Part shown: positions 1-64,000 of the stretch, in pieces
Layout of the letters: each line of letters begins with the position of its first letter
Numbering within the stretch: position 1 is the first letter of the stretch
Sequence record: OL631484.1
Length of the DNA: 64,000 nucleotides
Strand: one strand, 5' to 3'
From: Escherichia phage ECML-606-1
Notes under the pieces: model-generated
Seen by the model: the letters and a program-made list of their open reading frames with translations, nothing else
What the model was told of the DNA's origin: nothing
Databases searched by the model: none
Translations under genes and position numbers: made by a program

Positions 1-244
1 TCACATCTGGTTTCACTTCCTGCTTAATCTCCGGCACTGGCACCTTCGGAGTGTTTTCTTCCGGCTTCTTAGGCGCTTCCTCAGCGATAAAACCGGGAAT
101 GGTAAGGTAGCGTGCCACCTGCTCCTCAGTGAGGTCAGGGGACAGGTAACGGTACTCGCCTTCTGGCGCTTCCAGCTGAGTGAACGTCATCCCGTCAAGT
201 TTGCAGTCAGGGCCCATCTGGTGAATGTTAATTACTTTTGGCAT
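1..244 (-). CDS. hypothetical protein, 3' end truncated by window edge (gene downstream of capsid gene)
   Basis: ATG at 244-242 preceded by GAGGA; translation MPKVINIHQMGPDCKLDGMTF... runs off coordinate 1 without a stop; not in supplied ORF track. Confidence 0.4.
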   Translation of the reverse strand, partial: MPKVINIHQMGPDCKLDGMTFTQLEAPEGEYRYLSPDLTEEQVARYLTIPGFIAEEAPKKPEENTPKVPVPEIKQEVKPDV

Positions 245-257
245 GGTTGGAATCCTC

Positions 258-290
258 AATTTTCAGAAACAAAAGGGCCCCGTAGGGCCC
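258..290 (-). terminator. rho-independent terminator after capsid gene (GGGCCC-CGTA-GGGCCC hairpin + U-run on minus strand)
   Basis: GC hairpin 275-290 followed on minus strand by TTTTGTTT. Confidence 0.55.
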
Positions 291-307
291 TTCAAATCGC
301 CTACTGG

Positions 308-1840
308 TTATTCGCCAGTATGCGGACGCCATTTTGCCTGAGTAGGCAGAATGTTTTTGATGTAGCCATGGTGTTTCGGCTTGGTAATACGCAGATAACC
401 AAACAGGAACTGGAACCATGACATTACAGGCATCCCGCCTACACCGAATGGCAGAGGGATCTTGGTCATCGGTTGGAACTGACGCCAGCCGATTGCATCC
501 GCGCCAGCGCCAAGGTTCAGCATTGGTACACAGATGGTGCCCGGCAGAGTGCGGTTGTCGTCGTGGAACTTGGTCTTACCACCAGCGGAGCTAGAGGTAT
601 CAATTTTCACGTAACCGACCAGACGCATATCGCGCAGGGTGTCCAGATCATCAGCAGCTTTCGCCACGTCCTGACGACCACGATAGATGGCGAAGCCGCC
701 GCAATCAGTGGATGCCGGGTTGGTGATGGACAGCACGATTTCTTCGCCAGAGGCAACAGTAACCTGATCCACGATCACCGCTTCGGACAGGCCAGCGCCG
801 GAGGTGCTGATACCTGCGATAGCGTAGACGTACTTACCAGCACGTTTGCCAGTGAAGCGAGCCGCGCCGTTGGTAGCCGCTGCGCCAGTTGTCGCGCCCG
901 GTTTCAGTGCGGAGTTTTTCGCCGCCAGATCCGGGTTGGTCAGCTGGAACACATGCACCATCGGGTTGGTCTCGTCATGGATAAAGGTATCCATGTGAGT
1001 TTTCAGGATGCCAGTAGTCAGGCGGATCCCGTTAACATGACCACCGATAGTTGGTGTGTTCTGGCCTTCTGGCATCCAGCGGAATGCTGGATCTAAGCCC
1101 ATGTTCAGATCGTTCTGAACAGAGTTAGGCAGGAAGATATCGGTTGACTGGCCCCAGTTGCCGTAGGAGTTAACTTCTACGTTAATCTGAGACATCGGCT
1201 CAACGCTGTTCAGCGCGGTACCGTTCAGGTCAACGATGTGCTCCGGTGCCATTTTCCCCGCAGCCACTTCTTTGTCGATCTGGGTAAAGATACCGTCAAA
1301 CTGCGTACTAACAACGTCAGCGTTACCATGATAAAGCAGGTAGTTGGCGTCGGTCAGCAGTTGCAGTGCGCCGTTACGTTCTTCGACCGCAATCGGCTCA
1401 GCGATGTTTTTACCGATGTTCAGGACATAGCCGACCTGACGCAGAGACATCAGGAATTTGACCAGACCTACTTCACGGCTGTATTCGCCCTGTGCGGCAC
1501 GTACAACGCCCATCTGGGTGTTGGTAGAACCACCAAGGAAACCACCGACAGATGACTGGCGGCTGTATTCGTCAACGATGTTGATCGCGTTGGACTGCTG
1601 CAACATGTTGAACAGCGTAAAGTGCTTGTTCTCCTGAATCGTGGTCTTCATCGCAGTATCAAGAGACTGCACGCCTAACGCGCCGCCGCCCTGCAATTTG
1701 CTCACGTCAGTCTGATAGTCCGAAGCCTGAAGCGCTTTGGTCAGCTCCTCAAACTGGGCCATATTACCGCCCAGAGAGCCGCCAAGAGCAGCTGCGCCGC
1801 CCGGCAATGCGTTCTGGAACAGTTGGGCGATGTTTTGCAT
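308..1840 (-). CDS. major capsid protein (putative)
   Basis: 510-aa ORF, ATG at 1840 with GGAGA SD; last gene of portal-MuF-scaffold-capsid order; shares motif with upstream head protein. Confidence 0.55.
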   Translation of the reverse strand: MQNIAQLFQNALPGGAAALGGSLGGNMAQFEELTKALQASDYQTDVSKLQGGGALGVQSLDTAMKTTIQENKHFTLFNMLQQSNAINIVDEYSRQSSVGGFLGGSTNTQMGVVRAAQGEYSREVGLVKFLMSLRQVGYVLNIGKNIAEPIAVEERNGALQLLTDANYLLYHGNADVVSTQFDGIFTQIDKEVAAGKMAPEHIVDLNGTALNSVEPMSQINVEVNSYGNWGQSTDIFLPNSVQNDLNMGLDPAFRWMPEGQNTPTIGGHVNGIRLTTGILKTHMDTFIHDETNPMVHVFQLTNPDLAAKNSALKPGATTGAAATNGAARFTGKRAGKYVYAIAGISTSGAGLSEAVIVDQVTVASGEEIVLSITNPASTDCGGFAIYRGRQDVAKAADDLDTLRDMRLVGYVKIDTSSSAGGKTKFHDDNRTLPGTICVPMLNLGAGADAIGWRQFQPMTKIPLPFGVGGMPVMSWFQFLFGYLRITKPKHHGYIKNILPTQAKWRPHTGE

Positions 1841-1901
1841 CGTTTACTCTCCTGAGTAGTTAAAGTATTCCCGACCGTAGAGCGGCGGGAGTCGGGAAAA
1901 A

Positions 1902-2591
1902 TTACAGGCCAGTGCCCAGCACTTTCGCCAGAATCGCCGGATCAGGCTGATAACCGTTGCGCAGTGCGCAGTCGATCATGTTCAGCTGCACGCCAGTGAT
2001 CTTGCCTTCGTTGTATGCAACGTTGGACTTAATCATCAGGTCAGCGCCAGTGATCTGGGTATCTTCCGGCTGCTCAGTCGTTGCCTGAGTACCTGCCATG
2101 GATTTTGCCATCACGACAACCTGAGATTTACGCCCGGCACCCTGAGCGCCTGCATTAATCTGGTTCTGCTGCAATGATTTGATCAGCTCGCCCTGAGCCG
2201 CGATGGTGTTGCCCATGCGCTCCATCATCTGCATCATCAGCGGGAAACCAGTATTCAGCGCTTCGTTGGTGCTGTTTACGGATTTTTGCAGGGTTTCCAG
2301 CACTTCGGTGGCGTCGATCATCTGCTCACCATTTGCGCCTTCTACCGCAGGCAGAGATTTAGTCAGCTCGGTGTTTTCGCCCTGACCTTTGGTCTCGCCG
2401 TTCTCGTCTTTGTTTTCTTCGGTGTTTTCACCGGAACCAGCGCCAGCGCCTTCGCCGTTGTTGGCAGGGGATTCACCCGCAGCCGCCTGGATATTTTTGT
2501 CATCCTGAGCGGCTGGAATTGATTTCGCTAAAGTCTCTTTCTGCGAAGCATCGAGAGTCTGGAGCGTTTCCAGCAGATTTTTAAAGGACAT
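1902..2591 (-). CDS. scaffolding protein (putative)
   Basis: 229 aa, acidic low-complexity Glu/Gly/Asn-rich centre, located directly upstream of capsid gene. Confidence 0.45.
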   Translation of the reverse strand: MSFKNLLETLQTLDASQKETLAKSIPAAQDDKNIQAAAGESPANNGEGAGAGSGENTEENKDENGETKGQGENTELTKSLPAVEGANGEQMIDATEVLETLQKSVNSTNEALNTGFPLMMQMMERMGNTIAAQGELIKSLQQNQINAGAQGAGRKSQVVVMAKSMAGTQATTEQPEDTQITGADLMIKSNVAYNEGKITGVQLNMIDCALRNGYQPDPAILAKVLGTGL

Positions 2592-2594
2592 AAT

Positions 2595-3479
2595 TTAGCC
2601 TCTTTGTTGTAAGGAAATATCGCTCAGAAAGCGATGCACCCAAGCAGCCGCCTCGGATGGCGACATACTAAAGTTTGCGGCGCAGTATTGCGCCAGACCT
2701 TCTTCTGAGGTCAGGTAATCGGCGGTGATAGCACCGGAGATTAACGCGACGCTCAGCTGGTCACGGAACTCGTAATAGCTGATCGGCTGGTTGCCGCCCG
2801 TATCAAGCGACTGCACACCAAAGGCACCGCCACCAGTCAGCTGGCTCATATCGCTGCAATAAGACGCCTCCAGCGCCTTGCTCAGCACGATCCCGCCCAT
2901 GGATTTGGTCAGGGTGCCGATAGGAGACAGGGAGGCTGTGCGCAGATGTTGGTTAACTGGCGTCTGGGACAGGGCGATATTCGTCCAGCGGACTTTATCG
3001 ACCATTGTGACTTTTTGCTGGGTTTCCGGGTCTACCTGCACGCTTTTAGCGAGCACGGCACCACCGACAGAAGGGTACCAGCGCTGAGGCGGATTAAGCT
3101 GCGTCATTGATTCCCAGACCATGTTTGCATTCTCAGCCATCGGGCCAGTGCCCTCATACAGCTGCGCTTTTACAAACGTGGTGTTGCCATCGATCTTGAC
3201 ATCGACCGGGCGACCAATTTCGTAGCTTTTGGCTTCTTTGAGCGACATCCCCAGCTTTTGCCCGATAACGGTAAAGTGGTCAATGTCGATGTTACCGAAC
3301 TTTAAAAACAGGTCGGTACTCTCAGCGAGGGCCTTAGCCATGATCTTCTCATTCGTCTGGTCGAGCCCTTCATTGGACGCCTCCAGAAAGATAAAACGCT
3401 TCCCGCCCTCGGCTTTCGCGTGGGCTTTGAGCATCATATCCATACGGATAAGGTTGTCGGTATTCTCGGTGTCGATCAT
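2595..3479 (-). CDS. head-associated protein of unknown function
   Basis: 294 aa; C-terminal segment DMSQLTGGGAFGVQSLDTG echoes capsid residues 47-62; ATG at 3479. Confidence 0.4.
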   Translation of the reverse strand: MIDTENTDNLIRMDMMLKAHAKAEGGKRFIFLEASNEGLDQTNEKIMAKALAESTDLFLKFGNIDIDHFTVIGQKLGMSLKEAKSYEIGRPVDVKIDGNTTFVKAQLYEGTGPMAENANMVWESMTQLNPPQRWYPSVGGAVLAKSVQVDPETQQKVTMVDKVRWTNIALSQTPVNQHLRTASLSPIGTLTKSMGGIVLSKALEASYCSDMSQLTGGGAFGVQSLDTGGNQPISYYEFRDQLSVALISGAITADYLTSEEGLAQYCAANFSMSPSEAAAWVHRFLSDISLQQRG

Positions 3480-3532
3480 GGGGTTTGCCCTTTCAAAACA
3501 TGCTTAAATTCTGCCGTCACGACGCAAATACG

Positions 3533-4636
3533 TCATGCAAGGATTTTTTCGAGCAGCGCCGCAAAATCAGGATCGTCACCCGGTTGCGCTTTCGTGGTGG
3601 CCACCCAGCGCCCCCGGCAGTGTGGATGCGCCAGCCCGGCAGGAAGTTGCCAGAGCTCGTCCTCAGTCCGCTTCACCAGCTTCCCGGCGACGCGCTTATA
3701 TGGCGACGCTGAGCGCCCGATATTGTTTTTACCGGGCCAGATCATCGTCGCGGGATCTTTGTTGGGGTAATCAGCCGGAACCACCGTGGCGATCTTCCCG
3801 TGAATCTTTTTACAGAATGGGCAGGCGGTGCCGTACATTTCGACACGCTCCACTTTTGACATCGGCTCGCACGCGGCGATAAAGCCCTGTAGCTGGCACT
3901 CTCCAGCCTCTGTGACGGCGATTCGACGCCAGTCCCTGTTCAGCTGCGCGAAGTTGTCAAAAAGCTCCTGCTGGAGCGCCTGCTGCGTTCCCGGCTCCCC
4001 CAGCTGTTTGCGCTCCTCGCTGCGCATGATCACGCCCCGCATCATCTTCCGGGTGTTGTCCGCCAGATTGACCACGTTCTCAGCCGCGCGAGCGCTGGCA
4101 AAGTCCAGCGTGGTCTTTTCGATTTTGGTCAGCGGTACGCCCCCGGACTCCTCTTTGGTGTTGGGCAGAGCCATCAGCAGCTTGGCGGCGTCGTTAGCCG
4201 TCAGCTCTTTTTCCCAGTTAGCCTGGACTTTTCCCAGCAGCGTGGCTTTGGTCGCCAGCCAGTCGGCTTCTGCGATCAGGACATCCTTCGGCATGTAGGT
4301 TTGCACCGTCAGCTCGACGGCGAGAAAATGATCGTCCAGTGTCCACTGGTCGAACGGCAGCACGCGCAGGTACAGATCCACCAGCTCGCGCTCCTCCTCA
4401 GTCCAGACCTGCATCATGCCCACCTGCGGCTTTGGCTGCGGTTTTCCTGCCTTCTGGTTCTTCCCCAGCTCCCACGCCTCAATCGCCTTTCTGACGTTGC
4501 CCAGATGCAGCAGGCCGCGCTGGGTGAACAGCTCCACCAGCTTGCGGATAAGCGGGCTTTCGTGCGGACGCCAGATATCGCCATCTTCGCCACCGCGAAT
4601 GGCTTTGTGCATGGTCTCCAGCACTTCATTTGTCAC
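3533..4636 (-). CDS. head morphogenesis protein, Mu gpF / SPP1 gp7 family (putative)
   Basis: 367 aa with C-terminal AHPHCRGRW resembling the HPNCRC motif of MuF-family proteins; follows portal gene; GTG at 4636, alternative ATG at 4612. Confidence 0.6.
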   Translation of the reverse strand: MTNEVLETMHKAIRGGEDGDIWRPHESPLIRKLVELFTQRGLLHLGNVRKAIEAWELGKNQKAGKPQPKPQVGMMQVWTEEERELVDLYLRVLPFDQWTLDDHFLAVELTVQTYMPKDVLIAEADWLATKATLLGKVQANWEKELTANDAAKLLMALPNTKEESGGVPLTKIEKTTLDFASARAAENVVNLADNTRKMMRGVIMRSEERKQLGEPGTQQALQQELFDNFAQLNRDWRRIAVTEAGECQLQGFIAACEPMSKVERVEMYGTACPFCKKIHGKIATVVPADYPNKDPATMIWPGKNNIGRSASPYKRVAGKLVKRTEDELWQLPAGLAHPHCRGRWVATTKAQPGDDPDFAALLEKILA

Positions 4637-4898
4637 GTATGGCGTGAGCGATGTCAGATCGAGCGTAATGATGGCGTAGTCTCCTTAAATTAGGTGCCCC
4701 CCTTCTGGGAGGGGCGTGCAACCATTCGGCTACCCTTGCGGGCTGGTTGCTGCGTTCGCTGGCACAGTCACGCAGAGGCCCATCAGCCTCACCCTCAGTC
4801 AGCGTGAGGGAGGATTCCCCGGAGGCTCAACCTCCTCCAAGCCCCGGCGACTAGCGGGGAATGCACAGGTTTGCTTTCGCAATCGGAGCACCAAAAAC

Positions 4899-6653
4899 TT
4901 ACAGGTCGGGCAGACCAAACGATTTGTAGAGCCCTTCCTCGTCGAGGTTCTGCAATGTGTTATGCAGCTCATCGAATTTTTTCTTATTGTCGGCTTGCAG
5001 CTGCTCCTGCTCGGCCTGCTGCTGTGCAGCTGCGTCGGCGTCGTCAGGGTTGGCAGGATCAGCGCCCAGCTCCTCGCCCGGCTGCTGTAGCTCGGCCTGC
5101 TGCGCCATCTGCTCGGCCTGAATATCAGCGTTGACCTTAGCCATATAAGGCTGCATCGAAACGCTGTTAAGCGGGGAGTTGGCCCAGTCTTCTTTGATTT
5201 CTTCCCAGTTGCGAGCGCGGCGTGCTTCGTTGACGGTAAGGAGCGTTTTCTCCTCGTCCCACGCCTGCTTCGGATCCTTCTCATCCAGACCTGTCCAGCG
5301 GAACACGTACTTATCTGAGAAGTCGGAAATGATGTAATCGGTGAATAAGTCCTCAAAGTGCGACAGCAGCGGTCGCAGGCCCTTATCCTTCGAGTTGATC
5401 AGCTTCTCCTCCGTGTCACTGCCGGACAGCGAACTGGTACCAGCAGTGAAGGATTCGAAGTTGATCTCGTCCGGGGCGATGCCATAAATAGCGCAGATGA
5501 TCGCGGTTAAGAACGTCATCCATTTGGCAAACATGATCTCGTTAACGTCTACGCCAAAGTTTTCAAATTTCGCCGTGGATTCCGAAGTTTTGGAAACCAT
5601 GACGGGCAATGTCCATGCGTTATTGATGCCCTTCACCATGCTATTCCAGTACCGCTTAAAGGAGTTGAGATCCTCGGTAGAATAGTCGCCGGAGAGATGG
5701 AGCAGACCTTTCGGGATGGCGTTCGAGTCGAAATACTTCTGGTTGTACGTCATGGCGTTCAGGAAGCCCGTGACGGTGTTTACCAGCAGCTCAGTTTCGC
5801 TCATCCCGTAACCTCCGTTCAGCACATCGGTGCGGGTGTTGCGCGGAACATAGATCAGGTCGTTGTAGGTGTAAGCGGTGCGGATGTTCCCCTGCACCAC
5901 CTGTAAAGCAAAAATCTCATCATCGCCCTTGTAGCCGTCCTCAGTACAGAGGCGGATCGTGGCACCATCGACGGCATAAAGCCCGTCCATGCCTAGCGAG
6001 CGGTTTTTCTTGAATTCGGTCTCAATCGGCGCGGAGTCCATCACCAGCGAGTCGCGCACCAGCTTGCTCATGAAGCCTGAGAAGTTATCGCGCTTGAGGC
6101 GAGCACGCACGCGGGGGTTACTCTCCCAGCCGCAGTTTTGCATGAACATTTGCAGCGCGTTGATGGAGTCCTGCTCAGGCTTCGCCAGCCGCTGTGAGCC
6201 ATTCTGCTCTTTCAAGCGAATCTGGAAGCCGGGGCCCACGCCTTTCTCACTGGCGCGGCAGAAGCGTTTGATCTGGCGGATGCGGGTCATCACCACCGCC
6301 GACAGGATTGGCGTCTTGTCCACCATGTAGCGCATGGCATCAAAGCCAAAGTTTGTCGGACGCTCATACCAGTCTCCCAGAATCTGCACCTGACGGTCAT
6401 CCAGCCAGACAGACTGCATACCTTCTTTCTTGCCCTCGCGGACAGCCTGAGAAGGGTAATCGACCAGTGTATTTTTCTGGAGGGACTTGTAAAATTCCTG
6501 ATCAGCATATGACTGGGCAATATGCTGAATCAGCGGAGCCAGATCCGGCACGCTGGAAGGCATTGCAGCTTTCTGCGCTTGCGCCATCGCATCCTGCTGT
6601 TCGTCGGCAGGCGCGGCAGGGTTGTGCGCGGTTTGGATGGCGTTGTCAGACAT
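4899..6653 (-). CDS. portal protein (putative)
   Basis: about 585 aa between terminase and MuF-like gene; ATG at 6653 has AAAGG SD; longest ORF extends to TTG at 6710. Confidence 0.5.
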   Translation of the reverse strand: MSDNAIQTAHNPAAPADEQQDAMAQAQKAAMPSSVPDLAPLIQHIAQSYADQEFYKSLQKNTLVDYPSQAVREGKKEGMQSVWLDDRQVQILGDWYERPTNFGFDAMRYMVDKTPILSAVVMTRIRQIKRFCRASEKGVGPGFQIRLKEQNGSQRLAKPEQDSINALQMFMQNCGWESNPRVRARLKRDNFSGFMSKLVRDSLVMDSAPIETEFKKNRSLGMDGLYAVDGATIRLCTEDGYKGDDEIFALQVVQGNIRTAYTYNDLIYVPRNTRTDVLNGGYGMSETELLVNTVTGFLNAMTYNQKYFDSNAIPKGLLHLSGDYSTEDLNSFKRYWNSMVKGINNAWTLPVMVSKTSESTAKFENFGVDVNEIMFAKWMTFLTAIICAIYGIAPDEINFESFTAGTSSLSGSDTEEKLINSKDKGLRPLLSHFEDLFTDYIISDFSDKYVFRWTGLDEKDPKQAWDEEKTLLTVNEARRARNWEEIKEDWANSPLNSVSMQPYMAKVNADIQAEQMAQQAELQQPGEELGADPANPDDADAAAQQQAEQEQLQADNKKKFDELHNTLQNLDEEGLYKSFGLPDL

Positions 6654-6728
6654 ACGGTTAACCTTTGCAAAGTAGTTCGCAGAGAGTGACATCACGACAT
6701 CACGACGCAAAATAATTTAAATACCCTC

Positions 6729-6757
6729 TTGCTATCATCTTTTTTGCGTGCTTTAAT
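6729..6757 (+). promoter_or_regulatory. sigma70-like promoter TTGCTA-N17-TTTAAT driving the plus-strand tRNA island
   Basis: hexamers at 6729-6734 and 6752-6757 with 17-nt spacer. Confidence 0.4.
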
Positions 6758-7098
6758 CCATCCCGTAGCGCTGATTGGGATGTCTTTCGAAATTGCGTTT
6801 TCATTTTCTGTCAATGTCAGTTATGGGACGGAAGACATCAACCAATGAGCGCTTGGCTTTGACTACTCAATACGGATTTGTCGTTATTTCGCGTATACGG
6901 TTGTCAAGTGCTCAGCCATGTTCTAACCCGCGCAGTATTGCTAAAGCCCAAGTGGGGCCGTCTTCAATACTCGCGGCAGTGAACGGCGAATGGCAAGCTA
7001 CTGGCCTGACTTTCCTTCTTTCAAAGCAAAGATTGAAGTGGGCGGCGTCGGCTCATTGAAACAACGGCGCAATCGGGTGAAAATCCCGTTCAAATTCT

Positions 7099-7228
7099 AC
7101 CGATTAGTGACGATGAAAGGGGCCTTCGCGATCCCCAAGTAATTGGCAGGTTGCCTTAGGTCACAAGCCGCAGCGGAGATTGCAAGCGAAGCTGTAGGAT
7201 AGAGGTTCGACTCCTCTGATCGGTGCCA
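7099..7228 (+). ncRNA. atypically long tRNA-like element (about 130 nt)
   Basis: 7-bp acceptor pairing ACCGATT/GATCGGT, T-arm AGAGG-TTCGACT-CCTCT, discriminator and CCA at 7226-7228; about 55 nt too long for a tRNA. Confidence 0.3.
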
Positions 7229-7370
7229 TTTTTGCGGTTACACAAGTGTGCAGATAGCATGACGAGGAAAGGCGTTCCGTGCGACGCTGGAGGCGATGGT
7301 AGGGTAAGCACCCTCTCCTATGACTCACGACTCAACCTCTCCGGGTAACGACCGGAGCCGCAAAACAGAT

Positions 7371-7494
7371 TGAAGCGTAGCTCATTGGCAGAGCAGCACA
7401 CGGATGCGGATCCGCGCCAGCACAAGGCTCCTTCGGGGTGTGCCGCTGGCTCCAGAAGTGTATGTAACTGGTTCGATCCCAGTCGCTTCAACCA
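7371..7494 (+). ncRNA. atypically long tRNA-like element (about 124 nt)
   Basis: perfect acceptor stem TGAAGCG/CGCTTCA, canonical D-arm (GCTC-ATTGGCA-GAGC), T-arm ACTGG-TTCGATC-CCAGT and CCA; candidate anticodon stem halves GCACA/TGTGC separated by 38 nt. Confidence 0.35.
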
Positions 7495-7498
7495 TTTT

Positions 7499-7574
7499 GA
7501 TTCTGTAGCTACAGCGGTAGAGCGGCGCACTGTTAATGCGCGGGTCGCTGGTTCGAATCCAGCCAGAATCGCCA
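7499..7574 (+). tRNA. tRNA-Asn (anticodon GTT)
   Basis: hand-folded 76-nt cloverleaf: acceptor GATTCTG/CAGAATC, anticodon stem GCGCA/TGCGC with loop CTGTTAA, T-loop TTCGAAT, encoded CCA. Confidence 0.9.
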
Positions 7575-7740
7575 GAGTAATCATGGGTTGGTTACAAGCC
7601 TGTCAGAAGGCAATCCCGCCCCGGCTTCTCCTCAGGTCGCCGGGGCACCTTCCCAGAATTAAGGGCAGTCCCTTACTTCTGCGTCGGTAAGAGCGGAGAA
7701 TCAGGAAATTTCGACCGTAGTACCAAAACATTGCTTCCTT

Positions 7741-7766
7741 GCCGCCCCCGTGGGCGGCTTTTTTTT
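7741..7766 (+). terminator. rho-independent terminator after tRNA island
   Basis: GCCGCCCCCGTGGGCGGC hairpin followed by T8. Confidence 0.7.
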
Positions 7767-7783
7767 AGCCTGAGGAGTAACCC

Positions 7784-8299
7784 ATGAATATCTTTCGCCG
7801 CATCCTGAATAAAATCTTTGGCATCCCACCAGTGCCACCAGAGCCGAAGATCGAGCCGCCAAAGTTCGGCGGTGATTTCCCGCGCCCGGTCTCCGTCACC
7901 ATGAAGGCTACCCAGACCGTCAAGCAGGATCCGATGGCTGCGGCGGTCGCCCGTGCAAAAAGGGACGCGGAGAAAACTGCCGTAAAAGGCAACGTCAGCA
8001 GCGCGAGCAGCAGCTCAACACAGCGCCCATTTATATCCCTGTTAGATCCGACTCATCCGCTCTATCCTTTTAATGGCGTGCGGGATGATGATGCAGCCAC
8101 TCAGCACCGCGTACAGCATCAGGACGCGACGACGATCAGCGATACCACGCACCGACACGTCGCCAGCCATTCTGAGCCAGTGCGTAGCCATAGCTCGCAC
8201 AGCAGCAGCCATTCAAGCCCAAGCTATGACCATAGCCCCAGCCATGACAGCAGCCCATCCTATGACAGCTCACCGTCACACCACGACAGCAGCTGGTAA
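7784..8299 (+). CDS. hypothetical protein with Ser/His-rich repetitive C-terminus
   Basis: 171 aa, GAGGAG SD, C-terminal SPSYD/SPSHD repeats; only plus-strand gene inside the structural module. Confidence 0.5.
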   Translation: MNIFRRILNKIFGIPPVPPEPKIEPPKFGGDFPRPVSVTMKATQTVKQDPMAAAVARAKRDAEKTAVKGNVSSASSSSTQRPFISLLDPTHPLYPFNGVRDDDAATQHRVQHQDATTISDTTHRHVASHSEPVRSHSSHSSSHSSPSYDHSPSHDSSPSYDSSPSHHDSSW

Positions 8300-10915
8300 T
8301 TAATCGTCACCTTTCGAAATGAAGCCGGAGCAGCCAATATCCTCCGGCTTCACCTGCATCATGATCTCATGGCAGGATCTGGTCTCCGGGTCGTAGTTCA
8401 CACAGCGCCCGCAAACATCCCCGCGATACTTCACGTTGTTCACCTCATCCATGTAGCTCACCAGCGTCTGATCGACGCCGATATCCAGCGGGCTCAGTCG
8501 CTCGATCTTCACCTGCGGGGCATCCGGCAGAATAAACGTACTGGTGCCATGGGCGCGACTCCATGCGACATCGCACAGCAGGTTTGCGTAGGAGAAGTGG
8601 GGATCGATGCCGATTTTCTTCACGCTGCGCTTGTACTGGTTCGTTTCCTCGTCCTTCTCAGCCACCAGCGCCGTTTTGGTGAAGTGCGTGAACATTACCG
8701 GGGCCACGGCTTCCACGCGCGTGACGCCCTTCTCACGAATCTCCTGCACCAACCCCTGAGGGTCTGGGATGAGGCAGATTGGCTCGTCGGCAGTGAAGCG
8801 GGCCATTGAGACCTGCATACACTTATACTGGTCAATGCGGACGGTGTAGCGATCCTGTTCGTTCTCGTCGGTGCGCACATCGGACTTGTCCAGCTTCATG
8901 CTGTCATTCCACTGGATCATGCCATCCGCCACGGTGCCGAAGCTGTTACAGATGAATACCCGGCCTTTGTGACGGTTGGCGAAGCGCTTGGCGTCGTTGT
9001 AGTTCGGGTTGATTTCCACCACGCAGCAAGCCACGCCGTACTGGTTCATCAGCTCGCTACAGCGGGCAAACGGATCCTCGCTGTAAATCATTTCGATGTG
9101 GACAATTGCTTGGTGGCCGGAGGGCAGTCGCTCCTTGATAACCACCACGTTAAACTGGCCCATCTGGTCAATACCCATGTAGCAGTTATCCGCGCGGGAC
9201 TTCCACTGCACGCCAAAACGCAGGCCATGCTTAACGCAATTCGCCAGGTGTTCCAGCGTTACCGGAACCAGCGACGGATCGAGGAACGGCTTGCCCAGCT
9301 TACGGTTATAGAAGTTTTTCATATCCGTAGCGTTGTTGAAGGCGGAAATAATCTCGCCGGGGCTGATTGTCGGTGACAGGAACTGCGGGAAGTGCGCCGA
9401 CCGGATGCACATTTCCCCTTCCTCATTCTCCGGCGCATCCGGGATCCATTCCCCGCGCTGCGTGTCCTCAATCCATCCTCCGCAGCTGTAGCAGACATAT
9501 CGGTGGCGTCTGGTGTCCGGGTCGTACTTAATGCACTGCGGGAAATAGTCATCCAGCGGTTTCTTTTCGAGGCAGTGCGGGCATTCGGTATGGAAACGGT
9601 ACTGGGATCCCAGCTTGTACCAGTGGTGGATATCGGAGTCGGGCCAGTTGGCGGTGGAGCCCATCAGGCTGTAACGGATCGGGGATGCAGATAGACGCTC
9701 GCGCGTTTTCTCCATCTGCTCCAGTGACATTTCCTGCACCTCATCGAAGCTCAGGACATCCATCGGGATGGATTCGGTAGTCGCGCGGCCCGATGTCCAG
9801 CTGAATACAAACATCGCCTCACCGATGCGACGGGTACGCACGTTACCCTCACCTTTCTTGCGACCGCCGCCTTTCTCATCGTCCTGCACCATCAGCGCAT
9901 GTACCTCAGGTACGGTGCGCACAATCGGCATGAAGCGCTCGGAGGACTTGATCCCCGCCAGCGCGGCATCCGGCAAGAACATGCCGATAGTCATCGGCTG
10001 GAAGCGCAGGCCAAGGTAAATAACAGCGAGCATTTCCATGACGGTAAAGCCCACCTGCGCACACTTCATCAGCACCAGCGTTTTGCGGTATGCCTCCTCG
10101 ACGGTGCTGGGGATCTGGTCATAAATCCACGCCATCGCCGGGCGGTTGTCCAGCTTGAACGGGCGACCATCCACTTTGAGGCCCGTTTCGCCCAGCCGGA
10201 TGCACCACTCCAGAAAGGTCTCGTTTGGCTTGAGGATTTTCTGCGAGGCGGTCAGGACAAAGGTCGTATCGAGGAATTCAGCATCGTAGCGCTGGCGCTT
10301 CTCATCCCCGGTCGTGTTGTCCATTTTCTCCAGGAATGCCGCGTCGAGATTATGGCGGTTGGTCTCGGTCGGCACGCGGCGTCGGAACCAGTCAGGATCC
10401 AGCTCGGCCTCCATCCACAGGCGATAAAAGTCGTGATTCTTCCCGTAGGCACCGGACAGGAACCATGCACTGCCGTGGTACTCGCGCAGGCACTCAGCCA
10501 GCGTGTCACCCCAGATCTGCATGAAGTTGTAAATCTCGCGCACGTCATCAATGATCATCAGGCCATACTGCCCATTAACCTCTTTCAGGCTGTCAGCCGC
10601 GTAAAGGTCAATGTACTGGCCCGATAGCAGCGTGATGCGCCTGCTGGTTGAGCTCTTGATGAGGGGATCGATGGCCTGTACGATCCGCGTGCGAACCTCC
10701 ATAAGGTCTTTGTACGTAGCGCTCATCCACATCGCCGGGGCAGGGTTATTCATGATGCCCTGTTTCCCAGCCACCAGCGCCTCTATGCCAAGCGTTGTTT
10801 TTCCTGCCTTCTCGCCCATGGCAATAACGTTAAAACGCGCCGCACGGTCGATACAGACCTGCAACGCGTCATTGAGAATGGGCAGCTTAATTTTAACGGT
10901 CTTTTGGCGTGCCAT
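8300..10915 (-). CDS. terminase large subunit, lambda GpA-like, with N-terminal P-loop extension
   Basis: 871 aa; KCAQVGFT (res 284-291) resembles the gpA KSARVGYS P-loop; additional Walker A GEKAGKTT (34-41) and Walker B LMIIDDV (119-125); C-terminal Cys clusters; ATG at 10915 with AAGGA SD. Confidence 0.65.
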   Translation of the reverse strand: MARQKTVKIKLPILNDALQVCIDRAARFNVIAMGEKAGKTTLGIEALVAGKQGIMNNPAPAMWMSATYKDLMEVRTRIVQAIDPLIKSSTSRRITLLSGQYIDLYAADSLKEVNGQYGLMIIDDVREIYNFMQIWGDTLAECLREYHGSAWFLSGAYGKNHDFYRLWMEAELDPDWFRRRVPTETNRHNLDAAFLEKMDNTTGDEKRQRYDAEFLDTTFVLTASQKILKPNETFLEWCIRLGETGLKVDGRPFKLDNRPAMAWIYDQIPSTVEEAYRKTLVLMKCAQVGFTVMEMLAVIYLGLRFQPMTIGMFLPDAALAGIKSSERFMPIVRTVPEVHALMVQDDEKGGGRKKGEGNVRTRRIGEAMFVFSWTSGRATTESIPMDVLSFDEVQEMSLEQMEKTRERLSASPIRYSLMGSTANWPDSDIHHWYKLGSQYRFHTECPHCLEKKPLDDYFPQCIKYDPDTRRHRYVCYSCGGWIEDTQRGEWIPDAPENEEGEMCIRSAHFPQFLSPTISPGEIISAFNNATDMKNFYNRKLGKPFLDPSLVPVTLEHLANCVKHGLRFGVQWKSRADNCYMGIDQMGQFNVVVIKERLPSGHQAIVHIEMIYSEDPFARCSELMNQYGVACCVVEINPNYNDAKRFANRHKGRVFICNSFGTVADGMIQWNDSMKLDKSDVRTDENEQDRYTVRIDQYKCMQVSMARFTADEPICLIPDPQGLVQEIREKGVTRVEAVAPVMFTHFTKTALVAEKDEETNQYKRSVKKIGIDPHFSYANLLCDVAWSRAHGTSTFILPDAPQVKIERLSPLDIGVDQTLVSYMDEVNNVKYRGDVCGRCVNYDPETRSCHEIMMQVKPEDIGCSGFISKGDD

Positions 10916-10927
10916 TGTGAATCCTTT

Positions 10928-10950
10928 GGTAAAAGGGCCCCGAAGGGCCC
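10928..10950 (-). terminator. terminator between tail fibre and terminase genes (GGGCCC-CGAA-GGGCCC hairpin)
   Basis: GC hairpin 10935-10950 followed on minus strand by TTTTAC. Confidence 0.5.
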
Positions 10951-10960
10951 TGAATGGGGG

Positions 10961-13810
10961 TTATGCTTTGAGTCGGTCTACTTCATCCGCCAGCGTTTTG
11001 ACGGATTCGATCAGGTCTGCGATGAGCGCGTTTTGAGACACGTTCAGCACCCCGTTAACCTCATAGGTATAGATCGGGTCAATCTTCTGGAGCTCCTGCG
11101 CGATGTAGCCACGGTCATGGCGTCCGTCATGCTTCCAGTCGAATTCCCGCGCAACAATCTCACGGATGCGAGACAGTGCGCCCGGCTTGGCATCCTCCGC
11201 ATTATCTTTCAGCGCGATATCGGAGGCATTAAACTGAACTGTGCCCAAAGGCCCGGTAATATCACCGTTAGCTTGGAAAGCCCAGTCTTTATTTACCCCT
11301 CCTGAGTTTTGCTGGAGGGTGATTTGGTAAGCGAGAAGATCCGTACTGGCTCCTCGGACAGCGCCAGTCTGAACAAAGCCATTACACCATTGGTAGCTTG
11401 TCCATCCCGTCCAACCATTCGGGATGCTGCTCTTTCTGTTATTGAGCTCGACTCTGTTTTGCTCACCTGCTCGCACCCCACAACCACCACCCGCAGCGGT
11501 ATGCAGATCATTACAGGTGACGAGCGCGGAGATATCCAGCGCGTTTCCTGTCCATGGCTTGATGTTATTCGCCAGCAAATAACGTGGCACCGTCAAGTCA
11601 CCATTGGTATCAAAGATGAAGTTTTGGAAGGCCCCGGAAACCTCATTTTTTGCCTGAATGACAGCCATGCCCACGATAGATGATTCAGTGGTGGCATATC
11701 TTCCGCTGGCTACCAGCGAGGCCGAAAGTTTATCCGCGCCACCGATGGTATAGCGGGAATAGACCATCCCGCCCAGCACGCTCGTATTAGCACCCGGCGC
11801 GGTAGCATCACCAGAGATCACGCTGAAATTGGTGTTCGCTGACTGGAAGGCACCAGAGGCTCGGATGATCCAGATGCCCACAACCGAGTTCGGGCGCACC
11901 TCAGTACCACGTCCATACGCGGGGTTAGATCGGCTAGCATTAAATTTAAACCCGTTATAGGTTCCCGCTACAACTGGACCGGGTTGAATATTGTTAGGGA
12001 ATGAGTCCCCTTGATAAACGGCGCTTTGAGGGTCGTTAACCGCCGCGAATGCACCAGCACCTGAGTTGCCGATAAGACCCGTAATATTCGGCGCGGCGTT
12101 GTATTTAATCGCGCCTACGCCGCCGATCTCGCTAGTAAAATGACCACCACCATCACCACGCAGGAAGTTAGCCCCCGGAGTAAATCCATCAGCGTATGCG
12201 CCATTAAGATCAGGCACACGGAATTTCCCTGTACTTGATTGCTTAACATATGCGCCTCGGTTTTCACCTTTCCGCAGACCGTCAGCGCTACCGCTGTTTT
12301 GCCAAAGGGCTTCCGTTACCGTGACAACCCTGCCAGAATTCACCAAAGCATACAGATCTGCGGTTGCAGGATCTGTTTGGCTGCATTCCTGACCGTCGGC
12401 GGGGATATATCCAACGGGTAAGCTGGCACGCGATCCGTTCCACCATTCCACCGCGCCAACAAAGTTATTAAGCACGCCATTCATCGTTGGGCCAGAGCCG
12501 CCTGAGTTTGCTTTCAGCTGGCGCAGCGTAACTGCGTCATAATCTCCTGCTGCGTCGGCATTCAGCGTAAGCGGGCCTTGCAGACCTGTCAGCTGGGTGA
12601 TGTCACTATTAACACCAGACTGTGCCCCTTTTCTCCAGTCGGTGAATACGCTGCCATCATAGCTGCGCGAAGCAATACGCCCACTTTTAGCGATGTAAAC
12701 CTGAGTGACGCCACCAGATGCGCCGAACGGGAATACAGTCAGCTGACCGGGCTCATCAAACGGGAAGTTGTTGGCTGCAACAGCACCAGCAGCACTGGTC
12801 AGAGATACCACGCCATAATGCGCCGGGAGAATGCGGTCATTCAGGTTGATAACCGTTGAAATGCCATCCATCTGGGCGACGGCTTTCACTTCGGATGCCG
12901 CAGGCGGGTTATCGCTGGTATACATCCGGCGTGGTGCGCTCCAGTTGGTCGTCGTGCGCGTGATGCGATAAACCCACGTTGGCGTCGCGCCCTCAGACGC
13001 GAAGATGAAGACAGTCGATGTGCGATCCTCGTTGATGCCCTCACAGTGGATGCGCCACGCTGTAGCACCAGCGCCAGTGATGGTCGCCGGGAAGCCATTG
13101 GCAGTAATCGCATCGGCGGCCTTCACGCGCATAGTTTCACCTACGCGCCAAACGTGCGAGGTGATCGTGTCTCCGGTGGCAGCGAAGTCGAAGTAAGGCA
13201 GTTTGATGCCCATAAGTCCAGCATAACCCGCTGTGAGCACCGCCCCGTCGCGGGTGATGGTTGGACTGGCGATCTCCTGATCGGTCAGGGAGCGGGCGAT
13301 ATTCAGCGCTACGCCTCCGGTCGGCTGAGCACCGCTGCTGTGTGTCCAGTCGATTGTTGCACCGTTACCCGCGATCAGTAGGCCAGTCCATTTGCGCGGT
13401 GCAGTGCTCGGTGCGATGTTAAACCAGATCTCATAGGTGTCGGCTGCGACCTCCACCAGCTTACCGCCAAGGATGGTCGCTGAATTCGCGCCAAGATTGG
13501 TCTGAGCAGTAACGGTGATGCGTGCCGGATCACCGACAGTGGTCACAGAGCCGTCGCCTGTCTGCATGACAATGTTGGCGAAGCCAGTACCAGTCACCAC
13601 CATCAGCGTAATGGCAATTTTGCCCTGCGCGAGATTGGAGATCTTGCCCATCTTCTGCCAGCTATCTGACGTGATATCCCAGTCAGTGAGCATCACGGCA
13701 TTTTTATCCAGCATGGTCAGAGCATCGGTCAGCTTGCCCACATCAATTTTTAACGGGTTGGTCAGGTATGGGACAGGAAGCCCAAGCCGGGGAGTAGTTT
13801 TGTCCACCAT
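10961..13810 (-). CDS. tail fibre / tailspike protein with C-terminal intramolecular chaperone (peptidase S74-like) domain
   Basis: 949 aa; Gly/Thr/Ser/Asn-rich beta-type sequence; C-terminus NASDIALKDN...IAQELQKIDP matches the autoproteolytic chaperone signature of tail fibres. Confidence 0.65.
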   Translation of the reverse strand: MVDKTTPRLGLPVPYLTNPLKIDVGKLTDALTMLDKNAVMLTDWDITSDSWQKMGKISNLAQGKIAITLMVVTGTGFANIVMQTGDGSVTTVGDPARITVTAQTNLGANSATILGGKLVEVAADTYEIWFNIAPSTAPRKWTGLLIAGNGATIDWTHSSGAQPTGGVALNIARSLTDQEIASPTITRDGAVLTAGYAGLMGIKLPYFDFAATGDTITSHVWRVGETMRVKAADAITANGFPATITGAGATAWRIHCEGINEDRTSTVFIFASEGATPTWVYRITRTTTNWSAPRRMYTSDNPPAASEVKAVAQMDGISTVINLNDRILPAHYGVVSLTSAAGAVAANNFPFDEPGQLTVFPFGASGGVTQVYIAKSGRIASRSYDGSVFTDWRKGAQSGVNSDITQLTGLQGPLTLNADAAGDYDAVTLRQLKANSGGSGPTMNGVLNNFVGAVEWWNGSRASLPVGYIPADGQECSQTDPATADLYALVNSGRVVTVTEALWQNSGSADGLRKGENRGAYVKQSSTGKFRVPDLNGAYADGFTPGANFLRGDGGGHFTSEIGGVGAIKYNAAPNITGLIGNSGAGAFAAVNDPQSAVYQGDSFPNNIQPGPVVAGTYNGFKFNASRSNPAYGRGTEVRPNSVVGIWIIRASGAFQSANTNFSVISGDATAPGANTSVLGGMVYSRYTIGGADKLSASLVASGRYATTESSIVGMAVIQAKNEVSGAFQNFIFDTNGDLTVPRYLLANNIKPWTGNALDISALVTCNDLHTAAGGGCGVRAGEQNRVELNNRKSSIPNGWTGWTSYQWCNGFVQTGAVRGASTDLLAYQITLQQNSGGVNKDWAFQANGDITGPLGTVQFNASDIALKDNAEDAKPGALSRIREIVAREFDWKHDGRHDRGYIAQELQKIDPIYTYEVNGVLNVSQNALIADLIESVKTLADEVDRLKA

Positions 13811-13860
13811 TTCCGGGATCTCTCTTGTTCAGGAATAGCGGATATTCTGGAATCACTACG

Positions 13861-13890
13861 GGGAAATAAAAAGCCCGGACAGTACCGGGC
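13861..13890 (-). terminator. rho-independent terminator
   Basis: GCCCGG-ACAGTA-CCGGGC hairpin followed on minus strand by TTTTTATTT. Confidence 0.5.
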
Positions 13891-13898
13891 TGGAAGGT

Positions 13899-14153
13899 TT
13901 ACCACTTGAATTGTCGCTGATCGTCCTCGCAAAACTCGAACAGCTTATGCACGCCCCAGTAAACAGCCCCGGCGGCGACGACCACCATCACAAGGCCCAT
14001 CAGCATGGATCCGAATCCCAGAGCCGCGAGGCCAGAAGTGATGCCTGCTGCACTCAATCCTGAAACCTTCCCCAGAAGGCTGATCAGCAGGATAGGCGTT
14101 CCTGCCGCTGCTGCACCTGCTGTGACTTGTTTTGCCACTGTGTACCCGTTCAT
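13899..14153 (-). CDS. small membrane protein (two predicted TM helices; holin-like topology)
   Basis: 84 aa, two hydrophobic segments, charged C-terminus. Confidence 0.4.
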   Translation of the reverse strand: MNGYTVAKQVTAGAAAAGTPILLISLLGKVSGLSAAGITSGLAALGFGSMLMGLVMVVVAAGAVYWGVHKLFEFCEDDQRQFKW

Positions 14154-14581
14154 TACCGCCCCTTTTTATGTGTCGCTGAGCGGTGCTGTCCGCTGTAGCG
14201 ATGGTTTCCGTATGCCTGCTCGTCACGCCAGTTAATCTGCTGCTGACGCTTACCGGAATAAGCGGAGTAAGGCGGTTTTGGCTGGAGTTTAGCCATTACA
14301 TGCCAAACGTCATAGCAGGCATCATGGAAACGGCGATCCGTTGTCGAGTCCTTGAAATTGCTGTACATCATTTCCGCGACGTACTGCGCCAGCATGGATT
14401 GCAGCTCCTCGCGGTTGACGAACACTCGGAACTGGTAATCGCGGTGATCGTGCGTGACCACTTCTTTGGTCGGGAAGTATTTGTTCAGATGCTCTTTACG
14501 GCGAGCACGTACTTGGATCACTTCCGGGTCTTGTTTGTCTACGACAGCAGACAGGAAGCCATCAGATAAAATCAGCCACAT
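14153..14581 (-). CDS. hypothetical protein
   Basis: 142 aa; ATG at 14581 with GAGGA SD; promoter immediately upstream. Confidence 0.45.
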   Translation of the reverse strand: MWLILSDGFLSAVVDKQDPEVIQVRARRKEHLNKYFPTKEVVTHDHRDYQFRVFVNREELQSMLAQYVAEMMYSNFKDSTTDRRFHDACYDVWHVMAKLQPKPPYSAYSGKRQQQINWRDEQAYGNHRYSGQHRSATHKKGR

Positions 14582-14617
14582 GGCGTATTCCTCAGGTTGG
14601 ATTGGTTAACGGCTGAG

Positions 14618-14646
14618 ATAATACGTCATGCGTGCCGTATGGTCAA
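14618..14646 (-). promoter_or_regulatory. sigma70-like promoter TTGACC-N17-TATTAT with palindromic operator in spacer
   Basis: minus-strand hexamers; spacer contains ACGGCACGCATGACGT. Confidence 0.45.
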
Positions 14647-15507
14647 TCTTTTTTCTTACCTAAATACGCGTCAAGCACCATTTGGTCGGGCTTCATGTTC
14701 ATTAGCTCGCGCAGCTTGTTTTTTGGTACCAGCTGGACGGCCTGCGTTTCCCAGCCCATCGCTACCGGGGAACCACCGACGCGCTTCGCCAGATACATGC
14801 GAGAAACAGACGTGGTGCGCTCAAAGTCACCCAGCACGCCAGTGATCTCGATCTGTAGCCCGGACTCCTCCCATGTCTCTTTGATGGCGTTCTGCTGGAG
14901 CGTGAGCCCCGGCTCAGTGCCACCCTTCGGGAAAGTGTTCTGGTAGCCGCCGAAAGCGTTGGTCGGGCTGATAATCCACACGCGACCGTCAGGCTCCTCA
15001 ATGATGACGCCGGACGCTGGACGCTTCCCGGCTGGTACCATTAACGGCTGCTCGGTCATCTGTTTGGTGCCCTTCACAAAGGCCCAGCCCGCGTCGGTTT
15101 TCGGTGCGCCAGTCCACGGCGCGACCGGGACGCCATTCAGCTCCTGCGGTGCTGCACCATTAGGCGTGAAGGTGGCCACCTCGTTGCTCGCGGCCCACGT
15201 TGGCGCTTCGGTCGGTTTGCTCGGATGGTTAACCACGACGCGGTTGCCCTTCTCACCCAGTCGCGGATGGTGGACAATCTTCGTCGGTAGTCCTTTGCTG
15301 GCGGTAGTCCTGTGCGTGCCATACGGCGTCGTGGGCAGCGCTGGCTTGCGGTAATAGGCTTTCTTGGCCTGAGGCTTCGCAGGCGCTTTGGGGGCCGCAG
15401 GCGCATCAGGTTTGGCTGCTGCCTTCCCGTTGTCGTGCGGCTTCACCCATACGCCATCGCTCCGGCGATAGCCCTTCACCTGCGCTTTCAGGAAAAGTTT
15501 AGTCATT
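14643..15507 (-). CDS. Nudix hydrolase (putative)
   Basis: Nudix box GGTEPGLTLQQNAIKETWEESGL (REx2EExGU with R to K); Pro/Ala/Lys-rich N-terminal region; ATG at 15507. Confidence 0.55.
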
Positions 15508-15981
15508 GCCTTCCACTCCCAGCATCCATTGCGCCATGGATTCGACGCTGGACTGCACGCGGGCGGCGATTTCTGCATCCTTCCCGCCCTTGTCAAATGC
15601 CTGGTAAATACTGATCGCAAAGCGGGCCATCGCGTGCGCGACGATCAGCGCGGGATCCGTTTCATCCTTCGCCAGCCCCTTCACGTTCTGGATCCAGCGC
15701 GGCAGCGCGAAGTCATTCCAGCCCGGCAGCACGCTAAAGCCTGCGGTGTTACCCACAAAGATGTTAGCGGTGTTCAGCGCCTGCGCACGGTCGGCCTCCA
15801 GCGCTTCTTTCTCAGTCATCTGGTTGGCCTGCACCTTAGCGATGCGTCCCACGATGTCCTTGGCGAAGTTATTCAGGATGGTGCGTGCCACGTTGATATC
15901 GCCCAGATAAACGCTGCCATCAGCAGCGTTCAGACCTTCGATAAACCACGTTGGATCAGTATGTCGGTTCAATTCAGCCAC
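15499..15981 (-). CDS. hypothetical protein
   Basis: 160 aa; GTG at 15981 with AAGGGGGC SD; overlaps Nudix start by 9 nt. Confidence 0.4.
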   Translation of the reverse strand: MAELNRHTDPTWFIEGLNAADGSVYLGDINVARTILNNFAKDIVGRIAKVQANQMTEKEALEADRAQALNTANIFVGNTAGFSVLPGWNDFALPRWIQNVKGLAKDETDPALIVAHAMARFAISIYQAFDKGGKDAEIAARVQSSVESMAQWMLGVEGND

Positions 15982-15990
15982 AGAGCCCCC

Positions 15991-18900
15991 TTATACGCTC
16001 GGCAGGATGATACATTCCACAACGGTCATGCCGCTGCCGCCAAAGCCATCGGCGTCCTTAGTCCCCGATTCGTTCACCTTAGTGATGAGTAGGCGGGTAT
16101 TAGGTGGCAGGATAATTTCTTTTTCCCCGGTATGGTGCGAGATAGATCCACCACTCGGAAGCGAGCCAGCGCCCGCATAGATACCTTTTACGCCGGGGCC
16201 TGCTGTCATTTTGAGGTGAATATTACCACTCCACACGTCTGGACTGATAGACGTGGACATAATTGCAGGCTCCATGATGACCTTGCCGACCGACGCTTTC
16301 AGCTTGGAGAGATCACCGCTGCCCAGACTGAATTTGCGCCCGAACGTGGTACCCGGCGAAATTTCATGGCCCATACCAGACAGCGCCTGCGCTGCTGCTT
16401 TCGCTTCTGCGCTTGGGTTGCCCTTCCACAGTCCGCTGTTCATCTGCTTATAACTGCTACCAGTATACGCCTGCACGGCCTGCTTTTGTGTCATCGGCAG
16501 CTTTTCCCACACTTCCTGTGCTGCTTTGGCATAAGTGTTTGTGGTCAGCGTGCCAGCCTTGAAAGTGGTTTTAGTAATGCCAAGGTCTTCCGGCTCAACA
16601 ATCCCCGGATGGCCCAGCACCAGCAGGTTCCCGATCTTGTCTGCATCGTTACCGCTCCAGTTTTCCGGCTTGTATTCTTCGTGCATCGAATACAGCGGGT
16701 GATCGCCGCCGATACGGAACTGCTCGGCTTCATGCCCGGTAAGCTGGCTCTTAATCTCGTTAATCGCCTGCATCGCGTAGCCTTTGATGTGCTGCGATGG
16801 GTGATCGAGCACTGGCACCTGTCCGGTAACAGCTCCGGTGTCTTTGTCAAAGGTTGGCGCGGTCAGGCCGCGAATGGCTTCCGGGTCTCCGGTCAGCGCC
16901 GCAGAATAAATGGCCTGCGCCGCGTCGTGGTTCCCTTTGTTCAGGAACTCTTTGGAGGACGGGCCGGATTTGCCAACGCCAGACCAGTTGAGGAAGTCAG
17001 GCGGGGTACTGATTTTCTCCGGCTTGAATTTCTGCATTTTGATGATCTGCTCGGCTTCCGGGTACTTCTCAGCCAGATACTCTTTGCGCTTGATGAGCGT
17101 TTCCACCAGCTCTTTTTTGGCCTTCTCATCGCCCGGCCCATACTGGTTGACCATGTGCGCGATTTTGGCGTCGGAGATAGCCAGCACCTTGGAGACAGAC
17201 GCGGCGATATCGGCCTCAGTCATGCCACCGAAGACGGCGGCGCTGTTCGCGTTCATCTTCGGATCCATCAGTGACTCCAGCTCCTTAACTACCGGGCCAA
17301 ATTCTTTCTTCGCACCCTGCGCACGGAACATCAGCGAGCCGCCCGCATCGACGCGGTGAATGGTGCCGTCATCTTTCAGCTGCACGTTGTCTTTCGCCAG
17401 CCCCACGACATCCCAGTTACCCAGCCACGCATCAACGGCAAAGCCTTCCAGCATACCCTTGGCCTTCGCCAGCGCTGCATGGGTTTTGGCCTTCTTGATG
17501 TTCTCCCACTTCGAGGCAATAGCCATTTTCCCGTCCTTGGTGACGATCATGGCGTCCTGCGCGGACAGGCCAGCGGCGCTATACAGTTTCGCTGCCAGCA
17601 CCTCAGCCTTGGCGTGCTCCTCGTTATCCGGGAACTTCACATACCATTCCTGCCCATCGGCGTCCTTCATTTTCATGCCTTCATTCGAACCGCCTTGGTT
17701 GCCCCCGGTCACTGTCCACTCATCGACGCTGATCGGCTCTTTCTTCTTCCACTGGTACTTTTTGACCTCCATCGGGCCATCAGCGGCAAGGCCATTCTCT
17801 GCCGGGTTGCTGGTCGCGGCGGTAGCATTCATCAGCTGCGCGACGCCATTCATAGCATAGGTGCCATTCACCTCAGGGTTATAACCGGACTTAACCTTGA
17901 TCCCATTAGCCATCAGCATCATCGACGCATATTGCGCCAGCGCCTTTTTACCCGGCGCGGTCGGGCCATACTCCGTTGAGACCTTAATTTTCATCCCAAA
18001 CTCGCCATAAATCAGCATCGAACCATCGGCTTTCTGCATGATGACGCCTTTGGTGCCGCCGCCTTTGGTCAGCTTGGCTTTGAGGTTATCTACATATTTC
18101 ATGTAGTGATCCTGCTGCCAAGCGCTCAGGCCAAGCGCAGCGAAGTCAGGTGCTGGGATCTCGTCAGGATTGGCCCTAACCCAGCGCCCGTTTTTCAGGA
18201 TCAGCATCCCATTGGCACCCGGCTTCATGTCGCCTTCTTTCGGGCCATCGCCTTCTTTCTGGCCCTCGTCGGCTTTCTTAGCATCTTCTTCGGCTACGGT
18301 GTTTTTGATAGCCGTCAGGATCCCTTCGATAGCCACAGGAGTAAAGTCGTTGATGATAAGCACGCTCTTAATGGTGCTGACCGCATCCACTTTGTCCGGG
18401 TTGGCGTCGTAGTATTCCTTGCACGCCACCGACGCCTTGACGACCTTTTGCAGCCCGGTTTTGGTCTCCGCGATGCTCTTGATGTCGTCCAGCAGTTTCA
18501 GGTCGATATTACCCAGCTCCGGCGCGGCAGGTTCAGGCGCAGGCGCAGGCTCCTCAGCTCCGGTGATCTGATCCTGTACAAAGGTCATGGTGCTGATCGC
18601 GTAATCCGTCATGCTCATCTTGACCACATCGGTGCCCTGATTCGCCATCAGCGCATACGCGGACTCTTTGACGCTGTTCAGCACGGCCTCTTTCATTTCC
18701 GGCGAGTCGGTGTACTTCGCCAGCATCGCCATCGCTGCCAGACCATCCAGCGCATCTGCATCCGCCATGCTATCGCCCTTGTAACTGGCTTTCGGGATCC
18801 CCTGCGGGACGCCGTGCATGTTGATGCTGTCTTTCAGTATGGACTGGAGGACAGGGATATGGGCCACGTTATCGCCTGCGGCCTTCACGATGTCCTGATA

Positions 18901-21900
18901 GGTGGCAGGGTTGTCGCCTTTCTTCGCCACGTAATCCTGTACAGCCATCAGCGTTTCGAGGTTGTCTTTGGCGTTGTTGAAGACCAGCCCAAGGTCATAC
19001 ATGTTTTTCGGCTTGCCCGGCGCAGCGGTCAGCTTGTCCAGCACCTCAGCCATGTACTCCTTGTACTTGGTACCGTTGATCGTGGTGCTCGGCGTCACGT
19101 TCTGCTCATATTTCATAGCCTCAATGAGCAGCTTTTTGCTGTTCTCATCCTTCGCCAGTGTTGCAGCGATGGCGTAGCCCTGAAAATCAGTTGCCTCGGT
19201 CGAGTAGAAACCAACGTCCGGCTTAATCGGCAGGTTGAGCGGCTTGCCATGCTTTTTGAAGTAAGCCTGACCGATTTCAGACGCAGCGTAGACGTGCCCG
19301 CTGTTCATTTTCAGGATATTGTCGATAACAGTCGTGTACGCGCCCTTATCGCCATGGTTATCCTTGATGAATTCCAGACCGATGCTGGTCGCATCATCGC
19401 CGTTCGCGCCAGCGAGGGCCTGTTTGAGCGCCACAATCTCGCTGCCCGCGCTGCCATTGGCTGAGGTCTCAGGCATATCCTGCTGTAAGATCCAGTGCCC
19501 ATTATGGAAGACCAGAATACCGCCTTTACCCTGCTTGGTATCACCTTCTTTCGGGCCATCCTCTACCAGCCACTTATTGACCTCCTGCTGGTACAGTTTA
19601 ACCTGCACAGCAGCTGGCTCTGAAAGGTGAAGCTCGCTCAGCTCATTAAAGTGCTTGGCGATCACATCAGGATCTGATTCTTTGCCTTTGTGAACTTCTT
19701 CGGCAATGACGTTATAGAGGGTCTGCACTTTCGTGCCATAGGTTTTCACCGTGTCGCTGGTTGGTGATACCAGCGGTTTTTCTGGCTCAGTCCCGTAAGT
19801 CTCACTCCACCACTTACCATAGGCTTTCTTGCCAGCGATAAAGAACTCATTCGCCAGCTCGTTAAACCCATTGTCCTTCATGGCCTCAGCCAGCACCACC
19901 AGCTGCGGCGCATCATGCCCATTCGCCGTCATCCAGTCGCCAGCAATCGCGTCGGCCTGTTTTTCGTCCTTGGCATCTGTCAGCGCATCAAAGGCGCTTT
20001 CCCACATGGCGTAATCATTCAGGATCGCTTTCTTCTCCTGCTTACGCTCATGTTTGGTGGCAATCTGCTCGGATTTCGCCGCAGCCTGAGACTTCTCGGC
20101 CCATGAATCGTACAGCTTCCCGACGCTGGACTCGGAGAAGGCCAGATCGCTACCGTAATAGGTAGACGCCTGCTCAATGAATGCCTCGCCTTTTGTCTTC
20201 GCCCACTCGTTGAACTCAGCCACATCGGCAAAATCCGGCAGCTGCGGCTCAGGGGTTGGCGCACGCTCCTGCTTGATCTGCGGTGGCGTCGGCAGGGATT
20301 TCACGGAGATATCGCCCAGCTCTTTCTTGGCGGCGGTCACGGCTTCGATGATCCACGCGGACAGATCAACCTTCTGGAAGGCATCAATCAGGTTCTGGTC
20401 ATCACGGATCACTGTCACCATGTCGTTGATGTTGTCCACAGCCAGCGCCCAGTTACCCGCGTTGAGGTCATTCTGGATGTCCTCACAGATGCCGTCGATA
20501 AACGCATCACCAGTCTGCGGAGGATTGGAGAAAGTCTTCACTCCCTCAGGCTTAGGCGCAGCAGCAAGGCCCAGAGACTCCGCCAGATTGACCGCAGGCT
20601 CTTTGCCAGCCATTACCTGCTGGTAAACCTCATTCTGCGTGTTGGAGAAGCCGGAGATATGGCCCCAGTCGCCCTTCTCGTTAACCCACATACCAGATCC
20701 CGGATTCTTCGGATCCGCGACGATGACTGCGCTGGTATTGGTCGGGTAAACGCCTGCGTCTGGAGTCGTGGACAGCACGCCATTCCACATGTTCTTGATG
20801 ACGTTTTGCTGCTTCTGGGTCAGGTGATTCGGCTTGCCCAGCTCCACCAGCTCGGTCGGGTACTCGCTATGGTGATAGTCGGAAATGTAGCCCAGATTGT
20901 CCGGGGTTTTGGTGTTGCCACCAAAGCCGATCAGTTTCAGGTACTGTCCCGCTTGGAACGGCTTAGCCAGCGGCTCACCCTTCTTGCTTATAGGCCATGC
21001 GGTCGCGTGCCCCATCAGCACTTTCAGGTACGGCTTACCGTCCTTGTCGTAGGTCTGGATGATTGAGCCTGCGGGCAGGTTCGGCATATCGGAGATCGAC
21101 AGCTTCTGGCCCTTTTTGAACTCACCAGCGACAGGCTGATCCTTGAGCGGCTCGCCAGTCTCCTGATTGTGCCAGCGACCGTCTTTGAAAACCTGCATCC
21201 CGTTTTTGCCCATGCGGGTATCACCTTCCTGCGGGCCTTCCTCAGCCCGGACGGTTTTCTGCTGCTCAACCTCTGCGCTGGCCTTCTGATCCTTTTCTGC
21301 CTGGCTAAACTGGCCCAGCATTGGATGCACGGCGTCTTTGCCGATAACCACTTTGATATCCGGGTAGCCCAGCGCTGCCAGCGCGTTATTCGCAGCCTTG
21401 GCGACTTTGAGCCCGTAGGTGTTTTTTCCGTATGTCATCGCCAGAATGCCGTTGATGTTGCCTACTTCGCCAGCGGCCTTGATAGCGGCGATCTGCGCGT
21501 TGTAGCTCTTGGCATTCTTAATGTTCTCCGCGACGGCGAACTGGCTCCAGTCGATAGCGTCCATGGCCTTCTTCGACACGGATGCTTTCGGGGCTGGCTT
21601 GCCTTCGGCGGTGTCCGGCTGCGCCGGGGAGGTAGCGATGATTTCAACCGCGCTCAATGGGCTCGGCTCCTCGGACTGCACCAGCGGCTTATTCGGATTC
21701 TCACCCGTCAGCAGCGCCAGCTTTTGCCCGTAGAGGTTCAGCAGCTTTTTGCTGTTCGGGGTGATGCCCTTCCAGCTTTTCGCCTTGCTCTTGATAGCTT
21801 CCAGCTCCGCCAGACTGGTGGCGTCGATGACCTTCTGAGCCTGCGCCTCATACGCGGTGCGCACGCCAGTGGAGTTTTTGCCGGATTCAAATTTAGGCAT

Positions 21901-22764
21901 GACGATTTCGCCTGGCTTCGGTGCTTCGGCAGCAGGTGTTGAGGCTTTCTGGACTTCTTCTTTAGCTGCGTTTTTTTTCTCAGGTGAAGGAGACGGCCCA
22001 TCTTTTGGCATAATAAGGCTTAGTTTTTTTGCTCCACCCGGTTCAGTTTTAAAGTATCCAAACTGCGTACCGTAATTCTCAATCGCGTGCAGCTGGTGCT
22101 GTTTTAAATCACCAATCTCAATAGTGATGACGTTATTTTTTACTTTGTATGCTTCAATCGGTGGCAGACCTAGGTAACTCTCAATTCCAGAAACAATGGC
22201 TTGTTGTTTGGCTGTCAAATTACCTGTAGCTGGTTTTGTTGCTGCCTTTGCCTCTTGCGCTACGGCTTCAATGGCCTGCTCAGCCATCTGATCGACGGTC
22301 TCAGGCTCTCTCTCGTATGTGGCGATGGCAGGGTGCTCACCCGCTTTCTGGCCCGCGCTGACCTTCTCCTGCGAGCCCATTTGCTCCAGCAGATAGTTGG
22401 CAATCGCCACCAGCTTTTTACCGTGGGTGTTCACGCCATAGGATGATCCCAGAATCGCCGCGATATCGCCGTTGGCAGCGTGCTGCAACAGGTTCGGGAC
22501 GTGTTTCTGGTTGAAATGCTTAATGTCTTTGTTGGTCGCCTCTTTCTCAGCAGGATAGAGCAGCTGGCTCGACTCCTCCTTAGGCATGGCGTAAGGCTTA
22601 TGGCCTTTGCCACCAGCTTTAGGGTGCGCGGCTTTCGGGGCGTTCTTGACGCCCTTCATGTCCGGCGTGGTTTTCTTCCAGCGCCCATTGATCAGAGCAT
22701 AGCCCGCTTGGTGGGCGAATTTTTGATTAAGTGCTTTTGCGAGGACAAGCATGGTGGCCACCAT
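15991..22764 (-). CDS. giant virion-associated protein with C-terminal ADP-ribosyltransferase-like domain
   Basis: 2257 aa; C-terminus has TFGRKF, IMSTSIS (STS) and GEKEIILPP (ExE); recurring internal motifs EGDTKxGxxGxxVFxNGRW and ILGSSYGVNTHG / ILAMTYGKNTYG. Confidence 0.65.
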   Translation of the reverse strand: MVATMLVLAKALNQKFAHQAGYALINGRWKKTTPDMKGVKNAPKAAHPKAGGKGHKPYAMPKEESSQLLYPAEKEATNKDIKHFNQKHVPNLLQHAANGDIAAILGSSYGVNTHGKKLVAIANYLLEQMGSQEKVSAGQKAGEHPAIATYEREPETVDQMAEQAIEAVAQEAKAATKPATGNLTAKQQAIVSGIESYLGLPPIEAYKVKNNVITIEIGDLKQHQLHAIENYGTQFGYFKTEPGGAKKLSLIMPKDGPSPSPEKKNAAKEEVQKASTPAAEAPKPGEIVMPKFESGKNSTGVRTAYEAQAQKVIDATSLAELEAIKSKAKSWKGITPNSKKLLNLYGQKLALLTGENPNKPLVQSEEPSPLSAVEIIATSPAQPDTAEGKPAPKASVSKKAMDAIDWSQFAVAENIKNAKSYNAQIAAIKAAGEVGNINGILAMTYGKNTYGLKVAKAANNALAALGYPDIKVVIGKDAVHPMLGQFSQAEKDQKASAEVEQQKTVRAEEGPQEGDTRMGKNGMQVFKDGRWHNQETGEPLKDQPVAGEFKKGQKLSISDMPNLPAGSIIQTYDKDGKPYLKVLMGHATAWPISKKGEPLAKPFQAGQYLKLIGFGGNTKTPDNLGYISDYHHSEYPTELVELGKPNHLTQKQQNVIKNMWNGVLSTTPDAGVYPTNTSAVIVADPKNPGSGMWVNEKGDWGHISGFSNTQNEVYQQVMAGKEPAVNLAESLGLAAAPKPEGVKTFSNPPQTGDAFIDGICEDIQNDLNAGNWALAVDNINDMVTVIRDDQNLIDAFQKVDLSAWIIEAVTAAKKELGDISVKSLPTPPQIKQERAPTPEPQLPDFADVAEFNEWAKTKGEAFIEQASTYYGSDLAFSESSVGKLYDSWAEKSQAAAKSEQIATKHERKQEKKAILNDYAMWESAFDALTDAKDEKQADAIAGDWMTANGHDAPQLVVLAEAMKDNGFNELANEFFIAGKKAYGKWWSETYGTEPEKPLVSPTSDTVKTYGTKVQTLYNVIAEEVHKGKESDPDVIAKHFNELSELHLSEPAAVQVKLYQQEVNKWLVEDGPKEGDTKQGKGGILVFHNGHWILQQDMPETSANGSAGSEIVALKQALAGANGDDATSIGLEFIKDNHGDKGAYTTVIDNILKMNSGHVYAASEIGQAYFKKHGKPLNLPIKPDVGFYSTEATDFQGYAIAATLAKDENSKKLLIEAMKYEQNVTPSTTINGTKYKEYMAEVLDKLTAAPGKPKNMYDLGLVFNNAKDNLETLMAVQDYVAKKGDNPATYQDIVKAAGDNVAHIPVLQSILKDSINMHGVPQGIPKASYKGDSMADADALDGLAAMAMLAKYTDSPEMKEAVLNSVKESAYALMANQGTDVVKMSMTDYAISTMTFVQDQITGAEEPAPAPEPAAPELGNIDLKLLDDIKSIAETKTGLQKVVKASVACKEYYDANPDKVDAVSTIKSVLIINDFTPVAIEGILTAIKNTVAEEDAKKADEGQKEGDGPKEGDMKPGANGMLILKNGRWVRANPDEIPAPDFAALGLSAWQQDHYMKYVDNLKAKLTKGGGTKGVIMQKADGSMLIYGEFGMKIKVSTEYGPTAPGKKALAQYASMMLMANGIKVKSGYNPEVNGTYAMNGVAQLMNATAATSNPAENGLAADGPMEVKKYQWKKKEPISVDEWTVTGGNQGGSNEGMKMKDADGQEWYVKFPDNEEHAKAEVLAAKLYSAAGLSAQDAMIVTKDGKMAIASKWENIKKAKTHAALAKAKGMLEGFAVDAWLGNWDVVGLAKDNVQLKDDGTIHRVDAGGSLMFRAQGAKKEFGPVVKELESLMDPKMNANSAAVFGGMTEADIAASVSKVLAISDAKIAHMVNQYGPGDEKAKKELVETLIKRKEYLAEKYPEAEQIIKMQKFKPEKISTPPDFLNWSGVGKSGPSSKEFLNKGNHDAAQAIYSAALTGDPEAIRGLTAPTFDKDTGAVTGQVPVLDHPSQHIKGYAMQAINEIKSQLTGHEAEQFRIGGDHPLYSMHEEYKPENWSGNDADKIGNLLVLGHPGIVEPEDLGITKTTFKAGTLTTNTYAKAAQEVWEKLPMTQKQAVQAYTGSSYKQMNSGLWKGNPSAEAKAAAQALSGMGHEISPGTTFGRKFSLGSGDLSKLKASVGKVIMEPAIMSTSISPDVWSGNIHLKMTAGPGVKGIYAGAGSLPSGGSISHHTGEKEIILPPNTRLLITKVNESGTKDADGFGGSGMTVVECIILPSV

Positions 22765-22796
22765 TCAACGAATAATGGCCCAGTGTGGCATCACGA

Positions 22797-23042
22797 CTAA
22801 TTAACGTCTTTCACCTTCCTACCGAAGCGCTCCACGCACGCGAGAAACGCCTCCTGTTTCGTGTGGCAATACTCCGACAGCATCGTGGAGTGTTTGCCGT
22901 CATGAAACTGGATCTCCCACTTCGCGGATCCGGTCTTTGGCGGGCCGGGCCAGTCAGCGGCGGCGTCGTATACCGCCTGCTGCTCCGGTGTCATCTGGAA
23001 ACTCAACGGCCTGCTGCCTTCTTGAGCTCCATGACGATGCAA
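22797..23042 (-). CDS. hypothetical protein
   Basis: small ORF in minus-strand gene chain; start uncertain. Confidence 0.3.
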   Translation of the reverse strand: MHRHGAQEGSRPLSFQMTPEQQAVYDAAADWPGPPKTGSAKWEIQFHDGKHSTMLSEYCHTKQEAFLACVERFGRKVKDVN

Positions 23043-23443
23043 TGAAGCGTGTCCAGCTGTTCATCGGTCGCATGACTCAGCAGCTGGCTCAGGCCAAATC
23101 CACCGCTCATTTCATTCTGGATAACGCTGCGCATCGCTGCCTTGCGCTGCTCGTAGGCAAAGTCAGCCTCGTCACGGTAAACGTCAAGCGCCGGATATCC
23201 ACTGGTCTGCGGGACGTGGTTACGATTCCCCCAGTCCTTAATGGCAATGCGCTCCTGCCAGCATTCCGGCACGCTATTGCTCTCTTTGGCGCGGTCAATG
23301 TCTGATTGCCGGGCGACGTAAAGCCATTTGGTTCCTTTGCGGACAACAATCATGATCCCGCGTGGAGGGCTGCGCCTATCGCGCGGGCCAATAAACAGGG
23401 TGTCGCCAGATTTCAGGGCTTTCAGGTCGGTTTCTTTCAGCAT
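23003..23443 (-). CDS. hypothetical protein
   Basis: 146 aa; ATG at 23443 with AAGGA SD. Confidence 0.45.
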   Translation of the reverse strand: MLKETDLKALKSGDTLFIGPRDRRSPPRGIMIVVRKGTKWLYVARQSDIDRAKESNSVPECWQERIAIKDWGNRNHVPQTSGYPALDVYRDEADFAYEQRKAAMRSVIQNEMSGGFGLSQLLSHATDEQLDTLHCIVMELKKAAGR

Positions 23444-23453
23444 GGGGGAATCC

Positions 23454-23786
23454 TTAAATTTTGATTAAATGGGCTTTGTGAATACGCACGGTGCCGTAAC
23501 TGTAGCGGCCTTTCTTGCGGATATTCAGCTCGTAATACTGCCGGAAGTCGATCCCCGGCTCATTCCAGTTAAGAGTCACGAAAATGCCATGGACGTGCAG
23601 GACATCCAGCGGGCGATCATTGCCACGGATAAATACGCGGTCGCCTGGCTTGAGCTCCTGCTTGGTGGATTGCATCACCTCCAGCGCAAGATCAGCGTCT
23701 ACCTCAGTCGCATGGTAGCCAGCCTGCCACGTATACCAGCCATTCGCGCCAGCTGCGCGGATATGGTTTTTAATTGAGTTGATCAT
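23454..23786 (-). CDS. hypothetical protein
   Basis: ATG at 23786 with AAGGA SD (track ORF extends to 23882). Confidence 0.4.
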   Translation of the reverse strand: MINSIKNHIRAAGANGWYTWQAGYHATEVDADLALEVMQSTKQELKPGDRVFIRGNDRPLDVLHVHGIFVTLNWNEPGIDFRQYYELNIRKKGRYSYGTVRIHKAHLIKI

Positions 23787-23826
23787 GGGTTGGTTCCTTA
23801 AATGCCGCATCCCTGCGGTGTGGTTA

Positions 23827-24432
23827 TTATGCTGCGATACCGCGCTGCCCGGTGCCGATTGCCAGACGAGCCTTGCGGTCATAGTGCCCGATCAGGCCCA
23901 TGGTGATCAGGATGCCAGCCGCCAGCGAAATAACGACGAGCAGAATGACCAGCTGCGCCTGCTTACTGTCTTTGCTGTCTCCGCCCTTGAATAGCTTGCT
24001 CACGCTATCCCACGCGCCGGACACTCCACCATTAGCCGCGTTGTAGATGTTGTGGGCGCTGGCGAATGTGTTCCATGCTGCTGCCCCCATGTTGGCCCAG
24101 TTGCGTTCCCGGTATGCCACGATCCAGCTATGTACAGTGATCAGCAGCCCTGTACCGATAGCCGGGATAATGATGCCCAGATACCAGAGGCTGATTGCCG
24201 CCTGCGCATATTTCTCGTCGAGGTGCCCGGTAAGGTACGCCGCGTATACTTCAATGAAGATAATCACGCTGGAAAAGCCGATTGCGGCCTGAATAGCTCC
24301 GCACCAGACCAGCACCCGGATCCAGCCGCCAAGGCGTTTGGACTCGGCCCACATCGTCCCGCAGGTCTTGCAGTTGAACCAGCTGATCAGCAGGTTGAGG
24401 GCCAGAATTCCCCACAGCATTAACATTCCCAT
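23827..24432 (-). CDS. multi-pass inner membrane protein
   Basis: about 200 aa with at least 5 hydrophobic helices; ATG at 24432 with AAGGA SD. Confidence 0.45.
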   Translation of the reverse strand: MGMLMLWGILALNLLISWFNCKTCGTMWAESKRLGGWIRVLVWCGAIQAAIGFSSVIIFIEVYAAYLTGHLDEKYAQAAISLWYLGIIIPAIGTGLLITVHSWIVAYRERNWANMGAAAWNTFASAHNIYNAANGGVSGAWDSVSKLFKGGDSKDSKQAQLVILLVVISLAAGILITMGLIGHYDRKARLAIGTGQRGIAA

Positions 24433-24475
24433 TTTGTTTCCTTTGAAAAGTGCCGGGAGCCGCCCGGCGCGGTTG

Positions 24476-24694
24476 TTATTTATCTTTCTCGCGGTTGTAG
24501 CGCTCATGGGTTAGCAGATCCCATGTATCGCCATTATCCCGGCTCAGCAAACGCCAGCGGATGCCGACCTTTAACGAGATACCACCGCTGCGCTTGAGGT
24601 GGGTTATTGCTGCCTCTCCGCGCTGCCACATTTCCAGAATCTGCCCGGCTTTTATCAGCGCCTGAGCGGGAATTCCTTTCATTGCCTTGAACAT
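24476..24694 (-). CDS. hypothetical protein
   Basis: 72 aa; ATG directly after hairpin/U-run carrying GGUGAGG SD. Confidence 0.4.
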   Translation of the reverse strand: MFKAMKGIPAQALIKAGQILEMWQRGEAAITHLKRSGGISLKVGIRWRLLSRDNGDTWDLLTHERYNREKDK

Positions 24695-24723
24695 AAAAAA
24701 GCCTCACCTTGGGTTGGTGAGGC
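24695..24723 (-). terminator. hairpin plus U-run whose 3' arm carries the SD of the next gene
   Basis: GCCUCACC-loop-GGUGAGGC then U6 then ATG at 24694. Confidence 0.45.
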
Positions 24724-24724
24724 T

Positions 24725-24753
24725 ATATTATTACGTCATGGGTGACGTGTCAA
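24725..24753 (-). promoter_or_regulatory. sigma70-like promoter TTGACA-N17-TAATAT with perfect palindrome ACGTCATGGGTGACGT in spacer
   Basis: minus-strand hexamers; palindrome at 24733-24748. Confidence 0.5.
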
Positions 24754-25115
24754 CGGGTCGGCACCACTTCTACACCACCGTTGTAGTAGTCGCAGCGCAC
24801 CCACATCTGAACATCCGGCCTGAACCGCGTCGGGCGCTGGGTTCGCCATCCCTGCCACGCCCCTGACTCACCTTTTGCGTAAATTTCCAGCTGCCCTACT
24901 TCAACCGTTGGCAGGTCACAGGCACGCATCCAGCGATAGTGTGGTTTGGTGCGACGAAGTGCCGGGCCGACCGCAGTATGCCAGTGGCGCAGCTGTGCCT
25001 CTGTCAGATGCTCAGGCCAGCGTGGCAAATCGGAATTCAGATGCTGAGGGTCAATCTGGAACAGGTACGCGTTATACGCTGCCTCGCCCAGAGTCATCGC
25101 TTTAGCTCGGCTCAT
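24750..25115 (-). CDS. hypothetical protein
   Basis: ATG at 25115 (MSRAKAMTLGE...); track ORF extends to 25160. Confidence 0.4.
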   Translation of the reverse strand: MSRAKAMTLGEAAYNAYLFQIDPQHLNSDLPRWPEHLTEAQLRHWHTAVGPALRRTKPHYRWMRACDLPTVEVGQLEIYAKGESGAWQGWRTQRPTRFRPDVQMWVRCDYYNGGVEVVPTR

Positions 25116-25116
25116 A

Positions 25117-25425
25117 TCAGTACGTCCTGAATCCGTTGCAGTTGCGCAGGAAGTCCACAAAGTCGGCCTTAAACTCTTTGGCCCGGTCGGCTTCGGAACT
25201 AAACCAGCCCGGCGTCGGCTCCCACGCTTCGATGATGTCAGCCATCTTGCCAGCAGTGCGCGGAGAGACCACCCACGGGTCAGTCGTTTTACGCTGCTCT
25301 ACCTGCGGCAGCTTCGCCATGCCCGGCAGAAATACCAGCGTCCACCATGTCCCGTTTGCGATTCCATAGCCCGGCAGACGGTTCGGGTCGCCTTTACGGC
25401 GGCGATCTTCAATCTCGATACTCAT
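25117..25425 (-). CDS. hypothetical protein
   Basis: 102 aa; ATG at 25425. Confidence 0.4.
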   Translation of the reverse strand: MSIEIEDRRRKGDPNRLPGYGIANGTWWTLVFLPGMAKLPQVEQRKTTDPWVVSPRTAGKMADIIEAWEPTPGWFSSEADRAKEFKADFVDFLRNCNGFRTY

Positions 25426-25688
25426 ACAGATTTATCCCCCGTGTAATCAGCCACTACCTTCCCGTTGTTGTCGAAATACTTGATCTGATACATCGGGTGG
25501 CAATTGTGTTTGTGCTTCCCATATTTCAGCTGGTTGGCAAATACCACATCCAGATTCGCGCTGCCGTTCACCCCGGCGATGGTACCGATATCGCCCTGCA
25601 CCTCAACCATCATCCCCAGCTTGGCAAACGTGATCCCACGAGTGCGGGCCATGCCTTCTTCGAACTGCTTCGCCTTATTCACCATCAT
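25422..25688 (-). CDS. hypothetical protein
   Basis: ATG at 25688; overlaps neighbours by a few nt. Confidence 0.35.
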   Translation of the reverse strand: MMVNKAKQFEEGMARTRGITFAKLGMMVEVQGDIGTIAGVNGSANLDVVFANQLKYGKHKHNCHPMYQIKYFDNNGKVVADYTGDKSV

Positions 25689-26127
25689 CCTGCTCCTTTG
25701 CTGGTTCGCGCAGGGCACGGGCGTAATGCTCCGCGCGGGCGCAGATGTTGTTCATGCTGCTGCGCTCTTTGTCGAGCCAGTCAGCCTTGAATGCCGCCTT
25801 TTCTCCATCAGGCAGGACGCTCAGGGCTTTCTCATATGCCCGGCGCTCAGCCATGCTACCGATCAGGAATGACTCGAATACCTCAGCCAGCGCCTCTTTG
25901 TCGCACTGTTCAAAGGATTCTCCGACCGTTTTACCGAAGGTATTCTGGAAAAACTCCTCGGTGCCGCCAAACAGGAACAGCGGGACTTTGCGCGGCTCAG
26001 TCTCGGCATCGAGCTCAGTCGCGCCATATTGACCGCCCATGATGCCCACGGCGATAGCCGCAAGCTCATGCGTCGGCGCTTTAAAGGTGATTTTGTCTGA
26101 CGGGTTGATCAGCTCCCAGAGGATCAT
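25675..26127 (-). CDS. hypothetical protein
   Basis: ATG at 26127 with GAGGAG SD, ATGA overlap with upstream gene. Confidence 0.4.
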   Translation of the reverse strand: MILWELINPSDKITFKAPTHELAAIAVGIMGGQYGATELDAETEPRKVPLFLFGGTEEFFQNTFGKTVGESFEQCDKEALAEVFESFLIGSMAERRAYEKALSVLPDGEKAAFKADWLDKERSSMNNICARAEHYARALREPAKEQDDGE

Positions 26128-26420
26128 GATGCTGACTCCTCTTTTGGTTTGCCTTCGAATTTCTTGCCGCAGAATGGGCAATAATTCATCGTCATAAACG
26201 AACTGCCATCAGTGCAGCGCTGGGCCAGCGAGCCATCTTTCTTGCGCTTGAGAAAGCGGAAGGTGTAAGGCACGGTGACGCTGGAGTGGTCGCCCTCAGC
26301 CAGGACAAACACGCTGTTTGTCCAGTTGGCTTCTTCGATCTCTCCAATTTGATCGCCAAAGCGCTTGGTCAGGTGCTCTTTGAACTGAGCTCCCAGCTTT
26401 TTGAAACAATCACAGGCCAT
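26124..26420 (-). CDS. small zinc-ribbon protein
   Basis: 98 aa with CDCF...CPFCGKKF Cys pairs; ATG at 26420. Confidence 0.4.
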   Translation of the reverse strand: MACDCFKKLGAQFKEHLTKRFGDQIGEIEEANWTNSVFVLAEGDHSSVTVPYTFRFLKRKKDGSLAQRCTDGSSFMTMNYCPFCGKKFEGKPKEESAS

Positions 26421-26496
26421 CAGGAATCCTTTTAGGGTTGGTTAAATAACCCGTAACGCACCGCGCTACGGGGCTTTATTGCTTGATGCGTGGTTG

Positions 26497-26524
26497 ATGA
26501 TACGTTATGCGTGACGTAATGCAA
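26497..26524 (-). promoter_or_regulatory. sigma70-like promoter TTGCAT-N16-TATCAT with operator-like palindrome ACGTTATGCGTGACGT
   Basis: minus-strand hexamers; palindrome at 26502-26517. Confidence 0.45.
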
Positions 26525-26556
26525 GTATTATTTACGCCACTGCTGACGCATGGAGT

Positions 26557-26577
26557 AAAAAAGGCCCCGTAGGGCCT
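26557..26577 (-). terminator. rho-independent terminator (GGCCC-CGTA-GGGCC hairpin + U-run)
   Basis: hairpin 26561-26577 followed on minus strand by U6. Confidence 0.55.
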
Positions 26578-26664
26578 TCGCTTATTTACTGTAAACGGGG
26601 CTCAGACCATGATCTGAGTGCCCGTGTCCTGCTCCCCCGGTCGGGGCATTCCATACCGGGGCTT

Positions 26665-28080
26665 TCACTTTGGGGCAGTGGTAGGCTTCGGCTCGACCGA
26701 CGCTGGTTTGCCTGGCTGATTGCGGATCGTGGTAGCCAGCGCTCCCGGTCGCGTCGCAAAGTAGGTGTAACGCCATTTCCCGGTCTGGGTCTCCCAGTAT
26801 TTCACGCGCCAGCCTGAATCCTGATCTTCCCACGCCTCAGAGTAATACGCGGGCTTAGAATCGTTATCAGCATTGCGCTGCGCGATAGCTGCGGCCTCTC
26901 CGGTCGGCTTCCAGCCGTGCAGGTTGATCTCCTCACCTCCACGGTTCTGGATATGGCGCTGGTATTCAGCGCGAAGGGTGTCCTCAATTCTCGCCAGCTC
27001 AGCGGTTGCCTTACGGCCTGCTGCCGTACAGTAGAAGTGTGTCAGCTGCTCGAAGCGGTCAAAGCCGTTGGTCATGTTCAGGAACACTTTGGCCTTGCGG
27101 TCATACATCAGCTGGAGGTGTGGCTCCATCCATCCCTGCGTCGGGCGCTCTTTCATGTGAATGTGATACTCAGCCGTTTCTGTCCGGTCGTGCGGGATCA
27201 CATCCAGACGGTACAGATAGCCATGACGCCAGCAGCGCTTGTCTGTACGCAGGGTGCCATCGCTCAGCTCCTCCTCCGCGAGCTCCAGACGTTTCTCGCT
27301 GCCCGGCTTCACATCGGACAGGCCCAGCGAAACACGGCGGTGGACTTCCGCGATCATGCGCTGCGTCGTGTAATGGGGTTGCAGGGTGATGACCAGACCG
27401 CTGATTTTGGCACGCAGCGGGGCCAGCGGGTGCAAGCGCTTCACCACGTCCTCAATGGTTTCATCGCGCTGCTGCAAATGCAGCTGCCCGGACTCCAGCG
27501 GCTCGTAATCATCAGGGGCGGCGTGATCCAGTGTCAGCGCATCGACGGTCTTACCCTGCACCATACGCATACCACGGCCCAGCTGCGGGGCATGTACTAC
27601 CTGACTAACAGCCTCTTTCTGCTGCTCGGTCAGCTCAGGCTCCTCTACCGCGCGGGCCATCAGCTTTTGCAGGTCTGGGGTTGGGTTGGCTGGCGCTTCC
27701 AGCACTTCCTGAGGCACGACTGGACGCGTGCCACGGCCTGCTAATTGTACCCAAGGCTCACCGCCAGAAGGGAATCGGTCATTCAGATTGAGCACGTACT
27801 CAGCGTGGGCGAAGGCATCAGCCAGAGTCATCACCGGATCGATGTGAATGGTCTTGCCGTCATAAATCAGGTCAATGGGTTGGTTTGCAGCGACGGCACG
27901 GCCTACGGCGTTCAGGAGCGCTTCACCTTCTGCGGCGTGGAGTTGAGGCACTTCTTGCTGCTGGGCTTTTACCATTTCCAGACAGGACATAAACGACTCA
28001 GCTTTTGCCTCAGTAAACTTCTCATTGTGCAGGGCGTTAAATACAGCAACAGCGCGGGCAATAACGGATAATTTCGACAT
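26665..28080 (-). CDS. hypothetical protein (471 aa)
   Basis: long ORF, ATG at 28080; no motif recognised. Confidence 0.5.
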   Translation of the reverse strand: MSKLSVIARAVAVFNALHNEKFTEAKAESFMSCLEMVKAQQQEVPQLHAAEGEALLNAVGRAVAANQPIDLIYDGKTIHIDPVMTLADAFAHAEYVLNLNDRFPSGGEPWVQLAGRGTRPVVPQEVLEAPANPTPDLQKLMARAVEEPELTEQQKEAVSQVVHAPQLGRGMRMVQGKTVDALTLDHAAPDDYEPLESGQLHLQQRDETIEDVVKRLHPLAPLRAKISGLVITLQPHYTTQRMIAEVHRRVSLGLSDVKPGSEKRLELAEEELSDGTLRTDKRCWRHGYLYRLDVIPHDRTETAEYHIHMKERPTQGWMEPHLQLMYDRKAKVFLNMTNGFDRFEQLTHFYCTAAGRKATAELARIEDTLRAEYQRHIQNRGGEEINLHGWKPTGEAAAIAQRNADNDSKPAYYSEAWEDQDSGWRVKYWETQTGKWRYTYFATRPGALATTIRNQPGKPASVEPKPTTAPK

Positions 28081-28099
28081 TAAAGCATCCTTTGTTCAA

Positions 28100-28501
28100 T
28101 TAATTTTCTTGAAACAGCTTGTTGATTTCCAGCATTGCGGTACGGATAAAATCGCAATGCGCTTTATTTCTTACCAGACTGACGTTATTTTGACGCTCTA
28201 ACTTTTTGGCTACCTCCATCACTAATTTCAGGCTTTCAACGTTTGCGTTAATCTCGCATTCACGTTCTGCGGTGATCTCTGCCCACTTCTGGCCTACCGG
28301 GCGAACATGACGGCGCTCATAACGGTTTCCGCCCTCATACTCCCCGTTATGTTTGTAAAACTTCACGCCAGCCACGACGAACGTGTTTTTATAGACACGA
28401 TCAACGTTTATTTTGCGGTACACGTTGAATGTGTGTGAGCCGGGAACATCCACGCGCTCAGTAATTAAAACAACATCACCTTTCTTAACATTCTCGAACA
28501 T
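28100..28501 (-). CDS. hypothetical protein
   Basis: 133 aa; ATG at 28501 immediately after hairpin/U-run carrying GGAGGA. Confidence 0.45.
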   Translation of the reverse strand: MFENVKKGDVVLITERVDVPGSHTFNVYRKINVDRVYKNTFVVAGVKFYKHNGEYEGGNRYERRHVRPVGQKWAEITAERECEINANVESLKLVMEVAKKLERQNNVSLVRNKAHCDFIRTAMLEINKLFQEN

Positions 28502-28531
28502 AAAAAAAGTCCTCCGCTTGTGGGGAGGACT
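28502..28531 (-). terminator. hairpin plus U-run carrying SD of downstream gene
   Basis: AGUCCUCC-loop-GGAGGACU then U7 then ATG. Confidence 0.45.
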
Positions 28532-28558
28532 TTAGCGCGTTATCTTTTTTGACGCAAG

Positions 28559-28587
28559 AATTATTTACGGCATACGTGACGCATCAA
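28559..28587 (-). promoter_or_regulatory. sigma70-like promoter TTGATG-N17-ATAATT with CGTCACGTATGCCG element in spacer
   Basis: minus-strand hexamers; overlaps stop codon of methyltransferase gene. Confidence 0.35.
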
Positions 28588-30095
28588 AAGGCATCGTCAT
28601 CTTCATCAGGATCCGGCAGGTGCCGATCCTCGGTCTCCTCCGGGAATTCCTCTCCGGTGTAGAAGTGGACGGCCTTACGCCCGGTCAGGTTCTGCCAGCG
28701 ACGAATCGCCACATCAGCAAAGCCCAGATCGAGCTCCATCACGCGTGCGCATACGCCCATTCGCTCGGCGGCCACCAGTGAAGTACCAGAGCCGGAGAAG
28801 GGATCCACCATGATGTCATTCAGGCGCACGGTGTTCTTCATCATGCGCTCCCACAGCTCCACGGGCTTCTGCGTCGGGTGCAGGTCGCTGCGGTCAGGAC
28901 GCGGCACGCTGACCACGCTGCCCAGCATTGACTCCACCTTGGCGTCGCCTTCCACCCGCATGATGAGATCGCCGTACTGGAAATACCAGTTACCCTCGGC
29001 ATCCTGTTTGAATGGGCTTGAGTCGCCAAACTCCGCGACGGTCGTTTGCTTCCTGCCACCGTGCCAGCGGTGCTTGGCACCCTTGCGCCAGCCGTACAGG
29101 ATTGGTTCATGGATGCTTTGGAAGTCAGCCATGCCCAGTGTCATGCTGTTCTTCTTCCAGATGACATTCTGGGAGAAGTGGAAACCGACCTTTTCAAACG
29201 CCCAGCGCAGGCCATGGGCCATCTTGTCGGAGTGGCTGATATAGGTCACGCCGCCCGGCTGCATCGCGTCATAGGCGCAGCTCAGGACATTGACGAGGAA
29301 CTGATTAAAGTCCTCCTCGTTTTTCCAGTCGTTAGCGATCCCGCCAGTGCGCGAGCGCTCGCCTCCGATGGCCTTATCCATGCGCTTATTCTTCTTGCCC
29401 ACATCGACGTTATACGGGGGATCGGTCAGCATCATGTTGGCCTTCTCGCCCTGCATCAGCGCCAGCCAGCTTTCCGGCTGCTCAGCATCGCCAACATACA
29501 GGCGATGAGCGCCCAGCACCCACAAGTCGCCCGGACGGCTCTTTGGCTCGTCAGGAAGCGGTGGCGCATCATCGGGATCGCTGTCACCTCCTCCTCCCTC
29601 CATCGGCGGCAGCTTCATGATCTCGTCCAGCTGCTCAGGGTCGAAGCCGATAACATCCAGATCGTAGTCCAGATCAGCCAGGGCATTCATTTCGATGCGC
29701 AGCATGTCCATGTTCCACTCGGACGCCCGGCCCAGCTGGTTATCCGCGATGATGTACGCGCGGCGCTTAGCCTCATCCCAGCCAGTGCAGTCCAGCGTCG
29801 GCACCATGCCAATAGGGATCGGTGTGCCATCCGGGAAAGCAATTTGCTTGCCCTCGCTGTACAGCTTCATCGCTGCCAGCTGGCGTCCATGGCCTGCCAC
29901 AATCCCTTGCTCATCGACGAGGATGGCGTTAGTCCACCCGAATTCAAGCATTGACGCGGCGACCTTCTGGACGTGCGCCGGGCTATGGTCGTTTGAGTTG
30001 TTCACGTAGGGGATGAGGCTATCAACCGGGCGCAGCCGGATCATCGGGGGGATCACGTCCAGCCCCAACATCTTGTTAAAATCTTTATCAGCCAC
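28584..30095 (-). CDS. DNA methyltransferase with N-terminal ParB-like nuclease domain
   Basis: ParB/Srx-like VAGHGRQLAA; methyltransferase motif IV LTDPPYNV before motif I VDPFSGSGTS (beta-class N6A/N4C order). Confidence 0.7.
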   Translation of the reverse strand: MADKDFNKMLGLDVIPPMIRLRPVDSLIPYVNNSNDHSPAHVQKVAASMLEFGWTNAILVDEQGIVAGHGRQLAAMKLYSEGKQIAFPDGTPIPIGMVPTLDCTGWDEAKRRAYIIADNQLGRASEWNMDMLRIEMNALADLDYDLDVIGFDPEQLDEIMKLPPMEGGGGDSDPDDAPPLPDEPKSRPGDLWVLGAHRLYVGDAEQPESWLALMQGEKANMMLTDPPYNVDVGKKNKRMDKAIGGERSRTGGIANDWKNEEDFNQFLVNVLSCAYDAMQPGGVTYISHSDKMAHGLRWAFEKVGFHFSQNVIWKKNSMTLGMADFQSIHEPILYGWRKGAKHRWHGGRKQTTVAEFGDSSPFKQDAEGNWYFQYGDLIMRVEGDAKVESMLGSVVSVPRPDRSDLHPTQKPVELWERMMKNTVRLNDIMVDPFSGSGTSLVAAERMGVCARVMELDLGFADVAIRRWQNLTGRKAVHFYTGEEFPEETEDRHLPDPDEDDDAF

Positions 30096-30630
30096 GTTCG
30101 ATCACCACTCTAATGTTGGTTTCATTGCCATTGCCCTTATCCAGCCCCCACGCCTTACGCTCCCCGTTCTGGGTATTGGTCAGCGTTTCGGAGGTGATTT
30201 TGGCGAGTTTAGCCAGATCAAAGTTTTTGTCTTTGATGGCCTGATAGGCGAGGGTGCGCGGGTAGTCCCATTCCTTCTGGTGCTTCTCCAGCAGGTTGGC
30301 GCGAGCCAGCGCAGCGAACTCGGCGGTAATCTCATCCGCCAGCGCGTTGAGCTCGTCCTCAGTGACTACGCCCAGTTTGGCCCGGCGCTTCTTGAACTCC
30401 TCCAGCGCCTCTTTGCTCATCCCGCTCAGGTTGGGATCCTGCTTGCACCAGCCCTCCACGCGGACTTTGCCAGAAATGGTGTCAGGCGCTACGTTAAATT
30501 CCTTGGCGAGAAGCGACGGCGTGGCTTCCGGGTCACTCTCGTAACGGATCCGCAGTGCCGTCCATGCCTCTGCCGACAGCTTGACGCGAGGCTTACGCCC
30601 CGTGGCTTTTGTCTTGCGTGGCGTCACCAT
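30088..30630 (-). CDS. putative DNA-binding protein (HTH-like)
   Basis: 180 aa, basic N-terminus, LAKEFNVAPDTIS helix-turn-helix-like segment. Confidence 0.35.
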   Translation of the reverse strand: MVTPRKTKATGRKPRVKLSAEAWTALRIRYESDPEATPSLLAKEFNVAPDTISGKVRVEGWCKQDPNLSGMSKEALEEFKKRRAKLGVVTEDELNALADEITAEFAALARANLLEKHQKEWDYPRTLAYQAIKDKNFDLAKLAKITSETLTNTQNGERKAWGLDKGNGNETNIRVVIERG

Positions 30631-30789
30631 GATTTCCTCCTTTAGCGCCGTCCTTGGCGCGGGTGTTAATGACTGGTTTCCTGACGTTTCTTTTCCTCTG
30701 CGGTGCAGAGGTCAAGCAGCGTCTGCGAGTGGGCAGCGAAAGACTGCGCCAGCGTTGAGAGGCTGTTTCTCAGGTTGTGCATGTTGCGA

Positions 30790-31194
30790 TCATCGGCCTG
30801 CACGGCTACATGCGTCAGATGAGCAGCGGTGTTTGCACTGTCCTTTGCCAGCTCCAGCAGGCTTGGGATCGGTGTGAACATCGAACAATTCAGCATCGAG
30901 GTTTCGGACATTTGGGGTCTCCTTGCGGACGAATAACTGGTGGAATCGTGCGGGCTGCAACAGGAGTGTGCCGCCTCGCGGTGCGGTAACGAGGTATTGC
31001 CCGGCCTGCGGGCGCATCAGGGTGGCCCACTCAGGATTCACTACCAGCGGCGCGATATCCTCATGGAACACGATGACCATGCCTGCGGTCGGGTGCAATT
31101 TCATATCCCGGATGCGGTGCGCTGTCACCATGGGCAGCTGGTACGGCACGCGGGGGCGATAATGGCTCAGGCCAAACGGGCTATTCTTCTGCAT
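30790..31194 (-). CDS. hypothetical protein
   Basis: 134 aa, ATG at 31194; overlaps a second small ORF (30666-30911), only one may be real. Confidence 0.3.
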   Translation of the reverse strand: MQKNSPFGLSHYRPRVPYQLPMVTAHRIRDMKLHPTAGMVIVFHEDIAPLVVNPEWATLMRPQAGQYLVTAPRGGTLLLQPARFHQLFVRKETPNVRNLDAELFDVHTDPKPAGAGKGQCKHRCSSDACSRAGR

Positions 31195-31582
31195 GACTTC
31201 CTACCCATCCAAACGGGGTTTTCACATAGCCAGCCGCAATCATGGAGGCGTCTGACAGCTCTTTGAGGCGGGCGTACAGCTCCGGCGCTTTCCCATCCGC
31301 GTTTCGCTTTCCGCGCTCGTACAGCAGGCAGAGATCTTCCCACTCATCCAGATAAGGCGCGATGCGCGGGCAGTTGGCTTTCATCTGCGGGAAGTAACCG
31401 CGCAGCTCAGGCACGGCTTTGATGAGGCGATAGCAGCGACCGAAGTCACTGGCATCATGCGGGATGTCGCCACCTTTCAGCGGGCGCAGGGCGGCTTTCA
31501 GCATGGTTTTCGATGATGCCCCGGTGTCGCTGCTCAGCGACCACTCCAGCATTTTAAACATCATATCGACGGGCATGGTCAT
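31181..31582 (-). CDS. hypothetical protein
   Basis: 133 aa ORF in gene chain. Confidence 0.4.
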   Translation of the reverse strand: MTMPVDMMFKMLEWSLSSDTGASSKTMLKAALRPLKGGDIPHDASDFGRCYRLIKAVPELRGYFPQMKANCPRIAPYLDEWEDLCLLYERGKRNADGKAPELYARLKELSDASMIAAGYVKTPFGWVGSHAEE

Positions 31583-31878
31583 GCGCCGGGCCCTCCAGCA
31601 ACGTGACGCGCCGGGCCATCCTCAGGCCATCCGCCATCAACGGGCGCTGGAATGGCTTTCGGGTATTGTACGGTGTCATTGTCATCGCGCAGGCAGGAGA
31701 TCGCCCGGTTGTTCGCTGTCCAGCAGGTTACGCCCAGCTCGCTGTCATGGATTCTGGTAATGACACTGGAGAGCACCTTTACGTTTGCGCGGGTACTATC
31801 CTCGGCAGGGTTCTGATCGTAGCAGGAGGCGACCAGAAACGGCACCAGCGCGGCGATCAGCAGTTTGGCCTTCATCAT
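31579..31878 (-). CDS. putative lipoprotein
   Basis: signal peptide MMKAKLLIAALVPFLVASC with lipobox-like LVASC. Confidence 0.5.
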   Translation of the reverse strand: MMKAKLLIAALVPFLVASCYDQNPAEDSTRANVKVLSSVITRIHDSELGVTCWTANNRAISCLRDDNDTVQYPKAIPAPVDGGWPEDGPARHVAGGPGA

Positions 31879-31950
31879 TGGGTTGTCCTTGTTAAAAAGC
31901 GCTCAGAGAGCGTCTGAGCGCGTTATGGTTGATTCTATTCTTTTTTGCGA

Positions 31951-32823
31951 CTACTCGCCAGAGCTAGGGCAGACGTGAACCGAATCACTGGCGTAGCACA
32001 GCAGGCATTTCGGGCAGTGCATCACATGGGATGTCTTATGGCTAACCAATGGCACCGCGCAGGTGTGAGGTGTCCCTGCTTGGTAAACAGCTCCACAGTG
32101 CTTGCAGCTTTCTGTGTGAACTGATCCCTGCCAGTGTTGCAGGTTGTTGTTTGGGTTCCACGGGCTCTTTGGATCCTTCCAGTCGAATGGCGTAACGAAC
32201 TCGCCGGGGCGCAGCTCAACAGCGTTTTTCGGTGCCTGATTTCCCCAGCTATCCCATCCCGGATAAGCGTCGCGCGCGAACAGCTCAATGCGCGGCACAT
32301 CGCCGTATAGCTCCTCGATGCGGTGGAAAATCTCTTTCGGCTTCTGGGAGTGCTCGCCCAGACAGGAGAAGATGATCTGGCGCACGCCGTTACTGACGCG
32401 CTCCAGACCTTTCCCGCGCACGGCGATCAGGCAGTCCTCGGAGTTGGCCCGGCTGTAGTTGCCACCGTTGATTTTTACCTCGGAATTCAGGAAGTCCAGC
32501 ATGTCCTCCCAGTCGAAGAATTCCGACTTGTCCAGCTTGCGGTTGAAGCGCTCCCCAGCGTTCTTGTTGAACTTCACCCACGTAAAGCCCTTCATGGTGC
32601 GCACATCGAAGCCCCACGCCTCAGCCAGCGCGATAGCCTCCTGCGCGTGGGTGGAGGTGTACCACATAATCAGCACAGCATCGTCATCAGCCAGCGACCA
32701 GACCGGGAGGCGCTTGATGTCCTCTTTCTTCATGGTCAGGTAGTGGTTTTCAGCGGCACCGTTGCTGATTGTGTTGTCGTAGTGCCATGGCGGATCAGCC
32801 AGGATAACTTTGTACTTAGCCAT
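31951..32823 (-). CDS. MT-A70-like adenine methyltransferase
   Basis: N-terminal ILADPPWHY (DPPW) motif; Cys-rich C-terminus. Confidence 0.6.
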   Translation of the reverse strand: MAKYKVILADPPWHYDNTISNGAAENHYLTMKKEDIKRLPVWSLADDDAVLIMWYTSTHAQEAIALAEAWGFDVRTMKGFTWVKFNKNAGERFNRKLDKSEFFDWEDMLDFLNSEVKINGGNYSRANSEDCLIAVRGKGLERVSNGVRQIIFSCLGEHSQKPKEIFHRIEELYGDVPRIELFARDAYPGWDSWGNQAPKNAVELRPGEFVTPFDWKDPKSPWNPNNNLQHWQGSVHTESCKHCGAVYQAGTPHTCAVPLVSHKTSHVMHCPKCLLCYASDSVHVCPSSGE

Positions 32824-33379
32824 GAGGCTTCTCCTGATTGGTGGCGTCCAGCGCGATTTCCAGCGCTGCCATTGTTTCTTGCTTGGTCATATCCCCACGC
32901 TTCCCGGTGAAGACGGCAAGCACGTTATGCGCAGCCTCGCGCAGGTTATCGACGTATGTCACCAGCGAGCCCCCCTCAGGGATGCCGCACTCCTCGACCA
33001 GCTGATAATAAATATCACCAGCGGCGCGGTAAGCTGTTTGCCCGGTGCCCGGATTAATCAGCAGCTCCTCACGCAGAGCATCGCGCTCGCGGTTGGTTCT
33101 GCCCAGCACGGCGATCAGGCGGGCCAGCTCTTTATCCTTCTCGGACAGCTTCACTTCCTGCTGTTCCAGCAGCGTGGTCAGCTCAGCGTTGGCGTCGCGC
33201 TGGCTGTCCACTTCGCCGGGGCTCATTCTGCCCAGCTGGGAGAGCAGGCCAGCGACCTCGCCACGGGTGAGCACCAAACAGTTAACATTGGCGTTATGCA
33301 GTCGCACCAGTGATTTGAACTGCTGGAGCAGGGTTTTGTAATCGCCTGCTGGTTCAGGGTTAAATTCGACGATAGCCAT
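32816..33379 (-). CDS. hypothetical protein
   Basis: 187 aa, coiled-coil-like middle. Confidence 0.4.
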   Translation of the reverse strand: MAIVEFNPEPAGDYKTLLQQFKSLVRLHNANVNCLVLTRGEVAGLLSQLGRMSPGEVDSQRDANAELTTLLEQQEVKLSEKDKELARLIAVLGRTNRERDALREELLINPGTGQTAYRAAGDIYYQLVEECGIPEGGSLVTYVDNLREAAHNVLAVFTGKRGDMTKQETMAALEIALDATNQEKPHG

Positions 33380-33381
33380 GG

Positions 33382-33858
33382 TTAATCCTTGAAAAAAGTT
33401 ACCCAGTGGGTGTTGGCCCGGATGCCGGACGGATGACCAAAGGCGGGCTTCATTTCCGCCAGTTTAAGCAGCTCGCGGGTTGGCACATGCAGCTCATTCC
33501 ACTTGAAGATCAGCGTGCCGTGTGGCTTGAGCACGCGCCATGCCTCAGCGAATCCGGCGCGGATGTCCTCGCGCCATGTCTTTTTGTTCAGGATGCCGTA
33601 CTTCTTGCCCTGCCAGCCATTAGGGCCGCACTTGAGCAGATGAGGCGGGTCGAACACGATGAGGCTAAACGTGGCGTCGGCAAACGGCAGCGCCCGGAAG
33701 TCAGCCACGATGTCGGGATGGATTTTCAGCTCCCGGTCATCGCATAAGATATGCTCCTCGTCCCTGATATCCATGAAGACGACGCGAGGATCCTCCCGGT
33801 CGAACCAAAACATGCGCGAACCGCAGCACATGTCGAGAATGGGTTTGTTAGTGGTCAT
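33382..33858 (-). CDS. putative SAM-dependent DNA methyltransferase
   Basis: ILDMCCGSRMF (motif I-like) and LIVFDPPHLL (DPPH). Confidence 0.5.
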   Translation of the reverse strand: MTTNKPILDMCCGSRMFWFDREDPRVVFMDIRDEEHILCDDRELKIHPDIVADFRALPFADATFSLIVFDPPHLLKCGPNGWQGKKYGILNKKTWREDIRAGFAEAWRVLKPHGTLIFKWNELHVPTRELLKLAEMKPAFGHPSGIRANTHWVTFFKD

Positions 33859-34091
33859 GCGGCCTTCTTTTTGGTTTTGTGGTACACGGCCCAGCTCAGG
33901 GCGTTCAGCTTATCCATCCCTTTGCGGTCATACATGAAGATGGTCGGTACGCCGCGCTCAGTCAGGCGTCCATCCTCGTTGCGCGGGTTGGCGTGCTCCT
34001 CTTTGACCTGCCGCTCCAGCTCGGCAAGGTCATCGAAAGAGTGCTGGGCCAGCAAGTGCGCTTTCCAGCCGTAATTACGAATTTTCGCCAT
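33855..34091 (-). CDS. hypothetical protein
   Basis: 78 aa ORF, ATGA-type coupling. Confidence 0.35.
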   Translation of the reverse strand: MAKIRNYGWKAHLLAQHSFDDLAELERQVKEEHANPRNEDGRLTERGVPTIFMYDRKGMDKLNALSWAVYHKTKKKAA

Positions 34092-34509
34092 CTTCCGGCT
34101 CCACGTACTTGAATACGCGATAGCGAAGCATATTCACGCCATCAGCTTGGAAGCGGCTGGACTGAGAGCCCAGATATGGATCCACGTACCAGCCCGGTTC
34201 CTGACAGTTGTCCAGCAGCCATTGCTCCAGCTGCTCACGGTTCAGATAGCCATCCGGCTCAGCAACGCGACGATCCTCGCATACGCGATGCTTCCCAACG
34301 TGGGCCAGCCCGCGAACGGTAAAGGTGCAGTCGATACGGGCCTGCCCGCTAATCGCGCGGGTGAAGTCTTCCAGCGACAGCTCCACTTCTAAAAACTGCC
34401 CTTTGCTCGCATCATCAATCATCGTGATGGTCATGCACTCTTTGCCGTCGCCGCGCGAAGGGCGTCCCATGGTAATTTTGCCTTTATGCTTCACGTTCTC
34501 TCTCCTCAT
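34075..34509 (-). CDS. hypothetical protein
   Basis: 144 aa ORF in gene chain. Confidence 0.4.
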   Translation of the reverse strand: MRRENVKHKGKITMGRPSRGDGKECMTITMIDDASKGQFLEVELSLEDFTRAISGQARIDCTFTVRGLAHVGKHRVCEDRRVAEPDGYLNREQLEQWLLDNCQEPGWYVDPYLGSQSSRFQADGVNMLRYRVFKYVEPEDGENS

Positions 34510-34975
34510 GCGCTACGCCGGAATCGCGCAGCAGCTCGGTCGCATCATCGACAGTGGTCACGATCACCCATGAATCGGGGTTCATCATGTCTTCCATCGT
34601 GCGCCCGTTGGTTGCCAGCTTGCGGGCCAGCTTCTTCTCCATCTGGTGATTCTCGTCCTCGATCACCTTGATGAAAGACTCAGGGAAAAAGCTGGTCGCC
34701 ATCTGCTCCAGCGTCTTGCGCAGGCGCGGGGATTCAACAGAGCGCAGGCGGTAGCGGGCGCAGCCATTCAGCGCTTGGCGCACGCTGCGCTTGTCATACT
34801 TGGCGGCGGCACGGCACAGGTTGAGGATGTCCAGCGTGTCCGGGAACTCAGCATACTGGCTGAGGCGGATCATCTGCTGGACGGGGCTCAGTTTCATGGG
34901 TCGGTTATCCTTGCGTTGGTTATTCTTCGAGTACAGCAGCCAGCTTCTTCCTGGCATCTTTGAGTTGTTGCGCAT
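34484..34975 (-). CDS. hypothetical protein
   Basis: 163 aa ORF; start may be internal. Confidence 0.35.
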   Translation of the reverse strand: MRNNSKMPGRSWLLYSKNNQRKDNRPMKLSPVQQMIRLSQYAEFPDTLDILNLCRAAAKYDKRSVRQALNGCARYRLRSVESPRLRKTLEQMATSFFPESFIKVIEDENHQMEKKLARKLATNGRTMEDMMNPDSWVIVTTVDDATELLRDSGVAHEEREREA

Positions 34976-35144
34976 ACATCCAGTCAGTGCCCCCGTACTC
35001 GCGGCGAATGGTGATATCTACAGTCCGCCCATCGTCGAGGCGGCGGCGCAGGTAATACCCGCCATACGGGAAATGCTCATCGGCTGGAATGGGCATATTG
35101 GTGATTTTCTTAGCCATAGCGGGCCTCTCTCTCTTTGGTGGCAA
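34920..35144 (-). CDS. hypothetical protein
   Basis: 74 aa ORF. Confidence 0.3.
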   Translation of the reverse strand: MPPKRERPAMAKKITNMPIPADEHFPYGGYYLRRRLDDGRTVDITIRREYGGTDWMYAQQLKDARKKLAAVLEE

Positions 35145-35367
35145 AGTGCAGTTTCATTACACGTTCGTGTAACTCCATTCTGGCATCACGGCCTCGCTTT
35201 TTCTCGATGGCATCAAGCAGCGCGTAACGGTCTGCCTTGCTAGGCAGGTTCAGCACGTACCGGGCTTCACATTCCAGTAACCACTCGCGGGAATCGCTTG
35301 GCACCTGCCGACCGTCCACCAGCTCCACCAGTGGGGCCTTCCAGCTGCACGCGTTTCTCGTTTCCAT
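35110..35367 (-). CDS. hypothetical protein
   Basis: 85 aa; AAGGAG SD before ATG 35367; promoter upstream. Confidence 0.45.
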   Translation of the reverse strand: METRNACSWKAPLVELVDGRQVPSDSREWLLECEARYVLNLPSKADRYALLDAIEKKRGRDARMELHERVMKLHFATKEREARYG

Positions 35368-35397
35368 GGCTCGCTCCTTACGTCATTGACGCCGTTG

Positions 35398-35425
35398 ATA
35401 ATACATCATTTATGATGCGACGCAA
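35398..35425 (-). promoter_or_regulatory. sigma70-like promoter TTGCGT-N16-TATTAT with CATCAT-AA-ATGATG palindrome in spacer
   Basis: minus-strand hexamers; ACGTCA-TTGACG element in 5' UTR. Confidence 0.45.
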
Positions 35426-35468
35426 ACAAAAAAGGCCCGCGTTAGCGAGCCTTATCAAGATCTGGAAG

Positions 35469-35939
35469 TTATCGGATGGTGTGGAATGTTGCGCCAGATT
35501 CATTCATCACAAAAACTTCATCACCCGGATAGAGCAGCTGATACATCGTGCCGGACAGCCACTTATTGTCAGCGTGATGCGGGCGGTCAGGGCTTTCGGT
35601 GTTAGAAAGCAAGATCCCGATACAATTGGCGAGGCACTGGAACGGACGGCGTGCGGTGTAATGCTCCTCAGGGCAATCAGGCTGTGTACACTCGGCGTCT
35701 TTCCAAGTCTGGCAGAAATATTCCAGGTAATCGTAAGCCGGGCAATCAGTCCATTTTTCAGCTGGTGGCATGAATCTTGTGCCTGTCACGGCTTCCTCGT
35801 TTTTGTCTGCGGCTTCGCGGTTGTAGCATTCAAGAAGCATTTCCATGCACTGCTCGAACTGCGCAGAGTCTGGCAAGGCAATGCCGATGATATCAGTAGG
35901 GAAGCTGATAAAGTTTTGGATCTTGGTCTTGTAAATCAT
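35469..35939 (-). CDS. hypothetical protein (Cys-rich)
   Basis: 156 aa. Confidence 0.4.
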   Translation of the reverse strand: MIYKTKIQNFISFPTDIIGIALPDSAQFEQCMEMLLECYNREAADKNEEAVTGTRFMPPAEKWTDCPAYDYLEYFCQTWKDAECTQPDCPEEHYTARRPFQCLANCIGILLSNTESPDRPHHADNKWLSGTMYQLLYPGDEVFVMNESGATFHTIR

Positions 35940-36005
35940 GGTAAGTCTCCTGAGTCGTATCGAAGTCGATTAAAGCCGCATCGCTGCGGCATCAGGAGAA
36001 TACTG

Positions 36006-36251
36006 TCACGACGCGGACTTAATCAGCCCCACTTTGGAATCAGCGCCGATCATCAGATCGTGACTACCGCAGAGAATGCGGTCGTGGTTCACAATCCCGA
36101 TAGCCCGGCAAAGCAGCTGGCGTCTACGGGCCCGATTGATGCGCTTAGGGAAGTTCAGGGGAATGACGCTTATTTGCCCATCGTAGAATGCTGCTTCGGC
36201 CTCCTCGTCCAGCAGTGCGATATGAGCGGTAATTACTCTCAGCAGGTTCAT
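36006..36251 (-). CDS. hypothetical protein
   Basis: 81 aa ORF. Confidence 0.3.
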   Translation of the reverse strand: MNLLRVITAHIALLDEEAEAAFYDGQISVIPLNFPKRINRARRRQLLCRAIGIVNHDRILCGSHDLMIGADSKVGLIKSAS

Positions 36252-36556
36252 TTCGGTCTCCTTGCTAACCAGAGAAGCTCAGCCGCCAGACACAGAATGT
36301 CAGCCGTAGACTCAGGCATCTTGAGGCAGGGCTGCATTGGCACCTTGCGCGTCCAGATGTCATGGGGCTGCGTAGCCCAGCGCTGAATGGAGTTAAACGG
36401 GACGCCAGTCATTTCGCTGATAGCCTCAACGTCATGCCCGGCCTGAAACAGCTTGCGGCAGATAGCGATGACCGCAGACGGGTACTGGTCATGCCGGACG
36501 GCACGCCCTCCGGTCAGCTCCGCGATCCGCTTGTAGAGTGGGGTGCGGCGTTTCAT
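36248..36556 (-). CDS. hypothetical protein, possible HTH
   Basis: 102 aa; EAISEMTGVPFNSIQRW helix-turn-helix-like. Confidence 0.35.
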   Translation of the reverse strand: MKRRTPLYKRIAELTGGRAVRHDQYPSAVIAICRKLFQAGHDVEAISEMTGVPFNSIQRWATQPHDIWTRKVPMQPCLKMPESTADILCLAAELLWLARRPK

Positions 36557-36837
36557 TCGCCTGCACCTTTGACAACCTCGCGCAACAGCGGGACAAGCGT
36601 CTTGAGACCGCCCTGCTCGACAATCTTTTTCAGATGGTCGTTATCGAGCCCCTCGCAGATTTTAAGGGCCAGATACTGCCGCTCAGCGATGAATGTCACC
36701 ACTTCTTCGGTAACAGGTTGGTCTGGGCCACCTTTAAGCACCATGGGTTGATTCCTTGCGTAATAGCCGGACGTAATAGACCAGCCATGATTTCGGGGTG
36801 ATGGTGCCGGGCAACATAGCCGGAAGTTGGGCCACAT
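36553..36837 (-). CDS. hypothetical protein
   Basis: 94 aa ORF. Confidence 0.35.
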   Translation of the reverse strand: MWPNFRLCCPAPSPRNHGWSITSGYYARNQPMVLKGGPDQPVTEEVVTFIAERQYLALKICEGLDNDHLKKIVEQGGLKTLVPLLREVVKGAGE

Positions 36838-36970
36838 GCTTATCCAGCACCTCAGTGATTATGGCGTCCCGCGAAGCGGCGGGATCAGCCTCAATGCGTT
36901 GCAGCATTTCAGCCCGGCATAACCGGGCGCGTTGCCGCAGCGCATTTTTCAGCTCCTGCGGCAGTGCCAT
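36734..36970 (-). CDS. hypothetical protein
   Basis: 78 aa ORF overlapping neighbour. Confidence 0.25.
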   Translation of the reverse strand: MALPQELKNALRQRARLCRAEMLQRIEADPAASRDAIITEVLDKHVAQLPAMLPGTITPKSWLVYYVRLLRKESTHGA

Positions 36971-37518
36971 TAGCCAGCCGCGGCCTGCTCGTCACCATTA
37001 AGCGGGTGCCCAGCATCAGGCTCAGCGGTCGCGCCAGCTCCTACCAGCTCGTTTTCCGGCCCAGCCACTTCCGGCTTTGGGGTGGCAACATCTGCCGGGT
37101 TAGCCTGCCAGCGACGATAGAGATCCATCGCTTTGGCCTGCTCCTCAGCACGGCGCTGGAAATTCTCACCAAACTCACGCGGATAGAACCAGACATCATC
37201 GATCAGGTTGCCGATGCCCAGAATCTGATTGCCCTGAATGGCGATACGGCACGCCTGACCATTCAGGGCTTCCCACGTAGCCACTCCAACGGTGCTCAGC
37301 ACGCGACCGATGTACGCGATACCGAAAGCGGTCTGCTGGTCTTCCTGCTCCATTGACTGAGGATCGACGTGCAGGATGTAGCCGCCAAAGTTAACGCCCA
37401 GATGCTGCGCTTTCAGCTGGATTGAGGAATTGATGGTTGCGCCATCCCATCCCAGCTGGGTGTTAGCAATACGCGCATTGAGCACCTCAACCGGGCGCTG
37501 TTCAGTGGTTTGTTCCAT
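36970..37518 (-). CDS. hypothetical protein
   Basis: 182 aa ORF. Confidence 0.4.
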   Translation of the reverse strand: MEQTTEQRPVEVLNARIANTQLGWDGATINSSIQLKAQHLGVNFGGYILHVDPQSMEQEDQQTAFGIAYIGRVLSTVGVATWEALNGQACRIAIQGNQILGIGNLIDDVWFYPREFGENFQRRAEEQAKAMDLYRRWQANPADVATPKPEVAGPENELVGAGATAEPDAGHPLNGDEQAAAG

Positions 37519-37527
37519 GGTGAATCC

Positions 37528-37893
37528 TTATCGGGTTTGTTTTGAATGGTCGAGCTCGGCGAGTGCCTGCTCCATGTTGTTTACGACTGTCACGAAACGC
37601 GGGTTAGCGCTTGGATCGCGAGCAAGGTCTGCGGTGTGTTTCAGCAGAGCGCGGGCAGCATTCACCGTCTTGGTGATAGCTGGCAGCGTGCCGATAGACA
37701 GCATCTGCATGAAGTAGAACTCCCCCGGCATGATGGTTGACAGCATTTCGCCGCTACCTGCCGGATCCCTGCGGCCTTCCTCCTTGCGCTGGTAATTGCG
37801 AAGGGTATGGCCCAGCAGGTCAGCCATTGCCTGCTGCGTCATGCCTGCGGCAATGCGGGCCTCACGTACTTCTGCCCCGGTGATTTTAATCAT
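37528..37893 (-). CDS. XRE-family HTH transcriptional regulator
   Basis: AEVREARIAAGMTQQAMADLLGHTLRNYQRKEEG helix-turn-helix; perfect palindrome just upstream. Confidence 0.6.
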   Translation of the reverse strand: MIKITGAEVREARIAAGMTQQAMADLLGHTLRNYQRKEEGRRDPAGSGEMLSTIMPGEFYFMQMLSIGTLPAITKTVNAARALLKHTADLARDPSANPRFVTVVNNMEQALAELDHSKQTR

Positions 37894-37933
37894 TGGTGTT
37901 TCCTGCTTAGTTCAAAGGTACGGCAAGTGTAAC

Positions 37934-37949
37934 ACGTCATTATTGACGT
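37934..37949. promoter_or_regulatory. perfect palindromic operator candidate ACGTCATTATTGACGT
   Basis: 16-bp inverted repeat 45 nt upstream of the XRE regulator start codon. Confidence 0.5.
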
Positions 37950-38410
37950 AAGCCAGCATTCTGATAACTGGCATATCTGGCGTCGGTCGCCATTTCATCC
38001 AGCATCGCCCTCAGGCCGCTGACGCCGTGGCGCATGATCCCGAAGTGCAGGGCGGCGTGCAGAAACGCATCGGCGTTGTTGTCCCCCTGCTTGTTGATGC
38101 GCGGGATGATGGTTTTGCTGGTGGCTAATCCGGTATCAACCGGGATGATGACCTGACCTGCCAGCTGAGGGGCACGCTCGCCGGGAAGCATATCGCGCAG
38201 CCAGCGCTTACACATGATGGACTGCTCCAGTGCTTTCTCAGCCGTGCGGTGCTCGCTGACGGTGGCGGCGTGGCACAGTGCCCCGTTAACCATGCCGGAC
38301 AGGATGACGCGACGGCCTTTGGTCGCCACAATCAGATCCGCGTAGCCTTCGGCCTTGGCCTGCTTCACGCACGCGGCGAGGTGATGTTTGCTTGGTGCGC
38401 TCTTAGCCAT
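37940..38410 (-). CDS. hypothetical protein
   Basis: 156 aa ORF. Confidence 0.4.
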   Translation of the reverse strand: MAKSAPSKHHLAACVKQAKAEGYADLIVATKGRRVILSGMVNGALCHAATVSEHRTAEKALEQSIMCKRWLRDMLPGERAPQLAGQVIIPVDTGLATSKTIIPRINKQGDNNADAFLHAALHFGIMRHGVSGLRAMLDEMATDARYASYQNAGLRQ

Positions 38411-38696
38411 TTGCTTTCTTCCCTTTCATCAGGATGGTAGCGGCCTGAAAAGCAGAGGTGCAGTCTTTGACTGGCTCCAGATATGCGTCGGCTTTAGCCT
38501 GGTCATATTCATCAAACACCTTATCGCGCAGCGCGGTGCCTTCATCGGTATCAGGGAAGCAGATGCCCAGATCCATTTCGGCCTCCTCAAACTGGAGGAT
38601 AAGCGACAGCTTAGGCTGGTCTGACTGGTCATCAACGGACTTCTTAACGAGCAGCTGGCGACCGTGCGCCTCGAATACTTTTGCAAAACGTTCCAT
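38403..38696 (-). CDS. hypothetical protein (acidic)
   Basis: 97 aa ORF. Confidence 0.4.
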   Translation of the reverse strand: MERFAKVFEAHGRQLLVKKSVDDQSDQPKLSLILQFEEAEMDLGICFPDTDEGTALRDKVFDEYDQAKADAYLEPVKDCTSAFQAATILMKGKKANG

Positions 38697-38720
38697 GGGA
38701 TGATCCTTGCGTTAGATGGA

Positions 38721-38748
38721 ATAAAGGCCCCGATAGTGGGGCCTTTTG
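38721..38748. terminator. bidirectional hairpin terminator downstream of YadA-like gene
   Basis: AGGCCCC-GATAGT-GGGGCCT flanked by A/T runs. Confidence 0.5.
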
Positions 38749-38771
38749 ATTGTAGCGCGATTCTTTACGTC

Positions 38772-40067
38772 TTACCAGCCGTAAGACACGCCAGCGCCGA
38801 TCACAAAGTTATGCTGGGTGTCGTTGGACACGGACGCCTTCACAACGGTGTTCTGAGAGGCGCGGGCAGAGAAGCCCACAGCCAGCGCAGACTCACCATC
38901 AGTGTTACCAGCACCAGCGCCGATAGCAAAGGTCTGGTGCTCCAGTACCTGCGGGATGTTAGCCATGGCGGCGACGCCTGCGATACCAGCCGACGCACGT
39001 TTGCGGTTGTCATCGATCTGTTTGTTCAGGTCGGCAAACTTGCTATTGGTCTGCGATTCCAGCCCCTGAATGCGCTGCTCATGGTTGGCAATATCGGCGG
39101 TGTTCTGGGCTACGCGCTTATTGGTCGCATCCAGAGCCTGACGGTTCGCCTCAGAGTGGGCATATGCCGAATCAGCGCGAGACTGCGCATACGCGCCAGT
39201 GTCCTGCGCCTGCTTCACGCCAGCGCTCAGCGTGGTGAACTGGCTTGAGCGGGTGGAGGTCTCAGCCGCCAGAGCAGCATCCTGACGCTTCTGATCATCG
39301 CTAAACACGCTGGTGGTCACACGGTCGTTAACCTGAGCCTGCAAATCAGCATCAGCGGCTTTGCGGTCGTTGGTTTCGTTGGTGATAGCCACGCCGTTAT
39401 TCACCACGCCAGCCAGTGCCGCATCGGATTTGGTGTTGCTTTCGGTGATCGCGGTGTCTTGACGGGCCTGATCCGCTACAAAGTCAGTCGCATTGACTTT
39501 GGTCGCCAGACCAGCATCCAGCTCCGGCTTGGTGGCAAAGGTTCCAGCCTTAGTTTGCAGGTCGATGATGGCAGAGCCATTGGTGGCTACGCCTGCCAGT
39601 GCGGCATCCGCTTTATCACTATTCGTGGAGATCAGCGCATCCTGATCGTTGTCGCGGACTGCCTGCGCAGCCTTATCGGCATCATACGCGGTCTGGTCAA
39701 CCTTATCAGCCAGGCCATTCAGTGCCGCCTGCGCATCGGTCTTGGCAGAGCCAGCCATATCCAGCGCGGAGCTCGCTTCCTGCTGCGCGGCATCCGCTTT
39801 CTGGTCAACGGCGATCACACCCAGCTTGGTGCTTTGCAGGTCGGCATCCACACTGGTGATGCGGTCGCCCAGTTGAGTATCGCGGGTCTCAGAGTCCAGT
39901 TTGTTCTGGGTGATTTGGTTCTGGTGATCGTTGATCAGGTCGCTGGTTACATTTGCGCGGGCGTCCTGAATGCGGTCGTATGCAGACGGGGACGGCGCAG
40001 CGATTGCAACAGAAGCGGTGGAGGTCAGTGCCAGTGCCAGTGCGATTTTGGTCAGTTTCATCATCAT
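38772..40067 (-). CDS. YadA/Eib-like trimeric autotransporter adhesin
   Basis: signal peptide MKLTKIALALALTSTASVAIA, coiled-coil stalk, C-terminal anchor ...GIAGVAAMANIPQ...FVIGAGVSYGW; start among ATGs 40061-40067. Confidence 0.65.
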   Translation of the reverse strand: MMMKLTKIALALALTSTASVAIAAPSPSAYDRIQDARANVTSDLINDHQNQITQNKLDSETRDTQLGDRITSVDADLQSTKLGVIAVDQKADAAQQEASSALDMAGSAKTDAQAALNGLADKVDQTAYDADKAAQAVRDNDQDALISTNSDKADAALAGVATNGSAIIDLQTKAGTFATKPELDAGLATKVNATDFVADQARQDTAITESNTKSDAALAGVVNNGVAITNETNDRKAADADLQAQVNDRVTTSVFSDDQKRQDAALAAETSTRSSQFTTLSAGVKQAQDTGAYAQSRADSAYAHSEANRQALDATNKRVAQNTADIANHEQRIQGLESQTNSKFADLNKQIDDNRKRASAGIAGVAAMANIPQVLEHQTFAIGAGAGNTDGESALAVGFSARASQNTVVKASVSNDTQHNFVIGAGVSYGW

Positions 40068-40115
40068 TATCTCGTTAAGTACCATTTAAAGGGGTTTTGT
40101 GTTGGAACGAGGCTA

Positions 40116-40144
40116 ACTATACGGCACAGGTGACGCGTCCGCAA
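40116..40144 (-). promoter_or_regulatory. sigma70-like promoter TTGCGG-N17-TATAGT with operator-like palindrome in spacer
   Basis: minus-strand hexamers; spacer contains ACGGCACAGGTGACGC. Confidence 0.45.
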
Positions 40145-40244
40145 TAGCGCAATAATAAATATTTCGTATTATTTGGCTGGAATGATTCAGGGGACTGATT
40201 GGAAAGGATATTTATTTTAGCCCCCGTGGGCTGGGGGCTAAATA

Positions 40245-40505
40245 TTAGCGCGGGATGAATGGCTTCTGGGTAAAGACCTCAGCCTGCGGGAAGTCAAAAG
40301 AGACATCCGGTGCCATTGCCTGAGAAGGCAGTGACTTGATGTGCTGGGATCCATCAGGCAGGAATACGCCAGCAAGGTAACGCGGCACCTGAATGACGTT
40401 TGCAGCCAGTGCATAGCCCGGTGGTGCTGCGGGATTAACGGTATCGTCGATTGTAGCCATGGGTAAAAGCCCTCGTTGTGTCTGAGGGCTCCAGTATGCC
40501 GTCAC
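40245..40505 (-). CDS. hypothetical protein
   Basis: 86 aa ORF. Confidence 0.3.
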   Translation of the reverse strand: MTAYWSPQTQRGLLPMATIDDTVNPAAPPGYALAANVIQVPRYLAGVFLPDGSQHIKSLPSQAMAPDVSFDFPQAEVFTQKPFIPR

Positions 40506-40720
40506 TACCTCCGGCGATTAATCTCATGGTACAGCGCAGCCATGAAAATACCGATGGCGACGGGCCAGCACAGCATGACCATAACCAGCGTCTGGGGCGG
40601 CATGTTCTTGCCACCGATCCCCATCCTGCCTGAGATAAAGTCAATCAGGATGACTGCCGCACCGATCAGCAGTGCGACAGCGCCGTAAAATTGCAGCTTC
40701 TCCAGCCAGAAGTCACTCAT
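40505..40720 (-). CDS. small membrane protein
   Basis: 71 aa with two hydrophobic helices. Confidence 0.4.
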   Translation of the reverse strand: MSDFWLEKLQFYGAVALLIGAAVILIDFISGRMGIGGKNMPPQTLVMVMLCWPVAIGIFMAALYHEINRRR

Positions 40721-40914
40721 TGGCCCGGCTCCTCATACCAGCAAGATAGCGCGATGTATGCAGTGACAGGCCAGAGCGCAGCCTGCACCAGCAGATAGCC
40801 CAGCGCCTTACGCTTGGGGTGCATACGCGGCACCCATTTGCGCAGGCCCAGCAGCAGCACCACTAAAAAGCCAGCCCAGTACAGGGCCAGCGATAAGATG
40901 ATTTCAGTCTGCAT
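40717..40914 (-). CDS. small membrane protein
   Basis: 65 aa with two hydrophobic helices; ATGA overlap. Confidence 0.4.
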   Translation of the reverse strand: MQTEIILSLALYWAGFLVVLLLGLRKWVPRMHPKRKALGYLLVQAALWPVTAYIALSCWYEEPGQ

Positions 40915-41191
40915 TGTGCAATGCCTTCCCGATCCGCTCGATGCCTTTCAGCGCCTGCTCCAGATTGTCAAAGCCTGCGGACTTCACCATCTGGTCGATG
41001 CGCTCAACGGCGTCTGTCATCTGGTTGCCCATGTCCAGCAGCAGGATAACCAGCTCAGGCCGGACGATATCGACAAATTGCCGCACCGCAGCACGCCCGG
41101 CTAACGTGTCCTGCCAGTCGCCGTGGATGGATGACAGCACGGTGGCCGCCACGCGCATCTTCACCTCATGCTCCGGCGTGATGTCGGTCAT
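40904..41191 (-). CDS. hypothetical protein
   Basis: start at internal ATG 41191 (MTDITPEHEV...) overlapping upstream stop. Confidence 0.35.
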   Translation of the reverse strand: MTDITPEHEVKMRVAATVLSSIHGDWQDTLAGRAAVRQFVDIVRPELVILLLDMGNQMTDAVERIDQMVKSAGFDNLEQALKGIERIGKALHNAD

Positions 41192-41709
41192 CGGCGCACG
41201 GGGTTCAGCTTTGTGAATCGGTCGCGCGGCTTCGCGTTGTCCACGATGTCCAAAACCTTTTGCGCGGCCCGCTTGACTGGATCCCCGCCCTCTCCCCGTT
41301 CTCTGAATTGTTCGCAAAGCAGCTCCTCCATGTGTTTCATAAGCAGATCACGCTGGGCTTCCAGCAGGTCGATTTTGTCTTGTTGTTTTTGGTGGCGCTG
41401 GTACGAGTGCCAGTTACCGCCTTGGCGCATACTCAGCTGGATATCGCGCACCTCATCCGGCGTCAGCACAGTCAGCGGCTGAGCCGGGGTGAGGATCATG
41501 CAGTTGTTTTCCCAGTCATTGCCGCGCATCAGGGCCTGCGCGGTGACGTGAGGAATGACGCCAGCAGTGCTATCGCGCGGGATGACAGGGATGATCAGGC
41601 GCTCAGCCGGGTTAGGGCTGCGGGCATTGTCCGCCAGTGCTTCGAGGGCTTTGGCGGCGGTAATCGGTTCAAGCGGTCGGGCCATACCAGTGCTCCATGT
41701 GTTGCTCAT
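41188..41709 (-). CDS. hypothetical protein
   Basis: ATG at 41709 with GAGGA SD. Confidence 0.4.
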   Translation of the reverse strand: MSNTWSTGMARPLEPITAAKALEALADNARSPNPAERLIIPVIPRDSTAGVIPHVTAQALMRGNDWENNCMILTPAQPLTVLTPDEVRDIQLSMRQGGNWHSYQRHQKQQDKIDLLEAQRDLLMKHMEELLCEQFRERGEGGDPVKRAAQKVLDIVDNAKPRDRFTKLNPVRR

Positions 41710-42061
41710 ATGTTTTCTCATCCTCATCCCAGATCGGGGTGATGGTGAGGCCATTATCTTTTGCGTAGGCCAGCGCCTCATCCTTGGCGTCTCGGCTGAA
41801 TACCCGATCCCCAACAGCAAGGCGGGAAGCCACGCGCGAAACAAAAGCGTGCTGCTTCCATTCGCAGGCGAGCTCAGTGACATTTTTCAGCTCATCCAGC
41901 AGGGACTTGATGCGCTCGGCGTTCCATTCCTCATCGGTCTGGTCGTACAGCTTGCACGCGCCCATGTAGTCGCCGGGGCTGTTTTTCTTGTGCTCGATGA
42001 TCTCCACGGCGAGGTCATACATGCGCTGCTTGTCAGCCTGGCTGATTCTGCTCATCGGCAT
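41669..42061 (-). CDS. hypothetical protein
   Basis: 130 aa ORF. Confidence 0.4.
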   Translation of the reverse strand: MPMSRISQADKQRMYDLAVEIIEHKKNSPGDYMGACKLYDQTDEEWNAERIKSLLDELKNVTELACEWKQHAFVSRVASRLAVGDRVFSRDAKDEALAYAKDNGLTITPIWDEDEKTYEQHMEHWYGPTA

Positions 42062-42533
42062 AGCTCCAGTAAGTTACGGTATTCGAGTCGATGCTGCGAT
42101 CCTCCAGCTGGATGCCGACGCCAGAAAGCGCGGTCTCTACTGATTTACCAACGCCCAGATATTTATCGGTCTCGTCCCATACGTGAACCTGACGATTCTC
42201 TACCGGGCGCGTTACCGGGAACTTGGCGCGGTGCAGCTGGTGCCGGGTGTATTTCGGATTGCCTTTGTCGATGGTGACAAGGTTGCCATGCTGGTTTGTG
42301 ACATACAGGCCCATAGGCAGGAAAACGCGTTTAAACAGGTCGTGCCATTTACCTTCGGTAATGGTCGGACGCCCGCCTTTGAGGTGCGTCGGGCCGCAGG
42401 CGCTGCACAGCTTCATGCCTTCGCGCTCCGGCGCATAGCTCCAGTCAAACGAGCTCGGCGCGTGGTAGAACATGCCGACGCCATAGGCGGTATTATCAAC
42501 GCAGCCGCAGCGCTCACATTGGAAGATGCTCAC
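42033..42533 (-). CDS. hypothetical protein with N-terminal zinc ribbon
   Basis: CERCGC...CSACG Cys pairs. Confidence 0.4.
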   Translation of the reverse strand: MSIFQCERCGCVDNTAYGVGMFYHAPSSFDWSYAPEREGMKLCSACGPTHLKGGRPTITEGKWHDLFKRVFLPMGLYVTNQHGNLVTIDKGNPKYTRHQLHRAKFPVTRPVENRQVHVWDETDKYLGVGKSVETALSGVGIQLEDRSIDSNTVTYWSYADEQNQPG

Positions 42534-42814
42534 AGTGATTTCTCCAGCTTAGCCCCCTGACGGCGCTCCCACTTCCCGCGTTTCAGTTTGGAAATAGCGG
42601 AACAGGCTTCCAGCGTGCCGCTGCGAAACGGACAGTCTTTGCTATCACGGAACTTGTTAAACTCGCGCTCCATGATGCGACGGCAGGCTTTTCCGCGTGG
42701 CTCGAAGTCCTTCGCGGTGTAACGCTGATCGGCGTCGATAGGGCATTTGTTGGAACAAACAGCCTGGATAAAGTAGCTCATCACCAGCTGCTTGAGATTT
42801 GATGCTTTACTCAT
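42530..42814 (-). CDS. hypothetical Cys-containing protein
   Basis: 94 aa ORF. Confidence 0.35.
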   Translation of the reverse strand: MSKASNLKQLVMSYFIQAVCSNKCPIDADQRYTAKDFEPRGKACRRIMEREFNKFRDSKDCPFRSGTLEACSAISKLKRGKWERRQGAKLEKSL

Positions 42815-43053
42815 CAGTAAGCTCCCAGAATCAAAATCGGTCGCAGCTTCGCCAGCACGGCAAAGCCGATAATAAAATAAGCCAGCAGCCAGCGGACATC
42901 AGCCCAGCTGATTGTATGCCGCCCGGCGACGTGCCAGCGGTGAGCCTGCCAGACAGGCAGCGCCACAAAGCAGATGATCAGCGCCAGCATGACGCTTTGG
43001 CCTGTCATTCCGGCATCTGCACAGTGACGAGGTGAGTCACCTCTTTCATGCAC
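42814..43053 (-). CDS. small membrane protein
   Basis: 79 aa, two hydrophobic helices. Confidence 0.4.
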   Translation of the reverse strand: MHERGDSPRHCADAGMTGQSVMLALIICFVALPVWQAHRWHVAGRHTISWADVRWLLAYFIIGFAVLAKLRPILILGAY

Positions 43054-43238
43054 TGCGAGCAGTAGACGGCCTTGCCACCAGACACTCGATCCCCGGTCTC
43101 ACCGCTGTCATAGGTGCCATCCCAGTCGAAAATATGGGTGTACTTGATAACGGACTTAACCACTACGCCAAACTTGCCTCCGCAGTGCGGGCAGCGATCA
43201 GGATTTGCCACGGCGTTCCTCCTCCAGAATTTCCTCAA
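43005..43238 (-). CDS. small zinc-ribbon protein
   Basis: CPHCGG...CSQC motif. Confidence 0.4.
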   Translation of the reverse strand: MRKFWRRNAVANPDRCPHCGGKFGVVVKSVIKYTHIFDWDGTYDSGETGDRVSGGKAVYCSQCMKEVTHLVTVQMPE

Positions 43239-43569
43239 TGATGCGCCCGGCTACCCAGTTGCTCAGGGTGCTGCGCGACGGCAGGCGCTTATAGCGGCCT
43301 TTGCGCCCATTGCGTTGCCCGCGCTGAGCATTCCAGCGGCGCAGGGTTGGCGCGTTGATTTTGGGCGGCAGCTTGGGCTGCTCGTCCTGCTTCATGAAGG
43401 CGTGCAGGTACAGGGCACAGCTGGCTTCGATGAAGTCAGTGGGCAGCACGTTGAGCCCGGTTTCGTTGTTCAGCACCTTGCGCACCAGCTCCGGTGGCAT
43501 GTTGGCGATGCGTGCCGCCAGCTCCGGGCGGTGCTCATTGAGCCACGCGGTCAGGATTGCGCGGCTCAT
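43198..43569 (-). CDS. hypothetical basic protein
   Basis: 123 aa, Arg/Lys-rich C-terminus. Confidence 0.4.
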   Translation of the reverse strand: MSRAILTAWLNEHRPELAARIANMPPELVRKVLNNETGLNVLPTDFIEASCALYLHAFMKQDEQPKLPPKINAPTLRRWNAQRGQRNGRKGRYKRLPSRSTLSNWVAGRIIEEILEEERRGKS

Positions 43570-44036
43570 GCTGGTCTGTCCAGTGTGTCGATGACTTTGC
43601 TCATGGCCTGCTCCAGCGAACGGAACGGAGGAACATCACCGATCCGGTGCTCCGGCAGGCTGATAAACCAGCCATCGCAGGCGTTATAAATCAGGCCGAT
43701 CAGCAGCTCACCGCGATAGACCTCAACGCGCAGCTCATCCACGCGCCGGAACGTGCAGCGCGGGAAACTCACCAGCGCAGGATTGTGCTGCGGCTCGACG
43801 AACAGCGGAATGTTGCGGCCTTGGTCAGCAGTCGGGAAACCGCGCAGATAAAGCCCGGTCGCCTGCATGTTAGTGATCTCGCAGGTCTCGGTGAAGGCGA
43901 TAGGCTGCGATGCCTCAGACAGCTTTTTGCAGCGGTCGAACAGCTCAGCCCATGCGTCGGACATTGGCACGCCGTCCTCTTGCATCAGTGCGGCAAGCCG
44001 CTCATGAATGGCGATGCCTTTCTCTAAATCGGTCAT
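43566..44036 (-). CDS. hypothetical protein
   Basis: ATG at 44036 (MTDLEKGIAIHERL...) with AAGGA SD; track ORF extends upstream. Confidence 0.4.
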   Translation of the reverse strand: MTDLEKGIAIHERLAALMQEDGVPMSDAWAELFDRCKKLSEASQPIAFTETCEITNMQATGLYLRGFPTADQGRNIPLFVEPQHNPALVSFPRCTFRRVDELRVEVYRGELLIGLIYNACDGWFISLPEHRIGDVPPFRSLEQAMSKVIDTLDRPA

Positions 44037-44121
44037 CGTGGGAATCCTTGGGTAACGTGCCGGGCGGTGTGCCAGGCCTTGATGAGACAATAGCTGATTG
44101 TTTACGTCATGTAAAGCGTAA

Positions 44122-44565
44122 TTATGCGCGGTACAAAACAGCCTGGTATTTCGTGAATTCTTTGTGACCGGGCTCGCAACAATCGCAGCTGGTGATCTGG
44201 TCGGTGTACAGGTGTCCGCAGCCGTGGCACTCCCAGAGCTCGGCAGTCTTGGCATTGGTGCCACCCTCGCGCAGCCACAGTGGCACCGCGCAGATCCGGC
44301 TGTGAAGCTCGACAGCCTCCTCACAGCACACGTTGTGCGCCATCGCCTCATTGCGCATGTCTTCCTCGGAACCAACGCAGCTCTCGGAGTAGTAAACCTT
44401 TCCGGTGTCCACGAACATCAGGCCCCACGTAAACGGCTCAGGCTTGTCAGCAGCAGTGCAGCGAGCCGCAAGCGCCTCGGCTTCCTCGGCAATGCGCTCG
44501 GCGTTGAGCAGGTGCTCGGACTTCTCGCGGGGTTTCAGCAGCTCCTCAGCGGCGGTATTTTTCAT
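44122..44565 (-). CDS. hypothetical Cys-rich protein
   Basis: ATG at 44565 in ATGA overlap with upstream gene; many Cys/His. Confidence 0.4.
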   Translation of the reverse strand: MKNTAAEELLKPREKSEHLLNAERIAEEAEALAARCTAADKPEPFTWGLMFVDTGKVYYSESCVGSEEDMRNEAMAHNVCCEEAVELHSRICAVPLWLREGGTNAKTAELWECHGCGHLYTDQITSCDCCEPGHKEFTKYQAVLYRA

Positions 44566-45845
44566 TTGGCAGTCCTCAGTTGGTTGATGACCTCCAGCAC
44601 ATCCTCCAGCGCGATGTGGGAAGTGGTGTACTTCTGCGGCAGCGCCTTGAGGTTGGAGATCAGGCGGTTCACTTCCACCACGTCCGACTCCGGCGCGAGG
44701 CGGCACATCACCTCAGGCAGCTTGCAGTTGATCGGCTCGCCTGCGAACAGCGGCAGGACGTACAGCCCGCCAGTCTCGTTGCAGTGCTTCACCGCGTCTT
44801 CTTCGCTCCACAGGAGATAGGTCTGATATCCGTGAACATCCACCCAGAAGCGCGGGCGCGGGCGCAGGGCTTCGGCAATGGCGCGGATCAGGCAAATGGC
44901 GTTGTCCTCGGTCGTGTCGCCCATCAGGTTCTGGATGGCTTCGTGAACATCGGCGCGGTCGCTGATCCCCTTGTAGTCCTGCCAGCTCAGGCCAGTGTTG
45001 ATGGGTGGCTGCTGAGTCCGGCGCTCGATTCCATCCAGCGCGATACGCATCGCTTGGATTGCCGCTTGCCCGTCTGGCAGCGTGCCATAGCGCTCGAAAC
45101 AGTCCAGGTGATTTCGCATGAATTGCGGCGTCAGGGTTTTGTAGGCGTACTCCAGCGGGCCAGTGATACCAGCGGGAAGTGGCTCAGGTGCCTTCTTGGG
45201 CTGATTGTAGGCGTAGTGCTTGAGCAGCCCGATGGTTGTGGTGGCAGCGTGAGCAGGGTGATTAATCGCCCCCAGAGCAGCGCCCAGCAATCCACGCGGG
45301 ATAACAATCGGGTCGTTGTCATCCTCCAGAGACTGCACAGCAGAGGCGATCACCTTCTCGTCAGCCGCAGACTCAGGGCGCGATGTCTTCCAGCCGTGAT
45401 AGTGCATAAACGCGGCATAGGCCATCACATCGCGCGGGTCGCCTTTGTCGATGTGGTGCATCAGCCCGGCGCGGCAATCGTCCTCCCAGTCGTGGCGCAT
45501 CCAGCCTACCGGGTCGGCCTTGCGCTTGTTCTGCGCGGAGAGCAGCTTATTGCCCAGCGCCTGCGCAGTATCGACGATCAGATACTGCGTCGAGCGGGCC
45601 AGCCCATCCGGCAGTTTGACGGTGAAGTGCTCCATGCCATCCGGCCCCATAGCGGGCTCGGCTTTGCGGTTGGCATCGCGCAGCTGGTCAATCAGCACGC
45701 GGATAAGTCCGCCGTAGTTCGGGGCCAGCTTGAGCATTTCCTCGTCCAGCTCAAATCCCGGCCCGCTCAGGCTGTCCCCTTCGGCTTCAGCGCTAATTGC
45801 TTTCTCGTACAGGTCAGCCAGTTGTTGTTCGGTGTAGGTGCTCAT
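44562..45845 (-). CDS. hypothetical protein (427 aa)
   Basis: long ORF, no motif recognised. Confidence 0.5.
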   Translation of the reverse strand: MSTYTEQQLADLYEKAISAEAEGDSLSGPGFELDEEMLKLAPNYGGLIRVLIDQLRDANRKAEPAMGPDGMEHFTVKLPDGLARSTQYLIVDTAQALGNKLLSAQNKRKADPVGWMRHDWEDDCRAGLMHHIDKGDPRDVMAYAAFMHYHGWKTSRPESAADEKVIASAVQSLEDDNDPIVIPRGLLGAALGAINHPAHAATTTIGLLKHYAYNQPKKAPEPLPAGITGPLEYAYKTLTPQFMRNHLDCFERYGTLPDGQAAIQAMRIALDGIERRTQQPPINTGLSWQDYKGISDRADVHEAIQNLMGDTTEDNAICLIRAIAEALRPRPRFWVDVHGYQTYLLWSEEDAVKHCNETGGLYVLPLFAGEPINCKLPEVMCRLAPESDVVEVNRLISNLKALPQKYTTSHIALEDVLEVINQLRTAK

Positions 45846-46147
45846 TCGGTTCGATCCTTTGTCAGTTTGAGGATAATCAGCCCGGTGTCAGTCAGCTTGA
45901 TGCGGTAGAACTTCGTTGCCTCCTGCCCCCGGTCGATGTTGAAAGCAATCAGGCCCAGACGGAACAGCACCGGGATGCTTGGCGCGTTGAATGGCGTCGT
46001 GGTGCGGAACCATTGCCCACGGCGCACGCCGATATCAGGGCGATTCTCGATCCCCTTCTTGCCATCACCGCGCAGGCTGTAGCTGGTACCGGACGCGATA
46101 CGGCGCAGGGTGTAAACCTGCGCCATGGTCAGCTTAGGGGCTTTCAT
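45842..46147 (-). CDS. hypothetical protein
   Basis: 101 aa, ATGA overlap. Confidence 0.4.
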   Translation of the reverse strand: MKAPKLTMAQVYTLRRIASGTSYSLRGDGKKGIENRPDIGVRRGQWFRTTTPFNAPSIPVLFRLGLIAFNIDRGQEATKFYRIKLTDTGLIILKLTKDRTE

Positions 46148-47760
46148 CAGCTGCGCTCGGTAGCGATGAGGTGAGAGCGCACCAGCGCACGGACAGCCGC
46201 CAGTACAGGAACAGGCGGGCGGTTCAGCTTATCGCTGCAAAGGTCATCAATCGCGCCGATGATAGCCCGGTCGGCGTTGCGCTCGGTCAGCAGGGTTTGC
46301 AGCTGCTTATCATGCTGGAATTGCGCGACGCTCAGGCCCTTGATGTAGTGGTAAATGGCTGCGACCGCATCAGAGTAATGCTCGCTATCACGCTCCAGCT
46401 CAAAGTTATCAGCCATTGCGATGATGGCATTGCGCGGGCCATTGAATTCAGCTTTCAGGTGCTCAGCCAGCACATCCCACGGCACATTGGCATAAGGCTC
46501 GGCGTCTGTAGCCGGGATCTCGCGACCTACCAGCTGGCAGGCGAGGTCATGCAGGATCATCGCACCGCCGCGATAGCGGGTGATGGTGTTCACGTAGTCC
46601 CGGACGCCGATCAGCAGCTCAGGGAATGACGGCAGCATGTCAGGTGTTGACGGCGTAATCATGCAGAGCGCCATCACTTCGCGTTTGAATGGGTCAAGTG
46701 TGGTCTGCGATGACCGGACGCTGGTCAGGTCATTAGCCAGCTTGGTGACGAGGGCCGGAAGCTCTTTCGGCTCAGCGGTCACGCCCAGCACGCGCTGAAT
46801 GTCTTTGAGGTAGCGGTACGCCTCGTCACGGTCGCCGCGAGTGGTAGCCAGCGCCTGATCAGCCTTAGCAAGCTGGCCTGCGGTCTCTTTGTTGGCTTCG
46901 CGGGACTGTTTCAGGTTCTCGAACAGCTCCGCCGCGATGGCAGGCAGGTCGCCGTATTCGTAGTCCGGGTCAACCTCCAGAGCGGTGCGGATGTCGTGGA
47001 GGATGGTTTTATAGTCAGCCAGATCGACGGTCGCATTTGCCAGCGCGTTGGTGCGCTCGGTCAGCAGGTCGGCATTCTCTTTGAAGTTGCGGACGTATAC
47101 CAGCAGGCCGCTTGGTGCAGCATGAGGAGCGCCAGTAATACTGCGCAGCTCGTTGATGATTTTGGCGTGCTCGCTGGCAATCTTGGCGCTTTCGTCAGCC
47201 TTGACCTTAACCGCCATAGCGACAGCCACCGGGCCGCTGCTGGTCGGGATCATGAATTGCTCGCGCAGCTGGCTGATTGCTTCGCTGTGCTCATTCAGGC
47301 TGCGATCCGCCTGGCTGAATTTGTCCCACATCTGGTCATACTCACCCATAACCTTTTCCGCGATCAGCTCAGGGTCGGAAGACTTGACGCCGAACTTGAG
47401 CCCGATGGTTTTGAGTGCGCGGCGCAGCGAATCGCAGGTATCGCGGAGGTCTTTCTCGCGGTCGGTCATTTCAGCAGGCGCTACGGCTTCGCTGAATGTT
47501 TGCAGCTTGAGCGTTGCCCCCTTGATAAACAGGTCTTCGGTGTCGATGTGGGCGCTCATGTTGAGCAGGGCGCAGACGCGGCGTGCAATGGTCTCCTCAG
47601 CGGGAGCAGCACCACCGTTCTCGGTGATGAGGAGGATCTGCTCAATGGTGTCGCCACCGTAGGCTTTGTGAGGGATGCGCATTGTAATATCCCAAGTACC
47701 GCCAATGTCACGGGCTTCGAACGTTGGCAGCGCCGGGTTAGGCTTGCTGACTGTAGTCAT
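46147..47760 (-). CDS. hypothetical protein (537 aa, coiled-coil-rich)
   Basis: long ORF; AAGGAG SD before ATG 47760. Confidence 0.5.
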   Translation of the reverse strand: MTTVSKPNPALPTFEARDIGGTWDITMRIPHKAYGGDTIEQILLITENGGAAPAEETIARRVCALLNMSAHIDTEDLFIKGATLKLQTFSEAVAPAEMTDREKDLRDTCDSLRRALKTIGLKFGVKSSDPELIAEKVMGEYDQMWDKFSQADRSLNEHSEAISQLREQFMIPTSSGPVAVAMAVKVKADESAKIASEHAKIINELRSITGAPHAAPSGLLVYVRNFKENADLLTERTNALANATVDLADYKTILHDIRTALEVDPDYEYGDLPAIAAELFENLKQSREANKETAGQLAKADQALATTRGDRDEAYRYLKDIQRVLGVTAEPKELPALVTKLANDLTSVRSSQTTLDPFKREVMALCMITPSTPDMLPSFPELLIGVRDYVNTITRYRGGAMILHDLACQLVGREIPATDAEPYANVPWDVLAEHLKAEFNGPRNAIIAMADNFELERDSEHYSDAVAAIYHYIKGLSVAQFQHDKQLQTLLTERNADRAIIGAIDDLCSDKLNRPPVPVLAAVRALVRSHLIATERS

Positions 47761-47786
47761 GATGGGCTCCTTTTGAATGAGCCCCC

Positions 47787-47815
47787 ACGATACAGCGTCT
47801 TATGGTCATTCGCAA
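47787..47815 (-). promoter_or_regulatory. sigma70-like promoter candidate TTGCGA-N17-TATCGT
   Basis: minus-strand hexamers; ACGTCATTATTG half-site upstream. Confidence 0.3.
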
Positions 47816-47843
47816 CGCATTTTTGCGGCAATAATGACGTAAA

Positions 47844-48185
47844 TCACTTCGGTAGCTCGGTGGCCACAATCTCAGCCGGGAAGTCAGGGGAGGGGTGCGG
47901 ATTCACCACGCAGCGGATCCCCATATTGACCGGGGCTGCTGATTTGGCACGGTTTCGGGGCTTGCCCATGATACCGCAGCAGCAGAGCACGCTGGCGTCG
48001 CGTCCATATGCCACAGCGCCGCAGTGGGTGCAGCGGTAGTTCCGGTCTTTGCCCTCTCCCTCAGAGCTCACGATACGCCCAAAACACTTCTTGCAGATGT
48101 GGGGCTCAAGCGCCCACAGGTCTGAGGTCTTTTTTTTATGTTGCGAGTCTGTCATTGGCTCGCTGTTTTTGGGTGATGCGCACAT
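47844..48185 (-). CDS. zinc-finger protein
   Basis: CKKCFG...CTHCG plus CCCG motifs. Confidence 0.4.
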   Translation of the reverse strand: MCASPKNSEPMTDSQHKKKTSDLWALEPHICKKCFGRIVSSEGEGKDRNYRCTHCGAVAYGRDASVLCCCGIMGKPRNRAKSAAPVNMGIRCVVNPHPSPDFPAEIVATELPK

Positions 48186-48730
48186 TAAAACAATTCTCCT
48201 TGCACTGGAACGACTCCGTAGCCATCTGGTCTGACCACTCGAAGCCCAAAATATACCTGCCGCGTGTTGTCCCGTAGTGCCCCGATAATCAGCTCATCGA
48301 CTGACACAGCGCGTTGCTTACGAACCGTCACCACGTTCCCCCCGGTCATGACCGTAACGGCATGAGGCACCAGAGGTGGATGGTTGAGGGGCTTGCGACC
48401 ACGGGCATTCTTGCCGATGACGCATTCCCTCTCACGGTTCCAGCAGCTAACGCAGATGTCGTGCCCGATGAGCCTGAGGCCAGTACGTTGACAGCGTGAA
48501 CAGATGGGGATTCCGCACAGTGAAGACTGAGCAATATCACCCTCTCCGGCGTGATGGGCACCGATGGGGCATGATTTGCACAGCTGGGAGCATTCAGGAG
48601 ACTTGTTGTTATTGGTTTGAGACCAAAGGGCGGCACAGGACGAGACCTGCAAGGAGGCGCTGCGTCTGGTGCAATGAAACATCGGTTTACCGGGTAGTTC
48701 CGGCACTGTGAAGTATTCGATTGGCTCCAT
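48185..48730 (-). CDS. Cys-rich hypothetical protein
   Basis: 181 aa with multiple CxxC pairs. Confidence 0.4.
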   Translation of the reverse strand: MEPIEYFTVPELPGKPMFHCTRRSASLQVSSCAALWSQTNNNKSPECSQLCKSCPIGAHHAGEGDIAQSSLCGIPICSRCQRTGLRLIGHDICVSCWNRERECVIGKNARGRKPLNHPPLVPHAVTVMTGGNVVTVRKQRAVSVDELIIGALRDNTRQVYFGLRVVRPDGYGVVPVQGELF

Positions 48731-48805
48731 GAGAAAAATCTCACCCGTTCGGCTTAGTCGAGCAGAGTATAACGCTTTTTTGCGGCGACTCCAGTAAATC
48801 GCTAA

Positions 48806-49173
48806 CCGTTCCAGCGTTCCGGGGCTGCGGAACGGTCTGCGGAACGGTTTTTACCCCCTAAAATGGCACCACAAATAATAAATAATAATAATAATATCAA
48901 TAGATTAGTAAGTAGTAGTAGTAAGTAGTATATGTCACCGTTCCACCGTTCCGCACTTTGCGGTGTCATATACATAGCGCAAGGAAATTTCGATTATTAT
49001 GTAATGTATCTATTACTATCATATTCATTACACTGTATGTCTGTTTCTTTATTCCTATATATCTCTCGCGCCAAAATAGCGGAACGGTGGAACGGTGGCG
49101 CTTTTCTTATGTTTATCAAACAGATAACCGTTCCGCTACCCGTTCCGCAGTGTTCCACCGTTCCACGGAACGG
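48806..49173. repeat. array of at least 11 GGAACGG/CCGTTCC heptamer iterons in both orientations
   Basis: copies at 48806, 48829, 48841, 48938, 48946, 49081, 49089, 49128, 49140, 49158, 49167. Confidence 0.8.
48875..48930. repeat. trinucleotide microsatellites (AAT)n and (AGT)n
   Basis: AATAATAAATAATAATAATAAT and AGTAAGTAGTAGTAGTAAGTAGTA. Confidence 0.8.
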
Positions 49174-49236
49174 CTGAGAATGGACAAAAAAAAGCCAGCT
49201 ATGCGCTGGCTTATTTATTACGGTGTAATTAATTCA

Positions 49237-49662
49237 TTAGAAATATCCATCAGCATCAGGGCGGACGGCAAGGCGGATTTTTTCGAGGGCGTCGGTAGCG
49301 ATGTGTAACTGATTAATTACGTCATCACGAATCTCTTTCACCTTACCCGGCTGCACATCATCCATCATGCTGAACATGGCGAAAGCGCCGCGCACAAATT
49401 TATCGGTGTAGCCCTTCTCGTCTTTATCCAGCGGAATGGATTTATTGAGCGCCGTCACGGTGCGCTCGAAGTCCTCATAAATATCAGCGCGTGGCGTTTC
49501 AGGTGCCGGAATGGGGCGGGAGCTCGTCACCAGTTTGCCGCCAATGATCTCGGCGTCGCCATTAATCCACTGGTGAACCTGCGGGGCGTGGACGCCCATA
49601 GCGGTGGCGAAAGCGGTTTTATTGCCCGCGTAATACAGCTCAATATAGGTGACTAATTTCAT
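49237..49662 (-). CDS. HTH DNA-binding protein (Cro/CI-type)
   Basis: TAFATAMGVHAPQVHQWINGD helix-turn-helix; ATG 49662 with GAGGA SD (track ORF starts at TTG 49701); iteron array lies directly downstream. Confidence 0.55.
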   Translation of the reverse strand: MKLVTYIELYYAGNKTAFATAMGVHAPQVHQWINGDAEIIGGKLVTSSRPIPAPETPRADIYEDFERTVTALNKSIPLDKDEKGYTDKFVRGAFAMFSMMDDVQPGKVKEIRDDVINQLHIATDALEKIRLAVRPDADGYF

Positions 49663-49664
49663 CA

Positions 49665-49865
49665 CTATTTCCTCAGAATAAACGCCCGGAACACGGGCCA
49701 AAACAGAATGTCGTACATCAGCCAGAACACCAGCAGAGCGCAGGCCAGATACCAGAGATCGCGGTTGCCAGCCGCGTCATAAATCATGTAGCCGGGGAAG
49801 GCGAGCAGGCAGAAACAAATCAGCACGCTCAGCAGCTCACAGGCGCGGTTGATTGCCTTAATCAC
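49665..49865 (-). CDS. small membrane protein
   Basis: 66 aa, two hydrophobic helices. Confidence 0.4.
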   Translation of the reverse strand: MIKAINRACELLSVLICFCLLAFPGYMIYDAAGNRDLWYLACALLVFWLMYDILFWPVFRAFILRK

Positions 49866-50262
49866 CGTATCGCCCCCCGTTATACGTTGCGCCTTTCGGC
49901 AGGACGGTGCAGGGCTCGGTCTTGTAACTCTGCGTGCTGCGGTCGTAATGCGGAATGCTGGCGGTCAGCTTGGCGCACTCGCGCTCGGCGTCGGCGGGAT
50001 CCGTGAACACTGCCAGCAGGGTATCGCAGGCATCATCGTTGCCGTAGTCCGTGTGGAAATACAGCGCGGTGGCCGGAATGACTTCTGCCATGATTGCCGG
50101 GCGTGCAGCCGCCAGAAGGCGCAGGCAATCGGGGCAGGTCACTTCACCTTCTTCCACCTCATGCTTGGCGCGGAATGACTTCCAGCCGCACAGGGTCACA
50201 GTGGTGCCCATTCCCTCGGTGTAGAGGTGATTGAGGTCGTTGGTCATCTGGATGACTTTCAT
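49858..50262 (-). CDS. hypothetical protein
   Basis: 134 aa. Confidence 0.4.
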   Translation of the reverse strand: MKVIQMTNDLNHLYTEGMGTTVTLCGWKSFRAKHEVEEGEVTCPDCLRLLAAARPAIMAEVIPATALYFHTDYGNDDACDTLLAVFTDPADAERECAKLTASIPHYDRSTQSYKTEPCTVLPKGATYNGGRYGD

Positions 50263-50266
50263 GATT

Positions 50267-50545
50267 TCATTCCCACGATTTTGACTTGCGCTCTACTTCA
50301 TCAAACAGGGCGTTAGCCTCTGCTTCCTTACGGGCTTTCGCCATTTTAAGCTGGTCATTCAGCCCGGCAGACGCGCCATAACACCAGCCGGAGATAATGG
50401 CGCACACCACGCCAGCGAACGGGGCCAGCGGATAATCTTCGCCACCCAGACCACGCGCAGAGAGCCACATTGAGGCCAGCATAAGCACGGCAAACAGAGC
50501 AGTCACAAAGCGCAGGCAGTTACGAACTTCACGAATTCTTTCCAC
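50267..50545 (-). CDS. small membrane protein
   Basis: 92 aa with hydrophobic helices. Confidence 0.4.
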   Translation of the reverse strand: MERIREVRNCLRFVTALFAVLMLASMWLSARGLGGEDYPLAPFAGVVCAIISGWCYGASAGLNDQLKMAKARKEAEANALFDEVERKSKSWE

Positions 50546-50546
50546 G

Positions 50547-51167
50547 TTATTCTCCTTTATAAAACTCGTTAATCACATCAATTTTGCAGTGCTGCTCTAC
50601 CTCGCGCAGCTGCTGCTTGTAGCGTGCAGGCATCCCGTCTTTCATGCGGTGCCATTTCAGATCGGTGAGGAGGCTATACCACTGCCCGCCACACTCGACG
50701 AATTGCCCGGCATCGCACGCATAGCGGGTGCCTTCGATCAGGTAATACTGCGGCGTTTTCTCGCCTTTCGCCGGGTCGCCCAGCTTGGTGGCCCGTGCAG
50801 GCGATTTGCCGTAGCCTACCGCCGCAATGCAGCGTCGGGTCAGGTGCTCAGCGGCAGGATACCAGTACCCGTCATCGTGCAGTTTCAGCGGGTGCGCCTG
50901 CGGGTCATCCGGGATCAGGAAGGCATCACCGTGATAGTTGTACATCGTGCCGAAAACGGCAGGCTTGGTCGGCTCACGGTCGGCAATGAAGCGCTTAACC
51001 TTGAAGCCTTCCATCACGTCAGGCGTAACACCGTGGCGTGCGCAGATGTCAGCCAGTGCGGCCTCAGCCTCAGCGCGGAATGATTCAAACGCGGCATCCG
51101 GCAGGCGTACCATTGTCCAGTCGATAGCCTCAGCAGCCGGGCCAGTGAGCATGGTGTATTTGGACAT
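50547..51167 (-). CDS. hypothetical protein
   Basis: 206 aa. Confidence 0.45.
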   Translation of the reverse strand: MSKYTMLTGPAAEAIDWTMVRLPDAAFESFRAEAEAALADICARHGVTPDVMEGFKVKRFIADREPTKPAVFGTMYNYHGDAFLIPDDPQAHPLKLHDDGYWYPAAEHLTRRCIAAVGYGKSPARATKLGDPAKGEKTPQYYLIEGTRYACDAGQFVECGGQWYSLLTDLKWHRMKDGMPARYKQQLREVEQHCKIDVINEFYKGE

Positions 51168-51169
51168 AA

Positions 51170-51448
51170 TTAAAATCCTCCTGGTGCATTAGCAACGCGT
51201 TTCAGATGGTCGCGGTATTGCGCTTTGGTTTCGGTCATCAGCTCAGCCGGAACCTTACGGATCAGGGTGAATTGCTCGCCTGCGAGGTTGTAGCAGATGA
51301 AGCCGATCCCGTGGGAGCCGTCGCCAAACTGGCGACCGGACACGCGAACATTGATAGTCCCAGAGCCTTTCCCATTGGTGGCTTGCGCCACCGCTTTTTT
51401 GAGGATATCAGCGAAGGCTTTCGCCTCCGCACCTGATAAAGTTTTCAT
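51170..51448 (-). CDS. hypothetical protein
   Basis: 92 aa. Confidence 0.4.
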   Translation of the reverse strand: MKTLSGAEAKAFADILKKAVAQATNGKGSGTINVRVSGRQFGDGSHGIGFICYNLAGEQFTLIRKVPAELMTETKAQYRDHLKRVANAPGGF

Positions 51449-51909
51449 TAGCGATCCCCTTCGTGGGTTGCATCTTCAATTTCACGGAGGCTTTTGCCTT
51501 CCGCCATCGCTTTGGCCTGCCAGTAGTCGAGGCACCCCATACGCGCTTCCATTTCGTCCTGGTGCGCCTGATCCATCCAGCCTGCATTCTCCAGATGACG
51601 CTCATATGCCGCGTCCGGGTCGCCGTGGTCAGCGAACTGCTCATACAGGTGGTCTTCGGTCTCTTTCTTCCACTCGGTAAAAGAGGCCAGCGCGGCGTTG
51701 AGCATTACCGGAGAGTTGGAGAAGAACAGCGCCTTTTTCTCGGTGCGCTCAGCGCTGCCAGTCAGGGCCCAGCGAAGTACAACCACTTTGCCTTCACCGC
51801 CGATTTCGACGCTCAGGTTATGAGCCGGGGAAACCATGATCAGCTCGGTTAACAGCAGCTCAAATTCGGCCTTGGTCATGCGCGGTGCAGTGCGTTTTAT
51901 GTTGGTCAT
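51448..51909 (-). CDS. hypothetical protein
   Basis: 153 aa; promoter/operator just upstream. Confidence 0.45.
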   Translation of the reverse strand: MTNIKRTAPRMTKAEFELLLTELIMVSPAHNLSVEIGGEGKVVVLRWALTGSAERTEKKALFFSNSPVMLNAALASFTEWKKETEDHLYEQFADHGDPDAAYERHLENAGWMDQAHQDEMEARMGCLDYWQAKAMAEGKSLREIEDATHEGDR

Positions 51910-51943
51910 TTCGTTTATCTCGTTACCTTGGGTTGGTGAGATA

Positions 51944-51972
51944 AATATACGTCATGGGTGACGGGTGCGCAA
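51944..51972 (-). promoter_or_regulatory. sigma70-like promoter TTGCGC-N17-TATATT with palindrome ACGTCATGGGTGACGG in spacer
   Basis: minus-strand hexamers; palindrome 51949-51964. Confidence 0.45.
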
Positions 51973-52038
51973 GGAGAAAATTACACAATAACGAAAATAT
52001 TATTGTTTGTTTGGCCCCATGGTTAGGGGCCGGAGAGA

Positions 52039-52377
52039 TTAGTTACAGCGGACGGTGCCAAACGAATCGCGTCGGCAGGTGCTGCCATCGCTTCCCCGCG
52101 TCGTGCCGAAGCTGTCAGTGCGCCAGCTGTTTCCGTGGTTGTCACGGGTGGTGCCGAAGCTGTCCGTGCGGTACACGGAGCCATCGCTGCCGCGCGTGGT
52201 GCCAAACGAATCGGTGCGCCAGCTATTGCCATGGTTATCGCGCGTTGTCCCAAAGGAATCCGTGCGGTAGGTGGTGCCGTCATCACAGCGCGTGGTGCCG
52301 AAGGAGTCAGAGCGGCAGGTCAGCGCGGAGGCGTTAAAGCTGGCGGCGAGCGCCAGCAGGAGGATCAGTTTTTTCAT
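52039..52377 (-). CDS. secreted tandem-repeat protein
   Basis: signal peptide MKKLILLLALAASFNASA, then six 16-aa repeats of RTDSFGTTR(D/G)NHGNSW type with Cys at both ends. Confidence 0.6.
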   Translation of the reverse strand: MKKLILLLALAASFNASALTCRSDSFGTTRCDDGTTYRTDSFGTTRDNHGNSWRTDSFGTTRGSDGSVYRTDSFGTTRDNHGNSWRTDSFGTTRGSDGSTCRRDSFGTVRCN

Positions 52378-52784
52378 GCTTCGTTTACCTTTGCTACGTA
52401 AATTTCGTACCGTTCCGGGTCAAGCCCGTTAACGACCTTCATGGCGAGATCATGGCGACTGCTCCAGCCGATAGCGTTCCAGCTGTTACGCTTCTGCACC
52501 GTTTCCAGATGTGTCGCGTATTCATCCTGGTATTGCTCAGCTGTCATGGCGCAGATGCGCTCTATTTCGGCGTTGCCCAAGCTGTTTTGCTGCTCAGGAT
52601 GCGCCTTGCAGTGCTTAGCCCACGCGTAATTCGATTTAGCGGCCTTCACGTACTGGTCGCGGACGATCTCCCAGTGCTTAGCCTTGCCGCGAACCACGAC
52701 AACAAATTTATAGTCGCGGTGAGTGGTGCGGGTAACAAGCAGACCATCAGGTGTGGTCGCGGTCAGTTTGCGTTTAGCTGGCAT
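52374..52784 (-). CDS. hypothetical protein
   Basis: 136 aa; ATG at 52784. Confidence 0.45.
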   Translation of the reverse strand: MPAKRKLTATTPDGLLVTRTTHRDYKFVVVVRGKAKHWEIVRDQYVKAAKSNYAWAKHCKAHPEQQNSLGNAEIERICAMTAEQYQDEYATHLETVQKRNSWNAIGWSSRHDLAMKVVNGLDPERYEIYVAKVNEA

Positions 52785-52857
52785 AATTAAGCCCCCATAG
52801 CTCTTTCGGAAACAGCCTAGCGGTTAAGCTGGGCCATAATATCGGGTTGATGAAATG

Positions 52858-52885
52858 ATTGTACGTCACTAGTGACGTAATGCAA
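52858..52885 (-). promoter_or_regulatory. sigma70-like promoter TTGCAT-N16-TACAAT with perfect palindrome ACGTCACTAGTGACGT in spacer
   Basis: minus-strand hexamers; palindrome 52863-52878. Confidence 0.5.
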
Positions 52886-52896
52886 TACCCGGACAT

Positions 52897-52926
52897 AAAA
52901 AAAGCCCCGATTAGTGGGGCTTTTTA
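52897..52926. terminator. bidirectional rho-independent terminator
   Basis: AGCCCCGATTAGTGGGGCT hairpin flanked by A7 and T5. Confidence 0.6.
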
Positions 52927-53445
52927 CTATTCTGCTTTCAGATGTTCAATCTGCCGTTTCAACGCGGCGATCTCCCAGTCCTTTTCCTCAATCGCCCGGT
53001 TTTTATCGGTCAGGGCCTGACGACACATATCATTCAGTTTCAGGACATCCTGCCGGACGCCTTCGATTCTGGCGTCGCGCTCGGCTACCTTGCAGCGTTC
53101 GAGGTGCAAAGCCTCGCAAGTTTTGCTGTGAGCATCAATCTCAGCTTTATAGGCCAGCTTAGTGGTCTGGTGATCTTCCTCAGATTTGGTCAGAGCCAGC
53201 CGCAGACGCATCAATTCCAGCGCGTCATTACCGCCGAAACTAAACGGATCCTGATAGGTGCGCTGCGTGCGGCGATACTCGCGCTGCTCAGGCTGAGCCT
53301 TTGCGCCGGGCACGTTGATAGTGCGCAGGTCGATCCCGGCCTGATTGGCATAAGCCACGGCACGACCGAAAGCCGTTGCGGCTTCCTCTTTGTTCGTGGT
53401 GCCGTAGGCCAGTGCCAGCAGCTTTTCAATTTTCGCCCTACTCAT
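52927..53445 (-). CDS. hypothetical coiled-coil protein
   Basis: 172 aa; GAGGAAG SD. Confidence 0.45.
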   Translation of the reverse strand: MSRAKIEKLLALAYGTTNKEEAATAFGRAVAYANQAGIDLRTINVPGAKAQPEQREYRRTQRTYQDPFSFGGNDALELMRLRLALTKSEEDHQTTKLAYKAEIDAHSKTCEALHLERCKVAERDARIEGVRQDVLKLNDMCRQALTDKNRAIEEKDWEIAALKRQIEHLKAE

Positions 53446-53484
53446 AAAAACTTCCTCAGGTTGTATCTTGGGTTGTTGCGCCGG

Positions 53485-53503
53485 ATTATAATCAAAAAAG
53501 AGG
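53485..53503 (+). promoter_or_regulatory. promoter-like element TTATAATCAAAAAAGAGG (first copy)
   Basis: TATAAT -10-like hexamer plus A-tract and SD; near-identical copy at 53738-53756. Confidence 0.35.
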
Positions 53504-53516
53504 AGATTGGAAGCAT

Positions 53517-53744
53517 ATGAAAAAACATTATTCCGAAATAAACCCCCATGAGGAGGACTTTCTTTATCGTCGCCTCGCTGCTGTCTGCCCGGTCACACAG
53601 AACGGCAGAAACATGGATATCGCTCTCCAGTGTGACGGCGACACGCAGAGCGTTACCAGCGTCGCCTATGGTTATGGCCCGGTGATTGGAAAATGGGACA
53701 CGCCAGAACTCAGCGACGGACGGGTGAAGATTCCGCGCTCATAA
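53517..53744 (+). CDS. hypothetical protein
   Basis: 75 aa; GAGGAG SD. Confidence 0.45.
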   Translation: MKKHYSEINPHEEDFLYRRLAAVCPVTQNGRNMDIALQCDGDTQSVTSVAYGYGPVIGKWDTPELSDGRVKIPRS

Positions 53745-53812
53745 TCAAAAAAGAGGTTGCGCCACGTATGCCGTAAGGCTATTATTCAGCCATCTACTAA
53801 GAGGGACGGAAT

Positions 53813-54154
53813 ATGAAAAAGGTACTCATCGCGGCGCTGCTGGTTTCAGCCAGCGCGGCAGCAACAGAAACACCCGCAATGTCGTTTATCTGCCCGATGA
53901 GCGACGGCTCTCAGATGGTGATGCGCGTCTATGGCAATGACACCATTGACCTCTTTGAGGAGGGCACCGAACCGGGCGACCGTAAGATGCTGGTTAAGGT
54001 CAGCGAAACGCCTCAGGATGTGATGCTGCAAGTGTTTGACCGCAGCTCTCACCAGCTGGTTGGTACCGTCGCGGTTATCAATGGCAAAACCTCCCTGCTG
54101 GCTAACGACGCGGACGGCGATTGCAACATTACTCAGCGCCGGGGCTCACAATGA
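53813..54154 (+). CDS. secreted/periplasmic small protein
   Basis: signal peptide MKKVLIAALLVSASAAA; two Cys. Confidence 0.5.
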   Translation: MKKVLIAALLVSASAAATETPAMSFICPMSDGSQMVMRVYGNDTIDLFEEGTEPGDRKMLVKVSETPQDVMLQVFDRSSHQLVGTVAVINGKTSLLANDADGDCNITQRRGSQ

Positions 54155-54522
54155 AAACTGTAGCAGCCATTGCGCTGATCATGCTCTCCGGCGCTGTGCA
54201 GGCCAAAAGCACCGCAGGCGAGCAGCATTACCCGAAGGGGATCTACCATTGCGTTGATGAAAAAGCGGGTAACTACCTGCTGCAAATCGGCCCCGGCAAC
54301 GTGGCGGCGATGGTTGACGCTGAGGATATTGGCGAGCTCAGGCTGGCGTACATTACCGCCCGCGACAAGATCAATAACTTCACGGCTACAATGAACGTTG
54401 AAGGCGATTACATTGGCAAAGTCACCGTAACACCGACGACCGCGCTGATTTCTTTCCCTGATAACACCGTGGCGAAGTGCGATAATAAGCGCCCGGTAAA
54501 CGCTGAGGAGTACCCGGAATGA
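54151..54522 (+). CDS. secreted/periplasmic small protein
   Basis: ATG 54151 in ATGA overlap; signal peptide MKTVAAIALIMLSGAVQA; two Cys. Confidence 0.5.
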   Translation: MKTVAAIALIMLSGAVQAKSTAGEQHYPKGIYHCVDEKAGNYLLQIGPGNVAAMVDAEDIGELRLAYITARDKINNFTATMNVEGDYIGKVTVTPTTALISFPDNTVAKCDNKRPVNAEEYPE

Positions 54523-54701
54523 GAGTATTGGTAACGCACGATCACCCTAACCCGGCATCAGCTGCGTCGCATTGCTGGACGCTGGTAAACGGTGGATGGC
54601 AGGCTCGCACCGTGCAGCGCGACGGTAAACATTTCGTTGAAGTGGGAGCATGGGTTGGCTATGCAAAAAACGCCCCGGCAGCAGGCCGTGGAAATAGCTG
54701 A
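54519..54701 (+). CDS. hypothetical protein
   Basis: 60 aa, ATGA overlap; conflicts in part with next ORF. Confidence 0.3.
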   Translation: MRVLVTHDHPNPASAASHCWTLVNGGWQARTVQRDGKHFVEVGAWVGYAKNAPAAGRGNS

Positions 54702-54933
54702 GCAGGCATATGAGGCGCTGTTAGCCTCCCGGCGCGGTGAAACTCATCCACGGTTAATAAATTACATGGAGCGCAGCATTAGCGAGCGCCTGCAACGTGC
54801 GCAGGCATACGCTGAGGCGAAAGCTCTCGAACCGCAGCGCGAAGCTGTTAAACCTACCGCCAGCAGTGAGCCGCTTGGCCCGGTCGATGAAACGATCCAC
54901 CATGGCCCCGGCTGGTCTCGCAGGAGTGACTAA
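54661..54933 (+). CDS. hypothetical protein
   Basis: internal ATG of track ORF 54592-54933. Confidence 0.3.
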   Translation: MQKTPRQQAVEIAEQAYEALLASRRGETHPRLINYMERSISERLQRAQAYAEAKALEPQREAVKPTASSEPLGPVDETIHHGPGWSRRSD

Positions 54934-55142
54934 TGACTGAAAAAGTAGCTGGAATGACCGCTGAGGAGATCGTGCGTTTCCTCAAAGAGTCCATCGAGAA
55001 ACGTTGCGGCGAACTGCCGTCATGTTCGGAAGTGGTCTGGGACTGCGATAACTTCCTGATCAATTCGCATCAGGTTGTTGGCGATATCTGCGAGAAGTTT
55101 GGCCTGTACTCCAAGCCAGACGAGGACTGGAAAGACGAATAA
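54933..55142 (+). CDS. hypothetical acidic protein
   Basis: 69 aa, ATGA overlap. Confidence 0.4.
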   Translation: MTEKVAGMTAEEIVRFLKESIEKRCGELPSCSEVVWDCDNFLINSHQVVGDICEKFGLYSKPDEDWKDE

Positions 55143-55498
55143 TGGCAATGCGCGTCACTGAACCAAACACCAACGGGCGCGGAGGTAAACGCGCTCAGTA
55201 TAACAAGCTGGAATCGCGGCAGCGTGCCATTGAGAATGGCGATAACACTTACTGGTCGCCGTACCCGTGCAAGCGGGCTGGTCATATTGGCCTGCGTCGC
55301 ACCAGCAGCGGAAAATGTATCGAATGTGAGCGGATGCGCAGCACTGAGCGCAAGAAGAAGCGCCACGATGATTTCAGAGCCAGCATCACCCCAGCACCGC
55401 GCAGCCTTGGCGCTTATGCCCTTATGCGCGGTACCGACTTAACCCCGAACACCAAAAAAATGGAGCCGCAATGTCAGCCAAAGACGAAAAACAAGTGA
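55142..55498 (+). CDS. hypothetical basic protein
   Basis: 118 aa; CKRAG...CIEC Cys pairs. Confidence 0.4.
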   Translation: MAMRVTEPNTNGRGGKRAQYNKLESRQRAIENGDNTYWSPYPCKRAGHIGLRRTSSGKCIECERMRSTERKKKRHDDFRASITPAPRSLGAYALMRGTDLTPNTKKMEPQCQPKTKNK

Positions 55499-55758
55499 TT
55501 ACCCAAGGGGCCGAAGGCCAGATCAATCCGGTCTCCGGTCAGCGGGTTAAATTATTCGTTGATGGTCAGGAGGTGCAGCCGATTGACGCCGACAGCCTGA
55601 GCGTCGAGGTGCCTGCCAAAGAGACCAAACCGACCGATCCGCAGCCGGGCGAGACCAAAAGTAAGCACTTTATCCGCCTGTTCCGTGGCGCGTTCTTCGG
55701 GCCAAACGCCATGCGTAACCACTCCGGCCTTAAATTGAAGAAAGGGAAGCGCAAATGA
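55471..55758 (+). CDS. hypothetical protein
   Basis: 95 aa. Confidence 0.35.
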   Translation: MSAKDEKQVITQGAEGQINPVSGQRVKLFVDGQEVQPIDADSLSVEVPAKETKPTDPQPGETKSKHFIRLFRGAFFGPNAMRNHSGLKLKKGKRK

Positions 55759-56033
55759 GCGACAAATGCAAAGTCATCGGCAATAAACTGACGCCGTGTA
55801 AGCACCTGCAATCTGCTATCCAGCCCGGAAACCCCAGCTCGATTTCTCGCGGTATTTATATTCCTTCACGGGTGAATCTTACTACCGGGGAGCCGGGAAC
55901 TGACATTGTGCAAATCCATTCCGGCGATCATTCCGTGCGCGGTGTAGCCGCTAATTTTTGCCCATTCTGCGGCACGGCGATCAATACATGGGATGCGCCT
56001 GAAAGCGCTGTAAAGGTCAACCATGAAAATTGA
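55755..56033 (+). CDS. small zinc-ribbon protein
   Basis: CK...CKH and CPFCG motifs. Confidence 0.4.
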   Translation: MSDKCKVIGNKLTPCKHLQSAIQPGNPSSISRGIYIPSRVNLTTGEPGTDIVQIHSGDHSVRGVAANFCPFCGTAINTWDAPESAVKVNHEN

Positions 56034-56580
56034 AGACACCCAGACGCGCACCATCAAGATCTGGGATCTGCCGGAATACTTCGACATCATCCTGGTGAAT
56101 ATCAGCAACACTTATCCCGGTGCCGGGCGTCTGACGCTTACCGCCGACAGCGACAGCTGGAGCCACTACTGGAGTGCTATGGGTGAGGATCGCCCGCTGG
56201 AGCAATTCCTGCTGGACACCAACGTGGATTACATCGTCATGAAGCTGGGGAACGGCATCAGCAGCACGCTGGATGAGCGCGACGATGAGCAGTGCGCCAA
56301 AGCCATCCAGCGCGCGATCCTCAAAGCTCGTCGGCGTGGAGACATCACGGCGGCAGAAGCGCATCAGGCTTACTTCGACATCGAAGGTTGCGAGAATATT
56401 TATAACCGCTGGGTGTATACCGATGATTTTTATGCCTGCGGTCGCGTTGACGATGACGATATCAAATGGCCTGAGCCACCATCTAACCCGGCATATGAGC
56501 GTCTGGAGTATGCCGTCACCAAAATGCGCGAAGCGCTTACCCAGTTGAAGGAGAAAACCGATGCCACTGCCACCGTTTAA
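56023..56580 (+). CDS. hypothetical acidic protein
   Basis: 185 aa. Confidence 0.45.
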   Translation: MKIEDTQTRTIKIWDLPEYFDIILVNISNTYPGAGRLTLTADSDSWSHYWSAMGEDRPLEQFLLDTNVDYIVMKLGNGISSTLDERDDEQCAKAIQRAILKARRRGDITAAEAHQAYFDIEGCENIYNRWVYTDDFYACGRVDDDDIKWPEPPSNPAYERLEYAVTKMREALTQLKEKTDATATV

Positions 56581-56980
56581 TGACACATTCCCTCGCGTAT
56601 CAGTTGAGGTCAGAGAACTGAATCAGCTGCGGGCCATCAGGGACGCCGCCATGCAGCTGCTGCGCTGCAAAGGTCGCTACCACTCCGAACTCAATTACAA
56701 AGCGCTGGCTGAGGCGCTGGGCGTTACCTCAATCCCTGACGTTAGCCCGTGGCATGACCGAAATAAAATTCAGCCGCTCCTCCCGGAATCGCAGGTGGCC
56801 GGAGATAATATTTTTGAGCACGTTGCGGTACTGACTCGCTGGGAAGGTGATCAGCATCCTTGCGTCGGCTACTACATCGGCAATAACCAATTCCAGCACG
56901 CTGACGGCACAATGGAAGGTCGGATCGGTTGGGGCGGTAAAAAGTATCGCTGCATCGAATGGATGGAGTTGCCAGTATGA
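56561..56980 (+). CDS. hypothetical protein
   Basis: 139 aa. Confidence 0.45.
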   Translation: MPLPPFNDTFPRVSVEVRELNQLRAIRDAAMQLLRCKGRYHSELNYKALAEALGVTSIPDVSPWHDRNKIQPLLPESQVAGDNIFEHVAVLTRWEGDQHPCVGYYIGNNQFQHADGTMEGRIGWGGKKYRCIEWMELPV

Positions 56981-57216
56981 CCGCGCGTGCGTACATGGGG
57001 CCAAAGCGCCGGGATCAGTTTATCGATCCGCTGCCGGGCGCAATCATGAAGGCACGCCAGATGAACATGGACGATCCGAACCACGCGCATTTCTGCGTCG
57101 TGCAGTGTCATGGGGAGGTGCAGGTGCTCCGGCATATCGACAGCAGCTGGCGAGTGCTTTACAGCACGCGGCATGACGAGGAAAAGAAGACGTTTCTCCG
57201 GCAAAAGTACCATTAA
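56977..57216 (+). CDS. hypothetical protein
   Basis: ATG 56977 in ATGA overlap (track ORF from 56959). Confidence 0.35.
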   Translation: MTARAYMGPKRRDQFIDPLPGAIMKARQMNMDDPNHAHFCVVQCHGEVQVLRHIDSSWRVLYSTRHDEEKKTFLRQKYH

Positions 57217-57246
57217 AAATAAAGCCCCTTACGGGGCTTTTTTTAT
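57217..57246. terminator. bidirectional terminator at convergence of plus-strand operon and primase gene
   Basis: AAAGCCCC-TTAC-GGGGCTTT hairpin flanked by A-run and T8. Confidence 0.65.
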
Positions 57247-60128
57247 AGCGGTAAATCTTCCTGAATCGCGCCTACATCGAGGCATTCATGGATTGGAATG
57301 GCTACGCACGCCTTGGCACCGTCGCCGCGCACTACGCGCCGTTTAGTGCGCTCAGCGCCGGGGATTCGCATCAGCTGGCCCGGCAAGTTGGTAGAGAATG
57401 ACTGCTCAGCGATCATCTTTTTAAGCTGACCGGGCATACTGACAAGCACCAGCACGCGCCCGTCAAACTCATCGTATTTCATGCCCAGATAGCTCAGCGC
57501 CGTGATGGCGTCATTCATCTGGATGCTGCCCGGAATATCCAGCTTGGCGTTATGCTTCCCGGCATAGACGCGAGCCAGCAGGTCACGCACGGAATACTCA
57601 ATCGTGTTGTATTTAACGAGACTTGAGAGCAGGAAGGATAGCGCCTGCTGGGCATCATCATCTTCTTTCTCCGGCAGGGAATCCGACCAGTCGAATTGTT
57701 CCAGGTATGCCAGAGCCACTTCCTCAGACGGCGCGACATCATGATCCAGCATGTAGTCACCCGCCATAAGAGTACCCAGCTGGTCAGTGTTACGCTGCGA
57801 GCCAAAGGCTTTCAGGCCGATGCGCCGGAACACGTTCACAGCTTTCAGGATCTCAGGCATCAGCATGACGCTGCGTGATACCCAGCGATCAGAGAATGAT
57901 TCATCCTCAAGCTGGAGGCGCATTTCGTACTCGGTATCAAGCCAGACTTGCTTTGCTGCTGCGTCGGTTGGGTCGGAGGCGTTGAGCTCCAGCAGGGTAA
58001 AGCGGTCGCTATCGGCTTTCTTGTCGATTTGCGGGTTGATGGAGCCGAACATAAACATGCTGCTGATTAGATAGCTTTGCTCGTCACCTGAGGCTGAGCC
58101 TTTCGCAGTTTTAGCGCGGGACAGGCTGGACGCCTGCCGGGCCATCGTCATGACCGCAGCCATGCTTTCCTTGCTCTTACGGTCGTTACTTTCCGCCTCA
58201 TCCATCCCTACTGGCTGCGACTTATTACGCAGCGTCTGACGGATCCCCGCCTCTGACGAGTTACCCTGGAAATACAGCATCGAATCGCCAAGAATCCCGG
58301 CGTAATGGTTGAGCACGGTGGATTTACCGGAGCCTGCTGGCCCTGTGATCCAGATGTGCGGACGCCACGGGAGGATCCCGCAGATAGGCGCGAGGAATGT
58401 CCAGCCACAAAGCAGGTTGGCGAACTGCGGACGCCGCCAGCGCAGGCGGTTGGCAATATTCCGCACTTCCCGCGCCTGCACATCCGTTAAGGCCGTCATA
58501 ATCTTCACCAGTGGCTTGGTGATGGTGTAGACGTAATTGCCGGGGATGAAGCGCAGCGGGTGATCTTTTCCGTTGTAAATCGCCCCGGTGCCATAATGGA
58601 AAATCAGCGCGTCACCATCACGCCACGCGCCCGGCGCTCGCACCTTGGCCTCGTCGAACGGGCCAACGATGTGGGAGATTTTGATCAGGTCGTTTTGCGC
58701 GGTGGCAATCTCGAACTGATCTTTAGAATTGAGGTAATGATCATCCCACCACTCCTTTGGAGCCAGCATATAGAGGTTGCTGGCCTGCATCTGGTTGGTT
58801 TTCAGGTTCACGACTTCTTTCATCGCGTTGACGTAGAAGAAGTAATGGAGGCTGCGGTGCCCCAGAAAACGGAAATGCGGGTTATTGGAGTAAATAGCCC
58901 GGTCAATGCTGGCATTCTGGTTCATTTTCTCAGTGTCGAGAGCCTTGGCCCATGGGGCTGGCTCCTCTCCTGAGGCGTCGGCTGGCTCCTCGTCTTCATC
59001 GTCATCCAGAGGGCTTGGCAGCACTGGCGGAGGAGGATTAAGCACGATATCAAACTGAGCAGCTACCACGTCCAGACCTTCACGGCAGTGCAGATCGTTG
59101 AAGTCGGTAGGCTCGCCTTCCAGTGACGCGAACTGCGGGAAGATAGCCTGACCGCCCAGAATCTCAGCAGCCTCTTTCCCCTTTTTACGCCCGGCGTTGT
59201 TAGGAACGGATTTAACAAAGGTGAACTGGTCATTGTCGCCGCCGATCAGGAAGCGGGGATTTTTCCCAGACTTTTTCAGCTTCTCTTTGAGGGCCTTGGC
59301 GACGTTGACAAGGTTCCCGGCATCCAGACAGACGATAACGGCGTGCCCGGTCGCTTCATGGATAGAGGCCCCGGTGGCGTAGCCCTCGCACAGGATGAAA
59401 ACCATGCGGTCATTGATGGTCTTCGGCTTGCCGATCATGTGATAGCGGCCCATCTTCGCGCCGCCCGGTAAAAATAGCTTGTTGGTCGCGTCCTCAGGCA
59501 CCGATGAAGGCGGTACGATGGCTTGCAGTGACCAGATTTTTTTCGGGTTGAACACATCCACCAGCGGCATCAGCAGCGCGGTATCTGTCAGCTTTTTCCA
59601 ATATCCTCGGTCTTCTTTCTCTACCGGAGGCACCCAGACCGACCACGGGCCAACGCGGAGCCCGTAGGCTTTAACCTGCTTGGCTTTCAGATAGTCATGG
59701 TCTGCTGGCACATCTTCACTGGCAGCATCCCAGATATTCGTTGCGATGACGGATTTCTTTTCTTCCTTCTCGGCACGCTCTTTCTGGCGCAACGCATCAC
59801 GCGCAGCGCACTCAGCTTTAAACTTAGCCTTTTCCTCAGCCGACAGCGGGGCAAAGTTGCCTTCCATCTGCCATTTAATGCCTTCGGGAGAAGTTTTGCG
59901 GTGATCGCCAAAGACACCAGCCGGGCGATCATCGTAATAGAATTTGAACCATCCGGGCTCGCCATGGTTGGCATCCTCAGGACGGAAGCGATCAGGCGGT
60001 GAGCCTGCGAGAGAAGGTAAAATTTCGCCGTGGTATTCAATACCAGCATCGAACATAGCAGCGCGAAAGGCTTCGGTAGCGTCTGCTAGTGTTGGTCTTT
60101 CTGAATAGTTATTAGATTCGTTAGCCAC
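57243..60128 (-). CDS. DNA primase-helicase (TOPRIM + P-loop NTPase)
   Basis: 961 aa; TOPRIM-like ILCEGYATG and FLIGGDNDQ; Walker A ITGPAGSGKST; GTG start at 60128 with AAGGA SD. Confidence 0.6.
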   Translation of the reverse strand: MANESNNYSERPTLADATEAFRAAMFDAGIEYHGEILPSLAGSPPDRFRPEDANHGEPGWFKFYYDDRPAGVFGDHRKTSPEGIKWQMEGNFAPLSAEEKAKFKAECAARDALRQKERAEKEEKKSVIATNIWDAASEDVPADHDYLKAKQVKAYGLRVGPWSVWVPPVEKEDRGYWKKLTDTALLMPLVDVFNPKKIWSLQAIVPPSSVPEDATNKLFLPGGAKMGRYHMIGKPKTINDRMVFILCEGYATGASIHEATGHAVIVCLDAGNLVNVAKALKEKLKKSGKNPRFLIGGDNDQFTFVKSVPNNAGRKKGKEAAEILGGQAIFPQFASLEGEPTDFNDLHCREGLDVVAAQFDIVLNPPPPVLPSPLDDDEDEEPADASGEEPAPWAKALDTEKMNQNASIDRAIYSNNPHFRFLGHRSLHYFFYVNAMKEVVNLKTNQMQASNLYMLAPKEWWDDHYLNSKDQFEIATAQNDLIKISHIVGPFDEAKVRAPGAWRDGDALIFHYGTGAIYNGKDHPLRFIPGNYVYTITKPLVKIMTALTDVQAREVRNIANRLRWRRPQFANLLCGWTFLAPICGILPWRPHIWITGPAGSGKSTVLNHYAGILGDSMLYFQGNSSEAGIRQTLRNKSQPVGMDEAESNDRKSKESMAAVMTMARQASSLSRAKTAKGSASGDEQSYLISSMFMFGSINPQIDKKADSDRFTLLELNASDPTDAAAKQVWLDTEYEMRLQLEDESFSDRWVSRSVMLMPEILKAVNVFRRIGLKAFGSQRNTDQLGTLMAGDYMLDHDVAPSEEVALAYLEQFDWSDSLPEKEDDDAQQALSFLLSSLVKYNTIEYSVRDLLARVYAGKHNAKLDIPGSIQMNDAITALSYLGMKYDEFDGRVLVLVSMPGQLKKMIAEQSFSTNLPGQLMRIPGAERTKRRVVRGDGAKACVAIPIHECLDVGAIQEDLPL

Positions 60129-60296
60129 GTCTGTTCCTTAACAAATATCTAACATGAGCCCGCTCCGTTGTTTTAAGGATGCCGGGAGAAGGGTAAAGGA
60201 ACGGAAACCCCGCTACCCGGTAGCTAATCGGGCAGTCTCCCGGCATTTGTCATGACGACGCGTGCTAATTTAAGCCGCTTCGCTCAGACTGTCTAA

Positions 60297-60746
60297 TCAT
60301 TTTTGCACTTTTTTCTTATTGACGAACCACTCTTTAACGACTAACTCAGCCTCCTCCGGGCTGTTAGCGAAGCCTGCGATTCCCCCGGCTGCATTCACTC
60401 GGTCAATGGTTTCCTGCTGCTCCTGAGTGCGCTTGCCGCCCTCTGATCGCTTGGCATCAAAGACGCTGTAAACCGCGATTTTGCTCCCCACCATTTCCGG
60501 CGTGATTTCTACAGTGATATACCCGTTGAGGTCAAGCGTGCCCGTAACGGATTCGCCTGAGGTTGTGGAGAAGCCCAGCGCGATGCTGCGAGGCTGTTTG
60601 ATTAGCATCCCCTGCGGCGTCTTCGTGCAGCCGCGAGGGCCCAGCGAGGAGAGCCATGCACGCCCGGTGTTGATGCGGAAGAAGCGCCCGCCAAGTTTCG
60701 ACAGCTTGGCCCAGATCTGTTTTTGCGTTTCGTTTTCTAATGCCAT
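60297..60746 (-). CDS. VRR-NUC domain nuclease (putative)
   Basis: GTLDLNGYI ... VFDAKRSEGGKRTQEQQETIDRVNAAGGIAGF fits the PD-(D/E)XK VRR-NUC pattern. Confidence 0.5.
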   Translation of the reverse strand: MALENETQKQIWAKLSKLGGRFFRINTGRAWLSSLGPRGCTKTPQGMLIKQPRSIALGFSTTSGESVTGTLDLNGYITVEITPEMVGSKIAVYSVFDAKRSEGGKRTQEQQETIDRVNAAGGIAGFANSPEEAELVVKEWFVNKKKVQK

Positions 60747-60812
60747 TGGATTGTCCTCTTGTAAAAAAGCGCCGGGGTCGGCGCTTTGGAGTTTTATGCT
60801 GTGAAGGTCAGA

Positions 60813-61334
60813 TTAGAACGGGATATCATCATCGAAGTCCATCGGTGGCTCAGAGCCTTGTCCGCCTTGTTGCTGGTTTTGTGGTGGACGCTGCTGCTGG
60901 CGTGGCTGCTGATTGCCCTTAGGCTGCTGAGGCTGGCCCCAGCCCCCTTGTTGCTGGCCTCCGCCTTGGCCTTGTCCGCCCTGCTGGCCTTTGCTGTTCG
61001 GGCCCTTCTCACCAAACTGGAAGGTATTAGCAAGGATCTCGGTCGTGTATTTCTTCACGCCGTCCTGCTCCCACTCGCGCGTCTGGAGTTTTCCATGCAC
61101 TAAGATCTCATCGCCTTTGCGCATGTACTCGCCAACTACCTCAGCGGCTTTGTTCCATAATACAACGCGGTGCCACTCAGTTTTTTCTTTCTGTTCGCCC
61201 GTGTTCTTGTCGCGCCAGCGCTCGGAAGTCGCCACGCTCAGGGTACAGGTGGCAGCGCCGCCTGCGGTGTAACGTACCTCAGGATCCGCACCTAAGCGGC
61301 CCTGAACAATAACCATGTTAATTGATGCGCCCAT
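60813..61334 (-). CDS. ssb: single-stranded DNA-binding protein
   Basis: OB-fold N-terminus ([17 protein letters not shown]), Gly/Gln-rich linker, acidic tail DFDDDIPF. Confidence 0.85.
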
Positions 61335-61347
61335 TTATCGTTCCTCG

Positions 61348-63078
61348 TTAGAAATATTGCGGCTCGTCGCCGTTTTGTTGCGGTTTGAAATAATCCAGCA
61401 CGCTGGCACCATTTTTGATAGCTGAATAGACAACGCGCATGGCGCTGATATCGTCCATAGTGAAGTTGCCGACCGGGATCCCCATGTGGGCTTCCAGCTG
61501 CTCCTCGTTGACGCCAAAGGCTGCAAACGCGGTAATAAGGCGCTCGCAGCGGTCTTTGAGCATCTGCTGCTCCTGCTCGATCTGGAGATAAACTTTCTTC
61601 ATGCGGGCTTCCAGCATACGGTGAGCCCACTGCGGCTTATAGCCACGCTCAGCAGCCAGCGCCAGCAGCTCGTCAAGTGTTTCAGCTCGCGCGGTCTCTT
61701 TGCGCTTCTGCGCGGACACGCGACGGGCTTCCTCCTTGGCGGCTTCCTTCTGGCGCTTCTTCATCATTTCCGGCGTCAGCTCCAGCATGTTCTCGTCGGA
61801 GTGATCCAGCTTGAGGGCGACCGCACGCTCAATCTCCGCGCCGCAGTCCGGGCAGACCATATCGACGCCGGACGCCGGGTTATTGAGGCGGTGGATGCGC
61901 CCGGCTTCTTTGCCCTCGCCGCGATAGAAGACATAGAAGCATTTACCGCACTGCACCAGCGCACTGCTCGCGGTGCTTTTCTTCTCGGTAAAGTCCATAT
62001 CGCTGTCCAGCGACCATTCCCTTTCCATTTCTGCCGGGCCGTGCTCGAAGATCATCCCGGCATGGTCGAGGACGTAGCAGCATTCTTTGCCCGGTGCCGG
62101 GCGCAGGCCGCGTCCGATAACCTGCAAATAGCTGGAGAGGGACATGGAGAGGCGCAGGAGGATAATCACCTCGATCTCCGGCACATCCACGCCCTCGATC
62201 AGGATGCCGACGAAAGCGACCATCAGCAGCTCGCGCCGGGCCAGTCTGCCTAGCACGTCAGCGCGGCGCTCGTCGTCATCCTCACCGCAGAGCACTTCTG
62301 CCGGAATGCCTGCCCGGCTGAATTCATCCGCTACGTGAGTGGCGTGCGCGATGGTGACGCACCATGCGATCCCCGGCTTGCCATAGCACTTCGCCCGGTA
62401 CTGCTTAACGGCGTCGCCGTTGAGCGCTGGCGTGTCCATGGCCTCCTCAACCTGCTGCTGGTTGTAGTCGCCCATCTTCGTGGTGAACTGCGAGGTATTG
62501 ACGCGGGTCTCACCGACGAAATAGCGCGGACGTACCAGGAATCCGCGACGAATCAGCTCACCAATAGAGATAACCTGAATCAGGCGATCAAAGTGCCCGC
62601 CATACTCGCGGCCCAGCGGCTTGTTATCCAGACGGCAAGGGGAGCCAGTAACGCCCAGCACTTTGGCGTTAGGCCAGTGGGACAGAATTTTATGGTAGGT
62701 CGCTGCCGCCGACAGATGCGATTCGTCGATAACGATGATGTCAGGCGTGAAGGGGCATTTTTTGAGGCGGCGAGCCAGCGACTGAATAGACGCCACCTGC
62801 ACCAGATGATGATACTGCTCACGGTTCCCAGCCATGATAATGCCGTGGGGAATACCGAAAGCGGACATTTTAGCCGACGCCTGCTTAATCAACAGATCGC
62901 GGTGCGCCAGCACCAGCACGCGTCGGCCTTTTAATGCCGCGTTTTTGGCTATCTCGCAGAAAACTACAGTCTTACCTGCACCTGTAGCCATGACCAAAAG
63001 CACACCGCGAACCTCGCGGAAGGCGACGCGTGTCGCGCTGACAGCATCGCCCTGATAATCACGCAGCTCAAACGCCAT
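61348..63078 (-). CDS. DEAH-box (SF2) helicase
   Basis: Walker A LVMATGAGKT, motif II VIDESH, C-terminal zinc-ribbon CGKC...CPDCG. Confidence 0.7.
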   Translation of the reverse strand: MAFELRDYQGDAVSATRVAFREVRGVLLVMATGAGKTVVFCEIAKNAALKGRRVLVLAHRDLLIKQASAKMSAFGIPHGIIMAGNREQYHHLVQVASIQSLARRLKKCPFTPDIIVIDESHLSAAATYHKILSHWPNAKVLGVTGSPCRLDNKPLGREYGGHFDRLIQVISIGELIRRGFLVRPRYFVGETRVNTSQFTTKMGDYNQQQVEEAMDTPALNGDAVKQYRAKCYGKPGIAWCVTIAHATHVADEFSRAGIPAEVLCGEDDDERRADVLGRLARRELLMVAFVGILIEGVDVPEIEVIILLRLSMSLSSYLQVIGRGLRPAPGKECCYVLDHAGMIFEHGPAEMEREWSLDSDMDFTEKKSTASSALVQCGKCFYVFYRGEGKEAGRIHRLNNPASGVDMVCPDCGAEIERAVALKLDHSDENMLELTPEMMKKRQKEAAKEEARRVSAQKRKETARAETLDELLALAAERGYKPQWAHRMLEARMKKVYLQIEQEQQMLKDRCERLITAFAAFGVNEEQLEAHMGIPVGNFTMDDISAMRVVYSAIKNGASVLDYFKPQQNGDEPQYF

Positions 63079-63132
63079 TTCTCTCTCCGTGAACGTGTGC
63101 GGAATAAAGGTTGAAGGGGCCGCACCCGTAAA

Positions 63133-63486
63133 TTATTTGGCTTTCTTTTCTTCTCGCTCTTGGCGCAGGAATTCCCCGCGCTGTTCGTCGGTCATGCTTT
63201 CCAGCATATCCCGGCGCTCCTGCTGAGCGGCTTCTACTTTTACCAGCTCGTCGATAAAGAGATCAACGACCATGATGGATTTGGGGATGCGCTCGAACCA
63301 GCGATCCGGTGTTGAGCGGCTAACGCCAGCTCGACGGCAGAGCTCAGCAATAGAGATACCGCAGGCATCAGCACGTTTGCGGATGTCTTTAATCCTCAGG
63401 TCGAAGTCCTCAGAAAACGAGCGTTCGAACTCAGGCGCTTTAACTGGGGGCTTAATGCCTTTTCGTGGTGCCATTTTACACTCCAT
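63133..63486 (-). CDS. HTH DNA-binding protein
   Basis: ISIAELCRRAGVSRSTPDRWF helix-turn-helix. Confidence 0.5.
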   Translation of the reverse strand: MECKMAPRKGIKPPVKAPEFERSFSEDFDLRIKDIRKRADACGISIAELCRRAGVSRSTPDRWFERIPKSIMVVDLFIDELVKVEAAQQERRDMLESMTDEQRGEFLRQEREEKKAK

Positions 63487-63602
63487 TTATAAATCGCCTC
63501 GATGTTATCTAATTTGCAGCGATTACGCCACAGGATTATCACTTGCAGCGTCCAAAATTTGCGTATAGAATCGCCGTCACACCCCAAACGATGGACGCTA
63601 AC

Positions 63603-64000
63603 ATGAAAACTATCGGATATTCAGAGCACCCGTTAGGCTTCGTTGATATTGATAACGACGCCTATCACGCAGGGCCGGGGGTCAGTAAATCACACCTTGA
63701 CCTGATTCGTCGTAAGTCACCGAAACATTACTGGCACCGTTACCTTAACCCAGAGCGCGAGCCTGAGGAGAAGACCGTACCCATGATCGTTGGGCAGGCA
63801 ACGCACTTTGCGATCCTCCAGCCTGAGCTCTTTGAGTCTCGCGTGGTCAAAGGGCTGGAACATGCCCGCCGTTCAAACGCAGAGAAGCAGGCATGGTCTG
63901 AGTTTGAGGCCGCTAACAAAGGCAATTACATCGTAAGCGCCGACATGTACGACCGGATCCGCTATATCCGCGACGCCGTTTGGTCAGAGCCTGAGTGCGC
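63603..64000 (+). CDS. PD-(D/E)XK-type exonuclease, RecE/exonuclease VIII-like (partial, runs off window end)
   Basis: ATG 63603; N-terminus ...DNDAYHAGPGVSKSHLDLIRRKSPKHYWHRY resembles PDDEXK exonuclease-8-like proteins; no stop before 64000. Confidence 0.45.
   Translation, partial: MKTIGYSEHPLGFVDIDNDAYHAGPGVSKSHLDLIRRKSPKHYWHRYLNPEREPEEKTVPMIVGQATHFAILQPELFESRVVKGLEHARRSNAEKQAWSEFEAANKGNYIVSADMYDRIRYIRDAVWSEPEC

Follow-up and report, generated by a model that had tools for sequence, protein, structure and literature searches.

Fusions of an N-terminal ParB/Srx domain with a beta-class DNA methyltransferase (MTase) carrying a DPPY motif are enriched in phages and prophages (PMC12704722). 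As summarised in PMC6536676, citing Iyer et al. 2013, such fusions are always found upstream of terminase genes in a 'ParB-Tls locus', which accumulates further MTases, and it was proposed that ParB directs modification during packaging. A phage DNA T-dioxygenase needs a ParB-like protein for activation (PMC13229309). The general assumption is that phage MTases give protection from restriction (PMC5778455), although no simple link between phage MTase genes and restriction resistance was seen in the BASEL collection (PMC8594841). Orphan DNA MTases, including the ParB fusion, are an already documented phage arrangement, and fusions of this kind upstream of terminase genes are very common. New here is the genome context, namely a purge of Type II restriction sites beside three MTases, while a rare zinc-knuckle tail on an MT-A70 enzyme and a ParB domain missed by Pfam are minor novelties.

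The window analysed, a stretch of 64,000 nucleotides of Escherichia phage ECML-606-1 (OL631484.1), belongs to a myovirus of Enterobacterales with a genome of ~95 kb, whose nearest deposited relative is Enterobacter phage phiT5282EW. The three distinct MTases reported in the first-pass annotation were confirmed at 28584-30095 (503 aa, GTG start), 31951-32823 (290 aa) and 33382-33858 (158 aa), all on the minus strand, and their assignment as DPPY, MT-A70 DPPW and DPPH enzymes agrees with the Pfam, PHROG and PADLOC matches and with the positions of motif IV (DPPY 29412-29423, DPPW 32785-32796 and DPPH 33640-33651). No other D/N/S-PP-Y/F/W/H motif occurs in a plausible gene of the 64 kb window. 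All three proteins match REBASE-derived PADLOC MTase_II models (9e-99 for the fusion, 1e-57 for the MT-A70 enzyme and 2e-68 for the DPPH enzyme), and their catalytic motifs are conserved in homologue alignments. The reported lack of a cognate endonuclease also held for all ORFs tested, since no restriction endonuclease or nuclease model was found in 17 ORFs between 25.7 and 37.5 kb and 10 larger ORFs elsewhere. The three genes are distinct, intact and orphan, and are predicted to encode DNA-type methyltransferases; none has a characterised close homologue, so their activity and specificity are predictions. The array lies on one strand and runs toward the virion and packaging genes.

The fusion (28584..30095, minus strand) is supported as an ORF and by Pfam, PHROG and PADLOC, including matches to PF01555 N6_N4_Mtase (3.2e-28, aa 220-459) and phrog_498 (1e-129). 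It has 7134 homologues at E<=1e-10, and 277 phage records contain a match over at least 80% of the query. The N-terminal ParB/Srx domain (aa ~19-160, 29616..30041, minus strand) matches phrog_620 among the PHROG ParB families at 1.8e-36. Pfam ParB_N was detected neither in the window protein nor in any of 40 aligned homologues, and a sequence profile of the domain did not reach the solved ParB structures. However, the domain alone matches plasmid proteins named by NCBI as 'ParB/Srx family N-terminal domain-containing' with E values to 2e-23, two of which exceed the Pfam ParB_N gathering score; an alignment of one of the plasmid proteins with the window domain (3e-17) shows GHGR..AA and ADN to be conserved. 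The PHROG matches and this transitive link to Pfam ParB_N establish the domain as ParB-like. The homologue alignment contains the invariant segments AGHGR (aa 67-71) and ADN (aa 117-119), which we take to occupy the P-motif/Box II and Box III positions of ParB, respectively, and to correspond to the motifs for phosphate binding and Mg/hydrolysis in ParB CTPases. The domain also carries a family-specific 15-aa insertion (aa ~80-95), and its AF2 model has a pLDDT of ~80-90.

The beta-class amino-MTase domain (aa ~190-475, 28671..29528, minus strand), identified by PF01555, Foldseek and invariant residues, has motif IV DPPY (aa 225-228) followed by a putative target recognition domain (TRD; aa ~320-400, low-confidence) and motif I FSGSG (aa 433-437); D225, P226, P227, G435, S436 and G437 are invariant. 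The best Foldseek matches are CcrM (6pbd, 3.5e-14), the rotifer N4-cytosine MTase 8s9o, M.BceJIV (8urk), M1.HpyAVI (5hfj) and M.MboIIA (1g60). The CcrM/beta-class enzymes share the IV-TRD-I order and the fold (E ~1e-14 to 1e-10), and the fusion, like them, is probably an obligate dimer; it differs from them in its ~20% identity, the absence of the CcrM C-terminal domain and the added ParB domain. Scores against the NCBIfam equivalogs are far below cut-off (CcrM, 62 against 830; YhdJ, 55 against 292), so specificity is not transferable. M.EcoGII, a non-specific adenine MTase of a prophage, is likewise an orphan beta-class DPPY enzyme of phage origin and presumably overcomes many restriction systems at once, but it has 349 aa and no extra domain. 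A terminator-like hairpin with a T-run lies 51 nt past the stop of the fusion gene (28506..28533, minus strand), on positional evidence only.

The start of the fusion gene is overlapped by 8 nt, indicating translational coupling, by the stop of a gene for a 180-aa protein (30088..30630, minus strand) resembling a terminase small subunit (TerS) or HTH DNA-binding protein. Four of the five orthologues match phrog_1206 'terminase small subunit' (best 5.2e-10), the window copy matches it weakly (9.8e-4), and the PDB yielded weak HTH matches. An orthologue lies directly upstream of the ParB-MTase gene in the Yersinia, Salmonella, metagenomic and Pseudomonas relatives; throughout the phage group this pair forms the conserved core, amid MTases that vary. 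The large terminase subunit (TerL), a gpA-like ATPase (8300..10915, minus strand; PF05876 GpA_ATPase, 3.2e-22), is encoded on the same strand as the fusion, 17.7 kb downstream, and closes the 'ParB-to-terminase' interval. No TerS is recognisable beside TerL, whose upstream neighbour is a tail-fibre-like protein with Peptidase_S74. The TerS-like and fusion pair is the known phage 'ParB-terminase' DNA-modification locus. With the ParB-Tls fusions, as far as they are described in PMC6536676 (citing Iyer et al. 2013), PMC12704722 and PHROG 498, it shares the domain composition, the position upstream of terminase genes in the same orientation, the clustering of extra MTases in relatives and the orphan state. 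Measured against those same descriptions, the window differs in the ParB insertion and the score below Pfam ParB_N, in the distance to TerL, an interval occupied by the genes for a giant ADP-ribosyltransferase-domain protein and for tail fibres, in the location of the two extra MTases upstream of the fusion rather than between it and TerL, and in the translational coupling of the TerS-like gene.

The MT-A70-family enzyme (31951..32823, minus strand) consists of a core (aa 1-~205), matching PF05063 (1.7e-29), phrog_359 (7e-90) and PADLOC MTase_II (1.2e-57), and a C-terminal tail. The DPPW motif is at aa 10-13, with D10, P11, P12 and W13 invariant, and the protein matches solved MT-A70 proteins and METTL3. 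Identity to the MT-A70 enzymes of Enterobacterales prophages (PHROG 359; phage HK639, Klebsiella and Stx2a prophages), which share DPPW, is 60-65% over the ~205-aa core. The tail (aa 205-290, 31954..32211, minus strand), delimited by alignment of long and short forms, adds ~85 aa comprising a conserved linker, PFDWKDP..NPNNNL.HW, and two CxxC...HxC zinc-knuckle-like motifs; zinc binding and the function of this tail are putative. It is seen only in a handful of related phage enzymes, other homologues having a different C-terminal module or none, and an exhaustive search over 1.84 billion representatives returned 4 matches, three of them real, all MT-A70 enzymes. The tail is absent from phiT5282EW, where an HNH-like ORF occupies the slot. 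A GC-rich terminator-like hairpin with a T-run, located by consensus scan 30 nt past the stop (31899..31921, minus strand; positional evidence only), probably ends a transcription unit that begins near 35.4 kb and includes the small MTase and MT-A70 genes, in a scan that overall was not enriched over shuffles (17 against 11.2 +/- 3.7). Between these two genes, 2 nt from the upstream one and overlapping the downstream one by 8 nt, which indicates translational coupling, an ORF encodes a 187-aa protein (32816..33379, minus strand) matching phrog_8364 of unknown function (2.7e-13) and no Pfam or PADLOC model. It is 81.7% identical at the nucleotide level to phiT5282EW, against 96% in the flanks, and is not conserved in the Yersinia relative, where four small ORFs are found instead.

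The third enzyme (33382..33858, minus strand) is a minimal class-I amino-MTase with no TRD, as indicated by phrog_954 (2.9e-78), PADLOC (MTase_II PDLC03288, 2.4e-68; oMTase PDLC03730, 1.6e-49), alignment and an AF2 model with a pLDDT of 90; matches to Pfam Methyltransf_11/25 are weak. The motif order is gamma-like, with LDMCCGS (motif I, aa 8-14) ahead of DPPH (motif IV, aa 70-73), and in 32 homologues P71, P72 and H73 are invariant and D70 nearly so. Of its 7564 homologues, most bear the name 'class I SAM-dependent methyltransferase', and M.NgoMXV is the name that one source gives to a homologue with 67-68% identity. M.NgoMXV-type minimal gamma MTases (PHROG 954; PDLC03288/PDLC03730) are likewise phage- or prophage-borne proteins of ~160 aa with the same motif order, DPPH and no TRD, the comparison running through this named homologue and not through direct homology to M.NgoMXV. 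M.NgoMXV being an m4C enzyme, the window protein need not be an adenine enzyme and may make either m4C or m6A. The nearest solved folds are generic amino-MTases only, namely the RNA, protein and small-molecule MTases Trm11, Bud23, N6AMT1/KMT9 and nucleomethylin, so a DNA substrate is predicted from the REBASE-derived and PHROG models.

In Yersinia phage fHe-Yen8-01 all three genes recur within a syntenic block, their order unchanged (71-74% amino acid identity). In the Salmonella, metagenomic and Pseudomonas relatives the TerS-like and fusion pair is kept while the neighbouring MTases differ (a C5 MTase; Dam with two C5-type enzymes, one a faint match, and an N6_N4 enzyme; three others), so that the island carries differing MTase sets in related phages. 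The MT-A70 locus forms a mosaic joint relative to phiT5282EW, with 88% and 82% nucleotide identity between flanks of 96% and a swapped tail module. The MT-A70 and minimal DPPH enzymes are lineage-specific cargo of a kind common to enterobacterial prophages.

The site content of the genome reflects very strong pressure from Type II restriction. Hexamer palindromes are absent in 21 of 64 cases, and of the well-expected hexamers 18 of 49 palindromes are missing, compared with 3 of 1655 non-palindromes (Fisher p = 7e-27). CCWGG occurs 29 times against 233 expected and GGWCC once against 94; RCCGGY, CYCGRG, CTCTTC and CTGAAG are also depleted, and several Type IIS-like sites are purged too. Many purged sites contain adenine (among them AAGCTT, CTGCAG, AGTACT and GCATGC), which argues against blanket, M.EcoGII-like protection by any of the three MTases. 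Their coverage is probably limited to some motifs among the unpurged sites (4-bp sites, GANTC, GAATTC, GATATC and so on). Some sites may be spared merely because no host enzyme targets them. Among the enterobacterial phages of the group, CCWGG, GGWCC and GCGCGC persist only if the island has a C5 MTase; this pattern was seen in fragments of 12-13.5 kb, and host is a confounder. The number of MTases does not predict purge, as Pseudomonas phage Dolphis combines three of them with almost no purge. Near-total, passive loss of Type II sites is described for the virulent T7, N4 and T5-like phages (Rusinov et al. 2018, as cited in PMC8594841). Set against that account, the window purge coexists with three phage MTases, covers 5-bp degenerate and Type IIS-type sites, varies between sister lineages with different hosts and spares the EcoRI and EcoRV sites.

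Other roles of these genes were weighed. The TerS-like protein and the fusion could form a packaging-initiation or timing device, comparable to Dam-methylation control at the pac site of P1; methylation would then mark phage DNA to be replicated, transcribed or packaged by the phage itself. The coupling of the two genes across the group, the lack of another TerS candidate adjoining TerL, the systematic position of such fusions upstream of terminase genes in the account of PMC6536676 and the suggestion that CcrM-mimicking phage MTases, with a host regulatory specificity, regulate phage replication (PMC5537653) agree with this role. It leaves two further MTases and the variable MTase cargo of relatives unexplained, the TerS assignment is weak and TerL distant, and regulation and protection are not mutually exclusive; we regard it as unlikely. 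The nuclease or nicking activity earlier considered for the ParB domain was not borne out, the word 'nuclease' being an old Pfam label rather than an observation. A single-chain restriction-modification-like or host-degrading enzyme, cutting host or phage DNA while the fused MTase guards self DNA, would agree with the former name of PF02195, 'ParB-like nuclease domain', and with PHROG matches labelled 'partition nuclease' or 'nuclease' (phrog_15396, 4.4e-29; phrog_940, 5.4e-10). Against this, Pfam now uses 'ParB N-terminal domain', the invariant residues presumably correspond to CTPase motifs, the match to the PADLOC 'Type II methyltransferase' PDLC03229 starts at residue 23 and spans the ParB region, and the 25 PADLOC matches listed include no restriction-enzyme or REase-MTase fusion model. 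A recent survey (PMC12704722) and experiments (PMC13229309) describe NTP binding and activator roles rather than nuclease activity, the fold being read as an NTP-binding switch or activator, and cutting by this domain is extremely improbable.

One or more of the enzymes might instead act on host nucleic acid, by promiscuous adenine methylation of DNA or RNA or, for the minimal enzyme, by methylation of rRNA, tRNA or protein, with host takeover in view. M.EcoGII methylates both DNA and RNA whatever the context, RNA and ssDNA are substrates of MT-A70 relatives, and the folds nearest to the small enzyme fit such targets; however, the REBASE-derived DNA-MTase models match all three proteins end to end, the modification island and orthologue context point to DNA, and host targeting is nowhere indicated, which makes this very unlikely. 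Finally, the genes could be 'morons' that recombination or homing endonucleases have mobilised and that are neutral or inactive here. The mosaic MT-A70 locus, with its swapped tail and the HNH-like ORF in phiT5282EW, would suit such hitch-hiking, as would the finding, in other work, that certain phage MTases lacked activity in a heterologous host (PMC5537653). But the catalytic motifs are invariant, the reading frames are intact and the three genes are kept in order between phages only ~72% identical in these proteins, and we give this explanation hardly any weight.

Orphan self-methylation against restriction is most likely the role of the three MTases, as judged from sequence. The signs of Type II restriction pressure and the differing MTase sets of the island in related phages agree with it. 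This part of the first-pass proposal stands as the most reasonable role, but in view of the site purge multi-specificity methylation is not the main visible anti-restriction device. Taken as a whole, the locus is probably best explained by three apparently active, partnerless MTases that would protect progeny phage DNA beside the purge. The enzymes would be made in the middle-to-late phase, a timing read from gene order and consensus terminator matches, and would methylate progeny DNA before or during packaging, so that restriction enzymes of the next host would then fail to cut at the covered motifs. The ParB domain would serve not as a nuclease but as a module for dimerisation or NTP binding, keeping the MTase on phage DNA or activating it there, possibly joined by the TerS-like partner. 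Methylation would be one half of the strategy, and removal of most common restriction sites from the genome the other. If this is true, anti-restriction in this phage combines methylation with the physical loss of sites.

The three DNA methyltransferases that the first-pass annotation had placed within 5 kb were all recovered, each on the minus strand: a ParB-methyltransferase fusion of 503 aa with a GTG start (28584-30095), an MT-A70 enzyme of 290 aa (31951-32823) and a small enzyme of 158 aa (33382-33858). Their catalytic tetrapeptides, DPPY (29412-29423), DPPW (32785-32796) and DPPH (33640-33651), respectively, are located in these ORFs, and a six-frame scan of the whole 64 kb window for (D/N/S)PP(Y/F/W/H) revealed no comparable tetrapeptide in other plausible genes. 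The fusion belongs to PF01555 (N6_N4_Mtase, E = 3.2e-28; 99.6 bits against a gathering score of 26.7) and phrog_498 (1e-129), and the MT-A70 enzyme to PF05063 (1.7e-29; 103.4 bits, gathering score 23.9) and phrog_359 (7e-90), while the small enzyme is assigned by phrog_954 (2.9e-78), its matches to Pfam Methyltransf_11/25 being weak. All three are recognised by the REBASE-derived DNA-methyltransferase models of PADLOC (9e-99, 1.2e-57 and 2.4e-68, respectively). Homologue searches returned 7134 sequences for the fusion (E limit 1e-10), 7564 for the small enzyme (1e-5) and 617 for the MT-A70 enzyme, and the residues for catalysis and SAM binding show no or almost no variation among the homologues aligned (n = 40, 32 and 17, respectively).

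The absence of a cognate endonuclease, also part of the earlier claim, was borne out: nuclease and restriction models were unmatched in the 17 ORFs between 25.7 and 37.5 kb, so the three enzymes are regarded as orphans, and the adjoining cognate restriction endonuclease of a Type II system was found for none of them in this region. Ten larger ORFs elsewhere likewise gave no nuclease or restriction-enzyme match, the sole hit to a restriction-modification model being the SF2 motor of a helicase 28 kb away. This 576-aa protein (61348-63078, minus strand; Pfam ResIII, 5e-25) is encoded next to the primase, and the PADLOC models of Type IV methyl-directed restriction (mREase_IV) match its motor region only (7e-37), their nuclease parts being unmatched. 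Since only the helicase motor is recognised and the gene lies in the replication module, a hidden restriction partner was ruled out; the protein is a replication helicase and not a restriction subunit. A tblastn search of the window for a homologue of the 'anti-restriction protein' annotated in Yersinia phage fHe-Yen8-01 was negative.

In the fusion, DPPY (aa 225-228) precedes the target recognition domain (TRD), which is followed by FSGSG (aa 433-437), both motifs being invariant among the 40 homologues; it is thus a beta-class amino-methyltransferase. The AlphaFold model of the full-length protein has a mean pLDDT of 74.8, with about 80-90 in the N-terminal domain and a poorly modelled TRD. 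Its Foldseek matches in the PDB include CcrM (3.5e-14), a rotifer N4-cytosine methyltransferase, M.BceJIV, M1.HpyAVI, M.MboIIA, M.RsrI and M.PvuII. The identity to solved beta-class enzymes is only about 20% and the NCBIfam equivalog scores fall far under the cut-off, and therefore no specificity can be transferred, the protein being predicted to methylate a DNA motif in a SAM-dependent manner.

The N-terminal domain of the fusion had been annotated as a 'ParB-like nuclease domain', of which the first element held and the second did not, 'nuclease' being only the old name of the Pfam family. Direct searches do not reveal the relationship: ParB_N (PF02195) was not matched at E<=0.1 by the isolated domain or by 40 full-length homologues, the family sequence profile reached methyltransferases only and no solved ParB structure among PDB sequences, and the best 50 Foldseek matches of the full-length model, in which the domain was searched as part of the whole, were all methyltransferases. 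Several PHROG 'ParB-like' families do, however, match residues 19-180 (best phrog_620, 1.8e-36), and the domain alone retrieves by tblastn plasmid proteins named by NCBI 'ParB/Srx family N-terminal domain-containing protein' (E as low as 2e-23, at 31-37% identity and about 87% coverage). Two of these intermediates, at 30.7 and 28.6 bits, exceed the PF02195 gathering score of 26.3. In the BLASTP alignment of one of them with the window domain (3e-17), GHGR..AA and ADN are kept and the window domain carries a 15-residue insertion, which probably accounts for the Pfam miss. The residues A67, G68, H69, G70 and R71, as well as A117, D118 and N119, are invariant among the homologues aligned, and we take the GxxR phosphate-binding and acidic-Asn motifs to be the equivalents of the ParB GERR and ENLQR motifs. 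The PHROG, intermediate-sequence and Pfam-via-intermediate evidence, all of it at the sequence level, together identify the domain as a true ParB/Srx N-domain. Between it and the methyltransferase lies an acidic linker. A canonical partition ParB of a ParABS system was rejected, as the protein has no C-terminal dimerisation domain and searches of the fusion and its neighbours found no HTH or ParA families. ParB-fold fusions to N6N4 methyltransferases are enriched in phages and prophages (2025 survey, PMC12704722), and a phage DNA T-dioxygenase needs a ParB-like protein for activation, the activator having been suggested to stabilise it on DNA (2026 study, PMC13229309).

The MT-A70 enzyme, in which DPPW is invariant, matches solved MT-A70 and METTL3 chains and shares 60-65% identity, over about 205 residues, with methyltransferases of enterobacterial prophages (HK639, Klebsiella prophages and Stx2a phages). 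It ends in a tail of about 85 residues comprising a conserved linker and two CxxC...HxC motifs, putative zinc knuckles. An exhaustive search for this tail in 1.84 billion representative proteins gave four matches, the three real ones being MT-A70 enzymes. The closely related Enterobacter phage phiT5282EW has no counterpart of the tail-coding segment; the slot corresponding to window positions ~31964-32260 is occupied there by an 82-aa HNH/endonuclease-VII-like ORF (25939-26187, minus strand). This ORF matches phrog_3322 (5e-19) and, narrowly under the cut-off, Pfam HNH (5.6e-4), and it reads ...IDRIIP... at the usual position of the HNH DH; it is possibly a degenerate homing endonuclease. Identity between the two phages falls from 96% in the flanks to 88% in the MT-A70 core and 82% in the next gene, and this drop together with the swapped slot identifies the MT-A70 locus as a mosaic recombination joint. 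A different C-terminal module of about 65 aa (consensus ..WPAEV.MVFS...H.INRMWLEK.P.P.I..) was observed in enterobacterial prophages on two MT-A70 homologues, P0195 and P0234 (283 aa), and also on a homologue of the small enzyme, P0109 (248 aa). Its presence on two unrelated methyltransferase families points to an accessory or adaptor tail common to both.

In the small enzyme, motif I (aa 8-14) lies ahead of DPPH (aa 70-73) and a TRD is absent. Its AlphaFold model (pLDDT 90) is nearest, at E of about 1e-5, to the generic amino-group methyltransferases Trm11, N6AMT1/KMT9 and nucleomethylin, with M.TaqI at rank 43, and no solved DNA methyltransferase came close in searches by sequence, profile or fold. 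One homologue, P0069, is named M.NgoMXV by one source. M.NgoMXV and its homologues are unusual gamma-class enzymes that make m4C (review, PMC3874165). The window enzyme resembles this type in being small and TRD-less with motif I before motif IV, the link to M.NgoMXV itself being one source's name for a homologue; by analogy, it may methylate cytosine-N4 and not adenine.

Directly upstream of the fusion, and overlapping its start by 8 nt, is a gene for a 180-aa TerS-like protein (30088-30630). The Yersinia phage, Pseudomonas phage Dolphis, a metagenomic contig of 94 kb and Salmonella-assembly contigs of about 98 kb all have an orthologue of this gene ahead of their fusion. The PHROG family 'terminase small subunit' is matched by four of five orthologues (best 5e-10; window copy 1e-3), and the N-terminus resembles an HTH. 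The gpA-type large terminase gene (8300-10915) shares the strand of the fusion and lies 17.7 kb downstream of it, and no other TerS candidate was found beside it. The fusion is thus upstream of the terminase genes and co-oriented with them, as in the already described 'ParB-Tls locus', to which the arrangement in the window corresponds. Additional modification genes between ParB and TerL are not present in the window, where both other methyltransferases are located upstream of the fusion, whereas the Salmonella and metagenomic relatives carry C5 and N6_N4 methyltransferases downstream of it, as in ParB-Tls. In Paracoccus prophages, ParB-methyltransferase fusions form the largest subgroup of amino-methyltransferases, always upstream of terminase genes and with further methyltransferases nearby (PMC6536676); a passage of that study citing Iyer et al. 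2013 gives the proposal that ParB directs modification during packaging.

The methyltransferases surrounding this pair differ between relatives. Phage fHe-Yen8-01 has the same three as the window, in the same order within a syntenic block and at 71-74% amino-acid identity, with the MT-A70 and minimal enzymes as cargo. The Salmonella contigs carry a C5 cytosine methyltransferase, the metagenomic relative Dam, two C5-type enzymes (the match of one being faint) and a further N6_N4 enzyme, and Dolphis two other methyltransferases besides the fusion. The TerS-like gene and the ParB-methyltransferase therefore constitute a fixed core, and the surrounding methyltransferases a variable cargo. Terminator-like hairpins directly after the stop codons of the MT-A70 and ParB-methyltransferase genes suggest, as positional evidence only, two successive transcription units, each ending in a methyltransferase. 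The first ORF after the MT-A70 terminator (31579-31878, minus strand; 99 aa) begins with MMKAKLLIAALVPFLVASC, a lipoprotein-type signal with a lipobox cysteine, and its predicted product is possibly a superinfection-exclusion or receptor-blocking lipoprotein.

The window is 94-97% identical to phiT5282EW (95.5 kb), in which every gene is annotated as 'hypothetical', while its distant relatives are myoviruses of about 90-95 kb infecting Yersinia, Aeromonas, Bordetella and Pseudomonas; no near-identical DNA was found in the plasmid collection. Homologues of the fusion with about 50% identity occur on contigs of 92-101 kb, several of them, including L006 and L007, from NCBI assemblies of Salmonella enterica and E. 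coli isolates, so the phage group travels with cultured isolates, whether in a carrier state, as a phage-plasmid or through contamination. In Dolphis, the genes downstream of the fusion (31196-33884) include a MazEF toxin-antitoxin pair as well as a PAPS-reductase gene, the latter fused in an operon with a further DNA methyltransferase; this adds to the evidence for a DNA-modification and conflict island downstream of the ParB fusion. The Salmonella relatives encode, two genes ahead of their fusion, a 111-aa product (L006:5103-5438 and L007:3601-3936) with a weak match to the Acb2/Tad1-hairpin family of anti-CBASS/Thoeris sponges, hinting that the island holds other counter-defence genes. L006 also encodes a 769-aa YadA-anchor protein (1276-3585) followed by a porin (3803-4876; Porin_1/Porin_4), and the window a protein of 437 aa whose membrane anchor is of the YadA-like trimeric-autotransporter type (38772-40085, minus strand; PF03895, 2e-12; phrog_17426 'adhesin', 2e-60); these are outer-membrane proteins encoded on phage genomes. 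The only recognisable domain of a 2257-aa ORF (15991-22764, minus strand) is a C-terminal ADP-ribosyltransferase (PF03496, 4.8e-9, aa 2152-2233). Its orthologues in Dolphis and in fHe-Yen8-01, where it is also labelled particle-associated, are annotated as ADP-ribosyltransferase (toxin), and the product is possibly an injected effector. A single tRNA-Asn (GTT) gene (7499-7574, plus strand), opposite to the surrounding genes, is conserved in phiT5282EW.

Strong restriction pressure is written into the sequence of the window. Over its 64 kb, 21 of the 64 hexamer palindromes do not occur at all and five others hardly do, and palindromic hexamers total 562 against 1121 expected under a Markov model. 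Examples (observed/expected) are CCCGGG (0/43), GGCGCC (0/34), GCCGGC (0/31), CTGCAG (0/31), CCGCGG (1/36) and GCGCGC (2/46). Restricting the comparison to words of adequate expected count leaves 49 palindromes, of which 18 are absent, and 1655 pairs of non-palindromic words, of which 3 are (Fisher p = 7e-27). The few depleted non-palindromes include every form of RCCGGY and CYCGRG, the YGGCCR forms, CTCTTC, CTGAAG, CGTCTC and CACGAG, together with CATCTC and TATTAA, which were left unassigned; CCWGG occurs 29 times against 233 expected and GGWCC once against 94. The assigned words among these, with CCWGG and GGWCC, are the sites of Cfr10I, AvaI/Eco88I, EaeI/CfrI, EarI, Eco57I, Esp3I, BssSI, EcoRII and AvaII/Eco47I, and Enterobacteriaceae are the source of many of these enzymes. 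GATC is normal, as are, at or near expectation, all other 4-bp palindromes but CTAG, as well as GANTC, GAATTC, GATATC, GGATCC, GTTAAC, AGCGCT, CAGCTG and others. Site loss of this extreme and selective kind was noted for the window (1-64000), for phiT5282EW and for the comparison sequences L002+L003. The Yersinia relative has most of the purge in common; it has additionally lost CAGCTG, GAGCTC, GGTACC and GGGCCC and keeps ACCGGT, ATGCAT and ATCGAT, which indicates that the purge is still under way and specific to the host. Avoiding sites is an established strategy among phages (Rusinov 2018, cited in PMC8594841).

Many of the purged sites contain adenine, which argues against blanket adenine methylation of the M.EcoGII type by any of the three enzymes, as it would make the purge redundant. 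CCWGG, GGWCC and GCGCGC are purged in the two enterobacterial phages of the group without a C5 methyltransferase, and the Salmonella contigs that encode one retain them (45/66, 13/19 and 18/17.5, respectively), their other palindromes still being absent; as this comparison involves fragments of 12-13.5 kb and different hosts, it is only suggestive that methyltransferase content explains spared sites. The notion that more methyltransferases mean less purge was rejected as a general rule, since Dolphis with three is almost unpurged and the window with three heavily purged. The five-methyltransferase metagenomic relative also shows almost no purge, and thus purge intensity tracks the host lineage and not the number of methyltransferases. 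Specificities could not be read from the spared sites either: a GA..TC-type target, for example, was rejected because GACGTC is purged and GAATTC, GATATC and GAGCTC are spared.

The first-pass annotation had proposed self-methylation with several specificities. In the reading we prefer, the enzymes would act on progeny phage DNA, methylating it ahead of packaging or in its course, and so protect a limited set of motifs that have not been purged, and the ParB domain would dimerise, activate or tether the methyltransferase on phage DNA, possibly with the TerS-like protein. A role in packaging or regulation, which the position beside a TerS-like gene and upstream of the terminase brings to mind, is unlikely. 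Methylation directed at the host or at RNA is very unlikely, all three proteins being recognised by DNA-methyltransferase models. That the ParB domain acts as a nickase, which the old family name evokes, is highly improbable, and equally improbable is that the genes are non-functional cargo, a description that would have to accommodate their near-invariant catalytic residues.

A more novel reading, to which we give little credence, is that the translationally coupled TerS-like protein and ParB-methyltransferase constitute a packaging-coupled modification machine. The TerS-like partner would recognise phage DNA, the ParB domain would close as an NTP-gated clamp, and the tethered methyltransferase would act processively on DNA fed to the terminase, confining methylation to phage genomes. 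As a variant, the ParB-methyltransferase and the zinc-knuckle MT-A70 enzyme might be carried in the virion and act on the incoming genome. The hint comes from fHe-Yen8-01, whose orthologues are annotated as 'phage particle associated', but this is weak evidence because its primase and a DNA-binding protein bear the same label; virion-associated enzymes resembling DarB of P1 were down-weighted for this reason, and a literature search found no paper on this phage. Either variant, if true, would be the first mechanistic account of a ParB fold 'directing' a DNA methyltransferase.

All of the elements have precedent, namely orphan phage methyltransferases, several per genome, ParB-methyltransferase fusions by the thousand, and site avoidance. 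As multi-methyltransferase phages and fusions near packaging genes are documented, the three genes leave current knowledge unchanged, and the finding is mostly confirmatory. The small new points are a ParB variant that carries an insertion and escapes Pfam, the rarity of the zinc-knuckle tail seen on the MT-A70 enzyme, the overlapping TerS-like partner, and an unusually complete, lineage-specific purge alongside the methyltransferases. The purge was absent from the first-pass annotation and changes how the methyltransferases should be read. The finding is valuable as a test system: a fixed core, swappable methyltransferase cargo and different host-specific purges among sister lineages come together in one phage group. 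The TerS-like/ParB-methyltransferase pair provides an entry point to the role of the ParB fold in DNA-modifying enzymes. Methylomes of two or three members would yield specificities for three large uncharacterised methyltransferase families and would show how phages split labour between erasing sites and methylating them.

Follow-up and report, generated by a model that had tools for sequence, protein, structure and literature searches.

The locus studied here lies within a window of 64,000 nucleotides from Escherichia phage ECML-606-1 (record OL631484.1; the window is this whole stretch of DNA), whose contig measures 94,968 bp. Positions 37934-37949 are occupied by an inverted repeat, a putative operator dyad, which separates an XRE-family gene from an upstream gene with no assigned function (Table 1); all genes around it are located on the minus strand. 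The 156-aa upstream ORF ends in Leu-Arg-Gln codons and a TAA stop, which make up the 5' arm and the centre of the dyad; the 3' arm is non-coding. An earlier note on this DNA had described the element as a perfect 16-bp palindrome located 45 nt upstream of the XRE gene, with an overlap to the stop codon of the gene before it. The overlap was confirmed, since the TAA at 37942-37940 falls within the repeat, and the other two statements require correction. Both 6-bp arms are perfectly complementary, whereas T7 and T10 clash in the central TTAT, so that 14 of the 16 positions match. The distance to the XRE start codon is 40 nt from the dyad end (37894-37933) and 48 nt counted from the dyad centre. 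The XRE ORF itself was borne out as a 121-aa reading frame with a match to HTH_3 at the curated cut-off.

This match (PF01381, residues 9-45) is borderline, with 23.4 bits against a cut-off of 23. The XRE protein also matched PHROG 955 ('HTH DNA binding protein') with an E value of 8.5e-6 and showed weak NCBIfam similarity to the HTH domains of HipB- and MqsA-type proteins. A profile search produced 95 matches limited to the HTH. Full-length relatives are rare, with about four clusters among 1.8 billion representative proteins and none found in species-representative genomes. In the AF2 model, the HTH (residues 1-60) has pLDDT values of 50-62 and the C-terminal helices have values of 84-91; in a Foldseek comparison, no PDB entry matched this low-confidence model with an E value under 2. 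Pfam and NCBIfam revealed neither an S24 peptidase domain nor a CI-type C-terminal domain. Distant matches to plasmid proteins annotated as 'transcriptional regulator' were discarded because of their different architecture, with the HTH occupying the second half of a 162-aa protein.

The 182-aa protein encoded directly after XRE was modelled as an OB-fold with a pLDDT of 73. Its best match in the PDB was PrgE of pCF10 (E = 6e-3, probability 0.99), with LEF-3 and RMI1/2 next, and, judging from this model, it may be a single-stranded-DNA-binding protein.

Inverted repeats of any sequence with the 6-N4-6 layout are present 22 times in the window versus 15.9 times in shuffled sequences, and the single repeat at 37934 is therefore not significant. 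The specific pattern ACGTCA-N4-TGACGT is found in three exact copies and in 15 copies when up to two mismatches are allowed, versus 1.94 on average and never more than 6 in 100 shuffles. Ten of these 15 sites are positioned wholly within non-coding DNA, which represents 8.6% of the window (P = 5e-8). They occupy short gaps between co-directional genes and correspond to the minus-strand dyads and the dyad-like site of Table 1 other than the copy at 37934. Of all palindromes of this type in the window, only the site at 52863 is perfect over 16 bp, and it comes just after a hairpin-plus-T-run terminator (52896-52925). The palindrome at 37934 is one of at least 11 copies of what is, on sequence grounds, predicted to be a conserved protein-binding site within the promoters of a 95-kb E. 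coli phage.

Table 1. Dyads, associated promoter elements, neighbouring genes, leaders and plasmid cassettes. Positions refer to the window unless another sequence is named; the notation TTGnnn-Nx-TAnnnT gives -35, spacer and -10.
Feature	Position	Strand	Remarks
Gene for 182-aa protein	36970-37518	-	Directly after XRE; follows XRE in all phage relatives examined
XRE-family gene, 121 aa	37528-37893	-	N-terminal HTH and C-terminal helical hairpin; candidate dyad-binding repressor
Extended -10 (putative), TGtTACACT	37926-37934	-	TG is the last dyad T plus the next base; read from sequence
Dyad operator (putative) 5' of XRE gene	37934-37949	-	ACGTCATTATTGACGT; on the gene strand ACGTCA-ATAA-TGACGT
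Upstream neighbour gene, 156 aa	37940-38410	-	No assigned function; its end forms the 5' half and centre of the dyad
Dyad ACGTCACTAGTGACGT	52863-52878	-	Promoter TTGCAT(52885-52880)-N16-TACAAT(52863-52858)
Dyad CCGTCACCCATGACGT	51949-51964	-	Promoter TTGCGC-N17-TATATT; phiT5282EW ortholog at 80149
Dyad ACGTCATTATTGCCGC	47825-47840	-	Weaker hexamers; 5' of 537-aa gene; orthologs L008 449, L018 1319
Dyad GCGTCACCTGTGCCGT	40121-40136	-	Promoter TTGCGG-N17-TATAGT; heads unit of YadA-like gene, two small genes, then XRE; orthologs in all relatives and plasmids L014, L016
Dyad-like site ACGGCGTCAATGACGT	35380-35395	-	After -10 TATTAT, before Shine-Dalgarno of DUF7696 gene; kept in L006-L012 (L007 with one mismatch)
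Dyad GCGTCACGTATGCCGT	28567-28582	-	Promoter TTTGAT-N17-AATAAT; perfect arms in L006, L008, L009, L012 orthologs
Paired dyads	26502-26549	-	32 bp between centres; both conserved in phiT5282EW
Dyad of pair	26502-26517	-	Promoter TTGCAT-N16-TATCAT
Dyad of pair	26534-26549	-	Directly after terminator
Dyad ACGTCACCCATGACGT, perfect arms	24733-24748	-	Promoter TTGACA-N15/17-AATAAT/TAATAT; heads unit with 2257-aa virion protein; Yersinia phage ortholog 76888
Dyad ACGGCACGCATGACGT	14623-14638	-	Promoter TTGACC-N17-TATTAT; heads unit running into terminase and head genes; Yersinia phage ortholog 85563
Weak dyad GCGCCACGTATGCCGT, 3 mismatches	53759-53774	+	Within promoter TTGCGC(53757-53762)-N17-TATTAT(53780-53785); precedes plus-strand gene
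C/A-rich leaders	24700-24730, 51915-51945, 14590-14615, 52835-52857, 53455-53480	-	
C/A-rich leaders, Yersinia phage OR620963	76905-76945, 85580-85620, 49800-49830		
Plasmid cassette, L016 (AP022423.1)	5568-8688		
Plasmid cassette, L014 (NZ_OQ821049.1)	15286-18063		
Plasmid cassette, L017 (pPEC414_4)	4006-5976		

The gene-strand consensus of the dyad is aCGTCAC-N2-aTGaCGT, with the half-site cores CGTC and GACG 10 bp apart. Among 11 aligned sites, 10 have a -10-like hexamer that begins with the final T of the dyad and the A next to it (sequences include TACAAT, TATCAT, TATTAT, TATAGT, and TATATT), and most sites have a TTGnnn element (TTGCAT, TTGACA, TTGCGC, TTGCGG, or TTGACC) 0-2 nt 5' of the dyad, resulting in spacers of 16-17 nt. 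With these two elements at its borders, the dyad therefore fills the spacer of a sigma-70-type promoter. By inspection, 8-10 of the 11 sites are located between or over the -35 and -10 elements at normal spacing. A generic promoter scan revealed 8 promoter-like sites against 8.7 in shuffles, which is no excess, so it is the constant register of dyad and hexamers that supports the promoter assignment. The spacer of a sigma-70 promoter is the classical place for a repressor operator, and this position, missed by the earlier note, is the main argument for repression.

The copy at 37934 is atypical in having the best arms, yet no good -35 element. Besides the putative extended -10 (Table 1), the scan proposed an alternative promoter, TTATCA-N17-AATAAT (37967-37939), with its -10 in the dyad centre. 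The promoter activity of this copy is uncertain because a good -35 is missing, and its 5' arm is also under coding constraint.

A C/A-rich leader (CCAACCCAAGG or TTAACCCAACC) is conserved in the first gene after several dyad promoters. It often forms a hairpin loop with varying stems (CCTCAC/GTGAGG, CTCAG/CTGAG, GCCCTT/AAGGGC), where the 3' arm contains the Shine-Dalgarno sequence and is followed by a T-run and the ATG. The motif is also present right before start codons elsewhere (AACCAACCCATG at 23795 and 7593) and was detected in 12 of 93 upstream regions compared to a background of 7%. It could represent a translational enhancer, a Shine-Dalgarno-sequestering element or a protein or RNA target.

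Several further elements were recorded in the window. The divergent region at 63504-63550 (minus strand), 5' of a gene for a 117-aa protein with a weak HTH, heads the SSB/primase operon and contains the direct repeats CGCTGCAAGTGATAAT and CGCTGCAAATTAGATAAC at 63550-63535 and 63521-63504, which may constitute a separate operator for the replication module. A duplicated plus-strand stretch, (C/T)ATAATCAAAAAAGAGG, comprises a -10-like box and a Shine-Dalgarno sequence (53486-53504 and 53740-53756), and each copy precedes one of two successive plus-strand genes. The first copy belongs to a divergent promoter region that lacks a dyad and separates the DUF2786 gene (52927-53445) from the plus-strand cluster. 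The 112-aa protein encoded at 52039-52377 (minus strand) has a signal-peptide-like N-terminus and repeats such as DSFGTTRxxDGxxYRT/WRT; several nearby plus-strand ORFs (53813-54154, 54121-54522) also begin in a signal-peptide-like manner. The giant 2257-aa ORF (15991-22764, minus strand), which belongs to the unit headed by the 24733 dyad promoter, has a homologue in the Yersinia phage (52% identity) annotated as a particle-associated ADP-ribosyltransferase toxin. A tRNA gene is located at 7499-7571 (plus strand, Rfam 61.5 bits) on the strand opposite to the surrounding genes, and phiT5282EW has a tRNA-Asn at the equivalent place. The Pfam survey of the 79 window proteins revealed one match each for ParE-like toxin, phage ProQ C-terminal-like (RNA-binding), NUDIX, MT-A70, and N6_N4 methyltransferase domains.

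For comparison, we used Enterobacter phage phiT5282EW, two IMG/VR contigs, several Logan/MAG contigs and the more distant Yersinia phage fHe-Yen8-01; a 1.6-kb contig of P0010 was left out as too short. Orthologous promoters with the dyad are present in phiT5282EW, the two IMG/VR contigs and four Logan contigs, where the arms are kept and the centres differ. Positions C2, G3, C5, A6, T11 and C14 are invariant in 26 aligned sites. Across these sites none of the six pairs (0/6) was changed on both sides, so that compensatory changes are absent, and the pair 4/13 is unpaired in 13 of the 26. Conserved arms, a variable centre and the absence of compensatory changes therefore point to a protein site and not to an RNA hairpin.

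The arms of the dyad 5' of XRE are kept in phiT5282EW, L006, L007, L008-L010, L012 and plasmid pPEC414_4, and its non-coding 3' arm reads TGACGT or TGCCGT in all close relatives. The -10-like element after this dyad is TACACT (in the form TGnTACACT), TATGAT, TATCAT or TGCTATGAT in the relatives. L008-L010 contain tandem dyads 5' of XRE, with the second one following 29 bp downstream. The full pattern showed no enrichment in the Yersinia phage (5 versus 3.8), and the core CGTC-N6-GACG was enriched there (6 versus 0.7) in the identical promoter register, with the consensus aCGTC-TAATCC-GACGt. A third lineage, represented by contigs L018 and L023 (83-86 kb), has four exact cores in 15.9 kb versus 0.42 expected, at orthologous promoters. 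The operator reading of the earlier note is well supported by these comparisons, in which copies of the repeat are found within sigma-70-like promoters at no fewer than 11 probable transcription-unit starts, with conserved arms and a free centre.

The only part of the phage found on plasmids was a cassette with the YadA-like gene and XRE. This cassette of ~3 kb is carried by small and KPC-type enterobacterial plasmids and consists of two small membrane-protein genes, the dyad promoter, the YadA-like adhesin gene and XRE. Its copies differ, with one HNH insertion, one XRE truncated by Tn5403 and one copy flanked by IS26. On pPEC414_4, the only dyad in 9 kb fronts XRE and has perfect arms followed by the -10-like TGCTATGAT; the gene upstream of XRE is cut down to its last codons, yet the dyad is retained. 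The 182-aa neighbour is missing next to XRE on this plasmid. The small plasmids contain a further dyad, GCGTCAAAATTGACGC, with hexamers TTGAAG and TAAACT (L016 3940-4130; L014 about 13660-13850). It is followed by a CCAACCCAAGG leader and, ~140 nt on, by a strong terminator with no ORF between, and this locus may encode a small RNA under dyad control.

The dyad is positioned directly 5' of the XRE gene in 9 of 13 contexts. In the three complete remaining contexts (the Yersinia phage and plasmids L014 and L016), XRE is part of a dyad-promoter operon, namely that of the YadA-like gene promoter. From its placement, XRE is always within a predicted dyad-controlled unit. No dyad is located directly upstream of XRE in the Yersinia phage or in the third lineage, and there the XRE gene and its predecessor overlap. 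A Pfam survey for HTH domains covered 79 proteins of the window and 10 proteins of relatives encoded outside it; candidates were picked with phmmer and hmmsearch using approximate HTH query sequences, which gave noisy output. XRE was the sole protein at the curated HTH threshold among the 89 proteins surveyed.

The recognition helix of XRE, (H/Y)(T/S)LR(N/A)YQRKE, is conserved in the three lineages, and both its L-R-x-Y-Q-R-K-E part and the CGTC/GACG core of the dyad are invariant across them. The helix reads GHTLRNYQRKE in the ECML-606-1 lineage, where A6 and T11 are invariant (26/26 sites), GYTLRAYQRKE in the Yersinia phage and GHSLRAYQRKE in the third lineage, both with variable positions 6 and 11. 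Asn33 is present only in the lineage with invariant A6/T11, and Ala33 in the two lineages where these positions vary. This parallel between the residue at position 33 and the loss of A6/T11 conservation is suggestive, with the limit that the sites in the two other lineages are few (7 and 4) and that the covariation may reflect a single evolutionary event. XRE appears to be the best, if unproven, candidate repressor for the dyads, including its own. The proposal of the earlier note that XRE is the prime candidate for binding the dyad and regulates itself has gained strength indirectly, through its status as the only protein at the curated HTH threshold, through the frequent placement of the dyad directly 5' of its gene or of its operon, through the joint presence of gene and dyad on pPEC414_4, and through the covariation of its recognition helix with dyad positions 6 and 11.

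We consider it unlikely that a different phage protein binds the dyads in the promoters and that XRE has another target or role. In favour of this reading, XRE lies mid-operon among co-directional genes, which is not a classical divergent immunity region, and about 60 small proteins, further candidates for the binder, have no family match. Two other proteins, a 154-aa YdaS/Cro-like protein (49237-49701) and the 117-aa HTH protein (63133-63486), gave sub-threshold HTH matches and are conserved in the Yersinia phage. However, neither of these genes has a dyad directly upstream, and upstream of the 117-aa gene another motif is found, direct repeats of CGCTGCAA. On plasmids, furthermore, neither gene travels with the dyad, and no HTH protein of phage origin other than XRE is encoded there.

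With XRE as the candidate binder, we propose with moderate confidence that the dyad is an operator placed in sigma-70 spacers at most transcription-unit starts, where a dimer of XRE would bind, occlude the promoter and repress the genes downstream, its own gene included. The sequences and their comparison show the repeat itself, its enrichment, its constant placement in promoters, its conservation and the lack of covariation of the RNA type; from these we infer the binding of a protein, its identity as XRE, its dimeric state and its repressive effect. The dimer would contact the half-sites 10 bp apart, and the C-terminal helical hairpin, the best-modelled part of the protein (pLDDT 84-91), offers a plausible dimer interface. 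The bound dimer would cover approximately -29 to -12, that is, the spacer and the first bases of the -10 element, and would block RNA polymerase by promoter occlusion. At its own gene, XRE would occlude the weak extended -10 (TGtTACACT) and obstruct transcripts coming from the promoter at 40121. Since the dyad overlaps this weak -10 and lies in the path of these transcripts, XRE would limit its own synthesis (negative autoregulation). At the same time, it would adjust the activity of the remaining dyad promoters. Packaging and virion genes are likewise preceded by dyad promoters, and a pure repressor model leaves the late turn-on of these genes unexplained.

The same observation bears on the idea that whichever protein binds the dyad (XRE or another) serves to activate or license promoters during infection, making the dyad a phage promoter-specificity element. 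The dyad is present in almost every recognisable left-arm promoter, including those of packaging and virion genes, and the giant virion protein, an ADP-ribosyltransferase by the Yersinia phage annotation, could alter host RNA polymerase. However, the dyad promoters have good -35 and -10 hexamers and optimal spacers of 16-17 nt, so they should be active unaided, and an optimal promoter with a protein centred near -21 is normally closed to polymerase. MerR-type activation from the spacer requires spacers of 19-20 nt and was rejected for the spacers found here. Activation through the dyad is, in our judgement, quite improbable.

Binding of the dyads by a host transcription factor, which would tie the phage to host physiology, is even harder to accept and was rated as very improbable. 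The promoters are of host type, and the phage infects several enterobacterial genera with shared conserved regulators. Against this, the inner dyad positions are lineage-specific, with A6/T11 invariant in the ECML-606-1 lineage only, and such differences between phage lineages fit a co-evolving phage factor. To our knowledge, no known E. coli regulator has the consensus of this dyad.

A role of the palindrome as a hairpin in RNA or DNA, for example as terminator, processing site or intercistronic mRNA stabiliser, has almost no remaining likelihood and appears largely refuted by the compensatory-change analysis: the 16-mer does fold at -5.5 kcal/mol and the 37934 copy would be transcribed from the upstream promoter, but no copy of the dyad is followed by a T-run, departures in the 26 sites break pairs without any compensatory change, degenerate copies fail to fold (GCGUCACGUAUGCCGU, -1.3 kcal/mol, z = 0.09), the conserved feature is the arm sequence and not the pairing, and the dyads have no Rfam match in the window, where only the tRNA was found.

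The proposed repression by XRE resembles several known systems. The Cro/CI-type (XRE, HTH_3) repressors of lambda, 434 and P22 bind dyad operators that overlap promoters. The system described here shares with them a small HTH protein, a dyad in the size range of 14-18 bp with half-sites one helical turn apart, an operator over the -35/-10 elements of sigma-70 promoters, and negative autoregulation, which is proposed here. In contrast to the two tripartite operator clusters of these phages, the operators are single or sometimes paired and are dispersed over about 11 promoters, and the XRE gene has no divergent cro partner and is located inside a co-directional operon. A role of XRE as a CI-like prophage master repressor was rejected, as it has no S24 or oligomerisation domain and no divergent partner, and the plasmid and E. 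coli genome collections gave no sign of lysogeny.

Dispersed operators are also reported for the C1 repressor of phage P1, which is said to be a monomeric, non-XRE protein with asymmetric 17-mer operators. As in P1, one repressor would serve operators dispersed across ~94 kb of genome, with a different operon under the control of each; the differences are the symmetric dyad and the candidate 121-aa XRE-type HTH protein. P1 is a proven plasmid prophage.

Aca proteins reportedly repress the strong promoter of the operon that has their HTH gene at its downstream end; their inverted repeat is said to lie in or next to the -35/-10 elements, and the repression reportedly damps early transcription in lytic infection. 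The likeness lies in a small HTH gene placed downstream in a phage operon and an inverted repeat at the promoter. However, each Aca protein acts on one promoter, whereas the dyad is present at most promoters here. In addition, no anti-CRISPR gene was identified here, and the sequence similarity is that of a generic HTH only.

Type II antitoxins (HipB, MqsA, HigA) share with XRE the weak HTH similarity, a palindrome 5' of their own gene and a conserved downstream neighbour. However, the neighbour of XRE models as an OB-fold and not as a known toxin, and ten further dyads at unrelated promoters misfit a self-contained pair. Interpretation of XRE and the 182-aa protein as a toxin-antitoxin pair is weakened by this model and by the presence of XRE without its neighbour on pPEC414_4.

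The relatives of ECML-606-1 are phages of ~92-96 kb, and Yersinia phage fHe-Yen8-01 has an annotated tail-sheath gene. The whole phage was absent from 72,556 plasmids (PLSDB) and from 5,426 complete E. coli genomes. Assignment to the SSU5-like phage-plasmids was rejected on these grounds, that is, the phage relatives of this size, one of them with a tail sheath, and the absence from both collections. Our literature search for ECML-606, fHe-Yen8-01 and the dyad motif found no relevant paper. In a broader and more doubtful version of the repressor model, a strictly lytic 95-kb myovirus would use one XRE protein as a genome-wide governor of transcription, and XRE with its operator, captured by enterobacterial plasmids along with a YadA-like adhesin gene, would form a portable, self-regulating cassette. 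With the dyad in nearly every host-type promoter, a single negative-feedback loop would then determine the output of the entire left arm.

Repressors acting on dyads in promoter spacers are well known from textbooks, so no concept is overturned by these results, and the switch is of an ordinary kind, found here in an unstudied phage family. If the proposed model is true, it would provide the first regulatory map of this family (ECML-606-1, phiT5282EW and fHe-Yen8-01), comprising about 11 promoters with a single operator consensus and a single candidate regulator. It would also offer a compact orthogonal repressor/operator pair for synthetic biology, together with a natural specificity variant, in which Asn33 is paired with A6/T11 and Ala33 with less constrained inner positions.

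Follow-up and report, generated by a model that had tools for sequence, protein, structure and literature searches.

A trimeric autotransporter gene without a head domain, and its putative operator promoter, in Escherichia phage ECML-606-1

In our study, a gene of Escherichia phage ECML-606-1 was found to encode what is almost certainly a genuine type Vc trimeric autotransporter (TAA), an outer-membrane protein devoid of a head domain. The identification rests on four features of the product, namely a signal peptide, a Pfam anchor domain, the fold of that anchor and the aromatic residue at the C-terminus. The gene is located on the minus strand of a window of 64,000 nucleotides (sequence record OL631484.1), which is the whole stretch of DNA analysed and to which all positions refer. 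As an explanation of the locus as a whole, we propose that the phage regulates a head-less TAA fibre which serves exclusion or shielding at the surface of the infected cell; the probability of this reading is put at about 0.5.

Results

The open reading frame list placed the TAA frame at 38772..40085 on the minus strand. In-frame starts were found at 40085, 40067 and 40061 besides the one at 40064, which is the second ATG of the ATGATGATG run and gives a protein of exactly 430 aa, the length of database entry P0002. The gene was assigned to 38772..40064 (minus strand; ORF, Pfam, PHROG and database identity), with its stop codon at 38772-38774. The product was 100% identical to ECML606-1_000082, a "hypothetical protein" of Escherichia phage ECML-606-1. 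An earlier note on this DNA had described a 430-aa protein ending in FVIGAGVSYGW, and the frame from 40064 bears out both particulars. A Sec signal peptide was read from the sequence at residues 1-22 (39999..40064, minus strand). It consists of MMKLTKIALALALTSTASVAIA followed by AP, with a basic n-region, a hydrophobic core and an AxA site, and cleavage is predicted between AIA and AP. Residues 1-24 had AlphaFold pLDDT values below 50, the signal-peptide region being disordered in the models. Equivalent signal peptides were present in homologues, including those of Yersinia phage fHe-Yen8-01 and the L009 clade.

The YadA-type membrane anchor occupied residues 369-430 (38775..38960, minus strand; Pfam, AlphaFold and Foldseek). 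Residues 371-430 matched Pfam YadA_anchor (PF03895) over positions 1-60 of the 60 in the profile, with an E-value of 2e-12 and 47.4 bits (gathering cut-off 22.7). AlphaFold was run with an alignment for the anchor, as the single-sequence run gave none; the monomer model contained four strands at residues 379-388, 391-403, 406-415 and 420-428, preceded by a helix up to residue 368 (pLDDT 73-81). The top five Foldseek matches of the anchor model were all TAA anchors, those of Hia (3emo, 2gr7, 2gr8), AtaA (9vnj) and YadA (2lme), with target TM-scores of 0.67-0.87 and rmsd of 1.7-2.7 A. Similarly, a PDB-wide phmmer search with the TAA (E<=1) returned the anchors of AtaA, Hia and YadA only. The protein ends in GAGVSYGW, and its terminal aromatic residue W430, the beta-signal for BAM, was invariant in the 65 aligned sequences. 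As a trimer, the modelled four-strand anchor would form a 12-strand barrel of the YadA/Hia type. The earlier description of a YadA-type trimeric autotransporter with a C-terminal anchor is upheld by these results, since the signal peptide, the PF03895 domain, the modelled anchor fold with its superposition on Hia, AtaA and YadA, and the C-terminal aromatic residue were all present.

The passenger comprised residues 23-368 (38961..39998, minus strand; AlphaFold, composition and Pfam) and was rich in Ala, Asp, Thr, Ser and Gln. A helix with short breaks was predicted across residues 28-368, about 340 residues (AlphaFold with the 65-sequence alignment), and heptad periodicity, with a period of 3.5, was clear only for residues 230-370. 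The passenger would be about 50 nm long if it forms one continuous coiled coil. Head and neck domains are typical of trimeric autotransporters but not obligatory. YadA_head (PF05658), YadA_stalk/neck (PF05662) and Hep_Hag were searched for in the TAA and none was found, the anchor being its sole Pfam domain. The related E. coli proteins within P0060-P0074 contained head and neck domains ahead of the same stalk and anchor, and the C-terminal half of the TAA was 71% identical to these head-bearing E. coli and Salmonella TAAs. The 64 homologues ranged from 254 to 680 aa. Their mean identity was 80% in the anchor and 33-35% in the variable distal passenger, and all the invariant columns of the alignment lay within residues 314-430.

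The TAA gene was preceded by a sigma70-type promoter at 40116..40144 (minus strand), which was read from the sequence and is conserved in Enterobacter phage phiT5282EW, in the plasmids and in L013-L015. It contained the -35 element TTGCGG (40144-40139), a spacer of 17 nt and the -10 element TATAGT (40121-40116), and lay 36 nt from the first in-frame ATG. A pattern search located an imperfect dyad, a putative operator, at 40121..40136, where it fills the spacer. The dyad reads GCGTCACCTGTGCCGT at 40136-40121 (ACGGCACAGGTGACGC on the plus strand) and, with two mismatches to ACGTCA-N4-TGACGT, was the weakest of the set; its versions in the plasmids and in L013-L015 contained one mismatch. In the L009/L012 clade the TAA promoter contained the symmetric variant CGTCG-N4-CGACG, in which both half-sites were changed, the pattern expected of dimer binding. 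Directly 5' of the -35 element, an AT-rich stretch at 40151..40175 (minus strand; read from the sequence) contained the small inverted repeat AATAATA/TATTATT. Its AT-richness was conserved in the alignment, and it may act as an UP element, which it resembles. A generic promoter and terminator scan missed the TAA promoter and both flanking hairpins, which were revealed by sequence reading and folding.

The same dyad was found at about ten promoters of one design in the early gene array. The class was defined by a -35 element TTGnnn, a spacer of 16-17 nt filled by ACGTCA-N4-TGACGT and a -10 element TAnnnT, the form of the dyad being derived from repeat family D5; the layout of -35, dyad and -10 was constant, and it was located 36-82 nt upstream of minus-strand genes. 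The TAA promoter, with its TTGCGG, TATAGT and distance of 36 nt, showed this pattern. In the window, the 16-bp dyad occurred at 15 sites with up to two mismatches, against 1.94 expected, and none of 100 shuffles reached 15. The alternative palindrome ACGTCAC-N3-GTGACGT gave matches at chance level only and was discarded. A perfect dyad was present at 52863..52878 (repeat family D5); the promoter that contains it, TTGCAT-N-TACAAT, opens the long array of leftward early genes. Further dyads at promoters of the class started at 51949, 35403, 28567, 26502, 24733 and 14623, and weaker copies at 47825 and 26534. The number of sites and the arrangement kept in relatives agree with the earlier claim that the TAA promoter shares the palindrome of the phage early genes, and the TAA gene very probably belongs to this dyad-promoter regulon, judged from the sequence. 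In Yersinia phage fHe-Yen8-01, a search for an enriched palindrome found none; its few ACGTC-N6-GACGT promoter-like sites were not clearly above chance, and no dyad sites were seen in the 17-kb L011 fragment. The regulon is thus specific to one lineage.

Two genes downstream of the TAA gene, a gene for an XRE-type HTH protein of 121 aa was found (37528..37893, minus strand; Pfam HTH_3, E=6e-5). It was found together with the TAA gene in the phages as well as in three plasmids, and its product was 85-86% identical in aa to the plasmid copies. A perfect dyad, ACGTCATTATTGACGT, was located by pattern search at 37934..37949, 41 nt upstream of the HTH gene, where it is a possible autoregulation site. 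This dyad was also found in phiT5282EW (one mismatch) and in plasmid pPEC414_4 (perfect), and in L013-L015 the HTH gene was preceded by two dyads. In the KPC plasmids of Klebsiella and E. coli, the HTH gene was kept with no dyad directly in front of it. A search for HTH homologues returned nine proteins, each encoded either by a member of this phage family or on a short contig; they gave synteny only, with no independent tie to the dyad. The HTH protein is a candidate for the regulator that binds the dyad, a link of position for which the odds are somewhat below even.

A terminator-like hairpin was present 25 nt past the TAA stop codon, at 38720..38746 (minus strand), with a folding MFE of -20.8 kcal/mol and z=-3.1. 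Its stem, at 38723-38746, consists of AAAGGCCCC, a loop and GGGGCCUUU, followed by a short UUUAUU tail. With its short U-tract, and with no separate promoter for the gene that follows (start 38696), the hairpin would probably reduce transcription without stopping it altogether. The terminator that had been placed at 38721-38748 was recovered as a hairpin, and the insulation ascribed to it is probably partial. In phiT5282EW, L017 and plasmid L005, the TAA stop codon was directly followed by a gene for an HNH endonuclease. A second stable hairpin was located at 40216..40242 (minus strand; -17.6 kcal/mol, z=-3.9), in the gap that separates the TAA promoter from the 86-aa gene upstream of it, and its stem persisted in the plasmids and in the Yersinia phage despite base changes. 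The sequence that comes after it on the transcribed strand is A-rich and offers no U-tract, for which reason it was rejected as a canonical intrinsic terminator; it may instead terminate weakly, or mark the 3' end or a processing site of an RNA. Further upstream, three small genes of 86, 71 and 65 aa (40245..40914, minus strand; ORFs) showed 48-72% aa identity to L005/L006. The 71-aa and 65-aa products contained two hydrophobic segments each, and all three genes accompany the TAA gene onto plasmids.

The carrier is a myovirus of about 95 kb (ECML-606-1 sequence, 94,968 bp), from a family of 90-100 kb enterobacterial myoviruses which are apparently virulent. Nucleotide identity to Enterobacter phage phiT5282EW was 91-97%, and gene-by-gene synteny was found with Yersinia phage fHe-Yen8-01; no paper on ECML-606-1 or fHe-Yen8-01 was found in the literature searched. 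The TAA gene, at 38.8-40.1 kb, lies in a small early-gene array 24 kb away from the structural genes at 0.3-13.8 kb. Its neighbourhood was the same in four divergent clades, and a fifth had the gene in the same genome region; full-length passengers with an intact reading frame were present in every clade examined. In the distant relative L011, the neighbours of the TAA gene were an OmpC/F-type porin gene and an ORF resembling a lipoprotein, so that the three make up an envelope-protein island. The block of promoter, TAA gene and HTH gene was also found on small enterobacterial plasmids, and intact TAA copies were present on mobilizable plasmids of Klebsiella, E. coli and Enterobacter. These TAA-bearing plasmids contained no phage structural genes.

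Discussion

In the reading that we favour, host sigma70 RNA polymerase would start at the dedicated TAA promoter, whose spacer is filled by the shared 16-bp dyad. A dimeric phage regulator would bind the dyad and shut off this class of promoters together; the best candidate would be the XRE-type HTH protein, given the perfect dyad before its own gene. If it behaves like its homologues YadA, Hia and AtaA, the product would leave the cytoplasm through Sec, enter the outer membrane with the help of BAM and stand on the surface of the infected cell as a coiled-coil fibre about 50 nm in length. The fibre layer may then remodel the cell surface and hinder further adsorption, which is the least certain step. 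The outcome would be superinfection exclusion, together with progeny kept from sticking to infected cells and debris, and a plasmid that captured the module would possess a standing version of the exclusion phenotype. Surface shielding or superinfection exclusion is our tentative best guess at the function. It is suggested because the distal passenger is variable against an anchor of high identity, because L011 contains an envelope-protein island and because the plasmid copies are intact. The latent period may be too short for a dense fibre layer, which would count against shielding. The T4-like Yersinia phages contained anchor-only mini-TAAs of 90-122 aa, which cannot shield a cell surface, and the family may therefore have another common role.

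A broader version of this proposal, which we consider speculative and rather unlikely in its entirety, is that phage and plasmids share one portable surface-fibre module composed of the dyad promoter, the head-less TAA, the XRE-type repressor and two small membrane proteins. In the phage, the module would act as an anti-superinfection coat of about 50 nm, switched by the early regulon and sparing progeny from debris; on plasmids, it would be a constitutive, autoregulated shield against phages. If this is true, the YadA-anchor genes that are so widespread in lytic phages would gain their first assigned function.

The best of the other explanations is that the TAA is a factor of aggregation or adhesion, by which infected cells clump or stick so that progeny meet dense hosts, and which on plasmids would be an autoaggregation or biofilm adhesin. 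This is possible, but rather improbable. NadA of Neisseria and HadA of Haemophilus are largely coiled-coil TAAs without a YadA-type head, and they still mediate adhesion or aggregation. Like the phage TAA, they possess a signal peptide, a coiled-coil passenger and an anchor, whereas they show no detectable sequence relationship to it and are chromosomal virulence factors of pathogens. The retention of the TAA gene on plasmids would suit such a role, and phage homologues are named 'agglutinating adhesin' or 'putative autoagglutinating adhesin'; these names, however, are annotation transfers inherited from YadA and not from experiments. According to one source (PMC7568254), autoaggregation is a common property of TAAs, but its homotypic form is ascribed there to sticky head domains, and the TAA studied here is head-less by Pfam. 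No binding motif was identified in it.

The earlier note had called the protein Eib-like and had suggested lysogenic conversion, that is, a virulence factor of a resident prophage conferring serum resistance or immunoglobulin binding. Eib proteins are prophage-borne TAAs and, like the present protein, are carried in phage genomes and are of similar overall size. Homologue-bearing contigs of 77-101 kb in Salmonella isolate assemblies, including L011, could mean phage carriage, and a 56%-identical portal protein was found on a 112-kb Rhodovastum plasmid. However, the TAA contained neither a head nor a neck domain, and the PDB-wide phmmer search (E<=1) returned no EibD chain, either for it or for the head-bearing P0062. 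In the comparison with protein families, the YadA half of the label stood, through PF03895, whereas no similarity to the EibD passenger was seen. The setting is also not that of a lambdoid prophage. No integrase, repressor or partition gene was annotated in fHe-Yen8-01, which was isolated from sewage, and none was found in the PHROG sample of window proteins. A megablast search of 5,426 complete E. coli genomes gave no match to the structural module, and the portal gene was on no enterobacterial plasmid in PLSDB, so that a prophage context was found in neither set. The TAA gene, moreover, sits among the promoters of the early lytic array. As none of this is evidence of lysogeny, lysogenic conversion is unsupported, and we regard the Eib-type explanation as improbable.

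A role as virion component or receptor-binding fibre is even less probable. The homologue fHeYen801_092 is annotated 'receptor binding protein' and 'phage particle associated', PHROG 17426 and 26246 are filed under 'tail', and the virion proteome of a cyanophage included a 'YadA domain-containing structural protein' (PMC9146016). However, the 'particle associated' flag was given to about 52 of the 136 CDS of fHe-Yen8-01, including primase, DNA methyltransferases, terminase and many small early proteins; it is therefore unspecific and compatible with outer-membrane debris in the preparation. Virion receptor binding was rejected as the main explanation on this ground, together with the export signal and the place of the gene: the TAA contains a predicted cleavable Sec signal peptide, a beta-barrel anchor and a C-terminal aromatic residue, its gene lies in the early array at a distance from the structural module, and it occurs on plasmids that lack phage structural genes. 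Similarly remote is the idea that the anchor and proximal stalk disrupt host TAAs or the BAM pathway, for example through mixed trimers, with the passenger secondary: the likeness of the C-terminal half to head-bearing host TAAs, the confinement of invariant columns to that half and the anchor-only proteins of T4-like Yersinia phages would fit it, but the idea is purely inferential and every clade examined retained a full-length passenger in frame. We know of no precedent for a phage anchor interfering with host TAAs or BAM.

Returning to the phage-regulated fibre, its closest known relatives are the phage adhesins of PHROG 17426 and 26246. The TAA matched PHROG 17426 'adhesin' with E=1.9e-60 and 206 bits (residues 90-430 against profile positions 132-492 of 492). 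These proteins share the C-terminal anchor and proximal stalk with the TAA, with 54-64% identity over the last 120-150 residues; the members compared were the phiEco32 'agglutinating adhesin' and those of Salmonella phages FSL SP-058/076 and SKML-39, Erwinia phages Hena1 and S6, and Cronobacter phage GAP32. The present TAA differs from them in its long head-less passenger and in its phage family of 90-100 kb myoviruses. Phage genes with a YadA anchor have been reported in virulent phages, away from tail genes and uncharacterised (PMC3728262, PMC5449768, PMC10654107). Such genes are thus already catalogued and the present gene adds to them, whereas the promoter with its dyad, the linked HTH gene and the plasmid copies are defined here and were not described for phage TAAs in the genome papers cited. 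The literature searched contained no functional study of any phage TAA, only remarks in genome annotations.

With YadA (Yersinia), Hia (Haemophilus) and AtaA (Acinetobacter), the TAA shares a signal peptide, a terminal aromatic residue and an anchor in which a helix leads into four strands. It differs from them in lacking YadA_head, Hep_Hag and neck, and the anchor identity was only 24-28%; its carriers are a phage and small plasmids, whereas those of YadA, Hia and AtaA are a virulence plasmid or the chromosome. The Llp lipoprotein of phage T5 and the Cor lipoproteins of lambdoid phages are envelope proteins that block the use of receptors. Together with phage porins, they resemble the TAA as outer-membrane proteins expressed by phages, a functional analogy without homology.

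Genes with a YadA anchor recur in dozens of virulent phages (N4-like, phiEco32-like, Vi1-like, T4-like, jumbo and the 95-kb family). From 2013 onwards such genes have been marked out as potential 'virulence genes', a label that matters when phages for therapy or biocontrol are assessed for safety. The present locus is a tractable case, as it combines a conserved gene, an identifiable promoter with a candidate operator, a candidate regulator nearby and natural plasmid copies. If the fibre blocks adsorption, it would represent a new class of exclusion factor borne by phages and plasmids; if it is merely an adhesin, the gene would still show traffic between lytic phages and plasmids. The ECML-type name may itself indicate a therapeutic or biocontrol phage.

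Sequence and structure of the trimeric autotransporter

The minus-strand reading frame at 38772..40085 contained 437 codons. When the second ATG of the ATGATGATG run (40064) was taken as the start, the gene encoded a trimeric autotransporter (TAA) of 430 aa, as in the earlier note. The N-terminus, MMKLTKIALALALTSTASVAIA|AP, was read as a textbook Sec signal peptide; a signal peptide had also been claimed there. Ala, Asp, Thr, Ser, and Gln were abundant in the protein, and its C-terminal end was ...FVIGAGVSYGW. Residues 371-430 matched the entire 60-position Pfam profile YadA_anchor (E=2e-12; 47.4 bits, cut-off 22.7), the sole domain in the Pfam scan. Among the family libraries scanned, the top family was PHROG 17426, 'adhesin' (E=1.9e-60).

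AlphaFold without an alignment predicted the TAA as helices only; with 65 aligned homologues it predicted helices at 28-368 and four strands at 379-428 (pLDDT 73-81). The five best Foldseek matches in the PDB were the anchors of Hia, AtaA, and YadA (E 1e-6 to 2.5e-3), with target TM-scores of 0.67-0.87 and rmsd of 1.7-2.7 A. The earlier observation is confirmed and its YadA-type class is right, and the TAA reading survives because the C-terminus does model as a TAA anchor with four strands per chain. The proposed resemblance to Eib proteins was not borne out: no YadA head or neck was found by Pfam, and the matches of a PDB sequence search were confined to the AtaA, Hia, and YadA anchors. The gene adds a new and well-behaved member to a class that had already been catalogued.

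Promoter and flanking signals

The TAA promoter was of the sigma70 type, with a -35 element TTGCGG (40144-40139), a 17-nt spacer, and a -10 element TATAGT (40121-40116) on the minus strand. The spacer was filled by GCGTCACCTGTGCCGT, which matches the palindrome ACGTCA-N4-TGACGT (hereafter the dyad) imperfectly. This promoter and an AT-rich stretch were located between the gene and a stable minus-strand hairpin at 40216-40242 (z=-3.9), which was rejected as a canonical terminator because A-rich sequence comes next on the transcribed strand.

A GC-rich hairpin was found at 38723-38746 on the minus strand, 25 bases past the TAA stop codon (-20.8 kcal/mol, z=-3.1), followed by UUUAUU. Since the next gene (start at 38696) has no promoter of its own, this hairpin probably attenuates transcription, and the insulation of the TAA gene is probably incomplete. 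The gene had been described as terminator-insulated; the hairpin is the terminator then claimed, and full insulation is the part that probably does not hold.

A dyad-bearing promoter class and its candidate regulator

The dyad pattern was first indicated by repeat family D5. Allowing up to 2 mismatches, 15 copies were observed in the window against 1.94 expected, a number reached in none of 100 shuffles, and CGTCA-N4-TGACG was the commonest perfect 5+5 palindrome of the window. The intergenic dyads, starting at 14623, 24733, 26502, 28567, 35403, 37934, 40121, 51949, and 52863 (weaker copies at 26534 and 47825), followed one minus-strand design, TTGnnn / dyad / TAnnnT, with a gene start 36-82 nt further downstream. 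Dyad promoters were limited to the long array of small genes at 14.6-52.9 kb, an early-type region; none was found in the replication block (57-64 kb) or inside the structural block (0.3-13.8 kb). Judged from sequence, the common design and the enrichment place the TAA promoter in a real, phage-wide class, which agrees with the earlier claim of a promoter motif common to the TAA gene and other phage genes. We infer repression through the dyad and 'early' timing of these promoters.

The arrangement of promoter and dyad was retained in Enterobacter phage phiT5282EW, three plasmids, and three further phage contigs. In the clade of the phage contigs L009 and L012, where the TAA was only 52-55% identical, the promoter was TTGCTA, GAGCGTCGCATTCGACG, TACAGT. 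Both half-sites were altered symmetrically to CGTCG-N4-CGACG, as would be expected if a dimeric protein reads the site. The regulon is lineage-specific, because Yersinia phage fHe-Yen8-01 contained only a handful of promoters with ACGTC-N6-GACGT, a number not clearly above chance, and no dyad-type site was seen in the 17-kb fragment of L011, a distant Salmonella-associated relative.

Two genes downstream of the TAA gene, a 121-aa XRE-type HTH protein (Pfam HTH_3) was encoded at 37528-37893, with a perfect dyad (37934-37949) 41 nt before its start. This dyad was kept in phiT5282EW (1 mismatch) and plasmid pPEC414_4 (perfect), and was doubled in the phage contigs L013-L015. The HTH gene followed the TAA gene in every examined phage relative with this neighbourhood (the window, phiT5282EW, fHe-Yen8-01, L009, and L012-L015) and in three plasmids. 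In the contig L017, the TAA gene was beyond the contig end, and the genes that elsewhere come after it were in the same order. In the Klebsiella plasmid and the E. coli KPC plasmid, no dyad was located directly before the HTH gene, and the TAA promoter with its dyad could there drive co-transcription of that gene. By its position, the HTH protein would suit the role of a repressor that acts on the dyad class and on its own gene. The conserved dyad-operated promoter with its putative operator, the linked XRE-type gene, and the sharing of the module between phages and plasmids are new here.

Distribution of the TAA gene

The TAA gene was found at the same place in the window, phiT5282EW, L013-L015, the L009/L012 clade, and the Yersinia phage, and in the same genome region with different neighbours in L011. 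Mean identity to 64 homologues was 80% in the anchor, 73% in the proximal stalk, and 33-35% in the distal passenger, where gain and loss of repeats was obvious; homologue lengths ranged from 254 to 680 aa.

A block of ~76% DNA identity was found beside transposases on two small mobilizable plasmids, one from Klebsiella and one from E. coli. It comprised the genes for the 65-aa, 71-aa, and 86-aa proteins, the hairpin and promoter, and the TAA and HTH genes; the Klebsiella copy also retained the next gene (182 aa). The 71-aa and 65-aa proteins, encoded just upstream of the TAA unit (40505-40720 and 40717-40914, minus strand), contained two hydrophobic segments each and were carried with the TAA onto both plasmids at 48-72% aa identity. 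An Enterobacter cloacae plasmid contained a shorter piece with a split TAA reading frame. The 71-kb plasmid pPEC414_4 contained a head-bearing variant fused to the same stalk and anchor, with the HTH gene and the dyad.

YadA-anchor genes were found by tblastn in 73 phage records, many of them lytic isolates (phiEco32, SKML-39, Hena1, N4-like phage S6, and jumbo phage GAP32). At least 20 phage YadA-anchor proteins were present in BFVD, some of which, from T4-like Yersinia phages, consist of the anchor only (90-122 aa). Published remarks place such genes in virulent phages, away from tail genes, with no function given (PMC3728262, PMC5449768, PMC10654107).

An HNH endonuclease gene was present directly after the TAA stop codon in phiT5282EW (L001, 6073-6609), the phage contig L017 (195-731), and the E. 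coli KPC plasmid (L005, 8361-8696). The corresponding window site (~38700-38771) contained the terminator hairpin and no HNH gene, which looks like a homing-endonuclease insertion polymorphism.

Identity and lifestyle of the phage

The TAA was 100% identical to 'hypothetical protein ECML606-1_000082' of Escherichia phage ECML-606-1, an entry on a 94,968-bp contig. The window DNA was 91-97% identical to phiT5282EW (95.5 kb) and was syntenic, gene by gene, with fHe-Yen8-01, a 92.5-kb sewage myovirus with no integrase, repressor, or partition gene in its annotation. A PHROG scan of a sample of window proteins gave methyltransferases, a helicase, and unknowns, with no lysogeny gene. Megablast of the structural module against 5,426 complete E. 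coli genomes gave no match, so the prophage context looked for there was absent, and no portal homologue was found on enterobacterial plasmids in PLSDB. As neither lysogeny genes nor prophage copies were found, we treat the phage as virulent, and the lysogenic conversion suggested earlier is not supported on present evidence. Two caveats apply: TAA-homologue contigs of 77-101 kb were present in Salmonella isolate assemblies, and the window portal (4899-6710, minus strand) was 56% identical to one from the alphaproteobacterium Rhodovastum atsumiense, encoded on a 112-kb plasmid (NZ_OW485606.1 25906-27309). Weaker portal matches were found on Deinococcus and Leptospira plasmids, a hint that phage-plasmid relatives of this family exist outside Enterobacteria.

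Proposed mechanism and role

At the sequence or structure level, the TAA gene has a dedicated sigma70-type promoter of the dyad class, and its product has a Sec signal peptide, followed by a helical passenger and the YadA-type anchor. YadA, Hia, and AtaA are exported by Sec, followed by BAM-dependent insertion of a 3x4-strand barrel, passage of the passenger, and trimerisation. By homology, the TAA would follow the same route; with all 341 helical residues in a single coiled coil, its fibre would measure ~50 nm. The dyad promoters may be shut off in coordination by a dimer that binds the dyad, for which the adjacent HTH protein is a possible candidate.

The least certain step is the role. We favour surface shielding, which would bring superinfection exclusion and protect progeny from adsorbing to infected cells or debris; the main rival is an aggregation or adhesion factor. 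Shielding is favoured because a ligand-binding head is not recognisable in the TAA, because fast evolution of its exposed part contrasts with a constrained anchor, because intact copies persist on plasmids, which calls for some benefit to the cell, and because the L011 TAA is in a row with a lipoprotein-like reading frame and an OmpC/F-type porin. Lipoproteins and porins are kinds of envelope protein used by phages for blocking or replacing receptors.

An Eib-type lysogenic-conversion factor is poorly supported, given the missing head and neck and the missing lysogeny genes and prophage copies. Interference with host TAAs is a rival of low probability; the anchor-only phage proteins warn that the family may have a role of this kind, for which no passenger would be required. 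A virion fibre conflicts with the signal peptide and anchor, with the position in the early array, and with the plasmid copies; the label 'particle associated' carries little weight as evidence for a structural component, because in fHe-Yen8-01 (OR620963.1) it is attached to ~52 of 136 CDS, among them those for primase, DNA methyltransferases, terminase, and a large number of small early proteins.

Other loci

The L011 region 7463-10672 belongs to a 100.8-kb contig of a Salmonella Typhimurium assembly. There the TAA gene was followed by the lipoprotein-like reading frame of ~40 aa (MKKLILAVLLTMTAATAIAC...), the porin gene (Pfam Porin_1), and an Acb2/Tad1-like anti-defence gene, each gene with its own terminator hairpin. 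The motif GTAACCGACA preceded the start codons of the TAA and lipoprotein-like reading frames by 0-2 nt and was found again upstream of the porin gene, in the dyad's place.

In the window, the first early operon has as its second gene (52039-52377, minus strand) one with a product of 112 aa. This protein starts with a signal peptide and contains five tandem repeats of 16 aa (R-T-D-S-F-G-T-T-R...), which reflect a 48-nt repeat in the DNA at 52084-52323. It had no match in PHROG and would be another exported early protein. The giant 2257-aa reading frame at 15991-22764 (minus strand) was 51% identical to fHe-Yen8-01 gp129, annotated as 'ADP-ribosyltransferase toxin, phage particle associated', and its product is probably an ejected or virion-borne effector. 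A 503-aa protein (28584-30095, minus strand) contained a ParB-like N-terminal domain fused to a DNA methyltransferase (PHROG 498, E=1e-129); the further methyltransferase genes nearby (31951-32823 and 33382-33858) suggest heavy anti-restriction modification. Three near-identical copies of a terminator-like 21-nt hairpin, AAAAGGGCCCCGTAGGGCCCT (repeat family D18), were present at 271-291, 10931-10951, and 26558-26578.
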